Assembly (NCBI RefSeq): GCF_963921235.1
Contig: NC_086108.1
Location: 15,500,001-15,564,000 of the forward strand
DNA length: 64,000 bases
Direction: 5' to 3'
Origin: Mobula hypostoma
Taxonomy: Eukaryota
A model generated the notes under the pieces. That model made no database searches. It was not told where the DNA came from and saw nothing but the letters and a program-made list of their open reading frames with translations. Position 1 is the stretch's first letter; the number at the start of each line of letters is the position of its first letter. Made by a program: the position numbers and the translations under genes. Of the stretch, positions 1-64,000 are shown piece after piece.

Positions 1-312
1 ATGTTTCCTATAGTGTGTGAGTCTATGACCAGAGAGTACAGCCTCAGAATAGAGGTACATCCATTTAGAGCAGGGATGAGGAGGAATTAATTTCTTTAGC
101 CTGAGGTTCGTGAATCTGGAATTTATTGCCACAGGCAGCTGTGGAGGCCATCATAGAGTATATTTAAAGTGGAGGTTGATAGGTTCTTGATCAGTAAGGA
201 TATCAAAGGTTATAGGGAGAAGACAGGAGGATGGGGTTGTGAGGGTAATAAATCAGCCATGATGAAATGACAGATGACTTGAGGTGTTGAAAGGCCTAAT
301 TCTGCTCTTATG
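1..312 (+). mobile_element. CR1-type LINE 3' end fragment
   Basis: Degraded CR1 ORF2 C-terminus and 3'UTR ending in ...gaaaggcctaattctgctctta. Confidence 0.7.
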
Positions 313-2321
313 GACATGAAGCGAAGAATTAATTGTTTTGTCGCTAGCCCATTGAGTTCATGCCAACTCCTTGGTGAGGAACCCCAGCAGTCTTATTTCC
401 CTAAGAGCCCTGCATCTTATCCTCCTTCACAGGTGTATCAATTCCCCTTTAGTTTCTTTGCCAGTAACCTCCATTAGGAAGCAGTTAACCTATCTGCATG
501 TCTCTGAGATATGTGAGGAAGCTGGACCAAGTTATTGTTCCCTTCAAATCTCATCTCCCATTCAATTTGGCCAAAACTCATCCTCCAAATTATAATATCT
601 TATTCCAGCTTTCTCCCTGTATTCCAGGCATTATGTCGTGAACACTGAAACAGAGAAACTTCGCCGAGCCTTTATAATGCTCTGTTTCTGTGTCCAAATC
701 ATGTCTGGATTATTGTCATGTATACAAGTACTGTGAGGTAACAGATACAATGCAAAACTTGTAGGAACATTGGTACAGACAACACACAAAAATATAAATT
801 ATCCAATACAGTAAAAATCTGTGGGGGGAAAAACACAATTGAAGATTGATCCATAGTAGTCCAAGAGGTGATGTGTACCTGATGTTTGCAGGAAAGTAAC
901 AACTTCTGACAGCCCAAAACCTGCCACAAATATTGACATTACCAGGCATTCATATAAAGATAGACACATTTCCAGGATTGTTGTAAATATAGGTCCAATC
1001 CTGTTAACTGCTTGTCGATATTAACACATGCAGAGTCAAACCTTCCTTGATGTAATATTTGTTTTACCTGCTGGTGTGTGTTGATCATCAACTTGCCCCT
1101 GATTCAATCTCTCCAGTATATGTAACTCCTCTCTGTTTATTTGCTCAATATGAGTAGTTTGCCTAAGGCAGCAGAGTGGTTTAGGAAGATTGGGAGCATG
1201 AGACAGAGGTTGTAGATTAGCTTCATGCAGCTTGAGGCTGTGTCAACTTGATCAGTGACAGTAGGTCAAGGGAATATCAAAGCTAGAAGAGGTCATGGGT
1301 GATGGAACTTGCAAGTAAGTCAACTATGGTGGTGAACAGTGCTTACCAATGGCTTATTGAAACATTTAAAACCCACCCACATGGACTCCAGGGAGCTGCT
1401 TTCCCCACTGCCTTGCCTGAGGTAACAACATCAGTTGTCTTGTTCCTGCTACATCCTAATGAATTAATGTCCCAATATTTTCAATTTTAAAAAAACTTTG
1501 AGAAAAGACTGTTGTACAATATAGAAACACAGCGTGTCAGGCTGCAGCTATGGGGAGAAGAACAGTTAATTTTTCAGGCGGATGGAACTAAACACTCCAC
1601 TGATTTTTGGGCAGGTTAGAAAGATCTGTGGAGGTGGCAGTCAAAGATTTCCATTTAAAATCACTTCTAATATGACCTCAACTTTAGAAGCTTTATTGAA
1701 GGTTTGCCCTTGGGCAATAACTGTCAAATGGTGAAATCAACAATATAATAACGACACCAAAATCTCTTCAACTTTTTGCCCTCCCATATCCCAGCACCTT
1801 GAGACCCCAGGTTAGAAGTAGACAAACTGCACAGCTGACCCACAGCTGAAATAGTCTCTCCTTCTCTGCCTCTCACAGACAGTGATAATGAATTGTCGAG
1901 TGGCACTGGGGATGTTTCCAAAGAGTGTCCTGAGAAAATCCTGGAATCATGGGGGGAATTGCTGCAGAGATGGTGAGTAGCACAGCCAACCATGTAGAAG
2001 TGTGTCTGCTTTCTGCCACAACATTGTTTGATATTTCTTCTTTGGTTATTGGCAGCGCAGTTAACTGTGGTGGACTAGCACCCAACTCCCTCCCATCTTC
2101 TGTCCTTCTTCCATTATCTTTCCTTCCCTACCTGTTGCACCCCCTGCATCCTTACTCACCCCTGCTGTCTTGCATGTGCCTCCCCACTTTTTACTGTTGC
2201 TGTGGTCGTTACCACCAATGTTTCCCTTTGTTCCCACTCAAGACAGGTTTCTGTAGGTGCTTCAGCAGGAGCCGCCAGACCCAAGAATAGACGTCCTCAC
2301 TTTGCACCATTGCCCGGCAGG

Positions 2322-2550
2322 TCAGCATGATACTGAGCAAGTGCTGCAATGTCAGAAGCACTGGGTGTTGGAGGAAACAATGTATTGAGATCTTACCTTG
2401 CCATTTGAAGAATAAGACAGGAAGTTTTCCTACTGTCTTGGCTGTTCTTTGTCTCTCAATCCTGAATAGAGTCATCAGGGTCATTGAAGAAATGGCATCT
2501 CTGACAGGGCAGCACTTCCTCAGTGTTGTGCTCCTCTTTTAGTCTGGATT
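2322..2550. mobile_element. Two short DeuSINE-like remnants in inverted orientation (2322-2460 +, 2482-2550 -)
   Basis: Both resemble the recalled Deu-domain core (actgagggagtgctgcactgtcggaggtgcc). 25-nt inverted match between 2332-2356 and 2500-2524. Confidence 0.5.
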
Positions 2551-2813
2551 AAATAAATTCTGCGGCCAAGAATGCTAAGCAAAAAATAAGCCATGCTGCC
2601 ATACTGACAAAGTCATGATGTTGTGCTGGGGCCACAAAAGTATCCAGCACTGAATTTGAAAAATGCTATTGTAGGAGTGGAGTTATTACTTAAATATATG
2701 TATTTTTATTGACACATGCAGTACATGCTGAAGCTTTACTATGACTGAGCAGTAACCTTGGGTTGTGACTTGTCCTCAGTATGTATACCTATTGACAGTG
2801 TCTCTTCCTTCAG

Positions 2814-2964
2814 GCACAGCAATCTGACTACCAGACCCAAAGGGCTGCCTGTCCTTGTTAAACGTGGCATTCCAGAAGCACTCAGAGCAGAAGTTTGGCA
2901 GTTGTTGTCAGATTGCCACGATAATCAAGCAATGCTGGAAAATTACAGAATCCTGATCACTAAG
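2814..2964 (+). CDS. RABGAP1L: Internal coding exon of RAB GTPase-activating protein 1-like (start of TBC/Rab-GAP domain)
   Basis: Acceptor tctcttccttcAG|G at 2812-2814 and donor AAG|GTAAGA at 2964/2965. 151 bp = 1 nt + 50 codons: [50 protein letters not shown]. As recalled, this matches RABGAP1L (HSNLGARPKGL...[21 protein letters not shown]) better than RABGAP1 (EALRGEVW...CHNNDHLV). GPR52 downstream supports the paralog call. Confidence 0.93.
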
Positions 2965-3391
2965 GTAAGATACAGCTTAGCAGTGGAAGTAGAAGTAGAT
3001 GCCTGATTGATCAAATATCCAGAGTCCTCTGCATCATTGTATTGTATTCACACTCCTAGACCAGGAGTTGCATTTAAATTTGAACTCTGTGTTCATACCT
3101 TGTAATGCCACAGGACTGTATTCACACTTGCAGACCCATGGATCAATGTGAACATAAAAGTGCATGGTCCTGTGTTCATGCATAGCCTCACTGCACCATG
3201 CTCACGGTTTGCTTTCATACAGAATGGTATTCACACCATTGTAAGCTTCTTTATTCGAAATTTTTACATGTGTAGTTCTGAATACATACATGTAAGTGTG
3301 TGATTCAGTGGTTGGATATAGCCATGTGGGACTTATACTCACCTGTAAACTCGCTGATAGCATCTTCACAGGCCTTTGAATATTTTCTGTG

Positions 3392-5226
3392 AAGAAAGTC
3401 AAGAAGAAAAGAAAAGCTTACAAAAGGTTCAGAGAGCTAGGTAATGTTAGAGGTCTAAAAGATTGTAAGGCTGATAGGAAGGAGCTTAAGAAGGAAATCA
3501 GGAGGGCCATAAGGGGCCATGAGAAGGCCTTGGTGGGCAGGATTAAGGAAAACCCCAAGGCATTCTACAAATATGTGAAGAGCAAGAGGATAAGACGTGA
3601 AAGAATAGGACCTATCAAGTGTGACAGTGGGAAAGTGTGTATGGAACCAGAGGAAATAGCAGAGGTACTTAATGAATACAATACTTCAGTATTCACTATG
3701 GAAAAGTATCTTGGTGATTGTAGTGATGACTTGCAGCAGACTGAAAAGCTTGAGCATGCAGGTATTAAGAAAGAGGATGTGCTGGAGCTTTTGGAAAGCA
3801 TCAAGTTGGATAAGCTGCCGAGACCAGATGAGATGTACCCCAGGCTACTGTGGGAGGCAAGCGAGGAGATTGCTGAGCCTCTGGCGATGATGTTTGCATC
3901 ATCAATGGGGACGGGAGACGTTCCGGAGGAATGGAGGGTTGCGGATGTTGTTCCTTTATTCAAGAAAAGGAGTAGAAATAGCCCAGGAAATTATAGACCA
4001 GTGAGTCCTAGCTCAGTGGTTGGTAAGTTGATGGAGAAGATCCTGAGAGGCAGGATTTATGAATATTTGAAGAGGTATAATATGATTAGGAGTAGTCAGC
4101 ATGGCTTTGTCAAGGGCAGGTCATGCCTTACGAGCCTGATTGAATTTTTTGAGGATGTGACTAAACACATTGATGAAGAAAGAGCAGTAGATATAGTGTA
4201 TATAGATTTCAGCAAGGCATTTGATAAGGTACCCCATGCAGGGCTTATTGAGAAAGTAAGGAGGCATGGGATCCAAGGGGACATTGCTTTGTGGATCCAG
4301 AACTGGCTTGCCTACAGAAGGCAAAGAGTGGTTGTAGACGGGTCATATTCTGCATGGAGGTCGATCACCAGTGGAGTGCCTCGGATCTGATCTGGGACCC
4401 TTATTCTTCGTGATTTTTATTTGACCTGGATGAGGATGGGTTAGTAAGTTTGCTGATGACACAAAGGTTGCAGGTGTTGTGGACAGTGTGGAGGGCTGTC
4501 AGAGGTTACAGCGGGACATCAGTAGGATGCATAACTAGGCTGAGAGTGGCAGATAGAGTTCAACCCAGATAAGTGTGAAGTGATTCATTTTGGTAGGTCA
4601 AATATGATGGCAGAATATAGTATTAATAGTAAGACTCTTGGCAGTGTGGAGGATCAGAGGGATCTTGGACTCCGAGTCCATAGGACACTCAAAGCTGCTG
4701 CGCAGGTTAACTCTGCGGTTAAGAAGGCATATGGTTTCTTGGCCTTCATCAATCGTGGAATTGAATTTAGGAGCCAAGAGGTAATGTTGCAGCTATGTAG
4801 GACCCTGGTCAGACCCCACTTGGAGTACTGTGCTCAGTTCTGGTCGCCTCACTACAGGAAGGATGTGGAAGCCATAGAAAGGGTGCAGAGGAGATTTTCA
4901 AGGATGTTGCCTGGTTTGGGGAGTATGCCTTATGAGAATAGCTTGAGTGAACTCGGCCTTTTCGCCTTGGAGCGATGGAGGATGAGAGGTGACCTGATAG
5001 AGGTATATCTATTATGTAGAGTGCAAGTTTTTTATGCAGAGTGGTGAGTGCATGGAATGGGCTGCCGGCAACGGTGGTGGAGGTGGATACAATAGGGCCT
5101 TTTAAGAGACTTTTAGATAGGTACATGGGGCTTAGTAAAATAGAGGGCTAAAGGTAAGCCTAGTAATTTCTATGGTAGGGACATGTTCGGCACAACTCTG
5201 TGGGCTGTAGGTTTTCTATGTTTCTA
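3392..5226 (+). mobile_element. CR1 LINE, 5'-truncated, frameshifted ORF2 (reverse transcriptase)
   Basis: ORFs 3389-4390 (PGNYRPVS, QHGFVKGRSCLTSL, YIDFSKAFDKVPH) and 4580-5047 (LVRPHLEYCAQFWSP). Tail gttttctatgtttcta. Confidence 0.95.
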
Positions 5227-6419
5227 AGATTCCTCAGGTTTATCAGGAGGATGTGGTTGCAGGAACAGTTTTCTTACATGTTTTAGGTTTGACTGGCTCT
5301 ATTATTTCAGTTCTGGAGAATTTCTGTTCGGCAAACCGTTCAGTGTTCAACTTACTGTAACACTTATACATGCAGTGGATTTAAATATAGACAAAGAGTT
5401 CACTTTCTCTTAGGTGCATTTAAAACTTGCACGCTTTTGTATCATTCAACATTTATGTTATGTTAATTTATCACATCCTTTCTTTTGTGTCCTCTGTATT
5501 AATTGTCTTTGTAGTGCATCAGCTTCCATGCCATGCAGTTCACAGTGAGAGTCTCTGCATTAACTGGCTTTTTCATTACATGAAGGACCAAAACCTTGAT
5601 TTCATATTGGGGAATAATTGCTTACCATTGTTTTCATCTTGTCAAAATGCCCCAGTGGCTGGGCACTGAACCTGGGAGTTGTGCTCAACTTGGAGCCTTC
5701 ACTGAATTTAGATTGTTAGTGATGGACGTAGCTTTTCTTGCCTTTATTCCTCCTACACCTGCATTTTGCGGGTGTTGGAAGAGTTGTCTGTAATTGGCTC
5801 CAAATGCATAATGTGTTCATGTGATGTGCACTGTGAAGCTATAAAGCTGGTGTGTTTTCTGGAACTTTCCCTCAAAAGACATTGAAAGCAGAGTCCTTGA
5901 ATGTAGATTTATATAGTTTCTTGATGAGCAGAAGCGTTCTAGGATGAGTATAACCAGAGCTAAGGGACTGCAGATGCTGACATCTGGAACAAAAAGCAAA
6001 CTGCTGGAAGAGCTGTGGGTTGAGTAGCATCTGTGGGAGAAAAGAGCTGATGAGGTTTCAGGAAAGAGGGGGGAAGATATCCCAGTCACTTAATGATACC
6101 TGTCTCACCCATTTTACTCTCTTTATTTTCCTTTTCTACTCCCACGTCAACAATTCCTCCTTAGATGCTAACGACCTTTTGTATTTGTCCAGCAGTTGGT
6201 TTTTGCACCAGTACTAATGAGGGAATGTTGTACGTTCAATTTCAACGTTCACAGGGTGCACAGGGGAAGAAAAGCTTGGGCAACAGTGAATGTCTGCTCA
6301 GTGTTGTGGTAATGTACTCATCATTTCCGGTGTAAAAGAGTCAAAGAATACGCTTTCCTCGAGTCCCTTACACAACCTCAGTGCTTCATTGGTTGTTATG
6401 TGAGCACTACCATGTACTA

Positions 6420-6700
6420 GGACCTTATCTACAGCAAGTTTCTGGAAACAGCAGCTTTACAGGATAACCTTCTTTGGTGGTGTTACTGGCGGAATGCATT
6501 TGGCCGGGATACCAGGTGAAAACACTGCTCTTCCTTGGAATGTTTTCTATTCACCTGTCAGGGCAGAGGGATTGTTTAACACCCTAACTTAAAAATAAAC
6601 ACCTTTGTCACCTGAGTGTCAGCTTAGCTTTTTGTCCTCCCCTCCCAGGTGGGACATGAACCCATCGATATCCTTCTGACTCGAAAGTTAAAATGCTTTT
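6420..6700 (-). mobile_element. DeuSINE-like remnant
   Basis: ggccgggataccaggtgaaaacactgctcttcc...acctgtcagggcagag...gtttaac resembles the reverse Deu domain. tRNA-like head (ggtgggacatgaaccc...ccttctgactc) near 6650-6685. Confidence 0.45.
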
Positions 6701-6744
6701 TATGAGCTTTGGCAGGGAAAAGTGGAGAAGGAAAGGGTGACAAA

Positions 6745-6845
6745 CAAGAGAAAATCTACAAATGCTGGAGGAACTCGGCAGGCCAGGCAGCATGTATGGA
6801 AAAAAGTACGGTCGTTGTTTTAGGCAGAAACCCTTCAGCAGAAAA
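6745..6845 (-). mobile_element. Penelope-like element 3' terminus fragment
   Basis: aaatgctggaggaactcggcaggccaggcagcat... matches the terminus of the PLE at 14761-14860. Confidence 0.7.
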
Positions 6846-7465
6846 GGGTGAGGTGCTCTAGGAGCTGAAAGCACCTTGGTGAGGAAAGGATATTGGCAAT
6901 ATCACATTGCAAGACCCTCTACTTTGTGGTTAGGAAGGACAACAGATGAAAGGACTGTGAAATATGAAAGGAAACCGGTTTAAACTCTGCAGATTAAAAA
7001 CGTGACAACATGCAGTAGAGAATGTACATATTGAAGAATTTATATGTTTGCATAAATCATGTCACCTTCCAGACAGTTCAAACGTTTACCTGTCAATAAC
7101 AAAGATAAGCTCAAGTTAAAAGCAGATGAAAGATAATTAAAATTGGAAATTTCATGAATGGGAGTAATAGCGGTAGAAAACTGTGAATACATGCTTTAAA
7201 TTCTCTTGTTTTCAATGCTGAGGCTTGAAATACCATCACTCAGCCAGATTTGGAATGTTGCTTTGTCAGTTTGATTGCTGTTATGTTGCAGGCCCAGGAG
7301 GAAAAGAAGCACTGTTTCACTCTTGGTTTGTGAGCTATGAAGGCAGACAGTAGAATAATAGCCAGTCTGATATAAATGCTGTGATTATTATACTCAAAAG
7401 TGATGCTGATCAGATTTTACAGAGACTTTATCCAGTGAACTTGTGGTTATTTTACTTTATCTATT

Positions 7466-7710
7466 GACATACAGCATGGAGTAGGCCCTTCCAGCCCTTC
7501 GAGCCACACTGCCCCAGCAATTCCACAACCCTGATTAACTCTAACCTGCAACAACCAATTAATCTATCGGTACGTCTTTGGATTGTGGGAAGAAATCAGA
7601 GCAGCTGGAGAAAACCCATGTATTTCATGGGGAGGTTATACTCCTTACAGAACAGTGCTGGAACTGAACTTCAAACTTTGGATTGGCCTGTGCTGTAATG
7701 TTGCTCGTGT
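7466..7710 (-). mobile_element. V-SINE (HE1-like) with CR1-type tail
   Basis: gtacgtctttggattgtgggaagaaatcagagcagctggagaaaacccatg resembles the reverse V-domain. The tail taggcccttccagccc is shared with CR1 3' ends. Confidence 0.7.
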
Positions 7711-7802
7711 ACGGGAGCATTTTTTTAAAAAAATTGACATTGTTAGCTTAACAAGATGAATTTCAGAATGCAGTTAAATTTATTTAGATTATGTAAAAGA
7801 GA

Positions 7803-8325
7803 AATAGAACTTTGAAATCTACAGCACATTACAGGGTCTTTGACCCACAATGTTGTGCCGACCATGTAACCCACTCTAGAAACTTCCTAGAATTTCCCTA
7901 CCGCATAGCCCTCTATTGTTCTAAGCTCCATGTACCTAAGAGTCTCTTAAAAGACCTTATTGTATCCACCTCAACCACCGTTGCTGATAGTGCATTCTGC
8001 ACACCCACCACTCTCTGTGTGAAAAGCATACCTCTGACATTCCCCTTGTACCTACTTTCAAGCACTTTAAAACTATGCCCCCCTTGTGTTAGCCATTTCA
8101 GCCTGGGGAAAAGCCTCTGGCTATCCACACCATCAATGCCTCTCGCCATCTTATACACTTCTATCAGGTCACCTCTTATCCCCCATCACTCTAAGGCGAA
8201 AAGGCCAAGTTCACTCAACCTATTCTCATAAGGAATGCTGTCCAATCTGGGCAACATCCTTTTAAATCTCCTCTGCACTCTCTCTATAGTATCCACATCC
8301 TTCTTGCAGTGAGGTGACCAGAACA
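7803..8325 (-). mobile_element. CR1 LINE 3' fragment
   Basis: Minus-strand ORFs 7913-8158 and 8186-8431 give the CR1 ORF2 C-terminus (FWSPH...IERVQRRF, LFTQRVVG). Confidence 0.9.
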
Positions 8326-8469
8326 GGCATGTTCTTTTAGTGTTTCTCCCTTGGCATAGAATGCAGTAAGTTGGAGATGATGCTATTGTAAAGAATAGTC
8401 TGATGTGGTGGTTATTGGATTGATTTATCAAGTATTTTGAGAGGTGGGCTCAGGTATTGGAGAGCAAAA

Positions 8470-8830
8470 CTTACTTATTTGAATGGTGCATTTTGCTTCC
8501 TTACAGCCAATGAAGTGCAGAGCATGGGTGGGGTGTGTTAAATGAAAACAGATATTTTGTGCACAGCAGAATCCCCAAAACAGCCACATGACAATTACTA
8601 TATTATCTGTTGTGATTGAAGTGATAGAGTAGTGTGACATTTACCTGATGATCTGTGGAAATAAATTTTCAAAATAGAAATATTAAATCTTTTATTTTTG
8701 TTTCAATGAGTGCTGGGAACCTACATTAAAACAGCATTTCCTCATTTCTTGACTGGGCAATTCAGCCTGGGTCATGGGATTGAAGTTCTAGAGTGAGATT
8801 TAAATTCACAAGCTTCTGCCTTAGATACAG
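8470..8830 (-). mobile_element. DeuSINE-like remnant
   Basis: ttacagccaatgaagtg...gcacagcagaatccccaaaacagc...atctgttgtgattg and a tRNA-like head remnant (gagtgagatttaaattcacaagcttctgccttag). Confidence 0.45.
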
Positions 8831-8906
8831 CCTGAAGTGATGCACATACTTTTCTGAGAAATGTTGGCAGGGAATTCCATTGAAATATCTTTTTACTGAC
8901 TTTGCT

Positions 8907-9240
8907 TAGACCATGAGATCTAGGAGCAGAACTGGGCTACTCAGCCTATCAAATCAAATCATGGTTGTTTTTTTTCAATTCCATTCTCCTGCTTTCTTCC
9001 CATAATTCTGAACTCTCTTTAGCAATCAAGGACTTAACAATCTCTGCCAATTACTTGGCCTCTACAGCTGTCTGTGGCAACAAATTCCACAGATCTACCT
9101 CGTTCTGTCTGAAGAAATCCCTCCTCACCTTAGTTTTAAAGGGACATTCCTTTATTCTGAGGCTGTGTCCTCAGATCCTAGACTTTCCTAATAATGGAAA
9201 CATCCTCACCATGTACCCTCTATCCAGGCCTTCCTTACTT
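8907..9240 (-). mobile_element. CR1-type LINE 3' fragment
   Basis: Reverse complement resembles the 3' end seen at 1-312. Confidence 0.65.
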
Positions 9241-10044
9241 TGGTATGTTTGTAAGTGTGATTATTTATCTGGTCTTTTTGCCAACTCTGAATCAATGCCT
9301 CTAATGATTCAGTCATTTCACCAAAGAAACCAAATCCATCTTCATCACTCTTTGTACCACTGGGAGGGTAAAAGATGAAGTTTTCACCTCATTCACTTGT
9401 GTGCGAATGATAGATCTTCAAGAATTGTGCACCTTGATATGAATGGATGAAAACTTCATCTTTAAAAACATTTTTGAGTTACGGGTGTTGCCTTGCTTGC
9501 CTTTGAGAAAGTGGCAGTGAGACTCACACTTCCTAAAACCCTGCAGTCCTGGTGGTGAAAGTGGAGGCAAGAATGACTGCAGATGCTGGAATCTAGCAAC
9601 AAGCAATGTGCTGGAAGAAACTAGTGGCTCAGATGCATCTGTGGTGGGGTTATTCATATTTTAGATTAAACTGCTGCATCAGAAGCCTTTGACAAAGATA
9701 ATAGGACAGGTGACCAAAAACTTGGGCAAAGAGAGAGGTTAACTGGAGGTGTAATAACATAAACATGAAGGGGGGCAGGCCATGTCACCATATGAACCTG
9801 CTCCACCATTCAGTAATTGACCTGATATCCGTATTGGTTACTATTGTCACTGCTACCGAGATTCAATGAAGAGCTTTTGTTTTGCGTGCCATCCAGATAG
9901 ATCATGCTATGTATAAATACAACAGGATAGTAAAAAGTTTTAGAGAAAGCACAGTGCAAGTACACAAAATGCATTGATGATGATGAGCTAGATCAGGAGA
10001 TAACGTTTGTTTTTTAGGTACGAGAAGTCAGTGGTCTGGTTGAC

Positions 10045-11043
10045 TGTGGGTGCTGTGTCCCAGCTGTTTACATGATACACAAGCCAAGACAGTAGGATAT
10101 GGAGAGCAAGCTGTGCAAAGCTCCCCCTCTCTGCACAGCTGATGAATCCAAGGGAATGGCAGGTACCAATACAGTTTGGCATCAGCGGCATTGCAGAAGT
10201 TGCAAGTCAGCACTGATCTCAAGGAGGCATGGGATCCAAGAGGACATTGCTTTGTGGATCCAGAAATGGCTTGCCCACAGAAGGCAAAGAGTTGTTGTAG
10301 ACAGGTGATATTCTGCATGGAGGTCAGTCACCAGTGGTGTACCTCGGGGATCTGTTCTGGGACCCCTGTTCTTCGTGATTTTTATAAATGACCTGGATGA
10401 AGAAGTGGAGGGATGGGTTAGTAAATTTTCTGATGATGCAAAGCTTGGGGGTGTTGTGGATAGTGTGGAGGTCTGTCAGAGGTTACAGCAGCACATTGAT
10501 AGGATGCAAAACTGGGCTGAGAAGTGGCAGATGGAGTTCAACCCAGATAAGCATGGAATGGGTTGCTGGCAATGGTGAAAGCGGATACGATAGGGTCTTT
10601 TAAGAGACTCCTGGACAGGTACATGGATCACAGAAAAGGCTATGGGTAACCCTAGGTAATTTCTAAGGTAAGGACGTGTTCGGCACAGCTTTGTGGGCTG
10701 AAGGGCCTGTCTTGTGCTGTCGGTTTTCTGTGTTTCAATGTAGGTCTGTCTTAGGGACTCCAGCTCTGTTTTTTTTTCCCCTCAGGATTTACTCCCAAAG
10801 CCTTCCCTATGATTTCAGATGAGCTGCCAATCACAGCTGACGACCCCATCTGCCTGAAGTGACCAGTTTTAAGGTGGCAGTAGCCTGCTTTTACTCTTTC
10901 TCTTGTCAGTAGAAATGGTACCACCAGGCTTAGTAGCAAAGCTGAATGTGAAGGCCAGGAGTTGGACTTAGTTGTCAAAGGCTATTTGAGATGTACACCA
11001 TTGGGAGCATTTAATAGGTAGTGGGAATTTATCTCCAATACCA
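10045..11043 (-). mobile_element. RTE-clade 5'UTR-like non-coding element, split by a CR1 insertion
   Basis: 10045-10222 and 10740-11043 align colinearly with the uninterrupted copy at 21262-21821. RTE assignment is from recalled 5'UTR motifs. Confidence 0.6.
10223..10739 (+). mobile_element. CR1 LINE fragment with internal deletion
   Basis: RT segment ([20 protein letters not shown]...WQMEFNPDK) joined at ~10551 directly to the ORF2 end and tail. Confidence 0.9.
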
Positions 11044-11214
11044 AGGAGAGAGATAATTTAAGAGGCTGTTAACAATACAATCTGGTGGTACATGTTTTTA
11101 AGCTTTTTTATCTTCTGCACATTGGGAGATGGGAAAGAGAGAGTTATTGGGGGGTGAGAAGAGGGACATGATAATGGTTTTTTACTGAGGCAGTTGGAAG
11201 TGCAGAGAGAGTCA

Positions 11215-13245
11215 GGCTTGTATGAGAGGGGGAATGTTCAAAGGAGGTTTACAAATTACAACAGGAGATAGAAAATGCATGCTCAAAGGGCAATAGTCAT
11301 GGGGGATTTCAATATGCAGGTAATTTGGGAAAATCAGGTTGGTGCTGAATTCCAATAGGGGGAGTTTCTAGAATGCCTACGAGATGGCTTTTTAGAGGGA
11401 CTGTGGTTGAGCCTACTCGGGGATCAGCTACTCTGGTTTGGGTTGTGCAATGAACCAGAATTGATTAGGCACCTTAAAGTAAAAAAGCCCTTCGGGGCAA
11501 GTGATCATAATATGATCATATTCACCCTGAAGTTTGAAAAGGAGAAGCTAAAGTCAGATGTATCGGTATTACAGTAGAGTAAAGGGAATTACAGAGGCAT
11601 GAGAGAGGAGTTGGCCAGATTGACTGGAGAAAGAACACTGGCATGGATGATGGCAAAGCAGCAATGGCTGGAGTTTCTGGAAGCAATACACAAGCCACAG
11701 GATATGTACATCCCAAAGAGGAAGAAGTATTCTAAAGAAAACCATGGCTAATAAGAAGTCAAAGCCAACATAAAAGCCAAAGAGAGGGCATGTAATAGAG
11801 CAAAAATTAGTGAGAAGTTAGAGGATTGGGAAGCTTTTAAAAACAGCAGAAGACAACTAAGAAATCATAAAGAAGGTAAAGAAGGAATATGAAAGTAAGC
11901 TAGCCAATAATATTCAAGAGGATAGCAAAATTTTCTTAAGATACATAAAGTGTAAAAGAGAGGCAGGAGTGGATATCATACCGTTGGAAAATGATGTTGG
12001 AGAAGTAGTAATGGGGAACAGGAAATGGTGGATGAACTGAATGAGTATTTTGCATCAGTGTTCACTGTGGAAGACACTAACAGTGTGCTGGAAGTTCCAG
12101 GAGTCAGGGGTCAAAAAGTGTATGAAGTTACCGTTACTAGAGAGAAGTTTCTTGGGGAACTGAAAGGTCTGAAGGTAGACAAATCACCTGAACCAGATGG
12201 ACTTACACCCCTGGTTTCTGAAAGAGGTAGCTGAAGAGATTGTGGAGGCATTAATAGTGATCTCCCAAGAATCACTGGATTCTAGAATGGTTCTGGAAGA
12301 CTGGAAAATTGCAAATGTCACTCCACTCTTCAAGAAGGAAAAGAGGCAGAAGAGAGGACATTATAGACCAGTTAGTCTAACCTCAGTGGTTGGGAAGATG
12401 TTGGAGTTGATTATTAAGGATGAAGTCCCAAGTTACTTGGAGGCACATGATAAAATAGGCCATGGTGAGCATAGTTTCCTCAAGGGAAATGTTGCCTGAC
12501 AAATCTGTTGGAATTCTTTGAAGAAATAACAAACAGGATAGACAAAGGACTATTGGTTGATGTTGTGTACTTGGATTTTCAGAAGGCCTCTGACAAGGTG
12601 CTTAACAAGCTAGGAGCCCATGGTATTACAGGATAGATACCATGTAATCTGTGGCTGATTGACAGGAGGCAAAGAGTGGGAATAAAGGGAGCCTTTTGTG
12701 GTTGGCTACCAGTGACTAATGGTGTTTCACAGTGGTCTTGTGTTGGGTCCAATTTTTTTTTGCGTGATATGACAATGATTTGGATGATGGAATTGATGGC
12801 CTTTTTGCAAAGTTTGCAGACGATATGAAGGTAGGTAGAGGGGGCAGGTAGTTTTGAGGAAGTAGAGGGGCTACAGACAGATTAGGATAATAGACAAAGA
12901 AGTGTATAGTCATGCACTTTGGTAGAAGAAATGAAAGGGTTGACTATTTTCTAAATGGAGAGAAAATACAAAAAAACTGAGGTGCAGAGGGACTTGGGAG
13001 TACTTGTGCAGGATTCCCTAAAGGTGAATTTGCAGGGGTGAAGAAAGCAAATGCAATGTTAGCATTCATTTCAAGAGGACTAGAATATAAAAGCAAAGAT
13101 GTAATGTTGAGACCTTATAAAGTACTGGTGAGGCCTCACGTGGAGTATTTTGAGCAGTTTTGGGCCCTTTATGTTAAAAAGGATGTGCTGAAACTAGAGG
13201 GGGTTCAAAGGTGGTTTACGAAAATGATTTCAGAATTGAAGAATT
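11215..13245 (+). mobile_element. CR1 LINE (older subfamily), degraded endonuclease + RT
   Basis: VMGDFN endonuclease motif near 11300. ORFs 12025-12499 (EYFASVFT, DWKIANVTPLFKK, HYRPVSLTS) and 13038-13307. Confidence 0.9.
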
Positions 13246-13249
13246 TCAG

Positions 13250-13408
13250 AATTCAGTTCTGGGGGAGGAGTTTGGCTGCTCGGGGTGCTCGATGCTTTTT
13301 TTCGTAACAGTGAAAACACCTTCTGTTAGCAAAAACAGGTAACTAATGTAGGTCTTTTGTAACAGTGAGGTTTCGTAAAGCGAACATTCGAAAAGCGGGG
13401 GACACCTG
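13250..13408. mobile_element. Tc1/mariner Tigger-like element terminus
   Basis: Ends ...tcgtaaagcgaacattcgaaaagcgggggacacctg|TA, a Tigger-style CAG terminus next to TA. The opposite TIR was not found. Confidence 0.55.
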
Positions 13409-14760
13409 TAAACTAATAACCTCTCGTTTGTTCTACCTGTACATGGTTCATATCCTTTCATTCTCTGCACATTCATGTTGCTATTGAAGCTGTATTTGCA
13501 TCCAGTATGTAATCTAGGCACCCACCACTCTCTGTGTGAGAGAAAAAACTTGCCCCATGCTGCACCTTTGAACTTTCCCCTCTCACCTTAAACGCAGTCC
13601 TCTAGTATTTCTCATCTCAAACCTAGGAAAAGTTGTCTATCACCTCTGACTATGCCTATCATAATTTTATGAATTTCTATTAGATTAAAAACACTTAATT
13701 ATAATGCACTTTTCCCAGCAGCAGGATATCCCTATGAGTCCATCAAATCCTTATTGTTGTGTACTGCTGAAGGATATTTGAATCACTGTACTTCCTAATC
13801 CTGGATTTACTTTCAGTTTTCTGCTCACTTTCATGCCATTGGCTTTAAAATAACAATACACCCGAGAAAACTAATAAAAGCAGTTCCTGAGGATATTCAT
13901 TCAACATCATTCACCTTTGCCAGTTATGTTTTTAGTGGTCCAATTTAACCTATGGTACAGTAGGAGCTATGAAGATAATTACAAACCGTTGTAATTTATG
14001 CACTAAGAAACTAAGGAAACATTAAAATGCAGGTTAACTAGGGAATTTTACCTGAATTAATTTAACATGGTGTTAGAGTGAAACACCTACCCCTCTTAGA
14101 GTGTCAATTAACTAAGATCTTACTGAATCAGCATGGAGCTGACTGCTCGGGGCTTTATCTGTTAATTACTGCTAAGCTCTGAGATCAGTTTCTGAGAAAG
14201 GCAGGCTTCTAAAATCAGGAGGAGTTTAAGTAATCACCTCTCTGCACAATCTGATGATCTCCGTGCTGAAGGAGATTCAAAAAGCACACAAAATTCTCAG
14301 CATAGCCATGATTCAAAGAACAGGAATCTTTGTCAATTTTACAATCATCTTATTATCACCATACAACATGAAATGTAATTACTGCAGGTCAGTGTGGGGA
14401 GGTATTGCTGAGGTAAATCTCTGCCAGTACATTAACGTTGCACTGTCTTCAACTGTGATGTACTCAGCAGCTGTTTTCTTGGGTTGAACGATGACTGATG
14501 GGAGTCATTTGAAGGAATGCATGAGTAGAACAGTTTATATACAGCAGTTACCTGTGCAAATGGAAGTCAGCACTACATTCCAGCTCCAGTGCTCATTTCA
14601 TTTTGCAAAAGATAGATACTAGTATAGATTCCATGATTACAACTTCAGCTCATCACTCTCGACACAATTCAGCAGTGACTGGGAATTTTCAGGTTACAGA
14701 GTCATAGAAACAGGCTCCTCGGCCCACCCTGTCCTCTTAAACCATGATGCCCACCAAGTT

Positions 14761-17700
14761 ACACACACAGAAAATGCTGGTGGAACGCACCAGGCCAGAC
14801 AGCATACTTAGGAAGAAGCACAGTCCACGTTTTGGGCTGAGTCCCTTCGTCAGGACTAATTGAAAGAAGAGATAGTAAGAGATTTGAAAGTGGGAGGGGG
14901 AGATCCGAAATGGTAGGAGAAGACAGGAGGGGGAGGGATGAAACTAAGACCTGGAAAGTTGATTGGCAAAAGGGATACAAGGCTGGAGAAGGGAGAGGAT
15001 CATGGGATGGGAGGCCTAGGGAGAAAGAAAGGGGGAGGGGAGCACCAGAGGAAGATGGAGAGCAGGCAAGGAGTTATTGTGAGAGGGACAGAGAGAGGAA
15101 AAAAAGAGTAAAAAAAAAAGGAGGAAAATAAACAAACAAATAAATAAATAAATAAATAAGGGATGGGGTAAGAAGGGGAGGAGGGGCTTTAATGGAAGTT
15201 GGAGAAGTCAATGTTCATGTCATCAGGTTGGAGGCTACCCAGATGGAATATAACGTGTTGTTCCTCCAACCTGAGTGTGGCTTCATCTTGACAGTAGAGG
15301 AGGCCATGGATAGACATATCAGAATGGGAATAGGGCGTGGAATTAAAATGTGTGGCCACTCAGAGATCCTGCTTTCTCTGGTGGACAGAGCGTAGGTGTT
15401 CAGCAAAATGGTCTTCCAGTCTGCACTGGGTCTCACCAATATATAGAAGGCTGCACTGGGAGCACCGGATGCAGTATATCACACCAGGCGACTCACAGGT
15501 AAAGTGTCGCCTCACCTGGAAGGACTGTCTGGGGCCCTGAATGGTGGTGAGGGAGGAAGTGTAAGGGCATGTGTAGCACTTGTTCCGCTTACAAGGATAA
15601 GTGCCGGGAGGGACATCGGTGGGAAGGGATGGGGGGGACGAATGGACAAGGGAGAAAGCAGAAAGAGGTGGGGAGGGAAAGATGTGCTTGGTGGTGGGAT
15701 CTCTTTGGAGGTGGCGCGTGCCAGAGTTTACGGAGAATTATATGTTGGACCCGGAGGCTGCTGGGGTGGTAGGTGAGGACAACCCTTTCCCTAGTGGGGT
15801 GACGGGAGGATGGCGTAAGAGCAGATGTGCGTGAAATGGTAGAGATGAGTTTGAGAGCAGAGTTGATGGTGGAGGAAGGGAAGCCCCTTTCTTTAAAAAG
15901 GGAAGACATCTCCTTCGTCCTGGAATGAAAGGCCTCATCCTGAGAGCAGATGTGGTGGAGACGGAGGAATTGCGAGAAAGGGATAGCATTTTTGCAAGAG
16001 ACAGGGTGCGAAGAGGAATCGTCCAGGTAGCTGTGAGAGTCAGTAGGCTTATAGTAGACACCAATAGATAAGCTGTCTCCAGAGATAGAGACAGAAAGAT
16101 CAAGAAAGGGGAGGGAGGTGTCGGAAATGGACCAGGTAAATTTGAGGACAGGGTGAAAGTTGGAGGCAAAGTTAATGAAGTCAATGAGCTCAGCATGCGT
16201 GCGGGAAGCAGCGCCAATGCAGTCGTCATGTAACAAAGGAAAAGTGGGGGACCGATACCACTATAGGCTTGGAACATGGACTGTTCCACAAAGCCAACAA
16301 AAAGGCAGGCATGGCTGGGACCCATATGGGTGCCAGTGACTACACCTTTAGTTTGGAGGAAGTGGGAGGAGCCAAAGGAGAAATTATTAAGAGTAAGGAC
16401 TAATTCTGCTAGACAGAGGAGAGTGGTGGTAGAGGGGAACTGGTTAGGTCTGGAATCCAAAAAGAAGCAGAGAGCTTTGAGACCTTCCTGGTGGGGGATG
16501 GAGTTATATAGGGACTGGACATCCATGGTGAAAATAAGGCAGTGGGGGCCAGGGAACTTAAAATCATTGAAAAAAATCCAGAGCGTGAGAAGTGTCACGA
16601 ACATAGGTGGGAAGGGATTGAACAAGGGGGGATAAAACAGTGTCGAGGTATGCAGAAATGAGTTCGGTGGGACAGGAGCAAGCTGAGACAATGGGTCTAT
16701 CTGGACAGGCAGGTTTGTGGATCTTGGGTAGGAGGTAGAAACGGGAAGTGCGGGGTGTGGGAACTATGAGGTTGGTGGCAGTGGATGGGAGATCCCCAGA
16801 GCTGATAAGGTTGGTGATGATGTGGGAGACAATGGCCTGGTGCTTCTTGGTGGGGTCATGATCGAGGAGTAAATAAGAGGAGGTATCCGCGAGTTGTCGC
16901 TCTGCCTCGGAAAGGTAGAGGTCAGTACACCAGATTACAACAGCACCCCCCTTATCAGCGGGTTTTATAGTAAGGTTAGGATTGGTGCAGAGGGAGTGGA
17001 GAGCAGAGCGTTCGGAAGGAGTGAGGTTGGAATGGGAACAAGGTGTGAAGTCGAGACGGTTGATGTCCTGTCGGCAGTTAGCAATAAAGAGATCCAGAGC
17101 AGACAGAAGACCAGAGCGGGGTGTCCATGAAAAGGAGGAGGGTTGAGGACGGGAGAAGGGGTCATCGGTGGGGGTAGGAGAGTCCTTGCCGAAGAAGTGG
17201 GCTCAAAGACAGAGCCGGCGGAAGAAGAATTCGGTGTCATGGCACATGTGGAACTCGCTGAGGTGTGGGCGAAGGTGGACAAATGTAAGGCCCTTACTGA
17301 GGACAGAGCGCTCTGCCTCAGAGAGTTGAAGGTCAGAGGGGATGGTAAAGACCCGGCATGGATGAGAGCTGGGATCAGAGGGGGAAGGGGGAGGGAAACT
17401 GGTAGTGTCAGTGGAGAAGGGAGGGTTGGGGTCAGAGGAAGATGGAGCCTTTGAGGGCGCAGGAGCTGATGATGGGATCTGAGGGAGACGGGGTTGCAGA
17501 GTGGTGGTGGGGGACCGGGGAGATGGGAGTCACAGTAGCAGCACATGAAGACCCGGCCTGGAGTCCAAGGCTGGAGTCACTGTTGGAGGTTGCGCAATCG
17601 CTTTGAAGGTGTCCATGGTCGTTGGAACCCGCATTGATGGTGCTGGAGTCCGGGTTTTGAATATGCCCCGGGTTGGTAGAGCCACCGACATTCATGCCTG

Positions 17701-17780
17701 CTAGCGTCGGAGCCAGCAGGCTCTAGGGTCTACAGATAGAAGATCTTGCGATCCTTGCCTAACATAACAAAGTCAAAGGA
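14761..17780 (-). mobile_element. Penelope-like retroelement (RT + GIY-YIG endonuclease), 5'-truncated, frameshifted
   Basis: Minus strand: [46 protein letters not shown] (frameshifted), YYKPTDSHSYL, and GIY-YIG segment FTCESPGVIYCIRCSQCSLLYIGETQCRLEDHFAEHL (~15390-15520). 3' terminal repeat at 14761-15190. Confidence 0.95.
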
Positions 17781-19075
17781 ATCCCATGTTTGGCCCATAT
17801 TCCTTTAAATCATTCATATCCATTTACTTATGCAAATCCCTTTTAAGTGTTGTTAGTGTATCTTCCTCAGGCACTGTCTCTGGCAACTCAGTCTGTGAAC
17901 ACACTATCCTCTGCATGAAATAGCTGGATCCATTTTAAATATTTCACCTCTCACTTAAAACCTATCCCCTCTAGTTTTTTAGCTCCCCTTCCCTGAGAAA
18001 AGACTATATGTGATTACACTAAATGTATCTTTCATGATGTTATATAAGGTCACCCCTCAATCTCCATTGTTCCAAGGAATAAAATCCTAATCTGCCCAAC
18101 ATCTCTTTTTAACTCGGGCCCCTCATGTCCTGGCAGTATCCTCATAAATCTTCTCTGCGCTTTTTCCCAGATTGATGTCTTTCCTATAGGAGGGTTGCCA
18201 AAATAATATGGAATATTTCAGATGTGTTCAAGCCTGATGTCAGCATGCCCTTTGAATATCAGCATACTCCTCCCTGATCTCAACCTTGTCCTTGCCCTCC
18301 TCGTTGGTGATTACAAATGCAAAATTGTTATGTAGTACCTTGCACGCATCCTCTGGCCCTTTGCATAAATTTCCTCCTTTGACTTTGAAATGGTCATATA
18401 TTCTCCCTCGTTACTGTCTTGTTTTAATGTATTACATGTATAAAGTGGCTTGGGATTTTCCTTAATCGTACTCTCCAAGGACATTTCATAGTCCTCTTTT
18501 ATTCTTCAGATTTTGTGTTTAATTTCTTTCCTTTATATTCTTCTAGGGCCATGTTTGATTTCAGCTTTTTAAATCTTACATATACTTTCTTTACCTTTTT
18601 GCAATATTTTTGCAAATTTGCAATATTTCTCATCATCCAAGGTTCCTAAACCTTCCTGTCCTCACCTATCCTCTATACAAGCAAATGCTGGTCCTTTAAA
18701 CAACTCACATGTGGACTTCCAATAATAGCTGCTCCCAATTTACTCTCCGCAGTGTCAGCCTAGGACTGTTTTAATTAAGCCTTCCCCAATATCGTTCTTT
18801 CCCTTGAGGTAGAAACATATGGTCACTATTCTCAAAATGCTCTTCCACTGAAACTCAGATCACTTGGTCTAGTATGGCTGTTTCCTTACTTGGACTATTG
18901 ACATACTGTGCCAAGAAATCCTCATGAATGCACCATGCTAGTCCAGTCCTATCTAAACCTCTAGCATCAAAGAAGTTCAAAACAATGTTGACGAAATTAA
19001 AGTCACCCACTACAACAGTACCGTTGCTTTGATATCTAAGCATAATCTGCCTAAATATCTGTTCCTCTAGCTAGG
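17781..19075 (-). mobile_element. Old CR1 LINE fragments (tail continues at 14695-14760 across the PLE)
   Basis: CR1 3' sequence resumes after the PLE. VVVGDFN endonuclease motif in ORF 18855-19043. Confidence 0.7.
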
Positions 19076-19732
19076 TATAAGGCGAGTAGAGCAGGGGGCT
19101 AAGCACAGTTTTGTGGTGCACCTGTGCAGATGGTATTCATGGAGGAGATGTTTTGCCAATCCTTGCTGATAGGGGGTCAGCAAGTGAGGAAATCGCAGAG
19201 CAGTTGCATAGAGAGGTATGGAAGCCTGGGTCTTGGAGCTTATTTATTAGTTTTGAGGGGATGATAGTATTGAATGCTCAGCGTAGTCAATGATGTATCC
19301 ATTTTCCTTGTCCAGGTGTTTTAGGGTTGAATTGGCTACTGCTGTGGATCTGTTGTGATGGTAGGCAAATTGGAGCAGATCCAATTTATTCTTCAGATAG
19401 AAGTTGATAGTGCTTCATGGCCAACCTCTCAAAGCACTTCATCACAGTGGATGTAAGTGCTTCTGAGCAAGTCATTGAAGCAGGTTACCACGTTCTTGGG
19501 TATGCATGAAACCAGTATGATTGAAAGAATATGATCTTCAGAAAAATGCTAGGCTCATTCAGCTGTGATTACACAAAGAGTTGTATATACCTGGAACCTT
19601 TCCAAAAGATTTTCAAGGATGGTGGTCAATTAAAAATTGCAATATGCAAGTACTAGAGTTTGGTTTAATAGAAAGTCAAGAAACTGCAGATGTTGTAATC
19701 TGGAATAACATTTTTCCAGAGGAAGTCTGCAA

Positions 19733-21066
19733 GTCAATTGAATTGCATTGACTTTATTTCTTATATCCTTCTCATACATGACGAGTAAAAACCTTTATGT
19801 TACGTCGCCATCTAAATGTGCAATGTACAATCATAGTACAGGTCGACCTTCACTAACCCGCCACCACTGGGACCTTTTGAGTACTGGATTAGTGAAAATG
19901 CTGAATTACAGAAGGATCACATTAAGCATAATCGGTGCCAGATTATCGAAGGAACCGGATTACAGTTAGTCGGATTAGTGAAGGTCGACTGTAATTTATA
20001 ATAAATAGAACAGTCAATGCAACATAGAGTACACTCAAATCAGTGTGAGGTTATCAGTCTGATGGCCCGGTGGAAGAAGCTGTCCCGGAGCCTGTTGGCC
20101 CTGGCTTTTACGCCTGCGGCACCATTTCCTGGATGGTAGCAGCTGGAGTACATTGTGGTTGGGGTGACTAGGGTTCCCAATGATTCTTTTTACACACCTG
20201 TCCTTGCAAATATCCTGAATCATGGGAAGTTCACAACTACAGATGTTCTGGGCTGTCTGCACCATGCTCTGCAGAGTCCTGTGATTAAGGGAGGTACAGT
20301 TCCCTTACCAGGCAGTGATGCAGCCAGCCTCTCAATTGTGCCCCTGTAGAAAGTTCTTAGGATTTGGGGGCCATGCCAAACTTCCTCAACCATCTGAGGT
20401 GAAAGAGGCGCTGTTATGTCTTTTCCATCACGCAGCCTGTGTGTACAGACCATGTGAGGTCCTTGGTGATGTGGATGCTGAGGAACTTAAAGCTGTTTAC
20501 CCTCTCAGCCCCAGAACCACTGATGTCAATAGGAGTTAGCCCATCTCCATTCCTCCTGTAATCCACAACCAGCTCCTTTGTTTTTACGACATTGAGGGAG
20601 AGGTTGTTTTTTTGACACCATTGTGTCAGAGAGATGACTTCTTCCCGGTAGGCCACCTCGTTATTGTTTGAGATAAGGCCAATCAATTTAGTGTTGTCGG
20701 CAAATTTAATTAGCAGATTAAAGCTGTGGATGGCGACACAGTCATGGGTATACAGGGAGTAAAGGAGGGGACTCAGTACACAGCTCTGAAGGGCTCCTGT
20801 ATTGAGAGTCAGAGGAGTGGAGATGAGGGAGCCGACTCTTACAACCTGCTGACAATCTGACAGGAAGTCCAGGATCCAGCTGCACAAGGCAGGGTCAAGG
20901 CCGAGGTCTCTGAGCTTCTTGTCCAACCTGGATGGAACTATGGTGTTGAATGCTGAACTGTAGTCCAAGAACAGCATTCTCATGTAAGCATCCTTCTTCT
21001 CCAGATGTGTAAGGACGGTTTGTAGAGCAGTGGCTATTGTGTCATCTGTAGATTGGTTGTGTCGGT
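19733..21066 (-). mobile_element. Rex1/Babar-clade LINE 3' portion
   Basis: ORF 20414-20983: RMLFLDYSSAFNTIVP, WILDFL, GALQSCVLSPLLYSLYTHDC, KFADNT, LNVVKTKELVVDYR. Confidence 0.9.
19839..19991. mobile_element. 153-bp Tc1/mariner (Tigger-like) MITE
   Basis: TA|CAGGTCGACCTTCACTAACCCG ... CGGATTAGTGAAGGTCGACTG|TA. Near-perfect ~21-bp TIRs and TA duplication. Confidence 0.9.
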
Positions 21067-21261
21067 TGGGGGTATATAGTTATATAACAAGCTGAACCAT
21101 GCAGGGTTTTAGCTCAAACTGTAGATAATTCCTTTGCATCTGCTCAACCCACTGAATTCCTCCAGCAAATGGATTGTTGCTGGATTAACTTGGCATGGAC
21201 ATTAAGGACTGTTGAACCACAGGTGAAGTGAGTGAGTGAGGCCTCCATCAAACAGGGTCAA

Positions 21262-21821
21262 CTCTAGATGTTGTGTCCCAGCTATCGAGATATGCAAGCC
21301 TGGGCAGTATGATATAGAGAGCAAGCTGTTGGTCATGTAGCAAGCTTCCCCTCTCCACGCATGTGATAAACCCAAAGGAACGGCAGAGACTGATAGAGAT
21401 TGGTATCAGCAGTGTCACAGGTTTTGCCAGATTAGAGTTGAACTCAATGTAGGACTGCATTAGGGACACCAGCTATGGATTTTTCCTTCAGGGTTTACTT
21501 CTGAAGCCACTCCCATGAGTGAGTATAGTCACAAGGCAGCGGAAGTCTGAGATTAGAGTTTTCCTTCTAGATGAGCTACTAACCATGAGCTGACATCTGC
21601 CCAAAGCGACTGGTCTTAAGGCACCAGTAACCTGCGTTTGCCCCTTCTCCTGTCAGTAGAAATGGTTCCACTGGGCTTACTAGCTAAACCACACATGGAA
21701 ACCAGGAGCTGGACTTGGTTGTTAGAGACTATTTGATGCATGCCATTGGGAGCATTTAATAGGTTAGGGTTAGGGTTAGTGGGAGCTTGTCCCCATTACC
21801 ACCCTCAGCTATAACAACCTT
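21262..21821 (-). mobile_element. RTE-clade 5'UTR-like non-coding element (second copy)
   Basis: Colinear with 10045-11043. Minus strand has ctagaaggaaaactct, similar to the recalled RTE 5'UTR motif. Confidence 0.6.
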
Positions 21822-22479
21822 AATGAACCCATAAAGGTGAAAAGAGAGTTAGATATAAGGGCTAAAATAAGGGGCCGATGGAAAGCATTTGGTAGGTATT
21901 TTTCAGTATCAAACCCTTTAAAGATGCACAAGCTGATGATGAAAACTTAAGGTACAAAATTCCTTAATAAAAGTCCCAGCAAGATCAACAGATGACAAGA
22001 GCAGCCAAAAATCCTTCAAAGTCATTAGAGCAGCAATTTGATGTAGGTGATACCTGGAAGCATTGGAGATATCTGGGAGTGGATTGGAAATACTAGACAC
22101 AAAAGAAAGGTATGGCTTGTGTTAGTCCCTAGTCAGCTGTCATGCTCTTGTGTCTGTGATACCTTATATAAATTTGATATGATGGGGATGTCCTGCATTG
22201 TGCCAATCAAGAATTCTGCATTGGTTTTTCTTCAACATCTTTCATGACCTATCTTGATTCTAGTTAATGAAATTGCCTCAGTGACAACAGAGAGCAAATT
22301 TCACCCTCTTTGCCCTTCCCCTATTCCTTGCTATTTGCCTGTCCATTTACAGTTTTTTGTAATTCCACTAACATAACAAGATGTGTAGGGTTATCAGTAT
22401 ATGTAAGACTCACTTAAAGAAAAACTTGCATTTTTATGGCACTTTTCACAACCTTGGGCTTTTCTGCCAGTGCATTCAA

Positions 22480-22920
22480 GAGCATATTTAGAATATTGTG
22501 TTCTGCTTTTGGGAAGGTGCTATTAAGCTGGAAAGAGTGCATAGGAGGTTGAGCAGGTTGACGTTGTAGGAAACTGAGGCATGATCTTAGAGGTATGTAA
22601 CAGTGAGGGACATTGATAGAGTCAATGTGCCCAGTCTGTTTCCCAGGACCAAGACATCAAAAATGAGAGGAATTAGGTTTAAGGTGAGAGGGGAGAGATT
22701 TAATAGGAATCTGAGGGACAACTTTATTCACCCAGAGAGTGGTTTGTATGTGGAATGAGCTTGCCAGAGACAGTGGTTGAGTCAGGCATTTTAATATAAT
22801 TTTAAAGGTACTTGGGCAGATACATGGTTAGGAAAGTCTTAGAGAGATTAAGGGTCAAATATAGGCAAATTGGAATCTTGGTTAGCAAGGAAGGGCCTAT
22901 TTCTATGTGATAATGACTTT
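22480..22920 (+). mobile_element. Old CR1 3' fragment
   Basis: Degraded CR1 ORF2 C-terminus (ttcacccagagagtgg...tggaatgagc) and tail. Confidence 0.7.
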
Positions 22921-25900
22921 ATTGTGTTGTGATGCCCTGAACAAGTAACCGTAAGTCACATAAAAATCGTGTTTTCTGGTGAATTTGAATGATGTGATCA
23001 CTCCCTTTACACAATTTCTGACACTAAAGGACATAATTCTAACTGAATTTGTTTTGCATTGTTGAGTAGATTATGGTCTGAATTATTAACTCCTCTGGAA
23101 ACATTAAACATGCAAAGGTTTAAAATTTGCAAGGTTCCTGGCTCTCTAATAATGAGTGAAAAATGAGAAGTTTTCCAGAATTCCAGCATCTGCAGTCCCT
23201 CTTGTGTCTCCGTTTATGGATTAGACTATTGATTCTTTTTGTACAACAATAAATGGACATATAAATAACTCATAGTTGAGCTATTCATTCTTTCCCGCCC
23301 CCTCCCAGATCTCACCATGTTGTCCCATTGCTGTCAATCTCAGCAGCAGTAATAGCTTTAATCTTTAATTACCTCTAAGGTGCACTTCATCTATAAATAG
23401 CTGCCAAGAACAAGCACACAATATTAGTGATGGGTCTGGGAAAGCACAAAACTCCTAGTGTGCACTAGTTTGATTGCTATATATGGCTGCAAAGCCTCAA
23501 TGAAAAGGGGCAGCTTTCTAGAGCAGCCTGTAGTTAATGTAAAATGGGACTCAACATTGCAAAAGAGTGGACCAGTATGTCAAAGCAGACTCCAGCAGAA
23601 GACACATTAAATTGTACAAGCAAGTAATGACTAATGTAAATCGATTGATTAGCAGATGATGTACTCTTTTTTTTTGTGATTGTCATAATAAATCTGAGTA
23701 GTTCGGAACCAAGTTTTAGACCAGAACCCATGTAACCCAGATTCTGTCGTTCGTTTGTGCCTGCACACTTAGAACAGAACATAGAACAGTAGAGCACAGT
23801 ACAGGCACATCATGTTGAGCATAGAACATCTTACATACTCCAGGATCAGTCTAACCCTTCTCTCCCACATAGTTCAACTTTTTGTTTCATCCATGTGCCC
23901 ATCTAAGGTTCTGTTAAATGCCCCTAGTGTATCAGCCTCTACCACCACCCCTGGCAGTGTATTATACACGTTTACCACTCTCCTTTTTTTTAAAAAACCT
24001 CCCTCTGACATCCACCCCGCCCCCCCATATTTTCTCCAATTACCTTAAAATTACGCCTTCTTGTATTCGCCATTGCCACCCTGGAAAAGAGGTGCTGGCT
24101 GTCCACTTTATTAACGTGTCTTATCATCTTATACACCTCTGTCAAGTCACCTCTCATTCTCCCTTGCACTGAAGTGAAAAGCCGTAGCTTGCTCAACCTG
24201 TCCTCATAAGACAAACTCTCTAGTCCAGCAGCATCCTGGTAAATATCATCTGCACCCTCTTTAAAGCTTCCACATCCTTCCTATAACGAGGTGATCAGGA
24301 CTGAACATGATACTCCAAGTGTGGTCTAACAAGAGTTTCACAGAGTTACAACATCATCTAACGGCTCTTGAACTCAATCCACCAACTAATGAAGGCCAAT
24401 GTACCATTAGCCATCTTATCCATCCTATCAACTTGATCGGCAACTTTGGGGGATCTATGAATGTGGACTCCAAGATCCATATGTTCCTCCACACTGCTAA
24501 GAATCCTCCCATTAACCCTGTACTCTGTCTTCAAGTTTGACCTTCCAACGTGTATCACTTCATCCCTTTTTGGATTGAACTTCATCTGCCACTTCTCAGC
24601 CCAGTTCTGTCTCCTGTTAATCTACTGTTGTAACCTACAACATTATCCACAGCTCCAACAATCTTCATGTTATCTGCAAGCTTACTAATCCACCCTTCAA
24701 TTGACTCATCTAAGTCATTTATAAAAATCACAAAGAGCAGGGGTCCCAGAACCAATCCATGTGGAACACCACTGCTCCCCGACCTCTAGGTAGAATACGC
24801 TCCATTCACAACCACCCTCTGCCTTCTGTGGGCAAGCCAATTCTGAATCTACACAACCATGTTTTCATGAATCCCATGCCTCCTGACTTTCTGAATTACT
24901 TACCTTGTTGAACACCTACATACGTCATCCAGTACTCTAACTTCATCAGTTTTTGTCACTTCCTCAAAAAATGCAGTCAGGCTCATGAGGCATGACCTGT
25001 CCCTTACAAAGCCATGCTGACTATCCCTAAGCAGCCTATGGTTTTCCACATTCTCAGAAATCCTATCTCTCAAGAATTCTCATGATAGAGATGTAAGACT
25101 CTTTGGCGTACTATTCCCAGGGTTATCCCTATTACCTTTCTTGAGAAAAGAATAACATTTGTCACCATCTAATCACCTGTGGCCAGTGAAGATGGAAAGG
25201 AAAAGGAAAGGGTGAGCATTTTCAAGTTCCTGGATGTCAACATTTCTGAAGGTCAATCCAGGTCCAACATATTGATAAAATTACAAAGAAGGCACGATAG
25301 TGGCTACATTTCATTAGGAATTTGAGGAGACCTGGTATGACACCAAAGGCTCTCAAAAATTTCAACACAGGTACAAACGTAATTTGTACAAATTAGAAAA
25401 ATAGAGGGCTATGGGTAATCCTAGGTAATTTCTAAAGTAAGTACATGTTTGGCACAGCATTGTGGGCTGAAGGGCCTGTATTGTGCTGTAGGTTTTCTGT
25501 GTTTTTGTGTTTCTGTACTGTGGAGAGCATTCTAACTAGTTGTATTATTATCTGGTATGGAGGGGCAACTGCACAGGATTGGAAAAAGCTGTAGAAAGTT
25601 GCGAACTCAGCCAGCTCCATCATGGACACTAGCCCACCCCACCCCCTCAAGCGTCAAGGGCATCTTCAAATGATGATGCCTCAAAAAAGCAGCATCCATC
25701 ATTCAGGACCCTCATCACCCAGGACATGCCCTCTTCTCATTGCTACCATCAAAGAGAAGGTACAAGAACCTGAAAACACACACTCAACCTCTTAGGAACA
25801 GCTCTTCCCTTCCGCTATCAGATTTCTGAATGGACAATGAATTCATGTACACGACCTCAATGCTTTTTTTCTTGTTTGCTCATTTTGAACTACTTACTTA

Positions 25901-26003
25901 ATTTAATTTTTTAAGTATTTCTTATTGTAACATATTTTTATTATTATGTATTGCAATGTACTGCTGCCGCAAAGTAACAGATTTTGCAACATAGTCCAGT
26001 GAT

Positions 26004-26223
26004 GCCCTCCCCCTCCTGTCTTCTCCTATCATTTTGCATCTCCCCCTCCCCCTCCAGCTTTCAAATCCCTTACTCACTCTTCCTTCAGTTAGTCCTGACG
26101 AAGGGTCTTGGCCTGAAACGTCGACTGCGCCTCTTCCTATAGATGCTGCTTGGCCTGCTGCGTTCACCAGCAACTTTGATGTATGTTGCTTGAATTTCCA
26201 GCATCTGCAGAATTCCTGTTGTT
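26004..26223 (+). mobile_element. Solo Penelope-like 3' terminus (220 bp) carrying a hammerhead motif
   Basis: Matches the reverse complement of 14761-14940. Flanked by direct repeat TCCAGTGAT at 25995-26003 and 26224-26232. Confidence 0.9.
26091..26126 (+). ncRNA. Minimal type I hammerhead ribozyme motif in Penelope-like terminal repeat
   Basis: AGTC-CTGACGA-A-GGGT CTTG GCCT-GAAA-CG-TC-GACT. Stem I AGUC/GACU, core CUGANGA and GAAA, stem II, palindromic ACGU in place of stem III, GUC cleavage triplet ending at 26122. Confidence 0.8.
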
Positions 26224-27319
26224 TCCAGTGATATTAAACCTGATTTTTATAGTAAGAGGCATAGCAATCTCTTCCAGTCACAACCTTGGGTATATCCTGT
26301 CTAGCTCCGTGTCTTATCTATCCAAATGATTTTCAAAAATTCCATCACATCCTCTTTCTTAACATTGATATGTTCCAGCATATCAGTCTATTCTACACTG
26401 ATTTCTTCATTAAGGTCCATCTAACTGGTGAATACTGAAACAAAGTATTCATCAAGGACCTCCCTTACCTCCACCAACTCCAGGCATGTTTCCTCTTTCA
26501 TCCATAATCAGTCCTATCCTCACTCTAGTCATCCTCCTGTTCTTAACATAGATATAGAATGCCTTGAGGTTTCCTTAATCCAACTCGTTAAGGCTTTCTC
26601 ATGCCCCCTTCTAGCTCTCCTAAGTCCTTTCATAACCTCTGTGGAGCCCTGTCTGATCCTTGCTTCCCAAACTTTCAGTAAGCTTTTTTCTTTCTCTTGA
26701 TTAGAATCTCCACTTCTCTTGTCAGCCATAGTTCCTTCATGCTATCATACTTCCCTTGCCTTAATGAGACAAACCTATCGAGAACCCTATGCAAATGATC
26801 CCTAATCAACCTCCAGATTTCCATTGTGCATTTCCTGAATACCAATTTCCAAGTTACGCTCCCAAGTTCTTGCTGAATAGCACCGTAACTTCTCCTTGCC
26901 CATTTAAGTACTTTCCTATACTGTCTTCTCCTTCCCCTCTCCAAAGTCAGGGAGTTGTGGTCAATGTCTCTGAAATGTCACCCGCTGAGAGATCTGTCAC
27001 CTGACCAGGTTCATTCTTAGTACCAGATCCAGTATGGCCTCTCCTCCAGTTGGTCAGTCCGCATATTGTCTCAGGAATCCTTCCTGGACACACCAAACAA
27101 ATTCTGCCCCCGTAAATCTTTTGAACTAAGGTAGTGCCAATAATTCTTAGGGAACTTGAAGTCACCCATGAAAACAACACCATTATTTTTGCACCTTTCC
27201 AAAATCTGTCTCCTGATCTGCTCCCCAGTGTATCTGTTGCTATTGGGGCATCTATAGAATACTCCAATTAGAGAAACTTTCTGTTTCTGACTTCCACCCA
27301 CACTGACTCAATAGACATC

Positions 27320-27725
27320 TGAGTTATAGGAAAATTAAGACTTTATCAAAACATTCTCCTATGCTCTAAGGAATAAAGGTATACAAAATTATTATGGGTA
27401 TAGATAGGGTAAATGCAAGCAGGCTTTTTCCACTGAGGTTTGATGAGACTGGAATGAGAGGTCATTGGTTAAGAATGAAAGATGAAATGTTTACGGGAAC
27501 CTGAGGGGGAATTACTTCTCTCAGAGGGTGTAATAAGCTGCTACTAGAAGTGGTGGATATGGGTTCAAGTGCAGTGTTTAAGAGAAGTTTGGATCAGTAG
27601 ATGGATGGGAGGGGCTTGGGGGACTGATCCAGCTGCAGGTCGCAATGAGACTAGGCAGAACAATAGTTGAGCACTGACGAGATGGGCTGAAGGCCCTGTT
27701 TCTGTGCTGTAGTACTTCCATGACA
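27320..27725 (+). mobile_element. CR1 3' fragment
   Basis: ORF2 C-terminal remnants and tail gggctgaaggccctgtttctgtgctgt. Confidence 0.75.
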
Positions 27726-27985
27726 TCCTTGCTTACTGCAGCTATTCCTAATTAGCAATGCCACATTTCTTTTTTTTTAACTTCCTTCCCTGTCCTTTTT
27801 GAAACATCTAAACCCTGGATCATCCGGCAGCCATTCCTGCCATTGTGACAGCCTAGTCTCTGTGATGGCCACAACATTGTAGTTTCATGCACTGATACAT
27901 GCTGCAACATCACCCTTGTTAGAAACATAGAAAACCTACAGCACAATACAGGCCCTTCGGCCCACAAAGCTATGCCGAACCTGTC

Positions 27986-29637
27986 ACCAATGAGAGGGAA
28001 CTTGATGATGGTGAGGACAATAGGAGTGAGGTTGATGTTCTGGAGCATGTTGATATTAAGGGAGAGGAGGTGTTGGAGTTGTTAAAATACATTAGGACGG
28101 ATAAGTCCACAGGCCCGGCCACGAGGCAAGGGAAGAGATTGCTGAGCCTCTGGCTAGGATCCTTATGTCCTCGTTAGCCACGGGAATGGTACCAGAGGAT
28201 TGGAGGGAGGCAAATGTTGTTCCCTTGTTCAAAAATAGGTAGCAGGGATAGTCCGGGTAATTATAGACCAGTGAGCCTTATGTCTGTGGTGGGAAAGCTG
28301 TTGGAAAAAATTCTTAGAGATAGGATCTACGGGCATTTAGAGAATCATGGTCTGATCAGGGATAGTCAGCATGGCTTTATGAAGGGCAGATCGTGTCTAA
28401 CAAGACTGATAGAGTTCTTTGAGGAGGTGACCAGGCATATAGATGAGGGTAGTGCAGTGGATGTGATCTACATGGATTTTAGTAAGGCATTTGACAAGGT
28501 TCCACATGGTAGGCTTATTCAGAAAGTTAGAAGGTATGGGATCCAGGGAAGTTTGGCCAGGTGGATTCAGAATTGGCTTGCCTGCAGAAGGCAGAGGGTC
28601 GTGGTGGAGGGAGTACATTCAGATTGGGGGATTGTGACTAGTGGTGTCCCACAAGGATCTGTTCTGGGACCTCTACTTTTCGTGATTTTTATTAACGACC
28701 TGGATGTAGGGGTAGAAGGGTGGGTTGGCAAGTTTGCAGATGACACAAGGGTTGGTGGTGTTGTAGATAGTGTAGAGGATTGTCAAAGATTGCAGAGAGA
28801 CATTAATAGGATGCAGAAGTGGGCTGAGAAGTGGCAGATGGAGTTCAACCCGGAGAAGTGTGAGGTGGTACACTTTGGAAGGACAAATTCCAAGGCAGAG
28901 TACAAAGTAAATGGCAGGATACTTGGTAGTGTGGAGGAGCAGAGGGATCTCGGGGTACATGTCCACAGATCCCTGAAAGTTGCCTCACAGGTGGATAGGG
29001 TAGTTAAGAAAGCTTATGGGGTGTTAGCTTTAGTAAGTCGAGGGATAGAGTTTAAGAGTCGCGATGTAATGATGCAGCTCTATAAAACTCTGGTTAGGCC
29101 ACACTTGGAGTACTGTGTCCAGTTCTGGTCACCTCACTATAGGAAGGATGTGGAAGCATTGGAAAGGGTACAGAGGAGATTTACCAGGATGCTGCCTGGT
29201 TTAGAAAGTATGCATTATGATCAGAGATTAAGGGAGCTAGGGCTTTACTCTTTGGAGAGAAGGAGGATGAGAGGAGACATGATAGAGGTGTACAAGATAA
29301 TAAGAGGAATAGATAGAGTGGATAGCCAGTGCCTCTTCCCCAGGGCACCACTGCTCAATACAAGAGGACATGGCTTTAAGGTAAGGGGTGGGAAGTTCAA
29401 GGGGGACGTTAGAGGAAGGTTTTTTACTCAGAGAGTGGTTGGTGCGTGGAATGCACTGCCTGAGTCAGTGGTGGAGGCAGATACACTAGTGAAGTTTAAG
29501 AGACTACTAGACAAGTATATGGAGGAATCTAAGGTGGGGGCTTATATGGGAGGCAGGGTTTGAGGGTTGGCACAACATTGTGGGCCGAAGGGCCTGTACT
29601 GTGCTGTACTATTATTCTATGTTCTATGTTCTATGTT
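27986..29637 (+). mobile_element. Young CR1 LINE, 5'-truncated, uninterrupted RT domain
   Basis: 449-aa ORF 28214-29563 with [13 protein letters not shown] and KFADD. (TTCTATG)n tail at ~29613-29637. Confidence 0.97.
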
Positions 29638-29691
29638 CCCTTAGAAATTACCTAGGGTTACCCATAACCCTCTATTTTTCTGCGCTCCATG

Positions 29692-30250
29692 TGTTGTGGG
29701 GTGGATGAAATCATTGGAGAGAGAGAGTTACTGGTCGATACAAAGCAGCTTCTTTATTTGACACAACAAGGTACAGCAGGCATCATACAGACGGAGACGC
29801 TTTCAGTAGAAAGGTCTGCTAGCCCAATTTGGGCTCGATATTTATTTGCTAAATACAAAGGACAATTCGTATTTACAAGTCGCTTCCTTCTGAAACTACA
29901 TACAAAACATCACACCTTCTGACTTCATCCATTCCTCCCGATGCCAATATGTCTGGGCTGTTATTCCTAACCTTCAGGAATGCAAGTTAAATCCACAATA
30001 CATTTATTTGGTATGTTACGTGCTAACAGAGAGGACAATTCATATTTATAAAGTATAGATAAGGCTGTCTTCAAAACAACCTGTAAACTTCACACTTCCA
30101 TCCGTGGCATCTGGGCTAGTATTCCGGTATTCACAGCTTTTAGGAAATGCATTGTTGTGAACTCAATCCACAGTAGTTTGTCACACAGAAGACTGGTGGC
30201 CAAGCAATTTAAGGGTAAATGAATCATCTACCCAAAAACTCACTCTATCA
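29692..30250 (-). mobile_element. Solo LTR (559 bp)
   Basis: Begins TGTTG and ends TATCA. 5-bp TSD CCATG at 29687-29691 and 30251-30255. Host CR1 is seamless once the insert is removed. Minus-strand AATAAA near 29755. Confidence 0.85.
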
Positions 30251-32459
30251 CCATGTACCTGTCCAGAAGTCTCTGAAAAGACCCTATCATATCCGCCTCT
30301 ACCAGTGTTGCAGGCAGCCCAATCCACGCACTCACCACTCTCTGCATAAAAAAAACTTACCCCTGACATCTTCTCTGTACCTACTTCCAGGCACCTTAAA
30401 ACTGCACCCTCCCATGCTAGACATTTCAGCCCTGGGAAAAAGCCTCTGACTATCCACACGATCAATGCCTCTCATCATCTTATACAGCTCTATCAGGTCA
30501 CCTCTCATTCTCCATCGCTCCAAGGAAAAAAGGCCGAGTTCATTCAACCTGTTCTCATAAGGCACGCTCCCCAATCCAGGCAACATCCTTGTAAGTCTCC
30601 TCTGCACCCTTTCTGTGGTTTCCACACTTTCCTACAGTGAGGCGACCAGAACTGAGCACAGTACTCCAAGTGGGGTCTGACCAGGGTCCTAGAGAGCTGC
30701 AACATTACCTCTCGGCTCCTAAACTCACTCCCACAATTGATGAAGGCCAATACACCATATGCTTTCTTAACCACAGCGTCAACCTACGCAACAGCTGTGA
30801 GTGTCCTATGGACTGGGACCTCAAGATGCCTCTGATCCTCCACACTGCCAAGAGTCTTACCATTAATACTATATTCTGCCATCATATTTGACCTACCAAA
30901 ATGAACCACCACACACTTATCTGGGTTGAACTCCATCTGCCACTTCTCAGCCCAGTTTTGCATCCTATCAATGTCCCACTGTAACCTCTGACAGACCTCC
31001 ACGCTATCCACAATACCCCCAAGATTTGTGTCATCAGTAGATTTACTAACCCATCCCTCCACTTCCTCATCCAGGTCATTTATAAAAATCACAAAGAGTA
31101 GGGGTCCCAGAAGGATCCCTGAGGCACACCACTGGTCGCCGATCTCCATGCAGAATATGACCTGTCTACAACCACTCTTTGCCTTCTGTGGGCAAGCCAA
31201 TTCTGGATCCACAAAGCAATGTCCCCTTGGATCCCATGCCTTCTTACTTTCTCAATAAGCCTTGCATGGGGTACCCTGTCAAATGCCTTGCTGAAATCCA
31301 TATACGCTACATCTACTGCTCTTCCTTCATCAATGTGTTTAGCCACATTCTCAAAAAATTCAATCAGGCTCGCAAGGCACGATCTGCCTTTGACAAAGCC
31401 ATGCTGAGTATTCCTAATCATATTATGCCTCTCCAAATGTTCATAAATCCTGCCTCTCAGTACCTTCTCCATCCACTTACCAACCACTGAAATAAGACTC
31501 ACTGGTCTATAATCTCCTGAGCTATCTCTACTCCCTTTCTTGAATAAGGGAACAACATCCGCAACCCTCCAAACCTCCGGAACCTCTCCCGTCCCCATTG
31601 ATGATGCAAAGATCATCGCCAGAGGCTCAGCAATCTCCTTCCTTGCCTCCCACAGTAGCCTGGGGTACGTCTCATCTGGTCCCAGTGACTTATCCAACTT
31701 GATGCTTTCCAAAAGCTCCAGCACATCCTCTTTCTTAATATCTACATGCTCAAGCTTTTCAGTCCGCTGTAAGTCATCCCTACAATCACCAAGATCCTTT
31801 TCCGTAGTGAATACTGAAGCGAAGTACTCATTAAGTACCTCTGCTATCTCCTCTGGTTCCATACACATTTTTCCACTGTCACACTTGATTGGTCCTATTC
31901 TCTCACATCTTATTCTCTTGATCTTCACATACTTTGTAGAATGCCTTGGGGTTTTCCTTAATCGTGTCCGCAAGGCCTTCTCATGGCCCCTTCTGGGTCT
32001 CCTCATTTCATTCTTAGGCTCCTTCCTGCTAGCCTTATAATCTTCTAGATCTCTATCATTACCTAGATTTTTGAACCTTTTGTAAGCTCTTCTTCTTGAC
32101 TTGATTTTCAACAGCCTTTGTACACCACGGTTCCTGTACCCTACCATCCTTTCCCTGTCTCATTGGAACATACCTAGCAGAACGCCACGCAAATATCCCC
32201 TGAACATTTGCTGCAATTCTTCCGTATGTTTCCCTGAGAACATTTGTTCCCAATTTATGCTTGCAAGTTCCTGCCTGATAGCCTCATATTTCCCCTTACT
32301 TCAATTAAACGCTTTCCTCACTTGTCTGTTCCTATCCCTCTCCAATGCTATGGTAAAGGAGATAAAATTGTGATCACTATCTCCAAATGCTCTCCCACTG
32401 AGAGATCTGACACCTGACCAGGTTCATTTCCCAATACCAGATCAAGTACAGCTAGGGTA

Positions 32460-35110
32460 CCAGTAATTTTTGCACTAGCCTCTTACAAGATCCTCTTACT
32501 GATCCAGCTTGTCAGGCTCTGGGAATTTATCCTCTCTAATTTGCCTCAAGACAGCAAATAACTCCTTTTTAATCTGTATACAGTCCATAACCTTACTGCT
32601 GTTCTGCCTGTTTCTGGTGTCACTGGCATGGGGCACGGGTAGTATTCTTTATATCTCAATCCTTGAGGTTCTGTCCTTTAACTCAGTTCTTGACTCCCTG
32701 AACTCACTTTGCAGGACCTTGTCATCTTTTCTATCAAGTCATTGCTACCAACATGAACCACAACCTCTGGCTTCTCATCTTGTCTCTTAGGAATGCTGTG
32801 GACTTGAGTCGAGATGTTGCCTCTTTTCCCCAGTTCCCTTCTGAGCCACAGAGCCGAACTCAGTGCTAGAGGTCTGACCTCAGTGGCTTTTGTCTCCTAG
32901 GTCATTCACCTGGCTGGCATCCCCACTGCTTTAACTATGCAATAAGAAAGAAAAATAGAACAATTAAACAAAAAAATGTCAGTAGAGCCTCCACCTCTCT
33001 GAAGCCTCTGAGTCAAAGCCTCAATTCCCTTCTCTAACACTGGCCCACTCACAGTATGGCTGCTTCGATTAAATCTTTTTTTTTAAATTGGCCCTCCTAA
33101 GTGCCTCATTACAGGCAATTAAATCAATGTCATAATGTTCCCCCAAATTAAATATCAACTCAATTTGTTTTTACTTGTTTGCCCATCCCTGTCTCTTCTG
33201 AGTATTTCCATCTTACCACTCTGTCTGAACTGACTTTGTGTTATTTCCTTAATTTAGGTACATATTAATATAAATTGTGAGTGGCTGTGTATCCAGAACT
33301 GATTCCCTGTAACTTGCTGTCTGCTTTATTTTTGATGCTTTTCATTCTTTAACTAATTCTCAATGACATCCCTAGATGTTACCACCAATGAAGGCAGGAG
33401 ACCACTACAAGCACCTTATTTTGTGTAGCATCCTTGTCACTTGCCTTTCGAACATCCAGTTACATTGCATATACCTTATATCTGGAGGAAAATAAACAGA
33501 AAATTCACTAAATGTGATTTTCCCTTCAGATCATGTGTTTATGCAGATACAATGTTCGGCAGAGTGCTGTGGATCAGGATGATAAAATCACAGGGTGGTT
33601 ATGATATATAAGGGCTTTTGTCCTGTTGAGTCGATACAGACTTAATGTAAGAATCTAGTCTGTTCCTTACCTTTCACCTGCAGTCCTGCAAATTCTTCCC
33701 TTCAAATACTTGTCCAGCTTACCCCTTGAGTTCTACAATTGAATCTGCCTCGACTGGTCCCTTGATGGTGAACTCCACACTTTGACTTCTCTACTAACTG
33801 GAACAATTTCTCTCTGTCAGTGCATGATATTGAATACTCCTAACAGAGCCTCACACAATCTCCTCTATTCCAAGGTGGTAATACCAGCTTCTCTGGAGTA
33901 GTTATATAACTGAAATTCATCATCCCTGGAATCATTTTAGTGAATCTCTTCTACATTTTCTAAAACTTTTACATCTTTGTGCCAAGGACTGGCCTCAGTA
34001 CTTCAGCTGTGACTGAAGTTGCTCAAAGGTTCATCATGACCTCTTTGTTTTCACTACACTGGACCAAAGCCAGGATCCAGTATACTTTCTCAACCTTCCT
34101 CTACTATTCTCAATGAACTATGCATGAGTACCCAAGAAGAGATGTTCCTGTATCCTTTCTAGAGTTGTGCTCTCTGTGTTTAGGCTTGCTTTCAAAATAT
34201 AACACTTTGTTTCTCAGAACTAAATTTCATTTGCAACCTTACCTCCTATTTTCTCCAGTCTGTCTGCACCTATTTTCCTCTTCACAATTTCATCATCTTC
34301 AGATTGAAAATAATACCCTAAATACAAGTAATTATCATGGAACTCCTCTGCACCTTTCCCTTGAGTGTGGAGACCAACCTTCTACCACCATCTATTTCAT
34401 GTTAATACGCAATTTTTTGTCTCATGCTGTTGGGTTTCAATCTAAGTTGAAGCCTATTATGTGACATCTTATCAGATACCTTTTGCATGTCCTTATATGC
34501 CATCAGTCAGATTTCTCTTACTGTCCCTCTCTTATGAACAAAAATAGGAGCAGGCCATTCGCCCCTGAGCTTATATCACCATGAAGTAAGACATAGCTGA
34601 TCTTTTACCTCACTACCACTTTCCGCACTAACTCCGCATCCTTTCTAACTTAGTATCGAAAGCAAAATCAATTAATCTCTATTGACTGAACCTCTACCAC
34701 TTAGTGGACTAAAAACTTCCAATTATTCACTGTCCTAAATGGCTGATTCCTTATTGTGCAACTGGCAAACCTGTTTCTCGGCACTCCAGACAAGGGGGAA
34801 ACCCTGTCATCTATTTTGTATGCTTTAATAAAATAGTCTTTCTTCCTTCTCAATTCCAAAGAGGGTCTACTTCACCTGTCTAACACGACAGACCTGCCCA
34901 TCTCAGGAATCAATGTGGTGAATCTTTGCTAGACTATTTTAATCTTTAAGTAGGGAGACCAGACCTCCATGCAATATTCAAGATAGTGTTTCACTGGGGT
35001 TCTGCACAAATGGAGCATTTCCTTTAAAAAAAAATAGCAATTCTATATTTTTCTGCAGTATATCTCATCTTCCATATTCCTGTCCATTCACTTAGTCTGT
35101 CAATATCTTC
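32460..35110 (-). mobile_element. Cluster of old CR1 fragments (ORF1-like at ~32600-32900; ORF2/3' remnants at 33630-35110)
   Basis: Similarity to the in-window CR1 ORF1 region (48130-48900) and to CR1 3' ends. Heavily decayed, boundaries approximate. Confidence 0.55.
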
Positions 35111-36059
35111 CTCACTAGAGATATTGATGCAGATTGTTGCTTTGTTTTAGATTAGCCTGCAGAGATCTGGTCATACTGGAAATTCTGATGTTGTTTGTTG
35201 CACAGCCTGACCTACTTGGGGCAAGTTTGATGAATATTGACCAATTTGATTGAAGATTCCAACCCCTTTTGGTGTGATTAAAAACTGTCGTAACAGTGAG
35301 GGATGTTTTACTAGTCCAGGTTGATCAAGCCTGTGTGAGCAGTTGGGCTGCAGCTCATGGGGCAGTCAACAGTTGTGATTAGGTTGACTGTGGAGACCAC
35401 ACATAATACGCCTTAAATCACAATCCGTTGCTGGCTTAACTTTGAACTTTAAGTTCTCATTCCGTTTCCTGTATCAGACGTCATTGGAGTGAGATGGCAT
35501 GAACTCCACAGCCATTCTGGTTCATTATTTAGCTCCATAGAGAAGCAGTGTTTTTTTTTTGGTTTTCAGTATTTAATATTCTCCATTTTTATGAATGACA
35601 CACACAACATCCTTTGCTCTTGTTAGAGCCTGACTGGCTTATGGTACTGCGTCTTTCAGCTCCCAAAAATTTCTGCTGCTCTTACACAAACATTTTAACT
35701 CATTAGCTTTATACTCACCAACTGTAATGTTAAAATTCTTATCCTGTTGTAAACTTACCATGACATCAATGCATCTTATTCAAAATAGGTGCTGCACTCT
35801 GCTTTGGACTCTATGTGTTCCCTGAGGTGGACAGGGTGACCATGGGGAAAAGCTGTAAACAGATTATCTGGTTGGTGAGTGAATGGCAGCATTTAGAGGG
35901 TGAGGACATTGACAAAAGGACACAGAGTAAAGTATATGGGAGTTGTGAAATCCAGTGCAAGAAGACTTGGCCTGCCAATTGGGACAGTGGCCTCCACTCC
36001 CAGAGGGAAAATATCGAAAAAGGAGAAAAATCAGCAAACAAGCTGAGCCATTTTCACAG

Positions 36060-36450
36060 ATGAATGACAGGCACTGACAGAAATCAAGTTACTTGAGTCT
36101 GTGCGCAGAGGAGACCATATTGTGATCACTGAATGCAGTGCTCTAGACTGCAAGATGCACAAATGACTCACTTGTCTGGGTCTGTGGATGATGGGATGGG
36201 AAGAGGTGAAAGGACAAGTGTTGCATTGCCCGAAGCTACCAGATAATGTGCTGAATGTGCAGAGAATGGGTAGTTGGTGGGCCAGGGATGTGTGAATGGA
36301 ATAGATTCTGTGAAATGCTGAAAGGTTCTCCTTCCCAGTTCTAACCAAGGATCTTCAACTTGAAAGGTTGACTATTTCTCTTTCCACCGATGCAGACTGA
36401 CCTGCTGAGTATTTCCAGCATTTTCTGCTTTTATTTAGATCTCCAGTGCA
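36060..36450. mobile_element. Ancient PLE remnant: GIY-YIG segment (-) joined to an inverted terminus (+)
   Basis: 36100-36230 resembles 15390-15590. 36335-36445 resembles the PLE terminus on +, with a decayed hammerhead. Confidence 0.6.
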
Positions 36451-37039
36451 AGTAGTTCATTATTTTGATTTTCACTTCATTGACGAGGCCACATTTAATA
36501 TATGAGATTAAATGAGGAAAGAGATTAAAACATTGGAAACAACTCAAAAATTACGTTCTGTATCTATTTACTGGAAGGAGCATATTGCTCGTACTGAGTA
36601 TTCTACCTTCTGCAAGAGTTCTCCACTGTGATCCTGATTGCAACATACATTCACAATTCCCTCTATGCTTCACGAGTGCGTGGCCGTGCAGTAACTGAAA
36701 TGCTCCTATGCACATAGCCTTTGTCACTGCACAGCCGGGATTTTCTTTTATGTAATGGTTTATTAAAATACTGCACAGTTTTCAGGCCGTGTAAAAATTT
36801 CCTGCTCAGAGCAATGGTTGGTCCATGCCGCTGTGTTTATATAAAAAAATTAGAGGACATTGTCTGCATCTCACTTCAAACATATATAGGAGCTAAGTAC
36901 TATGATCAACAAGACTGAAGCACTGTATGTCAACTGCTCACATCTTGACAGGAGACTTTAATCAGGCTAGCTTGTTGAAGTCTCTGCCTAAATACAATTA
37001 ACTCATCACTAAAGGACTAATATTCTTAACAACTTCTGT

Positions 37040-39105
37040 GCTTCTTCTGCCTGCACATAGACAGAGACTGAAGAGTGTGGCACTGATGAAGAGGACTCCA
37101 AAGGGCTGGATGGCAGAAGCAGGGGAATGAATTCAAGATTGCTTTGAGTTGATGGACTGAAACATATTCAAGGATTCATTAGCAGACATAAATGAATATG
37201 CCACAGTAATCACCAATTTCATGATGACATATGTGGATGAGTGTTTACCCGCAAAAACATTTGGTGTCTTCCCCCACCAGAAGCCCCAAATGAAACAGGA
37301 GATTTGTAACTTGCTGAGGGTTGAATCTGCGACATTCAGCACTAGCGACACAGTTCTATAAGTCCATCTATGACCTCTGAAAGGCCATTGTGAGTGCAAT
37401 GAGGCAATTTCAGACTAAACTTGAGTCACCGGTGTGGCAGGGCTTGCACAGTACAACTTCCTGCAAGGAAAGGTCAGGTAGCATAAGTAGCAATGTCCCA
37501 TCACTTGCAGGTGAAATCAGTGATTTTCATGCATGTTTTGGTAGGGAGACACATACACCCAAGGCCCCACATCTCCAGATAATCCTGCAGCTTCAGTCTG
37601 AGGCCAGTGTCCAGGAATCCTTCAAGAGGCTGAATCATTGAAAGGTATCAGGTTCAGCCAGCGTACCTGGCCAAGTGCTAAAGATCTATGTGGACCAACT
37701 GGCTGGGGTATTTACAGTTGTATTCAACCTCTCACTTATGCAATCGGAGGTTCCCACCTGTTTCGAAAAGGCATGTTTAGTACAGGTGTACAAGAAGCAG
37801 TCGATGACCTGCCTCAATAACTGCTCCTGGTGGCACTTACATCAACTATAATGAATTGCTTTGCAAGGTTGGTTATGGTGCGAATCAACTCCTACCTTAG
37901 ATGGGAAGGGAACAAATTGCCAACCGCCACAACAGTTCAATAGCAGTTGTGATTTCTCTGACTTTCTTCTTTGTTGTGGACCATCTGGACTACGGGAACT
38001 CGCACATCAGGCTGCTGTTCATTAACTACAGCTCAGCATTCAACACAATCATCCCATCCAAACTCATCAACGAAGTTCAAGACCTGGACCTCTGCACCTT
38101 CCTCTGCAACTAGACTCTTGATTTCCTCATTGGCAGAGCGGAATAAGTGCGGATTGGTAACATCTATTCCTCATTGGCCATCGGCATAAGTGCATCTTAT
38201 AGTTGTGTGTTTAGACCCAGCTCTATTTTCTATACACATATGACTGTGTGGCTAGGTACAGCTCCACTGGCATCTTCAAATTCACTAATAATGCCACTGT
38301 TGTTGGAGGAATCACAAGTGTTGAGTCAGCTTTCCAGAGCAAGATAGGTCATCTTGCAAAAACTACCTCTTGCTCAACATCATCAAGGCTAAGGAGCTGA
38401 TGTAATCTTCAGGAAAGAGAAGGAGGGCTAACATGCACCAAACTACATTGGGAGAATGGTGGTGGACAGAGTTAGCAGCTTTAAATTCCTGAGTGTTGAC
38501 ATATCAGATGATCTGGCCTGAGCCCAGCGTATGGATGCAATTATAAGGAAAGTTCACCAGTGTCTGTCTCAGGTCGTTAAGGAGGTTTGGCTTGTCACTC
38601 AACACTAACGAATTTCTACAGATGTACTGGTGAAAGTATCCAGACTGGTTGCATCATGGTCTGGTACAGGGATGTGCAGGAATGTAAGAAGCTACAAATA
38701 GTAGTGAATGCTGTTCAATACATCATGGGCATGTCCCCCTCCACCATTGAAGTGCTGCCTCAAGAGGGCAATATCTATCATCAAGATCTCGATTACCCAG
38801 GCTATGCCATCTTCTTGTAGCTACCAATGGGTAGGAGGTACAGAAGCCTGAAGTCGCCAACCATTATGTTCAAGCATAGCTACTTCCTTTCAGCTATTTA
38901 GTTTTAAACCACTCAGCAAAACTACAGTTTGACAATACTGTAAAAACTGCATTAAAATGGACTTGGTGTTTTCTTGTAAAAATTGTGTGTAATTCATGTT
39001 AATTTTTGCTTGTCTGACATTATGTGCCTGTGATACTGTTGGAAGTAAATTGTTCATTGCACCTGTGCATGTACTTCTGCATTTGACAATAAACTCGACT
39101 TTGAC
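37040..39105 (+). mobile_element. Rex1/Babar LINE, degraded
   Basis: HIRLLFINYSSAFNTIIPSKL (ORF 37901-38113) and FYRCTGESIQTGCIMVWY (ORF 38587-38820). 3' end gacaataaactcgactttgac. Confidence 0.85.
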
Positions 39106-39360
39106 GTAGTTTTCTGAAGAGGTTGAACAGGAAATTGATGTAGTTAATGTTTAAAAGAGGAGCGAGAAGTCTTGATTAAATCAAATTATGAGATGCCTTG
39201 AAAGCATGGATGAACATTTAGGTACTTTAGTAAGTTTGTAGATGATGCAACAATTGGTAGTGTTGTAGAATGCACCAAAAACATCCATGCAAAGATCATT
39301 TTTGCATGTGGGTGGAGAACTGGCAGATGGCATTCAATCCTGCCAAATGTGAGATGTGTG

Positions 39361-39367
39361 TACACGC

Positions 39368-39415
<48 letters not shown>

Positions 39416-39570
39416 AGCGCGCTCCCTCCCCCTCTCTAGCACGTGCTCTCCCTTACCCTCCCCCGGGCGCGTGTGCTCTCCCTCTCTCTCTCTCCCCTTG
39501 TGCGCGCTCTCTCTTGTGTGTGCTTTCTCTCGCGCTCTCTCTTACACACACACTCACACACACACACACC
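39361..39570. repeat. Compound (CA)n / (CT)n / GC-rich microsatellite
   Basis: Long CA run at ~39375-39411 followed by CT- and CA-rich degenerate repeats. Confidence 0.9.
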
Positions 39571-39679
39571 AACTTTCTGTTCCTCTACCAAGTAACAGTG
39601 CAACTTGTAAAATTGCTCTATATTCCCGCACCTACAGTCTCTCGTGTCTCCAATTGTCATATTTATCTGATTACATATG

Positions 39680-40180
39680 ACGCCTGTTGAAGTTGTATAA
39701 TATGTTGGTGAGGCCTAATTTGGAGTATTGTGTCCAGTTTTGGTGACCCACCTACAGGAAAGATGTAAACAAGGTTGAAAGAGTACAGAGAAAATTTACA
39801 AGGATGTTGCTGTGTCTGGAGGACCTGAGTTATAAGGAAAGATTGCAAAAGGTTAGGACTGTATTCCTTAGAATGCAGAAGATTGAGAGGAGATTTGATG
39901 GAGGTATACAAAATTATGAAAAGTATAGACAGGAGCAGGGTCTAGAAATGCAAGTAGATTTTTTCCACTGAGGCTGGGTAGGACTATAGCCAGAGGTCAT
40001 GGGTTAAGGGTGAAAGATGAAAAGTTTAAAGTAAAAGTTGGATAGGTATATGGACAGGAAAGGAATGAAGGGTTGTGGGCTGAGTGCAGGTCAGTGGGAC
40101 TAGGTGAGAGTAGCGTTTGGCAAGGACTAGAAGGGCCAAGATGGCCTGTTTCCATGCTGTAATTGTTATATGGTTATATA
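39680..40180 (+). mobile_element. CR1 3' fragments
   Basis: LVRPNLEYCVQFW...RVQRKFTRML remnants and a CR1 tail. Confidence 0.8.
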
Positions 40181-40184
40181 AGTA

Positions 40185-40751
40185 AGTCAGTATCATCATA
40201 ACATTTTAAGTAACGTTTGGATATTAAACACACAGCACATATTTTCCCCGTATTAACATATGAAATCATTGCAACACACCAATATCGCTGAATCAGTGGG
40301 AGCCCTGGGCTTGTTTTCCTGCAACAAGACGGTCCTATCGAGGGGTGATGGGAGACAGCGATACTCGAAGGGGGTTCCTTATGTCCAGTCTATTCCACAA
40401 TTTAGTTTTCGTTGCATTCATTGCAGAAAATTCCGCTTCGCTGAAAAATGTTGGATATGGAAGCAACGTTTTCAGTGCTTTCGTGGCTATCTCAGGATAT
40501 TTAGCCTTGACTTTGATCCAGAATACTGGCAGAGATGTTACGTCAAACATACTTTTCTGCCCGCCGTCATTTGCAAGCTCGAGGAGTTGATCTCCTTCCC
40601 GTGCTGACGTGGATGACACGCGGGTAATGACCTCTCGTGTAATGGCTCAACAGTGGGCGTGACAGGGAATGAGGAAAGGTGCAGTTGACTCATATCGTTT
40701 CCTCGCGGCCCGTTAGCACATGAATTGTGACCCGGTGGTTGGGGACCGCTG
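40185..40751 (-). mobile_element. hAT-Charlie non-autonomous fragment
   Basis: ORF 40335-40619 encodes a hAT C-terminal dimerisation segment (FWIKVKAKYPEIATKALKTLLP...EAEFSAMNATKTKLWNRL). Terminus GGTTGGGGACCGCTG at 40737-40751. Confidence 0.85.
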
Positions 40752-41419
40752 TTGTAAGGCACAACTTCCCTAGCATAAAGACACACTGATTCTCCACCCT
40801 GTAGACTCCTGGCCTGCTTGTGCTACCCTTTTTAAACAATGGCACCACATTAACCACTCTCCAGTCATCCAGAACCTTTCCTGTAGTCAGAGATGATGTA
40901 AAAATATCTGCAAGGACATTCACAATTTCTTCTCTAGCTTCCCATGAGGTCTGAGAATGCACCAAATCAGGCCCTGGGATATGTCCAACTTAATGCATCT
41001 TTCGGCTGATTTATGTGTGGTCCAAGGTGACACCATTCACTTCCCCCTTCTAAATTTTCTAAGCTTTGTCTGCAGTAAAAACTGAAAAATCATCATTAAA
41101 ATCTCTCCCAAGGGGACTAATTTTTCCCCTAGCCGCCGTTTTATTTTAATATACCTATTGAGGAGATTCAGAAAGGGACAGATCCAAAAACAGCAATGAC
41201 AATATTGAAATGGGTACTTTGCTAGGAACCAGTGATGAGTGAATGAGGCTTTGTGTAAGTTGTGATGCAGAGTGCAGAGATTTAAATGATCAGGTTCATA
41301 AGATGTTGAAGGGAACATAACTTGGAGTGTGTGAGGTTAACGGTGCTGGAGATAATAAAGGTGTGGGCAATTCTTTCAAAGTAGATGACCTGAGGCAATG
41401 CTGCAGAGGTAGAAATAAT

Positions 41420-41590
41420 AAACGAGAAAATTGACAGTTGCTGGAAATCTAAACAAAACAAACAAAAACAAATAAACACACACACACACACCCACCCACA
41501 CACCTGGAGGACCTCAGCAGGCCAGGCAGCATCTATGGAAAAAAGTACAGTCAACATTTCGGCCGAGACCCTTTGGCAGGACTGGAAATA
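41420..41590 (-). mobile_element. Penelope-like 3' terminus fragment
   Basis: cagcaggccaggcagcatctatgg...cagtcaacatttcggccgagaccctttggcaggact matches the other PLE termini. Confidence 0.8.
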
Positions 41591-42766
41591 GGATTGAATG
41601 GTATGAGGTCTGCAATATAATTTTAGATCTGATGAAATGCCAGTATTATGAACAGGTTGATTCGGTTTATCAGAAAGAAGAAGAGAGTCGGTGGTGAGGG
41701 AATTTGTGATCATGTTTCTGGGCTTCCCTATATTTAATTGGAGCAAATTTATGGCTAGCCAACACTGGGCCAACTCATTTGGGGCCAATTACACCAAATT
41801 GCATTTGATAAGGTTCCCCATGCAAGGCTTATCAAGAAAGTAAGGAGGCATGGGATCCAAAGGGACATTGCTTCGTGGATCTAGAACTGGCTTGCCCACA
41901 GAAGGCAAAGAGTGGTTGTAGACAGGTCATATTCTGCATGGAGGTTGGTGATCAGTGGTCTGCCTCAGGGATCTGTTCTGGGACCCCTTCTCTTCGTGAT
42001 TTTTATAAATGACCTGGATGAGGAGGTGGTGGGATGGCTTAGTAAATTTACTGATGACACAAAGTTGGGGGTTTGTGGATAGTGTGGAGGGCTGGGCTGA
42101 GAAGAGGCAGATGGAGTTCAACCCAGATAAGTGTGAGGTGGTTCATTTTGGTAGGTCAATTTTGATGGCAGAATATAGTTTTAATGGTAAGACTCTTGGC
42201 AGTGTGGAGGATCAGAGGGATCTTGGGGTCCGAGTCCGTAGGACACTCAAAGCTGCTATGCAGGTTGACTGATTAAGAAGGCATACAGTGCATTGGCCTT
42301 CATCAACCGTGGAATTGAGTTCAGGAGCCAAGGGGTAATGTTGTAGCTATATAAGACCCTGGTAAGACCCACTTGGAGTACTGTGCTCAGTTCTGGTCGC
42401 CTCACTACAGGAAGGATATGGAAACCATAGAAATCATAAAAAGAGTGCAGAGGAGATTTACAAGAATGTTGCCTGGATTGGGGAGCATGCCTTGTGAGAG
42501 AAGTTGAGTGAACTGGGCCTTTTCTCCTTGGAGCGACGGAGGATGAGAGGTGACCTGATAGAGGTGTACAAGATAGTGAGAGGCATTGATCGTGTGGATA
42601 GTCAGATGCTTTTCCCCAGGGCTGAAATGGCTAACATGAAAGGACACAGTTTTAAGGTGCTTGGAAGTAGGTACAGAGGAGGTGTCAGGGTAAGTTTTTA
42701 ATGCAGAGAGTGGTGAGTGCGTGGAATGGGCTGCCAGTGACGATGGTGGAGGCGTATACGATAGGG

Positions 42767-44907
42767 TAGGGATCGCCAACCCGTTGATTGCGATCGACTG
42801 GTCGATCTTTGAGACTTTGCCCAGTAGATCCCGAAAAAAATCAAAAATAAATACAGAAGTACTGTTGTAATATGAGCACCGTGTTTTCAGCGTAGCTTGT
42901 GCTGCATCAAAGTGACCAATCAGATTAGATAAGAGTACAGACGGTCGCAAACATCAATGTACGACAGTTGTCCCCAGCCTCCGGGCCACGAAGCATGCAG
43001 CGGTGCAGCGGTAGTCGGTACGCACCCAGCACATCTTTAAGAAAAAAAGCCGAAATAATCAAGCTAATTAATTAGGTGACACCCAGCACATAAGTGTCGG
43101 CCCAGATCAGAGGCGACGCAATCGGCAATCGCTTGTGATATCCTGATAGCATGGTGGAGGCTCCACGAAAGAAGGCGAAAATGTACAAATTCCATCCAGA
43201 ATGGGAAGAGGAATTTCTATTTACCTTGGTGAAAGACAAGTGTGTATGTATGTTGTGCCACCAAACACAAGAACTGACTAAAAGAGGGTATCTGGAGCGG
43301 CACCGCAATACCAACCACCAGAAATTTAAAGACACCTACCCCCCAAAGAGTGCAATTTGTGCCAGGAAAGTTGAGGAGCTGAAATCGGGGTTGAAGGCCC
43401 AGCAATCGTTTTTCACAAAACATGCTGCTCAAAATAAGGCTGCTGTTGAAGCATCATTTCCTGTAAATCACCTTTTGACTAAACACAAGAAGCCTTTTAC
43501 AGATGGCGATTTATTCAAGGAAGCAATGGCCATTACCGCAGAGACTGTTTTTAATGACTTTAAAAACAAAAACGGCATCACAACCGCAATACATAATATA
43601 CCACTTGGCTCTGCAACAGTGATAAGGAGGGTAGAGTCATTGTCAGAGGACGTGGATCAACAAGTGTTAAAGGACTTGTCACTCTGTGAATATTTTTCAC
43701 TACAGTTCGATGAATGCCTGGATGTAATGCAAACAGCTCAGCATGTTTTATTTGTCAGAATGGCTTTCCAGGATTTTACAACAAAGGAGGACTTCCTCAC
43801 TCTTTTGCAATTAAAGGAGAGAACGAGAGGTGAGGATATCTACAATGAGTTTTAAAAATATGTCCGTGAAAATGACATCCCCATTCATAAACTGGTGGTA
43901 ATTACTACTGATGGGGCCCCAGCAATGCACGATATGCGCGTTAGTTTTATAGCACTAAAAGTCAGGGTCAACTTATCAATGTGAACTTGCATTTTCACAG
44001 ATGAAAATTATTAAATCTAAGTACAGGAGCTGACTTACTGACAGACACATCACTGGGGTTGCCAACTTTCTCACTCCCAAATAAGGGACAAAAGTAGCAG
44101 TCAAATCCCGGGACATTTGTGTTTACCCCGAGAAAGACTACCATGACCATGAAGCCTTGCGCGGGCACCTGTGTGCGCATGTGCTTACGTGCCGATATTT
44201 TTACCCCACGAATCGGTTTTGGCTTAATCTTCATTATTTCTACTTTATATAGGCTGTCTATTTATCATATCATTGCTGCTTTTACTATATGTTAGTGTTA
44301 TTTAAGGTTTTATGTGTTATTTGGCATGATTTGGTCGGTTTTTTTTGGGTCTGGGAACGCTCAAAAATTTTTTCCATATAAGTTAATGGTAATTGCTTCT
44401 TCGGCGTAAAGCATTTCCGCATGAAAGGTTTCATAGGAACACACTACCTTAGCGGGGGAAATACGGGACAGTTGGCAACCCCACACCTCACAGACAGTCT
44501 CAGACTGGCTGTCTGTAGTCATGAGCCAAATTTCAGGGAACTAGCAGAAAGTAGTTAGTCCCAGTCATCACACTGAGTGCAACAGTCAATTTTTATTCAT
44601 TTATTTTTCGTGTTGAAATAAAATTAAATAATGAAACTTAGAATTAAAGGTGTGAAGTATTGTAATATTCTTAAAGAAAGACAGCTATGGCCTGTTTGAG
44701 ATGCTAGTTACAGTGTTTTCTTGTTTGAATTAATTTGAAAGTTTGACAAAAGTATTTTGTGTAATTCAAATATAATTAAAAATAAAAGGCCTCAAATTGG
44801 AAGTACAATCTGAGCTGTTTTTTCTCTAAACGATTTAGTAGGTAGATCTTGCCTTTCACTAAGGTTGAAGTAGGGGATCTTGGGCTTAAAAAGGTTGGTG
44901 ACCACTA
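42767..44907 (+). mobile_element. hAT (Charlie/GTF2IRD2-like) DNA transposon, internally deleted transposase pseudogene
   Basis: TIRs TAGGGATCGCCAACC / GGTTGGTGACCACTA. 8-bp TSD CGATAGGG (42759-42766) / CGACAGGG (44908-44915). ORF 43151-43855 has a BED-like finger (FHPEWEEEF..CVCMLC..ERH) and FSLQFDE, then ITTDGAPAM after a stop and C-terminal STYQCELAFSQMKIIKSKYR. Confidence 0.93.
44054..44483. mobile_element. 430-bp hAT MITE (Blackjack-like termini) nested in the hAT transposase gene
   Basis: Perfect 14-bp TIR TGGGGTTGCCAACT / AGTTGGCAACCCCA. 8-bp TSD CACATCAC (44046-44053) / CACCTCAC (44484-44491). Confidence 0.92.
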
Positions 44908-45144
44908 CGACAGGGTTGTTTCACAGACTCTTGGATAGGTACATGGAGCTTAGAAAAACAGAGGGCTGTGGGTAGCCCTAGGTAATTTCTAACGTAAGGA
45001 AATGTTCGGCACAGCATTGTGGACTGAAGGGCCTGTTGTGCAGTAGGTTTGCTATGTTTCTAAATTAAATGCCGCATACAACAAACCACAATAGAAAAAG
45101 GCTTGGGCCAATAACTGTATGTCTTGACTAAATGTGATTACAGT

Positions 45145-48100
45145 CAAAGAGTTATCAAAAAGTACAACACAGAAATAGGCACTTCGACCTATCTAGTCCG
45201 TGCTGAACAATTTACACTGCTTCTTCCCATCAATCTACACCTGGACCATAGCCCCACATATCCCTACCATTGATGTACCTATCCAAACTTCTCTTAAGCA
45301 TAGAAATTGAGCTCACAGGCACCACTTGTGCTGGCAGCTCGTTCCACATTTTCATGACCCTCTGAGTGAAGAAATTTTCCCTCATGTTCCCCTTAAACAT
45401 TTCACCTTTCAACCTTAACCATAATCTCTAATTGTAGTCCCATCCAACCTCAGTGGAAAAAGCTTACTTGCATTTACCCTATCTATACCTATAATTTTGT
45501 ATATATATATATAATTTTGTATACCTCTATCAAATCACCAATACTTCAAATTAGGCCTCACCAGCTTATTATACAACTTCAACATAACATCCCATCTCCT
45601 GTACACAATACTTTGATTTCTGAAGGCCAGTATGCCTAAAGCTTTCTTTACGACCATATCTATCTGTGACTTCACTTTCAATTAATTATGATTGTGTATT
45701 CCCAGATCCCTTTGTTCTCTACCACATTCCTTAATGCCCTCCTGTTCACTGTGTAAGACCTACCTTGGATGACCCTACTGAAGTGCAACACCTTGCCTGC
45801 ATTAAATTCCATCAGCCCATTTTTCCAGCTGGTCCAGATCGTGTTGCAAGTTCTGATAGTCTTCTTCGCTGTCCAATATACTCCCAATCTTGGTGTCATC
45901 CACTAATTTGCTGATCTGGTTAACTACATTATTGTCCAGATAATTGATATAGATGATAAGCAACAATGGACCTAGCACTGATCCCTGTGGCACTCCACTA
46001 TTCACAGGTCTCTAGTCAGAGAGGTAACCATCTTCTACCACTCTCTGGCTTCTCCCACAAAGCCAATGTCTAATCCTGTTTATTACCTCATCTTGAATGC
46101 TGAGTGATTGAACCTTCTTGATCAATCTCCTATACAAGACCTTGTCAAATGCCTTGCTAAAGTCCATGTAGACAACATCCACTGCCTTGTTTTCATCCAC
46201 TTTCCTAGTAACTTCCTTCAAAAACTCTATAAGATCAGTTAGATATGACATACCACCCAGAGAGCCATGCTGACTATACCTAATCAGTCCATATCTATCC
46301 AAATACTCATATATCTGGTCCCTTAGAATACCTTCCAACAACATCCCCACTATTGACGTCAAGCTTACTGGCCTATAATTTCCTGGTTTATTTTTACTGC
46401 CTTTCTTAAACAGTGGAACAACATTAGCCATCCTCCAATCCTCTGGTACCCCAAATGTCACTAAGAATGATTTAAATATCTCTGCTTGGGCCCCTGCAGT
46501 TTCTGCACTTGTCTCCCACATGTTCCAAGGGAACAGCTTGACAGGCCCTGGGGATTTATCCACCCGAATTTGCCTGAACATTAAATACCTCCTCCTCTAA
46601 AGTCCATATCGTATCCATGACCTCGCTGCTGCTTTGCCTCACTTCTATAGACTCTGTGTCTGTCTCTTATGTAAATGTAGATGAAAAAATCTGTTTAAAT
46701 CACCACCATCTCTTTCTGTTACACATACAGATTACCGTTCATATTTTCCGAGGACCAATTTTGTCCCTTGCAATCCTTTTGCTCTTAAAATTTCAGTAGA
46801 GTCCCTTAGGATTCTCCTTCACCTTGTCTGCCAAGGCAACCTAATGCTTTCTTTTAGCCTTCCTGATTTCTTTCTTAAGTATTCTTTTGCATTTCTTATA
46901 CTCCATAAGTATCTCATTTGTTCCTACCTGCCTATACCTGCTATGCATCTCCTTTTTTTCTTAATCAAGGCTTCAATATCTCTTGAAAAGCAAGGTTCCC
47001 TAAACCTGTTATCTTTACCTTTCATTATGGCAGGTACATACAAGCTTTGTACTCTCAAAATTTCACCTTTGAAGGCCTTCCACTTACCATCTACACCTTT
47101 GCCAGAAAGCAGCCTGTCCCACTCAACAGTTGCTGGATCCTTTTTGATACCATCAAAATTGGCCTTTCTCCAATTTAGAATCTTAACCCATGGACCGTAT
47201 CTATTTTTCCCATAATTACAAACATTTGTACTTTGAAACTAATGACATTGTTGTCACTGAATGCAAAGTGCTCCCATACAGAAACTTTTGTCTCATTGCC
47301 TAATAGCAGATTAAGTATTGTACATTCTGTCAATGGGACTTCGATGTACTGATTAAGAAAACTCTCCTGAGCACATTTGACAAGCTCTATCTTATCTAGT
47401 CATTTTTTAATATGGGAGGCACATCAATATGTGGAAAGTTAAAATTACCTACCATAACAACCTTATGCTTCTTGCAATAGTCTGCGACCGCTCAGCAAAT
47501 TTGTTCCTCTTAAGTCCTGTAGACTGTTGGGTGACCTATAATATAACCCCATTAACATGGTCATACCCTTTTTATTCCTAAATTCCATCCATAAAGCCTC
47601 ACTAGACGAGTTCTCCGGTCTGTCCTGACTGAGCACCCCTCCTCCTCTAATTCCTCCCTGTCTGTTGCATCTAAAACACCAGAACCCCGGAATATTGAGC
47701 TGCTGGTCCTGCCCCTCCTGCAACCAAGTCTCACCGATGGCGATAATCTCATAATTCCATGTGTTGTGCTCATCTGCCTTTCCAACAATACTTCTTGCAT
47801 TGAAATATATGCAGCTCAGAACATTAGTTGCACCATGCTCAACCTTTTGATTGCTGACTTTGTCTGAGGTCTTAAGATCTGTCTCCACAACCTCTTCACT
47901 ATCTGTTCTGGCACTCTGGTTCCCATCCCCCTGCAACTCTAGTTTAAACCTCACCAAGCAGCATTCGCAATCCTTCCCGCCTGGATATTAGTCCCCCTCC
48001 AGTTCAGGTGCAAACCATCTCTTTTGTACAGGTCTCACCTTCCCTGGAAGAGAGCCCAATGATCCAGAAGTCTTATTCTCTTCTTCCTACATCAACTCCT

Positions 48101-49345
48101 TAGCCATGTGTTAAACTGTATGATCTTCCTACTTGTTCTCACTAACATGTAGCATGAGTTGCAATCCCGAGATCACAACCCAGGAGGTCCTGTCCTTTAA
48201 CCTAGCACCTAACTCCCTGAAACACACATAAAAGTTGCTGGTGAACGCAGCAGGCCAGGCAGCATCTGTAGGAAGAGGTGCAGTCGACATTTCGGGCCGA
48301 GACCCTTCGTTAGAACTAACTGAAGGAAGAGTGAGTAAGATCCGCTCAGGGGATCTCCCATCCACTGCTACCAACCTTATAGTTCCCACACCCCGCACTT
48401 CCCGTTTCTACCTCCTACCCAAGATCCACAAACCTGCCTGTCCTGGCCGACCTATTGTCTCAGCTTGCTCCTGCCCCACCGAACTCGTTTCTGCATTTCT
48501 ACAGCAACTTTTATGTGTGTTACTTGAATTTCCAGCATCTGCAGAATTCCTGTTGTTTGCACCTAACTCCCTGAACTCACTTTGCTGAATCTTGTCACTT
48601 TTCCTACCCATGCCATTGGTAGCTATAAGGACCATGATCTCTGGCTGCTCACTTTCCCACTCAAGTACGCTGAGGACTCAATCTGAGATATCCCGGATTC
48701 TTGTATCCGGGGGCAACGTACCGTCTGGGAATCTCATACTCATCCACAGAACCTCCTTCCTGTTCTCTTAACTAACGATTCCCCTATCACCACAGCTCAC
48801 CTCTTCACTCTCCCTTGCTTTCGGAGTCATAGAGCCAGACTCAATGCCAGAGACCTGACTACTGTGACTTTCCTCTGCGTGGTTATCCCCCTCAACAATT
48901 ATACCTGCTTTTTAAACCCCTTTCTCCTTCCTGACTGTCACCCAGTTTCCTGTGTCCTGCGCCTTGGGTGTAACTTCCTCTCTATCATCCCTTCAGCCTC
49001 CTGAATGATCCAAGTTCATCCAGTTACAGCTCCGACTTGATTACATGAAGTGTTAGAAGCTGCAGCTGGATGCACTTCTCGCAGGTGTAGTAGTCAGAGA
49101 CAGTGAAGGTCTCCCTGTCTTTCCACATCCCGCAAGAGGAGCATTTAACTATCCTGCCTGGTATCCCTACTGTCCAACTGTGCAAATATAAAGAAGGAAA
49201 ACATACATAAACTGGAGAAAAAAATTACCTGCAGTATTTTTGCCTTCTGTTACTGAAGCTCACTCACTGAAGCCTCAAAGATCTAAAGCCTCAAAATCTC
49301 CACTCTAAGACTGTTCACTCCAACAAAGGCTGCTCTGCTTGCCCC
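45145..49345 (-). mobile_element. Near full-length decayed CR1 LINE (ORF1 esterase-like + ORF2 endonuclease/RT)
   Basis: RT ORFs 45802-46581. Endonuclease LSCIYFNARSIVGK...IGETWL (47463-47957). ORF1 ATNGMGRKSD...EFRELG|ARLKDRTSWVVISGL across the PLE insert. CEKCIQLQLL-type zinc-finger remnant near 49050-49090. Confidence 0.9.
48222..48558. mobile_element. Compact rearranged Penelope-like insertion
   Basis: Inverted terminus (48222-48339), then a + strand RT fragment ([11 protein letters not shown], 48340-48500), then a + strand extreme 3' end. 17-bp TSD GCACCTAACTCCCTGAA at 48205-48221 and 48559-48575. Confidence 0.92.
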
Positions 49346-49383
49346 TGCCTTGTCTTGATTTTGTTCTTGTCGATCAATCCCTA

Positions 49384-49610
49384 TCGCTTATTAGCTGCTG
49401 CTCAAAACACCAAACTGCCGTGCATCAATGCCTTATGTACTCAATTGGTGAACCTGAGTGAGCTACATCTTCTTACATTTTGGATTGCTGATTGCCACTG
49501 CTCAAAACACCAAACTGCCATGAATCAATGCCATGTGTACTCAATCGGCAAACTTAAGTGAGCTATGTCTTCTCACAATTCAGATCGCTGATTGTTGTTG
49601 CTCAAAACAA
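49384..49610. repeat. 100-bp tandem repeat, ~2.3 copies
   Basis: CTCAAAACA recurs at 49401, 49501 and 49601 with colinear similarity between units. Confidence 0.9.
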
Positions 49611-50419
49611 CTCAAGGATTCACTAAGTAGTTTCAAAATATAAACTTAATTACTCTTTAGTTACACAATTCATGTAACTGTTCCACAGTCTCCAAAATTC
49701 ATTGTCTGTTCAGTTATTACCTGCTCTAGATTAAACTGGCCAGGTTCTACGTGGCAAGTTCTTCTCCAAGTCAGAGTCTTGAGGTTTTCTTCTGCAATCT
49801 GCAACTATTGCTGTTAGCTGTAGAAGGACCTTTTTATACATTGTAAAATTTGAAGATATTGCTTTGATTTTTTTAGTCAATCTAATGGTTAAAAGTTAAT
49901 TTCTTTGCTATCTATATCTGTATACACATACACGCACACGTACTTTCAAATTCTTGCTGATTCACATACTCACCTTAGCCACCTGGTTTGTAATTATCAG
50001 ACTTTAGATTGGTACTGTGCTGTCCCTGATACACAGTTTCTCAAAATTATCTGTGACTCTTGTTATCAGGAAAAATGGAGGAAAACACAGTGCTGTAAAG
50101 TTGATTCGTGGAAAATTACAACAGCTATGTCCCAATGCTGACCCTGACCAGATGTTCAAATGTCAGTGTGACCCCACTTCAAATGGTCCCTTCATGTTGA
50201 TCAAGTCTCTTGTTGTTTTCAGTTCTTCCACTTAACTATTTCTTATCTCCTCAGCTGTCTACAGACTGGTAGGTGAGGCAGATTGGAGCGGCAGGGAGAT
50301 GAAATCAGAGTATGTGTGCAAATTGATGTGTTTTCAGGTGATGTGGCTAAGGGAAAGAAAGCTTTTACTGGGGGTGATTCTTTGTCCATGATCAAGTGTG
50401 TTTATTTAACCAATTCTTT

Positions 50420-52520
50420 AGCCACCTGGACACTGGCAAGGTCAGTAGTTACTGTCGTTCCCTCTTGCCCTTCTGAAGGTAGTGGTAGACTGCCACCCTG
50501 AACTACTGCAGTCCCTCTGGTGAAGATGCTCCCTCAAGGTTATCAGGGAAGGGAGCTTCATGATTTACTCCATTGGATCATACAGCACAGCTTCAGCCCA
50601 ACTCATCCAGACTGACCAAGATGCCTATCTACATGTAAATTTGCCTGAATTTGGTACATATCCTGCAAAACCTCTCCTGTCTATGTACTTGTCCAAATGT
50701 CTTTTACATGTTGGAACTGTACCCGCTTCTATCACCAGCTTCGGAGCTCATTCCACATACCTATCACCCTCTCAGATCCTCTAAAATTTTCCCCTTTCAC
50801 CTGAACCCTCTGCATCAAAAACGATACACCCTACCCTGGGAAAAAGGCTTAAAATATCTACCCTCAATTTTATAAATCTCTGCCAGGTCATCCCTTAGCC
50901 TCCTTCACACCAGGGAAAACAGTCTTGGTCTATCCAAACTCTTATAACTCAAATCTGCCAGTCTAACATTCTCTAGTTTAATCACATCCATCCCATATGT
51001 GGCAACCAGAACTGCATATGCTGTTCAAGTGCAGCAAACCAATGATTTGTACAACTGTAACAACTCCTGTACTCAATGCCTTTGCAAGCATTTAAGGCAA
51101 GCATACCCAATGCTGCCTTCACCATTCTGTCTAACTGTGTTGCTATTTACAGTGAAGTATGTACTTGTACCCCAAGGCCTAACAGTTCAACAACCATGTA
51201 TGTCCTAGTCTGGTTTAATTTCCCAACATGCATTGCATTTTACTTATCTGAGTTAAATTGTGCCTGCCATTCCCTTACCCATTTTTCTTGCTGATCTAGA
51301 TCCTGTTGGAACCTAGACAATCTTCTTCACTGACCAATATACCACCAATTTTAGTGTCATCATGCCACGTATTCTCTTCCAAGTCATCAGTGTATATGAG
51401 GAACAATAAAGGATCCAGTACTGAACCCTAAGGCTCACAGAACTTGTGCAATAAAGACCTGGAACAGACTGACCTTGGAGAGTATGGCAGAACAGTGACC
51501 TGGAGGTGTAAGTCCATAGTTCCCTGCAAGTGGAGACATACAGTAGGTGAAGAGGGTGGTGAAATGGTTTTTGACATGATTACCTTCATCGTGTTGACAA
51601 TGTCCACTGTACTACCCTCGTTAGTCACAGTCACTCTCACCTCACCCCTGGAATTCAACTGTTTGGTCCACATTTGGACTTGAGTCCAAATGAGATCTGG
51701 GGTGGAGCAGTCCAGGTGAAACTCAAATTTGGTATAGCTGAGTAAGTTAACATAGATTCATACAACATGAAGACAGGCCCTTTATTACAACTGGTCTATG
51801 CCATTCAAGATTCCCATCTAAGCTTGTCCCATTTACCTGTATTTGGCCCATATCTCTCTAAACCTTTCCTATCCAAGTACCTTTAAAATGTTGTTAATAT
51901 ATCCACTTCAGCCACTTCCTCTGGCAGTTTATTCCATAAGCTGACCATCCTTTGGATGAAAAATTTGCTCCTCAGATTCCTGTTAACTCTCTCCCCATCT
52001 CCTTAAGTTTATGCCCTCTGGTTCGTGATTCTCTAATCCTGGGAATGAGACTGTATATCTTTACCCCTCATCATTTTATATACTTCTATAAGATTACCCC
52101 TCATTCTCCTAAGTGACAGTGAAAAAGCTTCCAAACTTTCTGTAGCTCAATCCCTCGAGTCCTAGCAATATCCTCGTAAATTTCCACTGTACTCTTTACA
52201 ACTTAATGGCATTGTTTCCTCTAACAAGATGACCAGAAATGAACACAATATTTCAAACCCAGCTTCATCTACATCTTGTACATCTGCAACATTGCCTCCT
52301 AGCTTCTATATTCTGTGCCTTGACAGATGGAGGCCAGTGTGCCAGCAGCCTTCTTCACCACAATGTCTTCCTGCAACACCAGTTTCAGGGAACCACGTCC
52401 CTTTGTTCTGCAGGATCCCTCATGGCCGTACCATACTCTCATTTGTTTTCACATTTAGCCGAATTAAACTCCAATTGCCATTGCTGATCAAGATCCATAT
52501 TTACCGTTGGTGTTATAACT
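50420..52520 (-). mobile_element. Cluster of old CR1-type fragments (50575-51440, 51750-52520 and older pieces)
   Basis: Repeated reverse CR1 tails (tttggcccatatc...aaacctttcctatcc) and decayed RT remnants. Confidence 0.7.
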
Positions 52521-53514
52521 GAACTGGAACATTTTGGCTAGAGGAGCTGCTAGTTTTGGAGCACAAATCTTCAGTATTTATATCTGGATTGTTGCCTTTG
52601 CTGCATCCTGTGCTCTCAGCTGTTTCTTGATAAGTGAAGTAAACCAAATAGGCTGATTTATAAAACTGAAGTTCCAGAGGATGTGAAATCATTGTGAAAG
52701 AAATGGTGGAGTTCCAGGCAATCTGTGTAGTCTGTGGATAGTGGCTGACTATTAGTAGCTCTTGGTTTATGGGGATGGACCTGCTTAGAGTCAGTATTTG
52801 TTTCTGGAAGGAACTCTGAGCTATTTTGAAAGTGCTGTTGTCATCTGTACTGGCATGAGAATAGTCATCAGGTATGCTGGGTAAAGTTGAAAGCAAGTTT
52901 GAAGGTGGCTGGATAAACATTAAACTGGGTGAACATGATCCTAACTGTCTAGGAGGTAGTGGCGAGGCATCAGAAGGCAAAGGTAGGTTGCAGACAGATC
53001 AAGCTAAAGAAAGATTAAGGCAAATATTTCAGAATGTCAGGGTTTCCATCATTTTCTCTTTATTTCTGACATGCAGCGTCAGCAGTATTTTGCTTTTGGA
53101 TTACAGCAATATTGGTAGAAAGGCATATCTGGAAGTAGGGATGCCCCTTTCTCTGGTTTTCCATACATCTCCTGTGTTTGCCTTCACTGGTTTTGGTTTC
53201 CCTTACTTTTGAAGGGTTGTCATTTTGCACAGTGACTTAAATCAGGGTTGCTTTGGTCCTGTGGCAGAAGAGAAACTAGACTGAAATGGTTCAAGCAAGG
53301 AAGACCGTTGGTTTAGAAAACTAATGGATTCAAGGACTTTAGAGAGAAGGGGAAGCTGGAGATGTGGTCTTAGTCTACAAGAGATGAGGGTATTGTTGAT
53401 CAGAGAGTGACAATAGAAAATTTGAAGAAGGGGAGCATAAGCCCTGAGGAAAAAGAAAAAGTAGCCTATAATCATCATGGTCAACTATGCATGGAACCAA
53501 AAATCAGGGTGGCG

Positions 53515-53738
53515 GGGGGAATGTCGACTCAGACCATGAGAGGCCTGTGTCGGGCATTTTCATGCCTTACAAGGCGCAGATAGGAAGTCTGTGTGGGGCG
53601 CCACTCCTTGCACAGACTACAGCAATGTGTGATTAAGTGCCTTGCTCAAGGACCCAAACACGCTGCCACTGCTGAGGCTCGACTAGTGACCTTCAAATCA
53701 CTAGATGAACGCCTTAACCACTTGGCTATGTGCCCAAC
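53515..53738 (-). mobile_element. tRNA-derived SINE
   Basis: Minus strand starts gttgggcacaTAGCCAAGTGGttaaggcg (A box), has a degenerate B box (agtcgagcc), then gtccttgagcaaggcacttaa. Confidence 0.75.
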
Positions 53739-53749
53739 AATGATCATCT

Positions 53750-55580
53750 GTGTATGGAGCCAAAAGAGATGGGGGAAGATCTTAAATGGAGTCTAAAAAC
53801 AAAGACAAAAGAGTAGTGAGCTCATGGGCCATAGCTGGATTGCATAAGAGATGGTCTTTGCTGTCTTGAGGCAAATTAGGGTGAATAAATCCCCAGAGCC
53901 TGACAAGGCCCTTAAATCTTGTCAGAAGCTAATGCAGAAATTTCAGTGGCCCCAGTAGAGGTTTTAAACAATCCTTAGCTATAGGTGAGGTTTCAGAGGA
54001 CTTGAGGATAGCTAATGTTCTGTGGTTTGAGGAAGGCGCTAAGAATAAGCCAGGAGATTATAGGCCAGTGAACCTGACATCAGTAGTTAGTAAATTATTG
54101 GAAGATATTCTAAGGAACAGGATTTTTTAGTATTTGGATAGACAGGACCATATTAGGAATAGCCAACATGGCTTTGTGCATGGTAGGTCATATCTAACCA
54201 AACTTAGAGTTTTTTTTAGAAGAGGTTACCAGGAAAATTGAAGGATTATTCAGTTTACATTGTCTACATGGACTTTAGTAAGACATTTGACAAGGTCCTG
54301 GATGGAAGGCTGGTCAAGAAGGTTCGGTTGCTTTGCATTCAGGATGAGGTAGTAAATTGCATTAGACATTGGCTTTGCAGGAGAAGCCGGAGAGTGATAG
54401 TAGATAGTTGCCTCACTGACTGGAGGCTTATGACTAGTGGTGTGCCACCAGGATCAGTGCTGGGTCCGTTGTTGTTTGCCTTCTATATCTAGAATCTGGA
54501 TGATAATGTGGTAAACTACATCAGCAAATTTGCAGATGACACCAAGATTTGGGGTATAGTGGACAGTGAAGAAGGCTTTCACAGCTTGTGTCGGGATCTG
54601 GACCAGCTGGAATAATGGGCTGAAAAATGGCAGATGGAAATTAATGCAGAAAAGTGCAAGGTTTTGCACTTTGAGAGGACTAACTAAGCTAGGATTTGTA
54701 CAGTAAACGATAGGGCAATGAGGAGTGTAGTAGAACCAAGGAGTCTGGGAATAAAGATCTATTATTCCTTGAAAGTGGTGTCACAGGTAGGTAGGGTCGT
54801 AAAGAAAGCTTTTGGCACTTAGCCTTCATAAATCAAAGTATTAAGTACAGGAGTTGGGATGTTATGTGGAAGTTGTATAAGATGTTTGTGTGGCCTAATT
54901 TGGAATATTATGTGCAGTTCTGGCCACTTACCTAGAGGAAAGATATCAATAAGATTGAAAGAATGCAGAGAAAATTTACAAGCATGTTGCCAGGACTTGA
55001 GAACCTGAGTTATAAGGAAAGATTGAATAGGTTAGGACTCTTTTTAAGAGGCTTCTGGATAGCTATATAGAGCTTCGAAAAATAGAGGGCTTATGGGTAA
55101 CCCCAGGTAATTTCTAAAGTAAGTACATGTTCGGCACAGCATTGTGGGCTGAAGGGCCTGTATTGTGCTGTAGGTTTTCTATGTTTATTCCCCTAGCACG
55201 TAGGAGAATGAGAGGAAGATTTGATGGAGATACTGTATGCAAAATTATGAAGAGTACAGACGGGGTGAATGAAAGCAGGATTTTTCCACTGAGGTTAAGT
55301 GAGTCTAGAATTAGAGGTAATAGGTTAAGGATAAAAGATGAAACATTTACGGAAACCTGAGGGGGAACTTCTTCACTCAGAATGTGGAAAGAATGCCCAG
55401 CAGAAGTGGTGGGTTCAAGTTTGATTGCAACATTTAAGAGAAGTTTGGATAAGTACACGGATGGGAGGGGAATGGGTGTCTATGGTCCAGGTGTGGGTCA
55501 ATGGGACTAGGCAGAATAACAGTATGGCATGGGTTAGATGGGCTGAAGGGTCTATTTCTGTGCTGTAATACTCTGTGACT
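53750..55580 (+). mobile_element. CR1 LINE, decayed, with a nested CR1 tail (~55040-55185)
   Basis: VYMDFSKTFDKV...[14 protein letters not shown] (ORF 54238-54492) and KFADDTK. Two CR1 tails. Confidence 0.9.
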
Positions 55581-56664
55581 ATATCGTTTAACATGGGGAT
55601 TGGGAGAAGAAATGAGACAGTTCTTGATTAACATGGAGTAGAACAAGTAGGCCAGGAGGTATGTCTTGATATGATTATTAGGAGTTAAAAGGGCTTTCTT
55701 CACACTGTGAGACTGCATTTTGATCATCTGCAATCCAATAACCGGAAACATTTCTAAGAAATGGGAGAGGCAATGGATGAATTTGAGTGCATGTGATAGA
55801 TCTACTAACCTGCAAGCGTATGTAGGTCAGTGATGGTGAATAGTGTGAGAAGTGAATGAAAGGATAGTGTGGAGTGCTAATGCAATATGTGAGAGAGTAT
55901 TAAGATAGAGCTCCATTCACCATGCTCTCTCCATGCTGCAGTACTGGGGCTTGGGATTTAAGCTTGGGAGGGAAGTGTTGAAGAGATGATCCAGAAGTGT
56001 AGAAGGTAGTTAGTCATAAAGCAGTACAGTTTAGATACAGGCCCTTTGGCCCAACCCGTCCATGCTGACCACAGCATCCAGCTAGTCCCAGTTTCGTGCA
56101 TTTGCCCTTATCACCCTAAACCCTGCCGTGTACCTATCCAAATGGTTCTTAAATAATATTGTTCTACCTGCCTCAATTACTTCCTCTGGTAACTCGTTCC
56201 AAATACTCATCACCCTCTGCGTGAAAAAGTTGTTTGGAATAGTCTTACTTGATGGAGAGGTGGGATGACTCAGCCAGATATTGCTGAAAATGACCATTAA
56301 CCACTTGACCTCAGTAATCCCAGCCATCACTCTCAAAATCTTTCTCTTTGTTACACGTCTGTGAACAAGACTAACAGAAAGGTAGCACTGAACCTTCCAA
56401 TAATTTCCTTCATGGTTGGATTCATAGGACGCAACATACATAACCATATTAACTTTATGGTTTTGATGTGTGGTTCCACTTTGTCAGGATTCCTTTGATG
56501 CTTGTTCCTCTCTGATTATCTGCTCCTTTACTTCCTTCTTTACTGTTCAATTCCCTCTCCTAAGTCTGATAATTCTTTATCTACGTTGATCTGCCTCATG
56601 ATCTGCTTTAGAATCCCTGTAATTCCGACAGTTTCCTGACCTCCCTCCCTTGATTAGCTGGAAT

Positions 56665-56900
56665 ACTGTTGCAGTGGCAGAGTGGTGCCTCATAGCTCCA
56701 GCAACCTAGGTTCAACCCTGACCTAAGGTGCTGTCTGTGTGAAGCTTTTATGTTCTTCATGTGAGATTCCTTTGGATACTCCGGTTTCCTCCCAAAGATG
56801 CGGATTGATTGATTAATTGACATTGTAAATTTTACCTCGTGTAAGTTTATGGCAGAAGAATCAGTATTGCCAGTCAATGAAGATGTGAACGAGAATAGGT
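56665..56900 (+). mobile_element. V-SINE (HE1-like)
   Basis: tRNA-like head (gcctcatagctccagcaacctaGGTTCAACCC) followed by V-domain-like ggatactccggtttcctcccaaagatg. Confidence 0.7.
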
Positions 56901-57351
56901 TACAGAGAAACTGTGAACAAATAGGTGAGATTGGTTTGTTTGAGAATCAGAATAGACCCAATAGCCTTCTATCTTGCAAAAAAAGGAGAAATAATATTCC
57001 CTTCACAAGGACACCTGGCTGAGTTATCCCATCTATAACTATTCCTAACACTGCTCTCACTTCGATCAATATCATGCATATATGCATGAGGCTAACTATT
57101 TGGCTTTCTTACTTAACGAAAGGTTTCTTCTTGAAAGTTACTGCACTGTCTTTCCCAACAATGTTCCACTCACTGTTTGAAAACTTCCCAGCATCTACCC
57201 TTTCCAGTTTTAACCCTTCTCACTCCACTCTGCTTTAGCACCTTTAACATCTCAAGGTGTGAGATAAATATTATCAATCCTGAACCACACGAGGTGTTAG
57301 ACCAGGTGGCTGAAAGCTCCTCCATAGCGACTAGTTTCGCCATGTGTTTTA

Positions 57352-57675
57352 AAACATAGACCATACAATAGTACAGCACATTACAGGCCCTTCGGCCCAT
57401 AATGTTGTGCCGACCCTTAAACCCTGCCTCCCATATAACCCCCCACCTTAAATCCCTCCATATACCTGTCTAGTAGTCTCTTAAATTTCACTAGTGTATC
57501 TGCCTCCACCACTGACTCAGGCAGTGCATTCCACGCACCAACTACTCTCTGAGTAAAAAAACCTTCCTCTAATATCCCCCTTGAACTTCCCACCTCTTAC
57601 CTTAAAGCCGTGTCCTTTACATAGAACATAGACGTTTACAGCACATTACAGGCCCTTCAGCTAACAATGTTGTAG
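57352..57675 (-). mobile_element. Two adjacent CR1 3' ends (first is the same young subfamily as 27986-29637)
   Basis: 57352-57615 is a close reverse complement of 29365-29630. A second tail lies at 57620-57672. Confidence 0.9.
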
Positions 57676-57789
57676 AGGAGGGAAGAGAGGCAGGGAGGTA
57701 TTGGGAATAAGTTGAGTGCTTGGGCTTTAGTAGGTGAGGCACGGCTGACAGAGATATAAGTTCACTGACCAGTAAATATAAGCTGTTTT

Positions 57790-58370
57790 TTTATTGTCAC
57801 GTGTACTGAGGTACAATGAAAATGATCGTTCTATAGCATTAATGCATCAGGATAATACAATGGAAAACAATTGTATGGAGTGTTACAGTTTCAGAGAAAG
57901 TACAGTGTGGGCAGACGATAGGGTGCAAAGCCTTGACAAGGTAGATTGTGAGGTCACAAGTCCATCTTATCGTACTAGGGAACCATTCAACTGTGGGATA
58001 GAAGCTATTCTTGAATCTGGGGGTATGTGCTTTAAAGCTTTTGCATCTTCTGCCTGAGAGGGAGGAGAAAGAGTGTTTGGATGAGCTGGGTCATTGATTG
58101 TGCTGACTGTGTGGCAGAGGGAGTATAGAAGTATAGACAATCCATGAAGGGGAGAGCTTTGTCCACATCTCTCTAGTTTCTTGGGTTCATGGGCAGAGCA
58201 ATTGACATATCAAACATCTGGATAGGATACTTTCTGTGGTACATCAATAAAAGTTAATGATGGTCAAAGGGGATGTGCCATATTTCTTTAGCCTTTTGAG
58301 GAAGTAGAGGTACTGATGCACTTTCTTGGCCTTGGTGTCTGTGTGGTTGACTAGGGCAGGTTTTTGATAA
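57790..58370 (-). mobile_element. Old Rex1-like LINE 3' remnant
   Basis: tttattgtcacgtgtactgaggtacaatgaaa tail and decayed similarity to 20050-20450. Confidence 0.5.
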
Positions 58371-58839
58371 ATGTTCGTATTGTGATTTAGGTACATGTTG
58401 CTGTTGTGCTTACCCAGTACTCTAGATCCTACTATTCAGTTGCAGGCATAAAAAACTCTATAAAATTGGAGTGTGACACTCTGCAAATTGTGTAGGCTGT
58501 AGTGGATAATACACACTGAACACAATGATTAGTTGCAGTTAGGCACTAGCCAGATCCCATCTGTGCTATTGTGTCTAGTCTGGTTACCTAATCATTGAAA
58601 GGATTACAATGCTGTTAATCATTTCCAGTGCAGCACATCACTACATCCCTACTCTTGACTGCTGTGTTCTGTCAGGGTATAAATGTGCAGTATGTTTTTT
58701 CTTACATATTCTCATAGAACTGCTCTTGACAGGATCATTTAATCAGTAATCCTGACTGTACTGTGAGCCTTTGGAAGTGAAGTATTGTATAAATCTCTAG
58801 AAGGAGGCAGAATTGAAATCAGATGTGCTATCACTGACA

Positions 58840-61070
58840 AATGACAATCCTCCAAGATCATCTTCCAATCCAGGGTCCGCACCATGGAACAGATTGAGAT
58901 GTGCTAACGGTTCATCTTCCAAAAGTTTCACAAGGGGAGCTCAGTGATCCTGACCTTAAGAAAGAGGATGGCTTTGTAATATCTTCACAGATGGATATAT
59001 TGAGGATCTTTAGATCCTTCACAGTCAGTCTGTATGACAGAAAGGTCACAGATGCACAGCCTCTAAGAATTTCCTGTCCTCTGTCATGGAGATGTAAGAT
59101 GATAGCAAGCAGGAAAGTCTGGACCAACCACTGACTCTGGAGGAGCTGACTGGCTCCATCCATTCCTTCAGCTCAAATAAAACTCCCAGAAGCAGCAGCT
59201 TACTGGCTGAGTTATATTCGGCTTTGTGAGATTGGATGCTTCTGGCTGGCAGCATGTCAGCTCTATGAGGGAAGGCATCATTGCCCTCTTTTAACAGCAG
59301 AAGGGGGAGAGGGATAACAACAGGAATTGGAAATCCATTTCATTGTTGAATGAAGACTCCAAATTCTGTCCAAAGATGTTGCCAACGTAGTCAGGTCTGC
59401 TCTGAGAAAGCTGATCTACCTAGATCAAATCGGTGCTGTACCTGGCAGGAAGATCTTTGACAGCCTTGCATTGTTTAGGGATATTATCACTAAGTGCAGG
59501 ACTGGGGGCTATATGCCTGTTTGGACCAGGAGGAAGCCTTTGACAGGATATCACACATGTATGTGATGGGCGTGCTCTCCAAAATGGGCACTGGAGAGGG
59601 AATCAGAAGTTGGATCCAACTGGTCTATCCAGACATCTGCAGTACAGTCCAAAACATAACTTCTCCATCAAGTCTGGAGTCATACAGGACTGCCAACTCT
59701 CCCGTCTTGGTTGTATGCTGTATAGAACCCATTGCCAAAGCCATCAGGAAGGATGAGAGCTAAGAGGAGATTTGCCAGGTAGTGGAAGGATGCAGGTAAA
59801 AACCTCCCTATACACTGGCATTGTCACCATCTTCTGTTCAGATCTGAGATTGGTTCGTAGATTGATCAGCACCTGCAATTAGTTTGAGTTGGCATCAGGG
59901 CCAAAGCTTGAAAAGCAAGGCCATACTCTTCAGCAACTGGCCTGACTGATCCAGTGTCCCCTTCACCATTAGCTGAAGGTGCTGGGGATATAGTTCAGAG
60001 GGGCTGAAGCATGCAACAAGATTTGTCCAGAGTGGATTGGAAAGGTAAAACAGAAATTGGGACTATGGGGAAGATGGTCCCTATCGATAACTGAGAAGAA
60101 CCTGGTCATCCTGTGTGAGGTGCTTTCAGGGCTGCTGTACTTGGCCCCATCCCTCACTCCACCAGCTTGGAAATCACTCAAGCTATCTTCAGGTTCATAT
60201 GGGGATCCAAGATGGAGTGAGTCAAATGGGTCACAATGCAGAAAACCCTGGACAACAGGGGAAGAAATGTACCCAATGTCATCCTCACCCTGATGACCAC
60301 CTTTGGGTGTTGGTGCATAAGGCTGTGTGTGGAACCTAAGTACATGGGCATCAAGTACCACTACATGCTGAGGTACTGTCTCTCTCCAGTGTTGTAAAGG
60401 ATGGGCCTGGATTCATTACCATGCAGCATCCAGTCAGCTGGATATTGCTGCATTGCCTGTCCTTTGTGGAAAATTCCTTCCAGACCAACAGCTTTCACCA
60501 TCAGGCAGTGGTCAGCATGGCATATCCTGCAGATGCTGAAGGTCTAGGAATTGATGGACACAGTGGACTGGTTCCCTGTGCTGCTGACTGGCACAGTCCA
60601 GGCTCAGGCCATCCACCAGAATGCCTCATTGCCAGACCTCACCAGTAGTAACTAAGATCTTGTCTGGATGGCGGTGAGATGGGCCCTCGCAGTCAGATCC
60701 TTTCTGCATGCACTCCCTGTGGAATGACTGCAGTGGGGACGAATGATTGATCACTTCTTTGTGGACTATAGGTTCGTGAAGAGGGTGTGGATAAAGATGC
60801 AAGGGTCTGTGTCAATTGTTCATCCCAAGCTGCTGTGTGACAGAAGGCTCTCTGATCTATAGGCTATGCCCAGGGACAGTCTCAGTCTGTCTGTCTGTCT
60901 CTCTCTCTCTCACTCACTCACACGCGCACGAGCATTAAGTGCTGCTGGAAGATCAACTCGGTGAAAAACACCGTTTGATCTGCCTGCAACATGTTGATCC
61001 ACCAGACATTGCACAGTTTATTCTTGTAAATAATTTTAAAATCATGAATAAAGCTTATTTTGATATAAAA
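58840..61070 (+). mobile_element. Tx1/L1-clade LINE, heavily decayed
   Basis: Fragmented frames give KGERDN.RNWKSISLLN, DQIGAVPGRKI.DSL, LDQEEAFDRISH and CCIEP. 3' end atgaataaagcttattttgatataaaa. Confidence 0.8.
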
Positions 61071-61074
61071 TGTT

Positions 61075-61590
61075 CATTTTTACAGCAGCAGTACAGTGCA
61101 AAAGCATAGGATTACTGTAAATCATAAAAGTAAGTAATAGTGCAAATAAAAGGAATAATGATGCTTCCTTGTGTCAGGAACCATTCAGAAATCTAAAGGC
61201 AGAAGTGAAAAAGCTGTATCTGAATCACTAAGTTTACTGCTTCAGGCTTACTGATAATAGTAACGAGAAGAGGGCATATCCTAGATGGTGAGGATCCTTA
61301 GCAATGGATACCTCCTTCCTGAGGCACTGCCTTTTGAAGATGTCCTTGGTGGTGGAAAGGTTGTGCCTGTGATAGAGCCAACTGAGTGTACACCTTCCTG
61401 CAGCACCTTGTATTATGTACATTTGAGCCTCTATATAAGGCTTTGATGCAACAAGTTAGAATACATTCCAACCACACATCAATAGAAGTTTGGAAGAGTC
61501 TTTGATGACATATGAATCTCCTCAAAGTCTTAATGAAGTAGAGCTGTTGATATGCTTCTTTATAATAGATTCAATGTGTTGGCCCATTGT
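61075..61590 (-). mobile_element. Rex1/Babar LINE 3' remnant
   Basis: ECILTCCIKALY and IAKDPHHLGYALFSLL in ORFs 61234-61525. Confidence 0.75.
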
Positions 61591-62299
61591 ATGTAAGCTG
61601 CTTTTGCAGGTAACGGTACACTTTGCATCATTAACTGAGTGCACTGGTACCTTATAGTAAATTGAAGTATTATGGCTGTGCTGCATCTTAAGGGGCCACA
61701 TTTACAGGGAGGTGAATCAAACACAGTGATGATAGGTCAGCTGATGTTCCATTGGATGTCCTGATTATCATTTCTTACCTGACAGCATCCCACCTTCTAC
61801 CACACACCCACTCTTGTCTTCTCCCACGCCCCATGCAGCCACCACCTGCCTCTTGTACCCACCCCCATGACCAGCACACCTCCCTGTCTTGTCTCTCATA
61901 CCTCTCCTTCTGCTGCCTCACATTCAATAATCATCAGCATTTTGCTCCCTCACCCTCACTGCCCTGAGCCCTCAAATCCCATCTTCAAACTCGTGCCATT
62001 GATGGCTCCTGCTGCTACCTCACCTACATCTGTGCAAAGAGCCTGTCAGCAGAAATGCAAGTACTACAGTGTAGGCCACAAGTAAATTTATAATGAGTCA
62101 TTTTTGATTGCTATTTATGCAATTAATAATGTATTAGATTTTCCTTCAGTGATGTTACAGCTGGTGCTGGGGTTCATCTCAGGAAGTTTGGCATTGCATT
62201 CTTTTAGCTCTGTTTAGGCTAATTGCTCAAACTCTTGGGTCCTACGTATGCACTCTACCTGTTTCATGAACCTGTCTTTATACAGTAACGTGGCTGCAA

Positions 62300-63176
62300 G
62301 CTGACTAGCCCAGTCCCGTTATATTCATTTGTTACGCTCCAGGATAGCGTTACAGTGAATGGCTGTGAGCCTGTGTGCGCTTGGCAACTGTTACCAAGAG
62401 ACATAAAGAGAGAAAGCAGCTCGGATAGCCATTGGCGGTTCAGCTGCTGCTGCTCATTTGGAAGCAGGAAACCAAGGTAGCTGGAGTAGAGAATTCTTCC
62501 GCATCAGCTGTGATGGTGCAGACAAGGGGCTCAGGTGCAGCTGCTGAGGGACAAGAGTATGCAATAGCAGCGCTAATGTGCCACTGAAAGGATTGCTTCT
62601 CCAGCACAATGAAGGTGCCAGACTCCTTGCTAATTCACGAGATTGCTGCATAATTCTGTCGGCGTTCCTTTTCGCAAGTCCGTAGCACTGATTAATGTAT
62701 ATGGAAGGCTGAGGATTTCAAATTGTGCAGGAATACAGCTTGCACTGCTATTTTTGCCCACTTCGCTTACTTATCAATTGATTTCCTGATGCTGTCAGTA
62801 TTTCAGAAGACTTCAACGGGAGAAGAAATGTAGCATGTAGAGAGCAGTGTGAGAGGCTTGTGCATTTCTCCCAGGGCTCGCCGTCTTTTCCCGCTCTTCA
62901 TACAATAGCTCTCAATGAACAGCTGGAAGCAGTACACTGGAGGGAGCTCGTCAACGGCATTGCAATACTGAGGTGTGTCAGCAGTCCGCTGTTGCTGAGG
63001 AGGCATGTGCAGCTGTTAAACGCTGACTGCAGAGACCAACAAGAGCAGCAGAGTGAGCCGGAGGAGCGGAACGAGCCGGAGGAGCGGAACGAGCCGCAGA
63101 AACAGCAGCAGCAGTAACAGATGCCTTGCCAGCGATCTGCAGTCACTGTGGACTGTAGCCCACACCCATCTGTGTC
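62300..63176 (+). promoter_or_regulatory. Putative GPR52 promoter / 5' leader region
   Basis: No recognisable TE, more CpGs than the flanking intron, and directly upstream of the GPR52 ATG. Contains several short uORFs. TSS cannot be placed from sequence. Confidence 0.5.
63055..63096 (+). repeat. 18-bp tandem repeat (GAGCCGGAGGAGCGGAAC x2.3) in GPR52 leader
   Basis: Exact units at 63055-63072 and 63073-63090 plus a partial GAGCCG at 63091-63096. Confidence 0.9.
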
Positions 63177-64000
63177 ATGAACCACTCCACGACTGAATGG
63201 AATTCTAGGAGCCTGAGCAATACCTCAGCCAACTTATCCAATCACCACGCTTGCCCTCTCGGCTTTGGCTACAACGACATGGTTGATGTATGTGTTTTAG
63301 AGACTGTGATTATTGTGCTGTTGACAGTCCTGATCATTGTGGGGAATCTGACAGTCATCTTTGTGTTCCACTGTGCCCCTCTCCTTCACCACTACACCAC
63401 CAGCTATTTCATCCAGACGATGGCCTATGCCGACCTGCTGGTAGGGGTAAGCTGCTTGGTTCCTGCTCTCTCCCTCCTTCACTACTCCACAGGTATGCAA
63501 GAGTCCCTGACCTGCCAGGTGTTTGGGTACACCATTTCAGTGTTGAAAAGCGTTTCTATGGCATGCCTAGCATGCATCAGTATTGACCGTTACCTTGCCA
63601 TTACCAAACCATTGTCCTACAGCCAGCTGGTAACTCCATGCCGCCTTAGGATCTGTATCATTCTTATATGGATTTACTCTGGGACAGTGTTCTTGCCCTC
63701 ATTCTTTGGATGGGAGAAACCCGGATATCATGGAGACATCTTTGAATGGTGTGCCACCTTTTGGGAAACTAATGCGTACTTCACAGGCTTTATAGTCTGC
63801 TTGTTATATGCCCCAGCAGCCTTCATTATCTGTTTCACCTACTTCCACATATTTAAAATCTGCCGGCAACACACCAAAGAAATCAACGAACGCCGTGCCC
63901 GATTCCCCAGCCAGGAGGTGGAATCTGCTGAAGGTAGCCCCAGCCCCGACCGGCGCTATGCAATGGTCCTGTTTCGGATTACAAGTGTCTTCTACGTGCT
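63177..64000 (+). CDS. GPR52: G protein-coupled receptor 52, intronless, truncated by window end (274 codons visible)
   Basis: Open frame from ATG 63177 (G at -3) to the window end: [103 protein letters not shown]...[14 protein letters not shown]...[14 protein letters not shown]...[20 protein letters not shown]...[21 protein letters not shown] at 63585-63593. [16 protein letters not shown] and PDRRYAM are GPR52-type rather than GPR21-type, as recalled. Confidence 0.95.

What the first reader, a model, noticed from the sequence alone, without database searches (positions are those of the whole stretch)
26091..26126. Hammerhead ribozyme with intact core on the sense strand of the RABGAP1L intron
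Seen: AGUC CUGACGA A GGGU-CUUG-GCCU GAAA CG UC GACU. All core nucleotides are present, stem I closes the motif, and the predicted cut is after C26122 (GUC). Stem III is reduced to the palindrome ACGU. Established: PLE terminal repeats carry minimal type I hammerheads whose palindromic stem III favours cleavage as dimers, and some amniote introns retain exapted hammerheads. Inference: this is the only core-intact copy I found, and it is oriented to be transcribed in the RABGAP1L pre-mRNA about 37 kb upstream of nested GPR52, so it could cut the intron. As a lone minimal copy with an extra A and a G-U pair at the base of stem II, it may be weak or inactive.
Basis: partly seen in the sequence, partly recalled or inferred. 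Interest (0 to 1): 0.8.

Follow-up and report, generated by a model that had tools for sequence, protein, structure and literature searches.

The report
Penelope retroelement tail with minimal hammerhead
The hammerhead-ribozyme motif is really there, but it is one young, truncated copy of a jumping gene (a Penelope-like element) whose tail carries this motif tens of thousands of times in the genome, so it is an ordinary repeat and not a special device of the RABGAP1L gene.

Summary
The motif at 26091-26126 (+) is exactly as described. All hammerhead core letters are present, helix I has 4 bp, and ACGU stands in place of helix III. My minimal-hammerhead descriptor hit it once in the window and hit 0 of 300 random 64-kb sequences.

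It is not a lone or exapted ribozyme. [quoted passage not shown] The exact 32-letter core occurs 1,996 times in this genome. With three one- or two-letter variants the total is 48,422, against reversed-pattern controls of 0.

The window copy is 98-100% identical to other dispersed copies, so it is intact because it is young, not because it is selected. Rfam finds no hammerhead, even at E<=10. The predicted folds are inactive, and there is no intact sense partner within 104 kb.

This is the published minimal hammerhead of PLE terminal repeats (PMC4209133). Single copies of that kind did not cut in vitro. Earlier notes of this scan reached the same verdict on other pieces of this genome. Interest is low. 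A side observation: copy 5' ends pile up at the motif's 5' edge.

The parts
26091..26126 (+). Minimal type I hammerhead motif (min-HHR). Helix I 26091-94/26123-26; core CUGACGA 26095-26101; unpaired A 26102; helix II 26103-06/26111-14 with loop 26107-10; GAAA 26115-18; palindrome ACGU 26118-21; C17 26122; predicted cut 26122/26123.
   Evidence: Sequence read. It was the single descriptor hit in the window, against 0 of 300 random sequences. The exact 32-mer occurs 1,996 times in the genome, control 0.
26005..26223 (+). 5'-truncated 3' fragment (219 bp) of a Penelope-like retroelement. It holds 86 nt of 3' UTR, the hammerhead, and about 97 nt to the element's tail (...GCAGAATTCCTGTTGTT).
   Evidence: BLAST to sister copies covers query positions 2-220 of 26004-26223 at 98-100% identity for the closest (L027 189/189, L018 216/219, L001 and L002 215/219). 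Sister copies continue upstream into an ORF ending ...YIGETRRRLGDRFAEHLRSV...NIDFSNFR*, whose stop lies 299 nt before the 32-mer. That ORF has a weak GIY-YIG Pfam match (E=6.9e-4, 20.3 bits, below the 22.6 cut-off). A sharp repeat-depth block at 25970-26237 appears in contigs of four runs.
25995..26003 (.). Left copy of the 9-bp direct repeat TCCAGTGAT (putative target-site duplication).
   Evidence: Read directly. The same 9 letters recur at 26224-26232, immediately after the element's last base.
26224..26232 (.). Right copy of the 9-bp direct repeat TCCAGTGAT.
14775..15259 (-). Old, decayed copy of the same PLE 3' region. Its hammerhead equivalent carries G12>A and 16.1 U>G and is about 75-82% identical. 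It lies downstream of PLE reverse-transcriptase ORF remnants at 15589-17576 (-).
   Evidence: ORFs listed. The 15738-16763 ORF gave only a weak RVT_1 match (E=0.001, below the cut-off).
48221..48340 (-). Antisense copy of the PLE tail (about 92% identical). Its core is mutated (CTAACGA; GAAATG).
41515..41583 (-). Antisense decayed copy of the hammerhead region (CTGCCAA core).
6763..6836 (-). Antisense decayed copy of the hammerhead region (CTGCTGA core; AAAACAAC).
63159..63998 (+). GPR52 coding sequence (runs off the window end).
   Evidence: ORF. Pfam 7tm_1 match at E=4.4e-32. The best hits are named GPR52 or GPR52-like: 98% identity to a stingray protein and 89-92% to shark proteins.

Best explanation
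The motif is the minimal hammerhead carried in the terminal (pseudo-LTR) region of a hugely amplified Penelope-like retroelement (PLE) of this cartilaginous-fish genome. The window holds a young, 5'-truncated 219-bp tail fragment that landed, by target-primed reverse transcription, in the sense orientation in an intron of a RABGAP1L-type gene.

In the element's own life cycle the motif has no helix III of its own. It can only form an active site as a double hammerhead, in which two copies share a 4-bp ACGU:ACGU helix III and swap their helix I strands, or with help from the element's protein.

At this locus there is one copy and no intact sense partner. It is predicted to fold into an inactive rod, or to pair with its own upstream PLE sequence. 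It most likely does nothing to the host transcript.

Shown: the motif, the family membership, the copy numbers, the truncation and flanking direct repeat, the youth of the copy, and the orientation in the gene. Inferred: the dimer mechanism (from published work on this class) and inactivity at this site (from folds, the lack of a partner and published in-vitro results on other members).
For: 1. Family. The exact 32-mer occurs 987+1009 = 1,996 times. Variants with C at the loop position and/or at 11.1 occur 39,517, 6,052 and 857 times. All reversed-pattern controls are 0, for a total of 48,422.

2. PLE identity. In sister copies an ORF ends 299 nt upstream of the motif with a GIY-YIG-like ...LLYIGETRRRLGDRFAEHLRSV... 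end. Most copies end about 100-130 nt downstream of the motif. Inverted 5'-truncated partners are common, in 9 of 31 sampled copies, as published for PLEs (PMC8557442, passages read).

3. Match to the published min-HHR description (PMC4209133, parts 1-2 of 4 read): no loop 3, helix I of 4-5 bp, an unpaired nucleotide between A9 and 10.1, a palindromic 15.2-16.2, thousands of mostly single truncated copies, and close pairs on opposite strands.

4. Youth. The copy is 98-100% identical to its nearest dispersed copies, and a 9-bp direct repeat flanks it.

5. Inactivity.
- The monomer minimum-energy fold (-10.0 kcal/mol) pairs core GACG with CGUC, which includes C17. The hammerhead-competent fold is -6.0.
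- A double hammerhead scores -9.5, against -30.1 for the best dimer.
- In 81 nt of native context, CUGA and GAAGGGU pair with upstream PLE sequence, with a z-score of -0.46.
- In 104 kb (the window plus 20 kb on each side) the only other + strand copy is 47 kb away, with a broken helix III and a broken helix I.
- Published: a single min-HHR showed no cleavage and dimers showed low cleavage (PMC4209133). The Anolis PLE hammerhead cut only with protein present, was not needed for insertion in vitro, and left no RNA-seq ends at the cut site (PMC11167929, passages read).
Against: - The core is fully intact and the copy is on the transcribed strand, so low-level cleavage cannot be excluded by sequence alone.
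- Nearest-neighbour folding ignores the tertiary contacts that stabilise hammerheads.
- Tens of thousands of related transcribed copies could in principle serve as trans partners. If the PLE protein is expressed, it might assist, as reported for the Anolis element.
- At family level, copy 5' ends are 4-5 times more frequent exactly at the predicted cut site (61) than 3 nt downstream (11) or 4 nt upstream (15). About 35 of the 61 look like microhomology junctions, but about 26 do not. This could be a faint trace of cleavage in vivo.
- The GIY-YIG and RVT_1 Pfam matches are below the curated cut-offs. The PLE assignment therefore rests on the motif, the ORF end, the architecture and the literature. 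I ran no phylogeny.
Confidence: 0.9

Rival explanations
1. The copy is a working ribozyme at this locus. It cuts the RABGAP1L pre-mRNA after C26122, either as a monomer or by pairing in trans with other PLE-tail RNAs or with PLE protein help. This would influence RABGAP1L or nested GPR52 expression.
For: The core is intact and on the sense strand. The genome holds at least 48,422 potential partner sequences. Amniotes do have conserved intronic hammerheads derived from retroelement motifs (PMC6155905, passages read). The Anolis PLE hammerhead is protein-assisted (PMC11167929).
Against: - There is no helix III, and 10.1-11.1 is G.U or A-U instead of the conserved G-C.
- The predicted folds are inactive.
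- There is no intact sense partner in 104 kb.
- The copy is as young as its dispersed sisters, so nothing indicates retention.
- Equal + and - genome counts (987 vs 1,009; 19,737 vs 19,780) show only that the family is dispersed.
- Single min-HHRs were inactive in vitro (PMC4209133).
Confidence: 0.04
2. In this PLE family the hammerhead-shaped segment no longer works, or does not mainly work, by self-cleavage. It acts as a structural element that marks the 5' end of the retrotransposition template (a transcription start or a reverse-transcriptase stop) and primes snap-back or inverted synthesis through helix I. The window copy is still an inert by-product.
For: - Breakpoints (three non-family letters followed by an exact 31-mer) number 1,553 at the first base of helix I, against 382 five nt upstream and 224 five nt downstream.
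- 12 of 31 sampled copies begin or invert within about 25 nt of that edge.
- Three tails in L043 all start at (T)AGTCCTGACG.
- 20 of the 61 junctions at G1.1 read CAGGACT|GCACC. That is what cDNA snap-back through the helix I complement would give (my inference).
- The most amplified variant (39,517 copies) has U, not C, at 11.1.
- HHR mutants did not affect insertion in vitro in Anolis (PMC11167929). PLE clades without canonical HHRs proliferate well (PMC8557442).
Against: - The core letters are kept in all four abundant variants. That fits selection for catalysis in the master copies.
- The breakpoint counts were not normalised across many positions (only 3 positions around each site).
- A hot spot could instead reflect the boundary of the pseudo-LTR in full-length elements, which I did not examine.
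Confidence: 0.2
3. The motif is a chance match with no relation to hammerheads.
For: No Rfam hammerhead family matches, even at E<=10. A loose CTGANGA-N14-GAAA pattern is expected 0.25 times per window by chance.
Against: The full descriptor hit 0 of 300 random windows. The motif is a fixed part of a PLE tail present in tens of thousands of copies. It matches feature by feature the published PLE min-HHR, which conventional descriptors missed (PMC4209133).
Confidence: 0.01

Closest known systems
Minimal hammerheads (min-HHR) in the pseudo-LTRs of metazoan Penelope-like elements (Cervera and de la Pena 2014, PMC4209133; parts 1-2 of 4 read)
   Same: Catalytic boxes without helix III or loop 3; a palindromic 15.2-16.2 (ACGU); a short helix I (4 bp); an unpaired nucleotide between A9 and helix II; a place in the PLE terminal region; thousands of mostly single, truncated copies; frequent close pairs on opposite strands.
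   Different: Here 11.1 is U, giving G.U or a shifted A-U pair, in the window copy and in the dominant variant (39,517 copies), instead of the conserved G10.1-C11.1. Helix II has 4 bp rather than the 6-8 bp described for several families. The host is a cartilaginous fish, a group not named in the parts of that paper I read. My one literature search on this ('hammerhead', 'Penelope', 'shark') found 4 papers, none describing PLE hammerheads in sharks or rays.
Poseidon-type PLE of Anolis carolinensis (PAc) and its hammerhead (PMC11167929; passages read)
   Same: A PLE pseudo-LTR hammerhead lacking helix III. A 'tail' is defined by internal initiation of reverse transcription, and this family's copies likewise end at two alternative 3' ends about 35-40 nt apart.
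   Different: In PAc the ORF starts inside the hammerhead (at helix II). Here the motif lies 299 nt after the ORF stop in the copies sampled. The protein-assisted cleavage shown for PAc was not tested here.
[quoted passage not shown]
   Same: A type I hammerhead of retroelement ancestry, on the sense strand of an intron.
   Different: Those are single-copy and conserved across classes of vertebrates, with canonical helices and loop-loop contacts. This one is a recent copy of a 48,000-member repeat, lacks helix III, and shows no sign of retention.
Animal non-LTR retrozymes (tandem hammerhead repeats giving small circular RNAs; PMC7229834, abstract seen in a search listing; bioRxiv 10.64898/2026.07.22.740005, abstract and Results part 1 read)
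   Same: The same class of type I hammerhead, derived from PLE pseudo-LTRs. That preprint treats monomeric derivatives as dead offspring.
   Different: There is no tandem array here. The one 331-bp tandem I looked at elsewhere in the genome (L043) consists of PLE tails alternating with duplicated target sequence, not a retrozyme unit.
Double hammerheads of newt satellite and viroid multimers (Forster et al. 1988, as cited in PMC4209133)
   Same: A weak or absent helix III is completed by pairing two copies through a palindrome.
   Different: Those copies are adjacent in one multimeric transcript. This locus has a single copy.

Membership tests
Hammerhead ribozyme, type I (general definition; Rfam hammerhead families) | Conserved core: C3 U4 G5 A6 N7 G8 A9, G12 A13 A14, A15.1-U16.1, H17 | tested here: met
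   CUGACGA at 26095-26101, GAA at 26115-26117, A26118, U26121, C26122.
Hammerhead ribozyme, type I (general definition; Rfam hammerhead families) | Scores at or above an Rfam hammerhead model's gathering threshold | tested here: not met
   0 matches at gathering thresholds over the whole window. No hammerhead family at E<=10 on 25900-26300.
Hammerhead ribozyme, type I (general definition; Rfam hammerhead families) | Three helices, with helix III closed within the molecule | tested here: not met
   A15.1 C15.2 G16.2 U16.1 are contiguous with a zero-nucleotide loop, so helix III cannot form in a monomer. Helices I and II can form.
Hammerhead ribozyme, type I (general definition; Rfam hammerhead families) | G10.1-C11.1 pair at the base of helix II | tested here: not met
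   Position 26114 is U, giving G.U with a bulged A26102 or A26102-U26114 without a bulge. 6,909 sister copies (6,052+857) have C there.
Hammerhead ribozyme, type I (general definition; Rfam hammerhead families) | Site-specific self-cleavage after H17 | not testable with these tools
   Needs in-vitro transcription or RNA-end sequencing. No run on record as RNA and no raw reads were available.
min-HHR of metazoan Penelope-like elements (PMC4209133) | Catalytic boxes with no helix III or loop 3, and a palindromic 15.2-16.2 | tested here: met
   ACGU at 26118-26121.
min-HHR of metazoan Penelope-like elements (PMC4209133) | Unpaired nucleotide between A9 and 10.1; short helix I (4-5 bp) | tested here: met
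   A26102 is unpaired under the bulge parse. Helix I is AGUC/GACU, 4 bp.
min-HHR of metazoan Penelope-like elements (PMC4209133) | Lies in the terminal repeat region of an element encoding RT plus GIY-YIG endonuclease | tested here: met
   In sister copies the motif follows, by 299 nt, an ORF ending in a GIY-YIG-like motif (the Pfam match E=6.9e-4 is below the cut-off). It precedes the element's 3' end by about 100-130 nt. I did not examine a full-length element with both flanking repeats.
min-HHR of metazoan Penelope-like elements (PMC4209133) | Large families of copies in the genome, mostly single or truncated, with some close inverted pairs | tested here: met
   48,422 exact copies of four variants. 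9 of 31 sampled copies have an inverted partner at the motif.
Exapted intronic hammerheads of amniotes | Conservation of the motif at the orthologous intron across distant species | not testable with these tools
   No other vertebrate genomes are held. Indirect evidence points against it: 98-100% identity to dispersed copies and an intact flanking direct repeat.
Non-LTR retrozyme | Head-to-tail tandem repeats, each with a hammerhead | tested here: not met
   A single copy. The nearest + strand copy is 47 kb away and decayed.

The most novel reading that the evidence does not exclude
In this ray PLE family the hammerhead-shaped segment may act chiefly as a structural landmark of retrotransposition rather than as a cutter. 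The first base of helix I would be the 5' end of the template RNA (a transcription start or a hard stop for the reverse transcriptase). The helix I complement in the cDNA would prime snap-back synthesis. Together these would generate the solo 'hammerhead-to-tail' mini-copies and the inverted pseudo-LTRs typical of PLEs. The RABGAP1L copy would remain inert.
Probability: 0.2. Interest if true: 0.45.

Novelty: new member of a known kind. Interest (0 to 1): 0.12.

Why it matters
For the host gene it matters little. A sense-strand hammerhead motif in a RABGAP1L intron upstream of GPR52 looks striking in isolation, but it is one of tens of thousands of identical retroelement tails, with no sign of selection at this site.

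The practical value is a caution. In genomes rich in Penelope-like elements (fishes, amphibians, reptiles, many invertebrates), core-intact minimal hammerheads in introns are the default expectation. They should be judged against family copy number and copy age before any exaptation is proposed.

At family level the data add a cartilaginous-fish example with very high copy number. In it the most successful variant lacks the canonical G10.1-C11.1 pair, and copy 5' ends pile up at the motif's 5' edge rather than at its cut site. Both points bear on the open question of what hammerheads do for PLEs.

Tried and rejected
This is not evidence against the motif, because helix III is missing by design.

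- My first pattern (CTGANGA-N14-GAAA) had the wrong spacing (the motif has N13) and found only an unrelated site at 5213-5237 (-). It was superseded by the descriptor scan.

- A DNA search of the own genome with 26040-26220 returned nothing, because very common words are skipped. Pattern counts replaced it.

- RNA evidence: no RNA holder was listed. All 19 runs were Logan contigs of guessed kind. Laying four of them could not show RNA ends; the table of begin/end places read 'none', as contigs cannot show ends. It showed a high-depth repeat block at 25970-26237, and short-sided joints 25973>26225/6 that may be copies of a host repeat lacking the PLE piece. I could not confirm that host repeat in my own data: there was no second adjacent left+right flank among the window and 49 loci. 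So 'nested in an older repeat' stays a weak inference.

I examined only 20 kb on each side of the window.

- Footprint of cleavage in genomic copies: 61 breakpoints at G1.1, against 11 and 15 at neighbouring positions, out of 9,479 normal copies. About 35 of the 61 are explained by microhomology (20 CAG, 10 CCT, 5 AGT). This is inconclusive.

- Cross-species covariation and the orthologous-site test: no vertebrate genome collection is held, so these were not done.

- No protein structure or complex jobs were warranted.

- Supplementary figures of PMC4209133 (alignments of fish PLE min-HHRs) were not consulted. They might show closer published relatives.

Full report
**Observation**

In hammerhead numbering:
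- helix I: 26091-26094 paired with 26123-26126 (4 bp)
- C3-A9: 26095-26101
- an extra A: 26102
- helix II: 26103-26106 paired with 26111-26114 (G.U, G-C, G-C, U.G), closing the loop CUUG
- G12-A14 and A15.1: 26115-26118
- ACGU (15.1, 15.2, 16.2, 16.1): 26118-26121
- C17: 26122, so the predicted cut is 26122/26123

A second parse without a bulge (A26102-U26114, G-C, G-C, 7-nt loop) is equally possible.

I wrote a descriptor after the published description of minimal hammerheads. It required the core boxes, helix I of at least 4 bp, helix II of 3-8 bp with or without one unpaired letter, a 15.2/16.2 pair, and U then H. It hit the window once, at this site, and hit none of 300 random 64-kb sequences on both strands. 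So the motif is not chance.

That is expected for a motif lacking helix III.

**What it belongs to**

The own-genome DNA search returned nothing, because very common words are skipped. Pattern counts showed why. Each reversed-pattern control was 0.

| 32-mer variant | Copies |
|---|---|
| Exact window form (987 + and 1,009 - strand) | 1,996 |
| C in loop II (the window's T26108) | 39,517 |
| C in loop II and C at 11.1 | 6,052 |
| C at 11.1 only | 857 |
| Total | 48,422 |

The genome has 3.48 Gb.

I aligned 30 fetched copies with the window copy.
- The similarity runs upstream into an ORF ending ...CSRCGLLYIGETRRRLGDRFAEHLRSV...GMNIDFSNFR*. Its stop lies 299 nt before the 32-mer. It gives a weak GIY-YIG Pfam match (E=6.9e-4, 20.3 bits, below the 22.6 cut-off).
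- Downstream, the copies end about 100-130 nt after the motif, at one of two alternative ends.
- 9 of the 31 copies have an inverted, 5'-truncated partner abutting the motif. 3 of 31 begin at the motif's first or second base. 19 of 31 continue into the normal upstream sequence.

This combination is the published anatomy of Penelope-like elements (PLEs): an RT/GIY-YIG ORF, terminal-region hammerheads, heavy 5' truncation, adjacent inverted copies and a 'tail' (PMC4209133, parts 1-2 read; PMC8557442, passages read). The window itself holds PLE-type RT ORF remnants at 15589-17576 (-), followed by an old copy of the same 3' region at 15259-14775 (-).

**The window copy**

- BLAST of 26004-26223 against the fetched loci aligns positions 2-220. 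So the PLE piece is 26005-26223: 86 nt of 3' UTR, the motif, and about 97 nt to the tail.
- Its nearest relatives are 100% (189/189), 98.6% (216/219) and 98.2% (215/219, twice) identical. It therefore belongs to a young subfamily.
- The 9 letters TCCAGTGAT stand at 25995-26003 and again at 26224-26232, directly at the borders. I read this as a target-site duplication.
- Contigs of four public runs show a sharply bounded high-depth block at 25970-26237.
- The window holds five copies of the hammerhead region. The other four are on the - strand and have core substitutions.

**Host gene**

- The ORF at 63159-63998 (+) is GPR52. It matches 7tm_1 at E=4.4e-32. It is 98% identical to a stingray GPR52-like protein and 89-92% identical to shark proteins.
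- On the same contig and strand, DUF3694 exons lie about 69-95 kb upstream of the window, and RabGAP-TBC exons about 103-118 kb downstream.
- So the window lies inside a RABGAP1-type gene, read on the + strand. The name RABGAP1L follows from the GPR52 nesting, which I recall and did not test.

**How it most likely works**

The published model for this class is a double hammerhead. With no helix III of its own, a copy becomes active only when a second copy supplies the other half of a palindromic helix III. Single min-HHRs did not cleave in vitro, and dimers cleaved weakly (PMC4209133). In an Anolis PLE the hammerhead cut only when the element's protein was present, was dispensable for insertion in vitro, and left no RNA-seq ends at the cut site (PMC11167929, passages).

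For the window copy:
- The 36-nt monomer's best fold (-10.0 kcal/mol) pairs G5-G8 (GACG) with C15.2-C17 (CGUC). This buries both the core and the cut site. The hammerhead-competent fold is -6.0.
- Two copies prefer an extended duplex (-30.1 kcal/mol) to the double hammerhead (-9.5).
- In 81 nt of native context, CUGA and GAAGGGU pair with upstream PLE sequence, and the fold is no more stable than shuffles (z = -0.46).
- Within 104 kb (the window plus 20 kb on each side), the only other + strand copy is 47 kb downstream, with broken helices I and III.
- The 10.1-11.1 pair is G.U or A-U rather than the conserved G-C.

I conclude that this copy is inert, or nearly so, in the RABGAP1L pre-mRNA. 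Energy models ignore tertiary contacts, so this conclusion is an inference.

**Family-level test for cleavage in vivo**

If cleaved RNAs served as templates, copy 5' ends should pile up at G1.1. I counted places where three non-family letters precede an exact 31-mer.

| Position | Breakpoints |
|---|---|
| G1.1 (predicted cut site) | 61 |
| 3 nt downstream of G1.1 | 11 |
| 4 nt upstream of G1.1 | 15 |
| Normal copies with the same anchor | 9,479 |
| First base of helix I | 1,553 |
| 5 nt upstream of helix I | 382 |
| 5 nt downstream of helix I | 224 |
| Copies of the 32-mer variant used in that anchor | 39,517 |

- Of the 61 at G1.1, 20 read CAGGACT|GCACC. That is what snap-back of a cDNA through the helix I complement would give; this is my inference.
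- Another 10 read CCTGAC|TGC (an internal deletion) and 5 read AGT. That leaves about 26.

So the strong landmark is the motif's 5' edge, not its cut site. The evidence for cleavage in vivo is at most faint.

**Comparison and novelty**

The motif meets the published min-HHR features: no loop 3, a palindromic 15.2-16.2, an unpaired letter after A9, a short helix I, a place in a PLE terminal region, and large families with inverted pairs. The exception is G10.1-C11.1, which 6,909 sister copies keep.

It fails the Rfam thresholds and has no intramolecular helix III. I therefore file it as a PLE min-HHR, not as a canonical type I hammerhead.

It is unlike the conserved amniote intronic hammerheads (PMC6155905, passages). 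It is multicopy and young, and it lacks their helices. It is not a retrozyme array. The one 331-bp tandem I inspected elsewhere (L043) is PLE tails alternating with duplicated target sequence.

Earlier notes of this scan on other pieces of the same genome reached the same verdict. I reached mine from my own calls.

The kind is known. This is a new member, in a cartilaginous fish. One literature search ('hammerhead', 'Penelope', 'shark') found 4 papers, none of them describing such elements in sharks or rays. A 2026 preprint sampled one chondrichthyan for retrozymes.

**Verdict**

- There is no support for a role at this locus.
- Interest is low, 0.12.

Noticed in passing
Genome-wide (G000); seen in L004-L007, L009, L012, L019, L021-L024, L026, L043; equivalent to window 26091: Copy 5' ends and inversion junctions pile up at the first base of helix I. 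There are 1,553 breakpoints there, against 382 and 224 five nt to either side. 12 of 31 sampled copies start or invert within about 25 nt of it. The predicted cut site has only 61. This may mark the template RNA's 5' end or a pseudo-LTR boundary.
   Followed up: partly
Genome-wide counts; window 26114 (position 11.1) and 26108 (loop II): The most amplified variant (39,517 exact copies) has U, not C, at 11.1, so it lacks the canonical G10.1-C11.1 pair. The canonical form has 6,052 copies. Both differences are CpG>TpG changes fixed in master copies. Either the wobble is tolerated, or catalysis is not needed for spread.
   Followed up: partly
L043:337-1134 (G000:C1:116385336-116386133): Three PLE tails, each starting at or within a few bases of the hammerhead's 5' edge (two at TAGTCCTGACG; the first lacks the initial AGTCC), alternate with a duplicated 226-bp piece of target DNA that looks like part of a gypsy-type reverse transcriptase. 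The period is 331 bp. It looks like repeated insertion with long target duplication, not a retrozyme.
   Followed up: partly
Copies (e.g. L003, L008, L015 versus L001, L017, WIN); window 26179-26223: The copies end at two alternative 3' ends about 35-40 nt apart (...GATGTGTGTTGC versus ...GCAGAATTCCTGTTGTT). This is reminiscent of the 30-40-bp PLE 'tail' and of internal initiation of reverse transcription (PMC8557442, PMC11167929). There is also a weak Rfam UnaL2 3'-element match at 26168-26221 (E=3.9, far below its threshold).
   Followed up: no
window 3380-5047 (+), 20414-21079 (-), 28178-29563 (+), 30784-32159 (-), 46012-46596 (-): Several LINE-type reverse-transcriptase ORF remnants (the longest is 461 aa at 28178-29563) fill the intron. 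A 238-aa ORF at 43139-43855 (+) has C2H2/BED-like cysteines and histidines; I did not identify it.
   Followed up: no
window plus L046-L049 (C50:15480001-15584000): In this 104-kb stretch, 2 copies of the PLE hammerhead region are on the + strand, and 7 on the - strand (8 with the decayed copy at 6763-6836, seen only). This is an antisense excess typical of retroelements in introns, but too few to test.
   Followed up: partly
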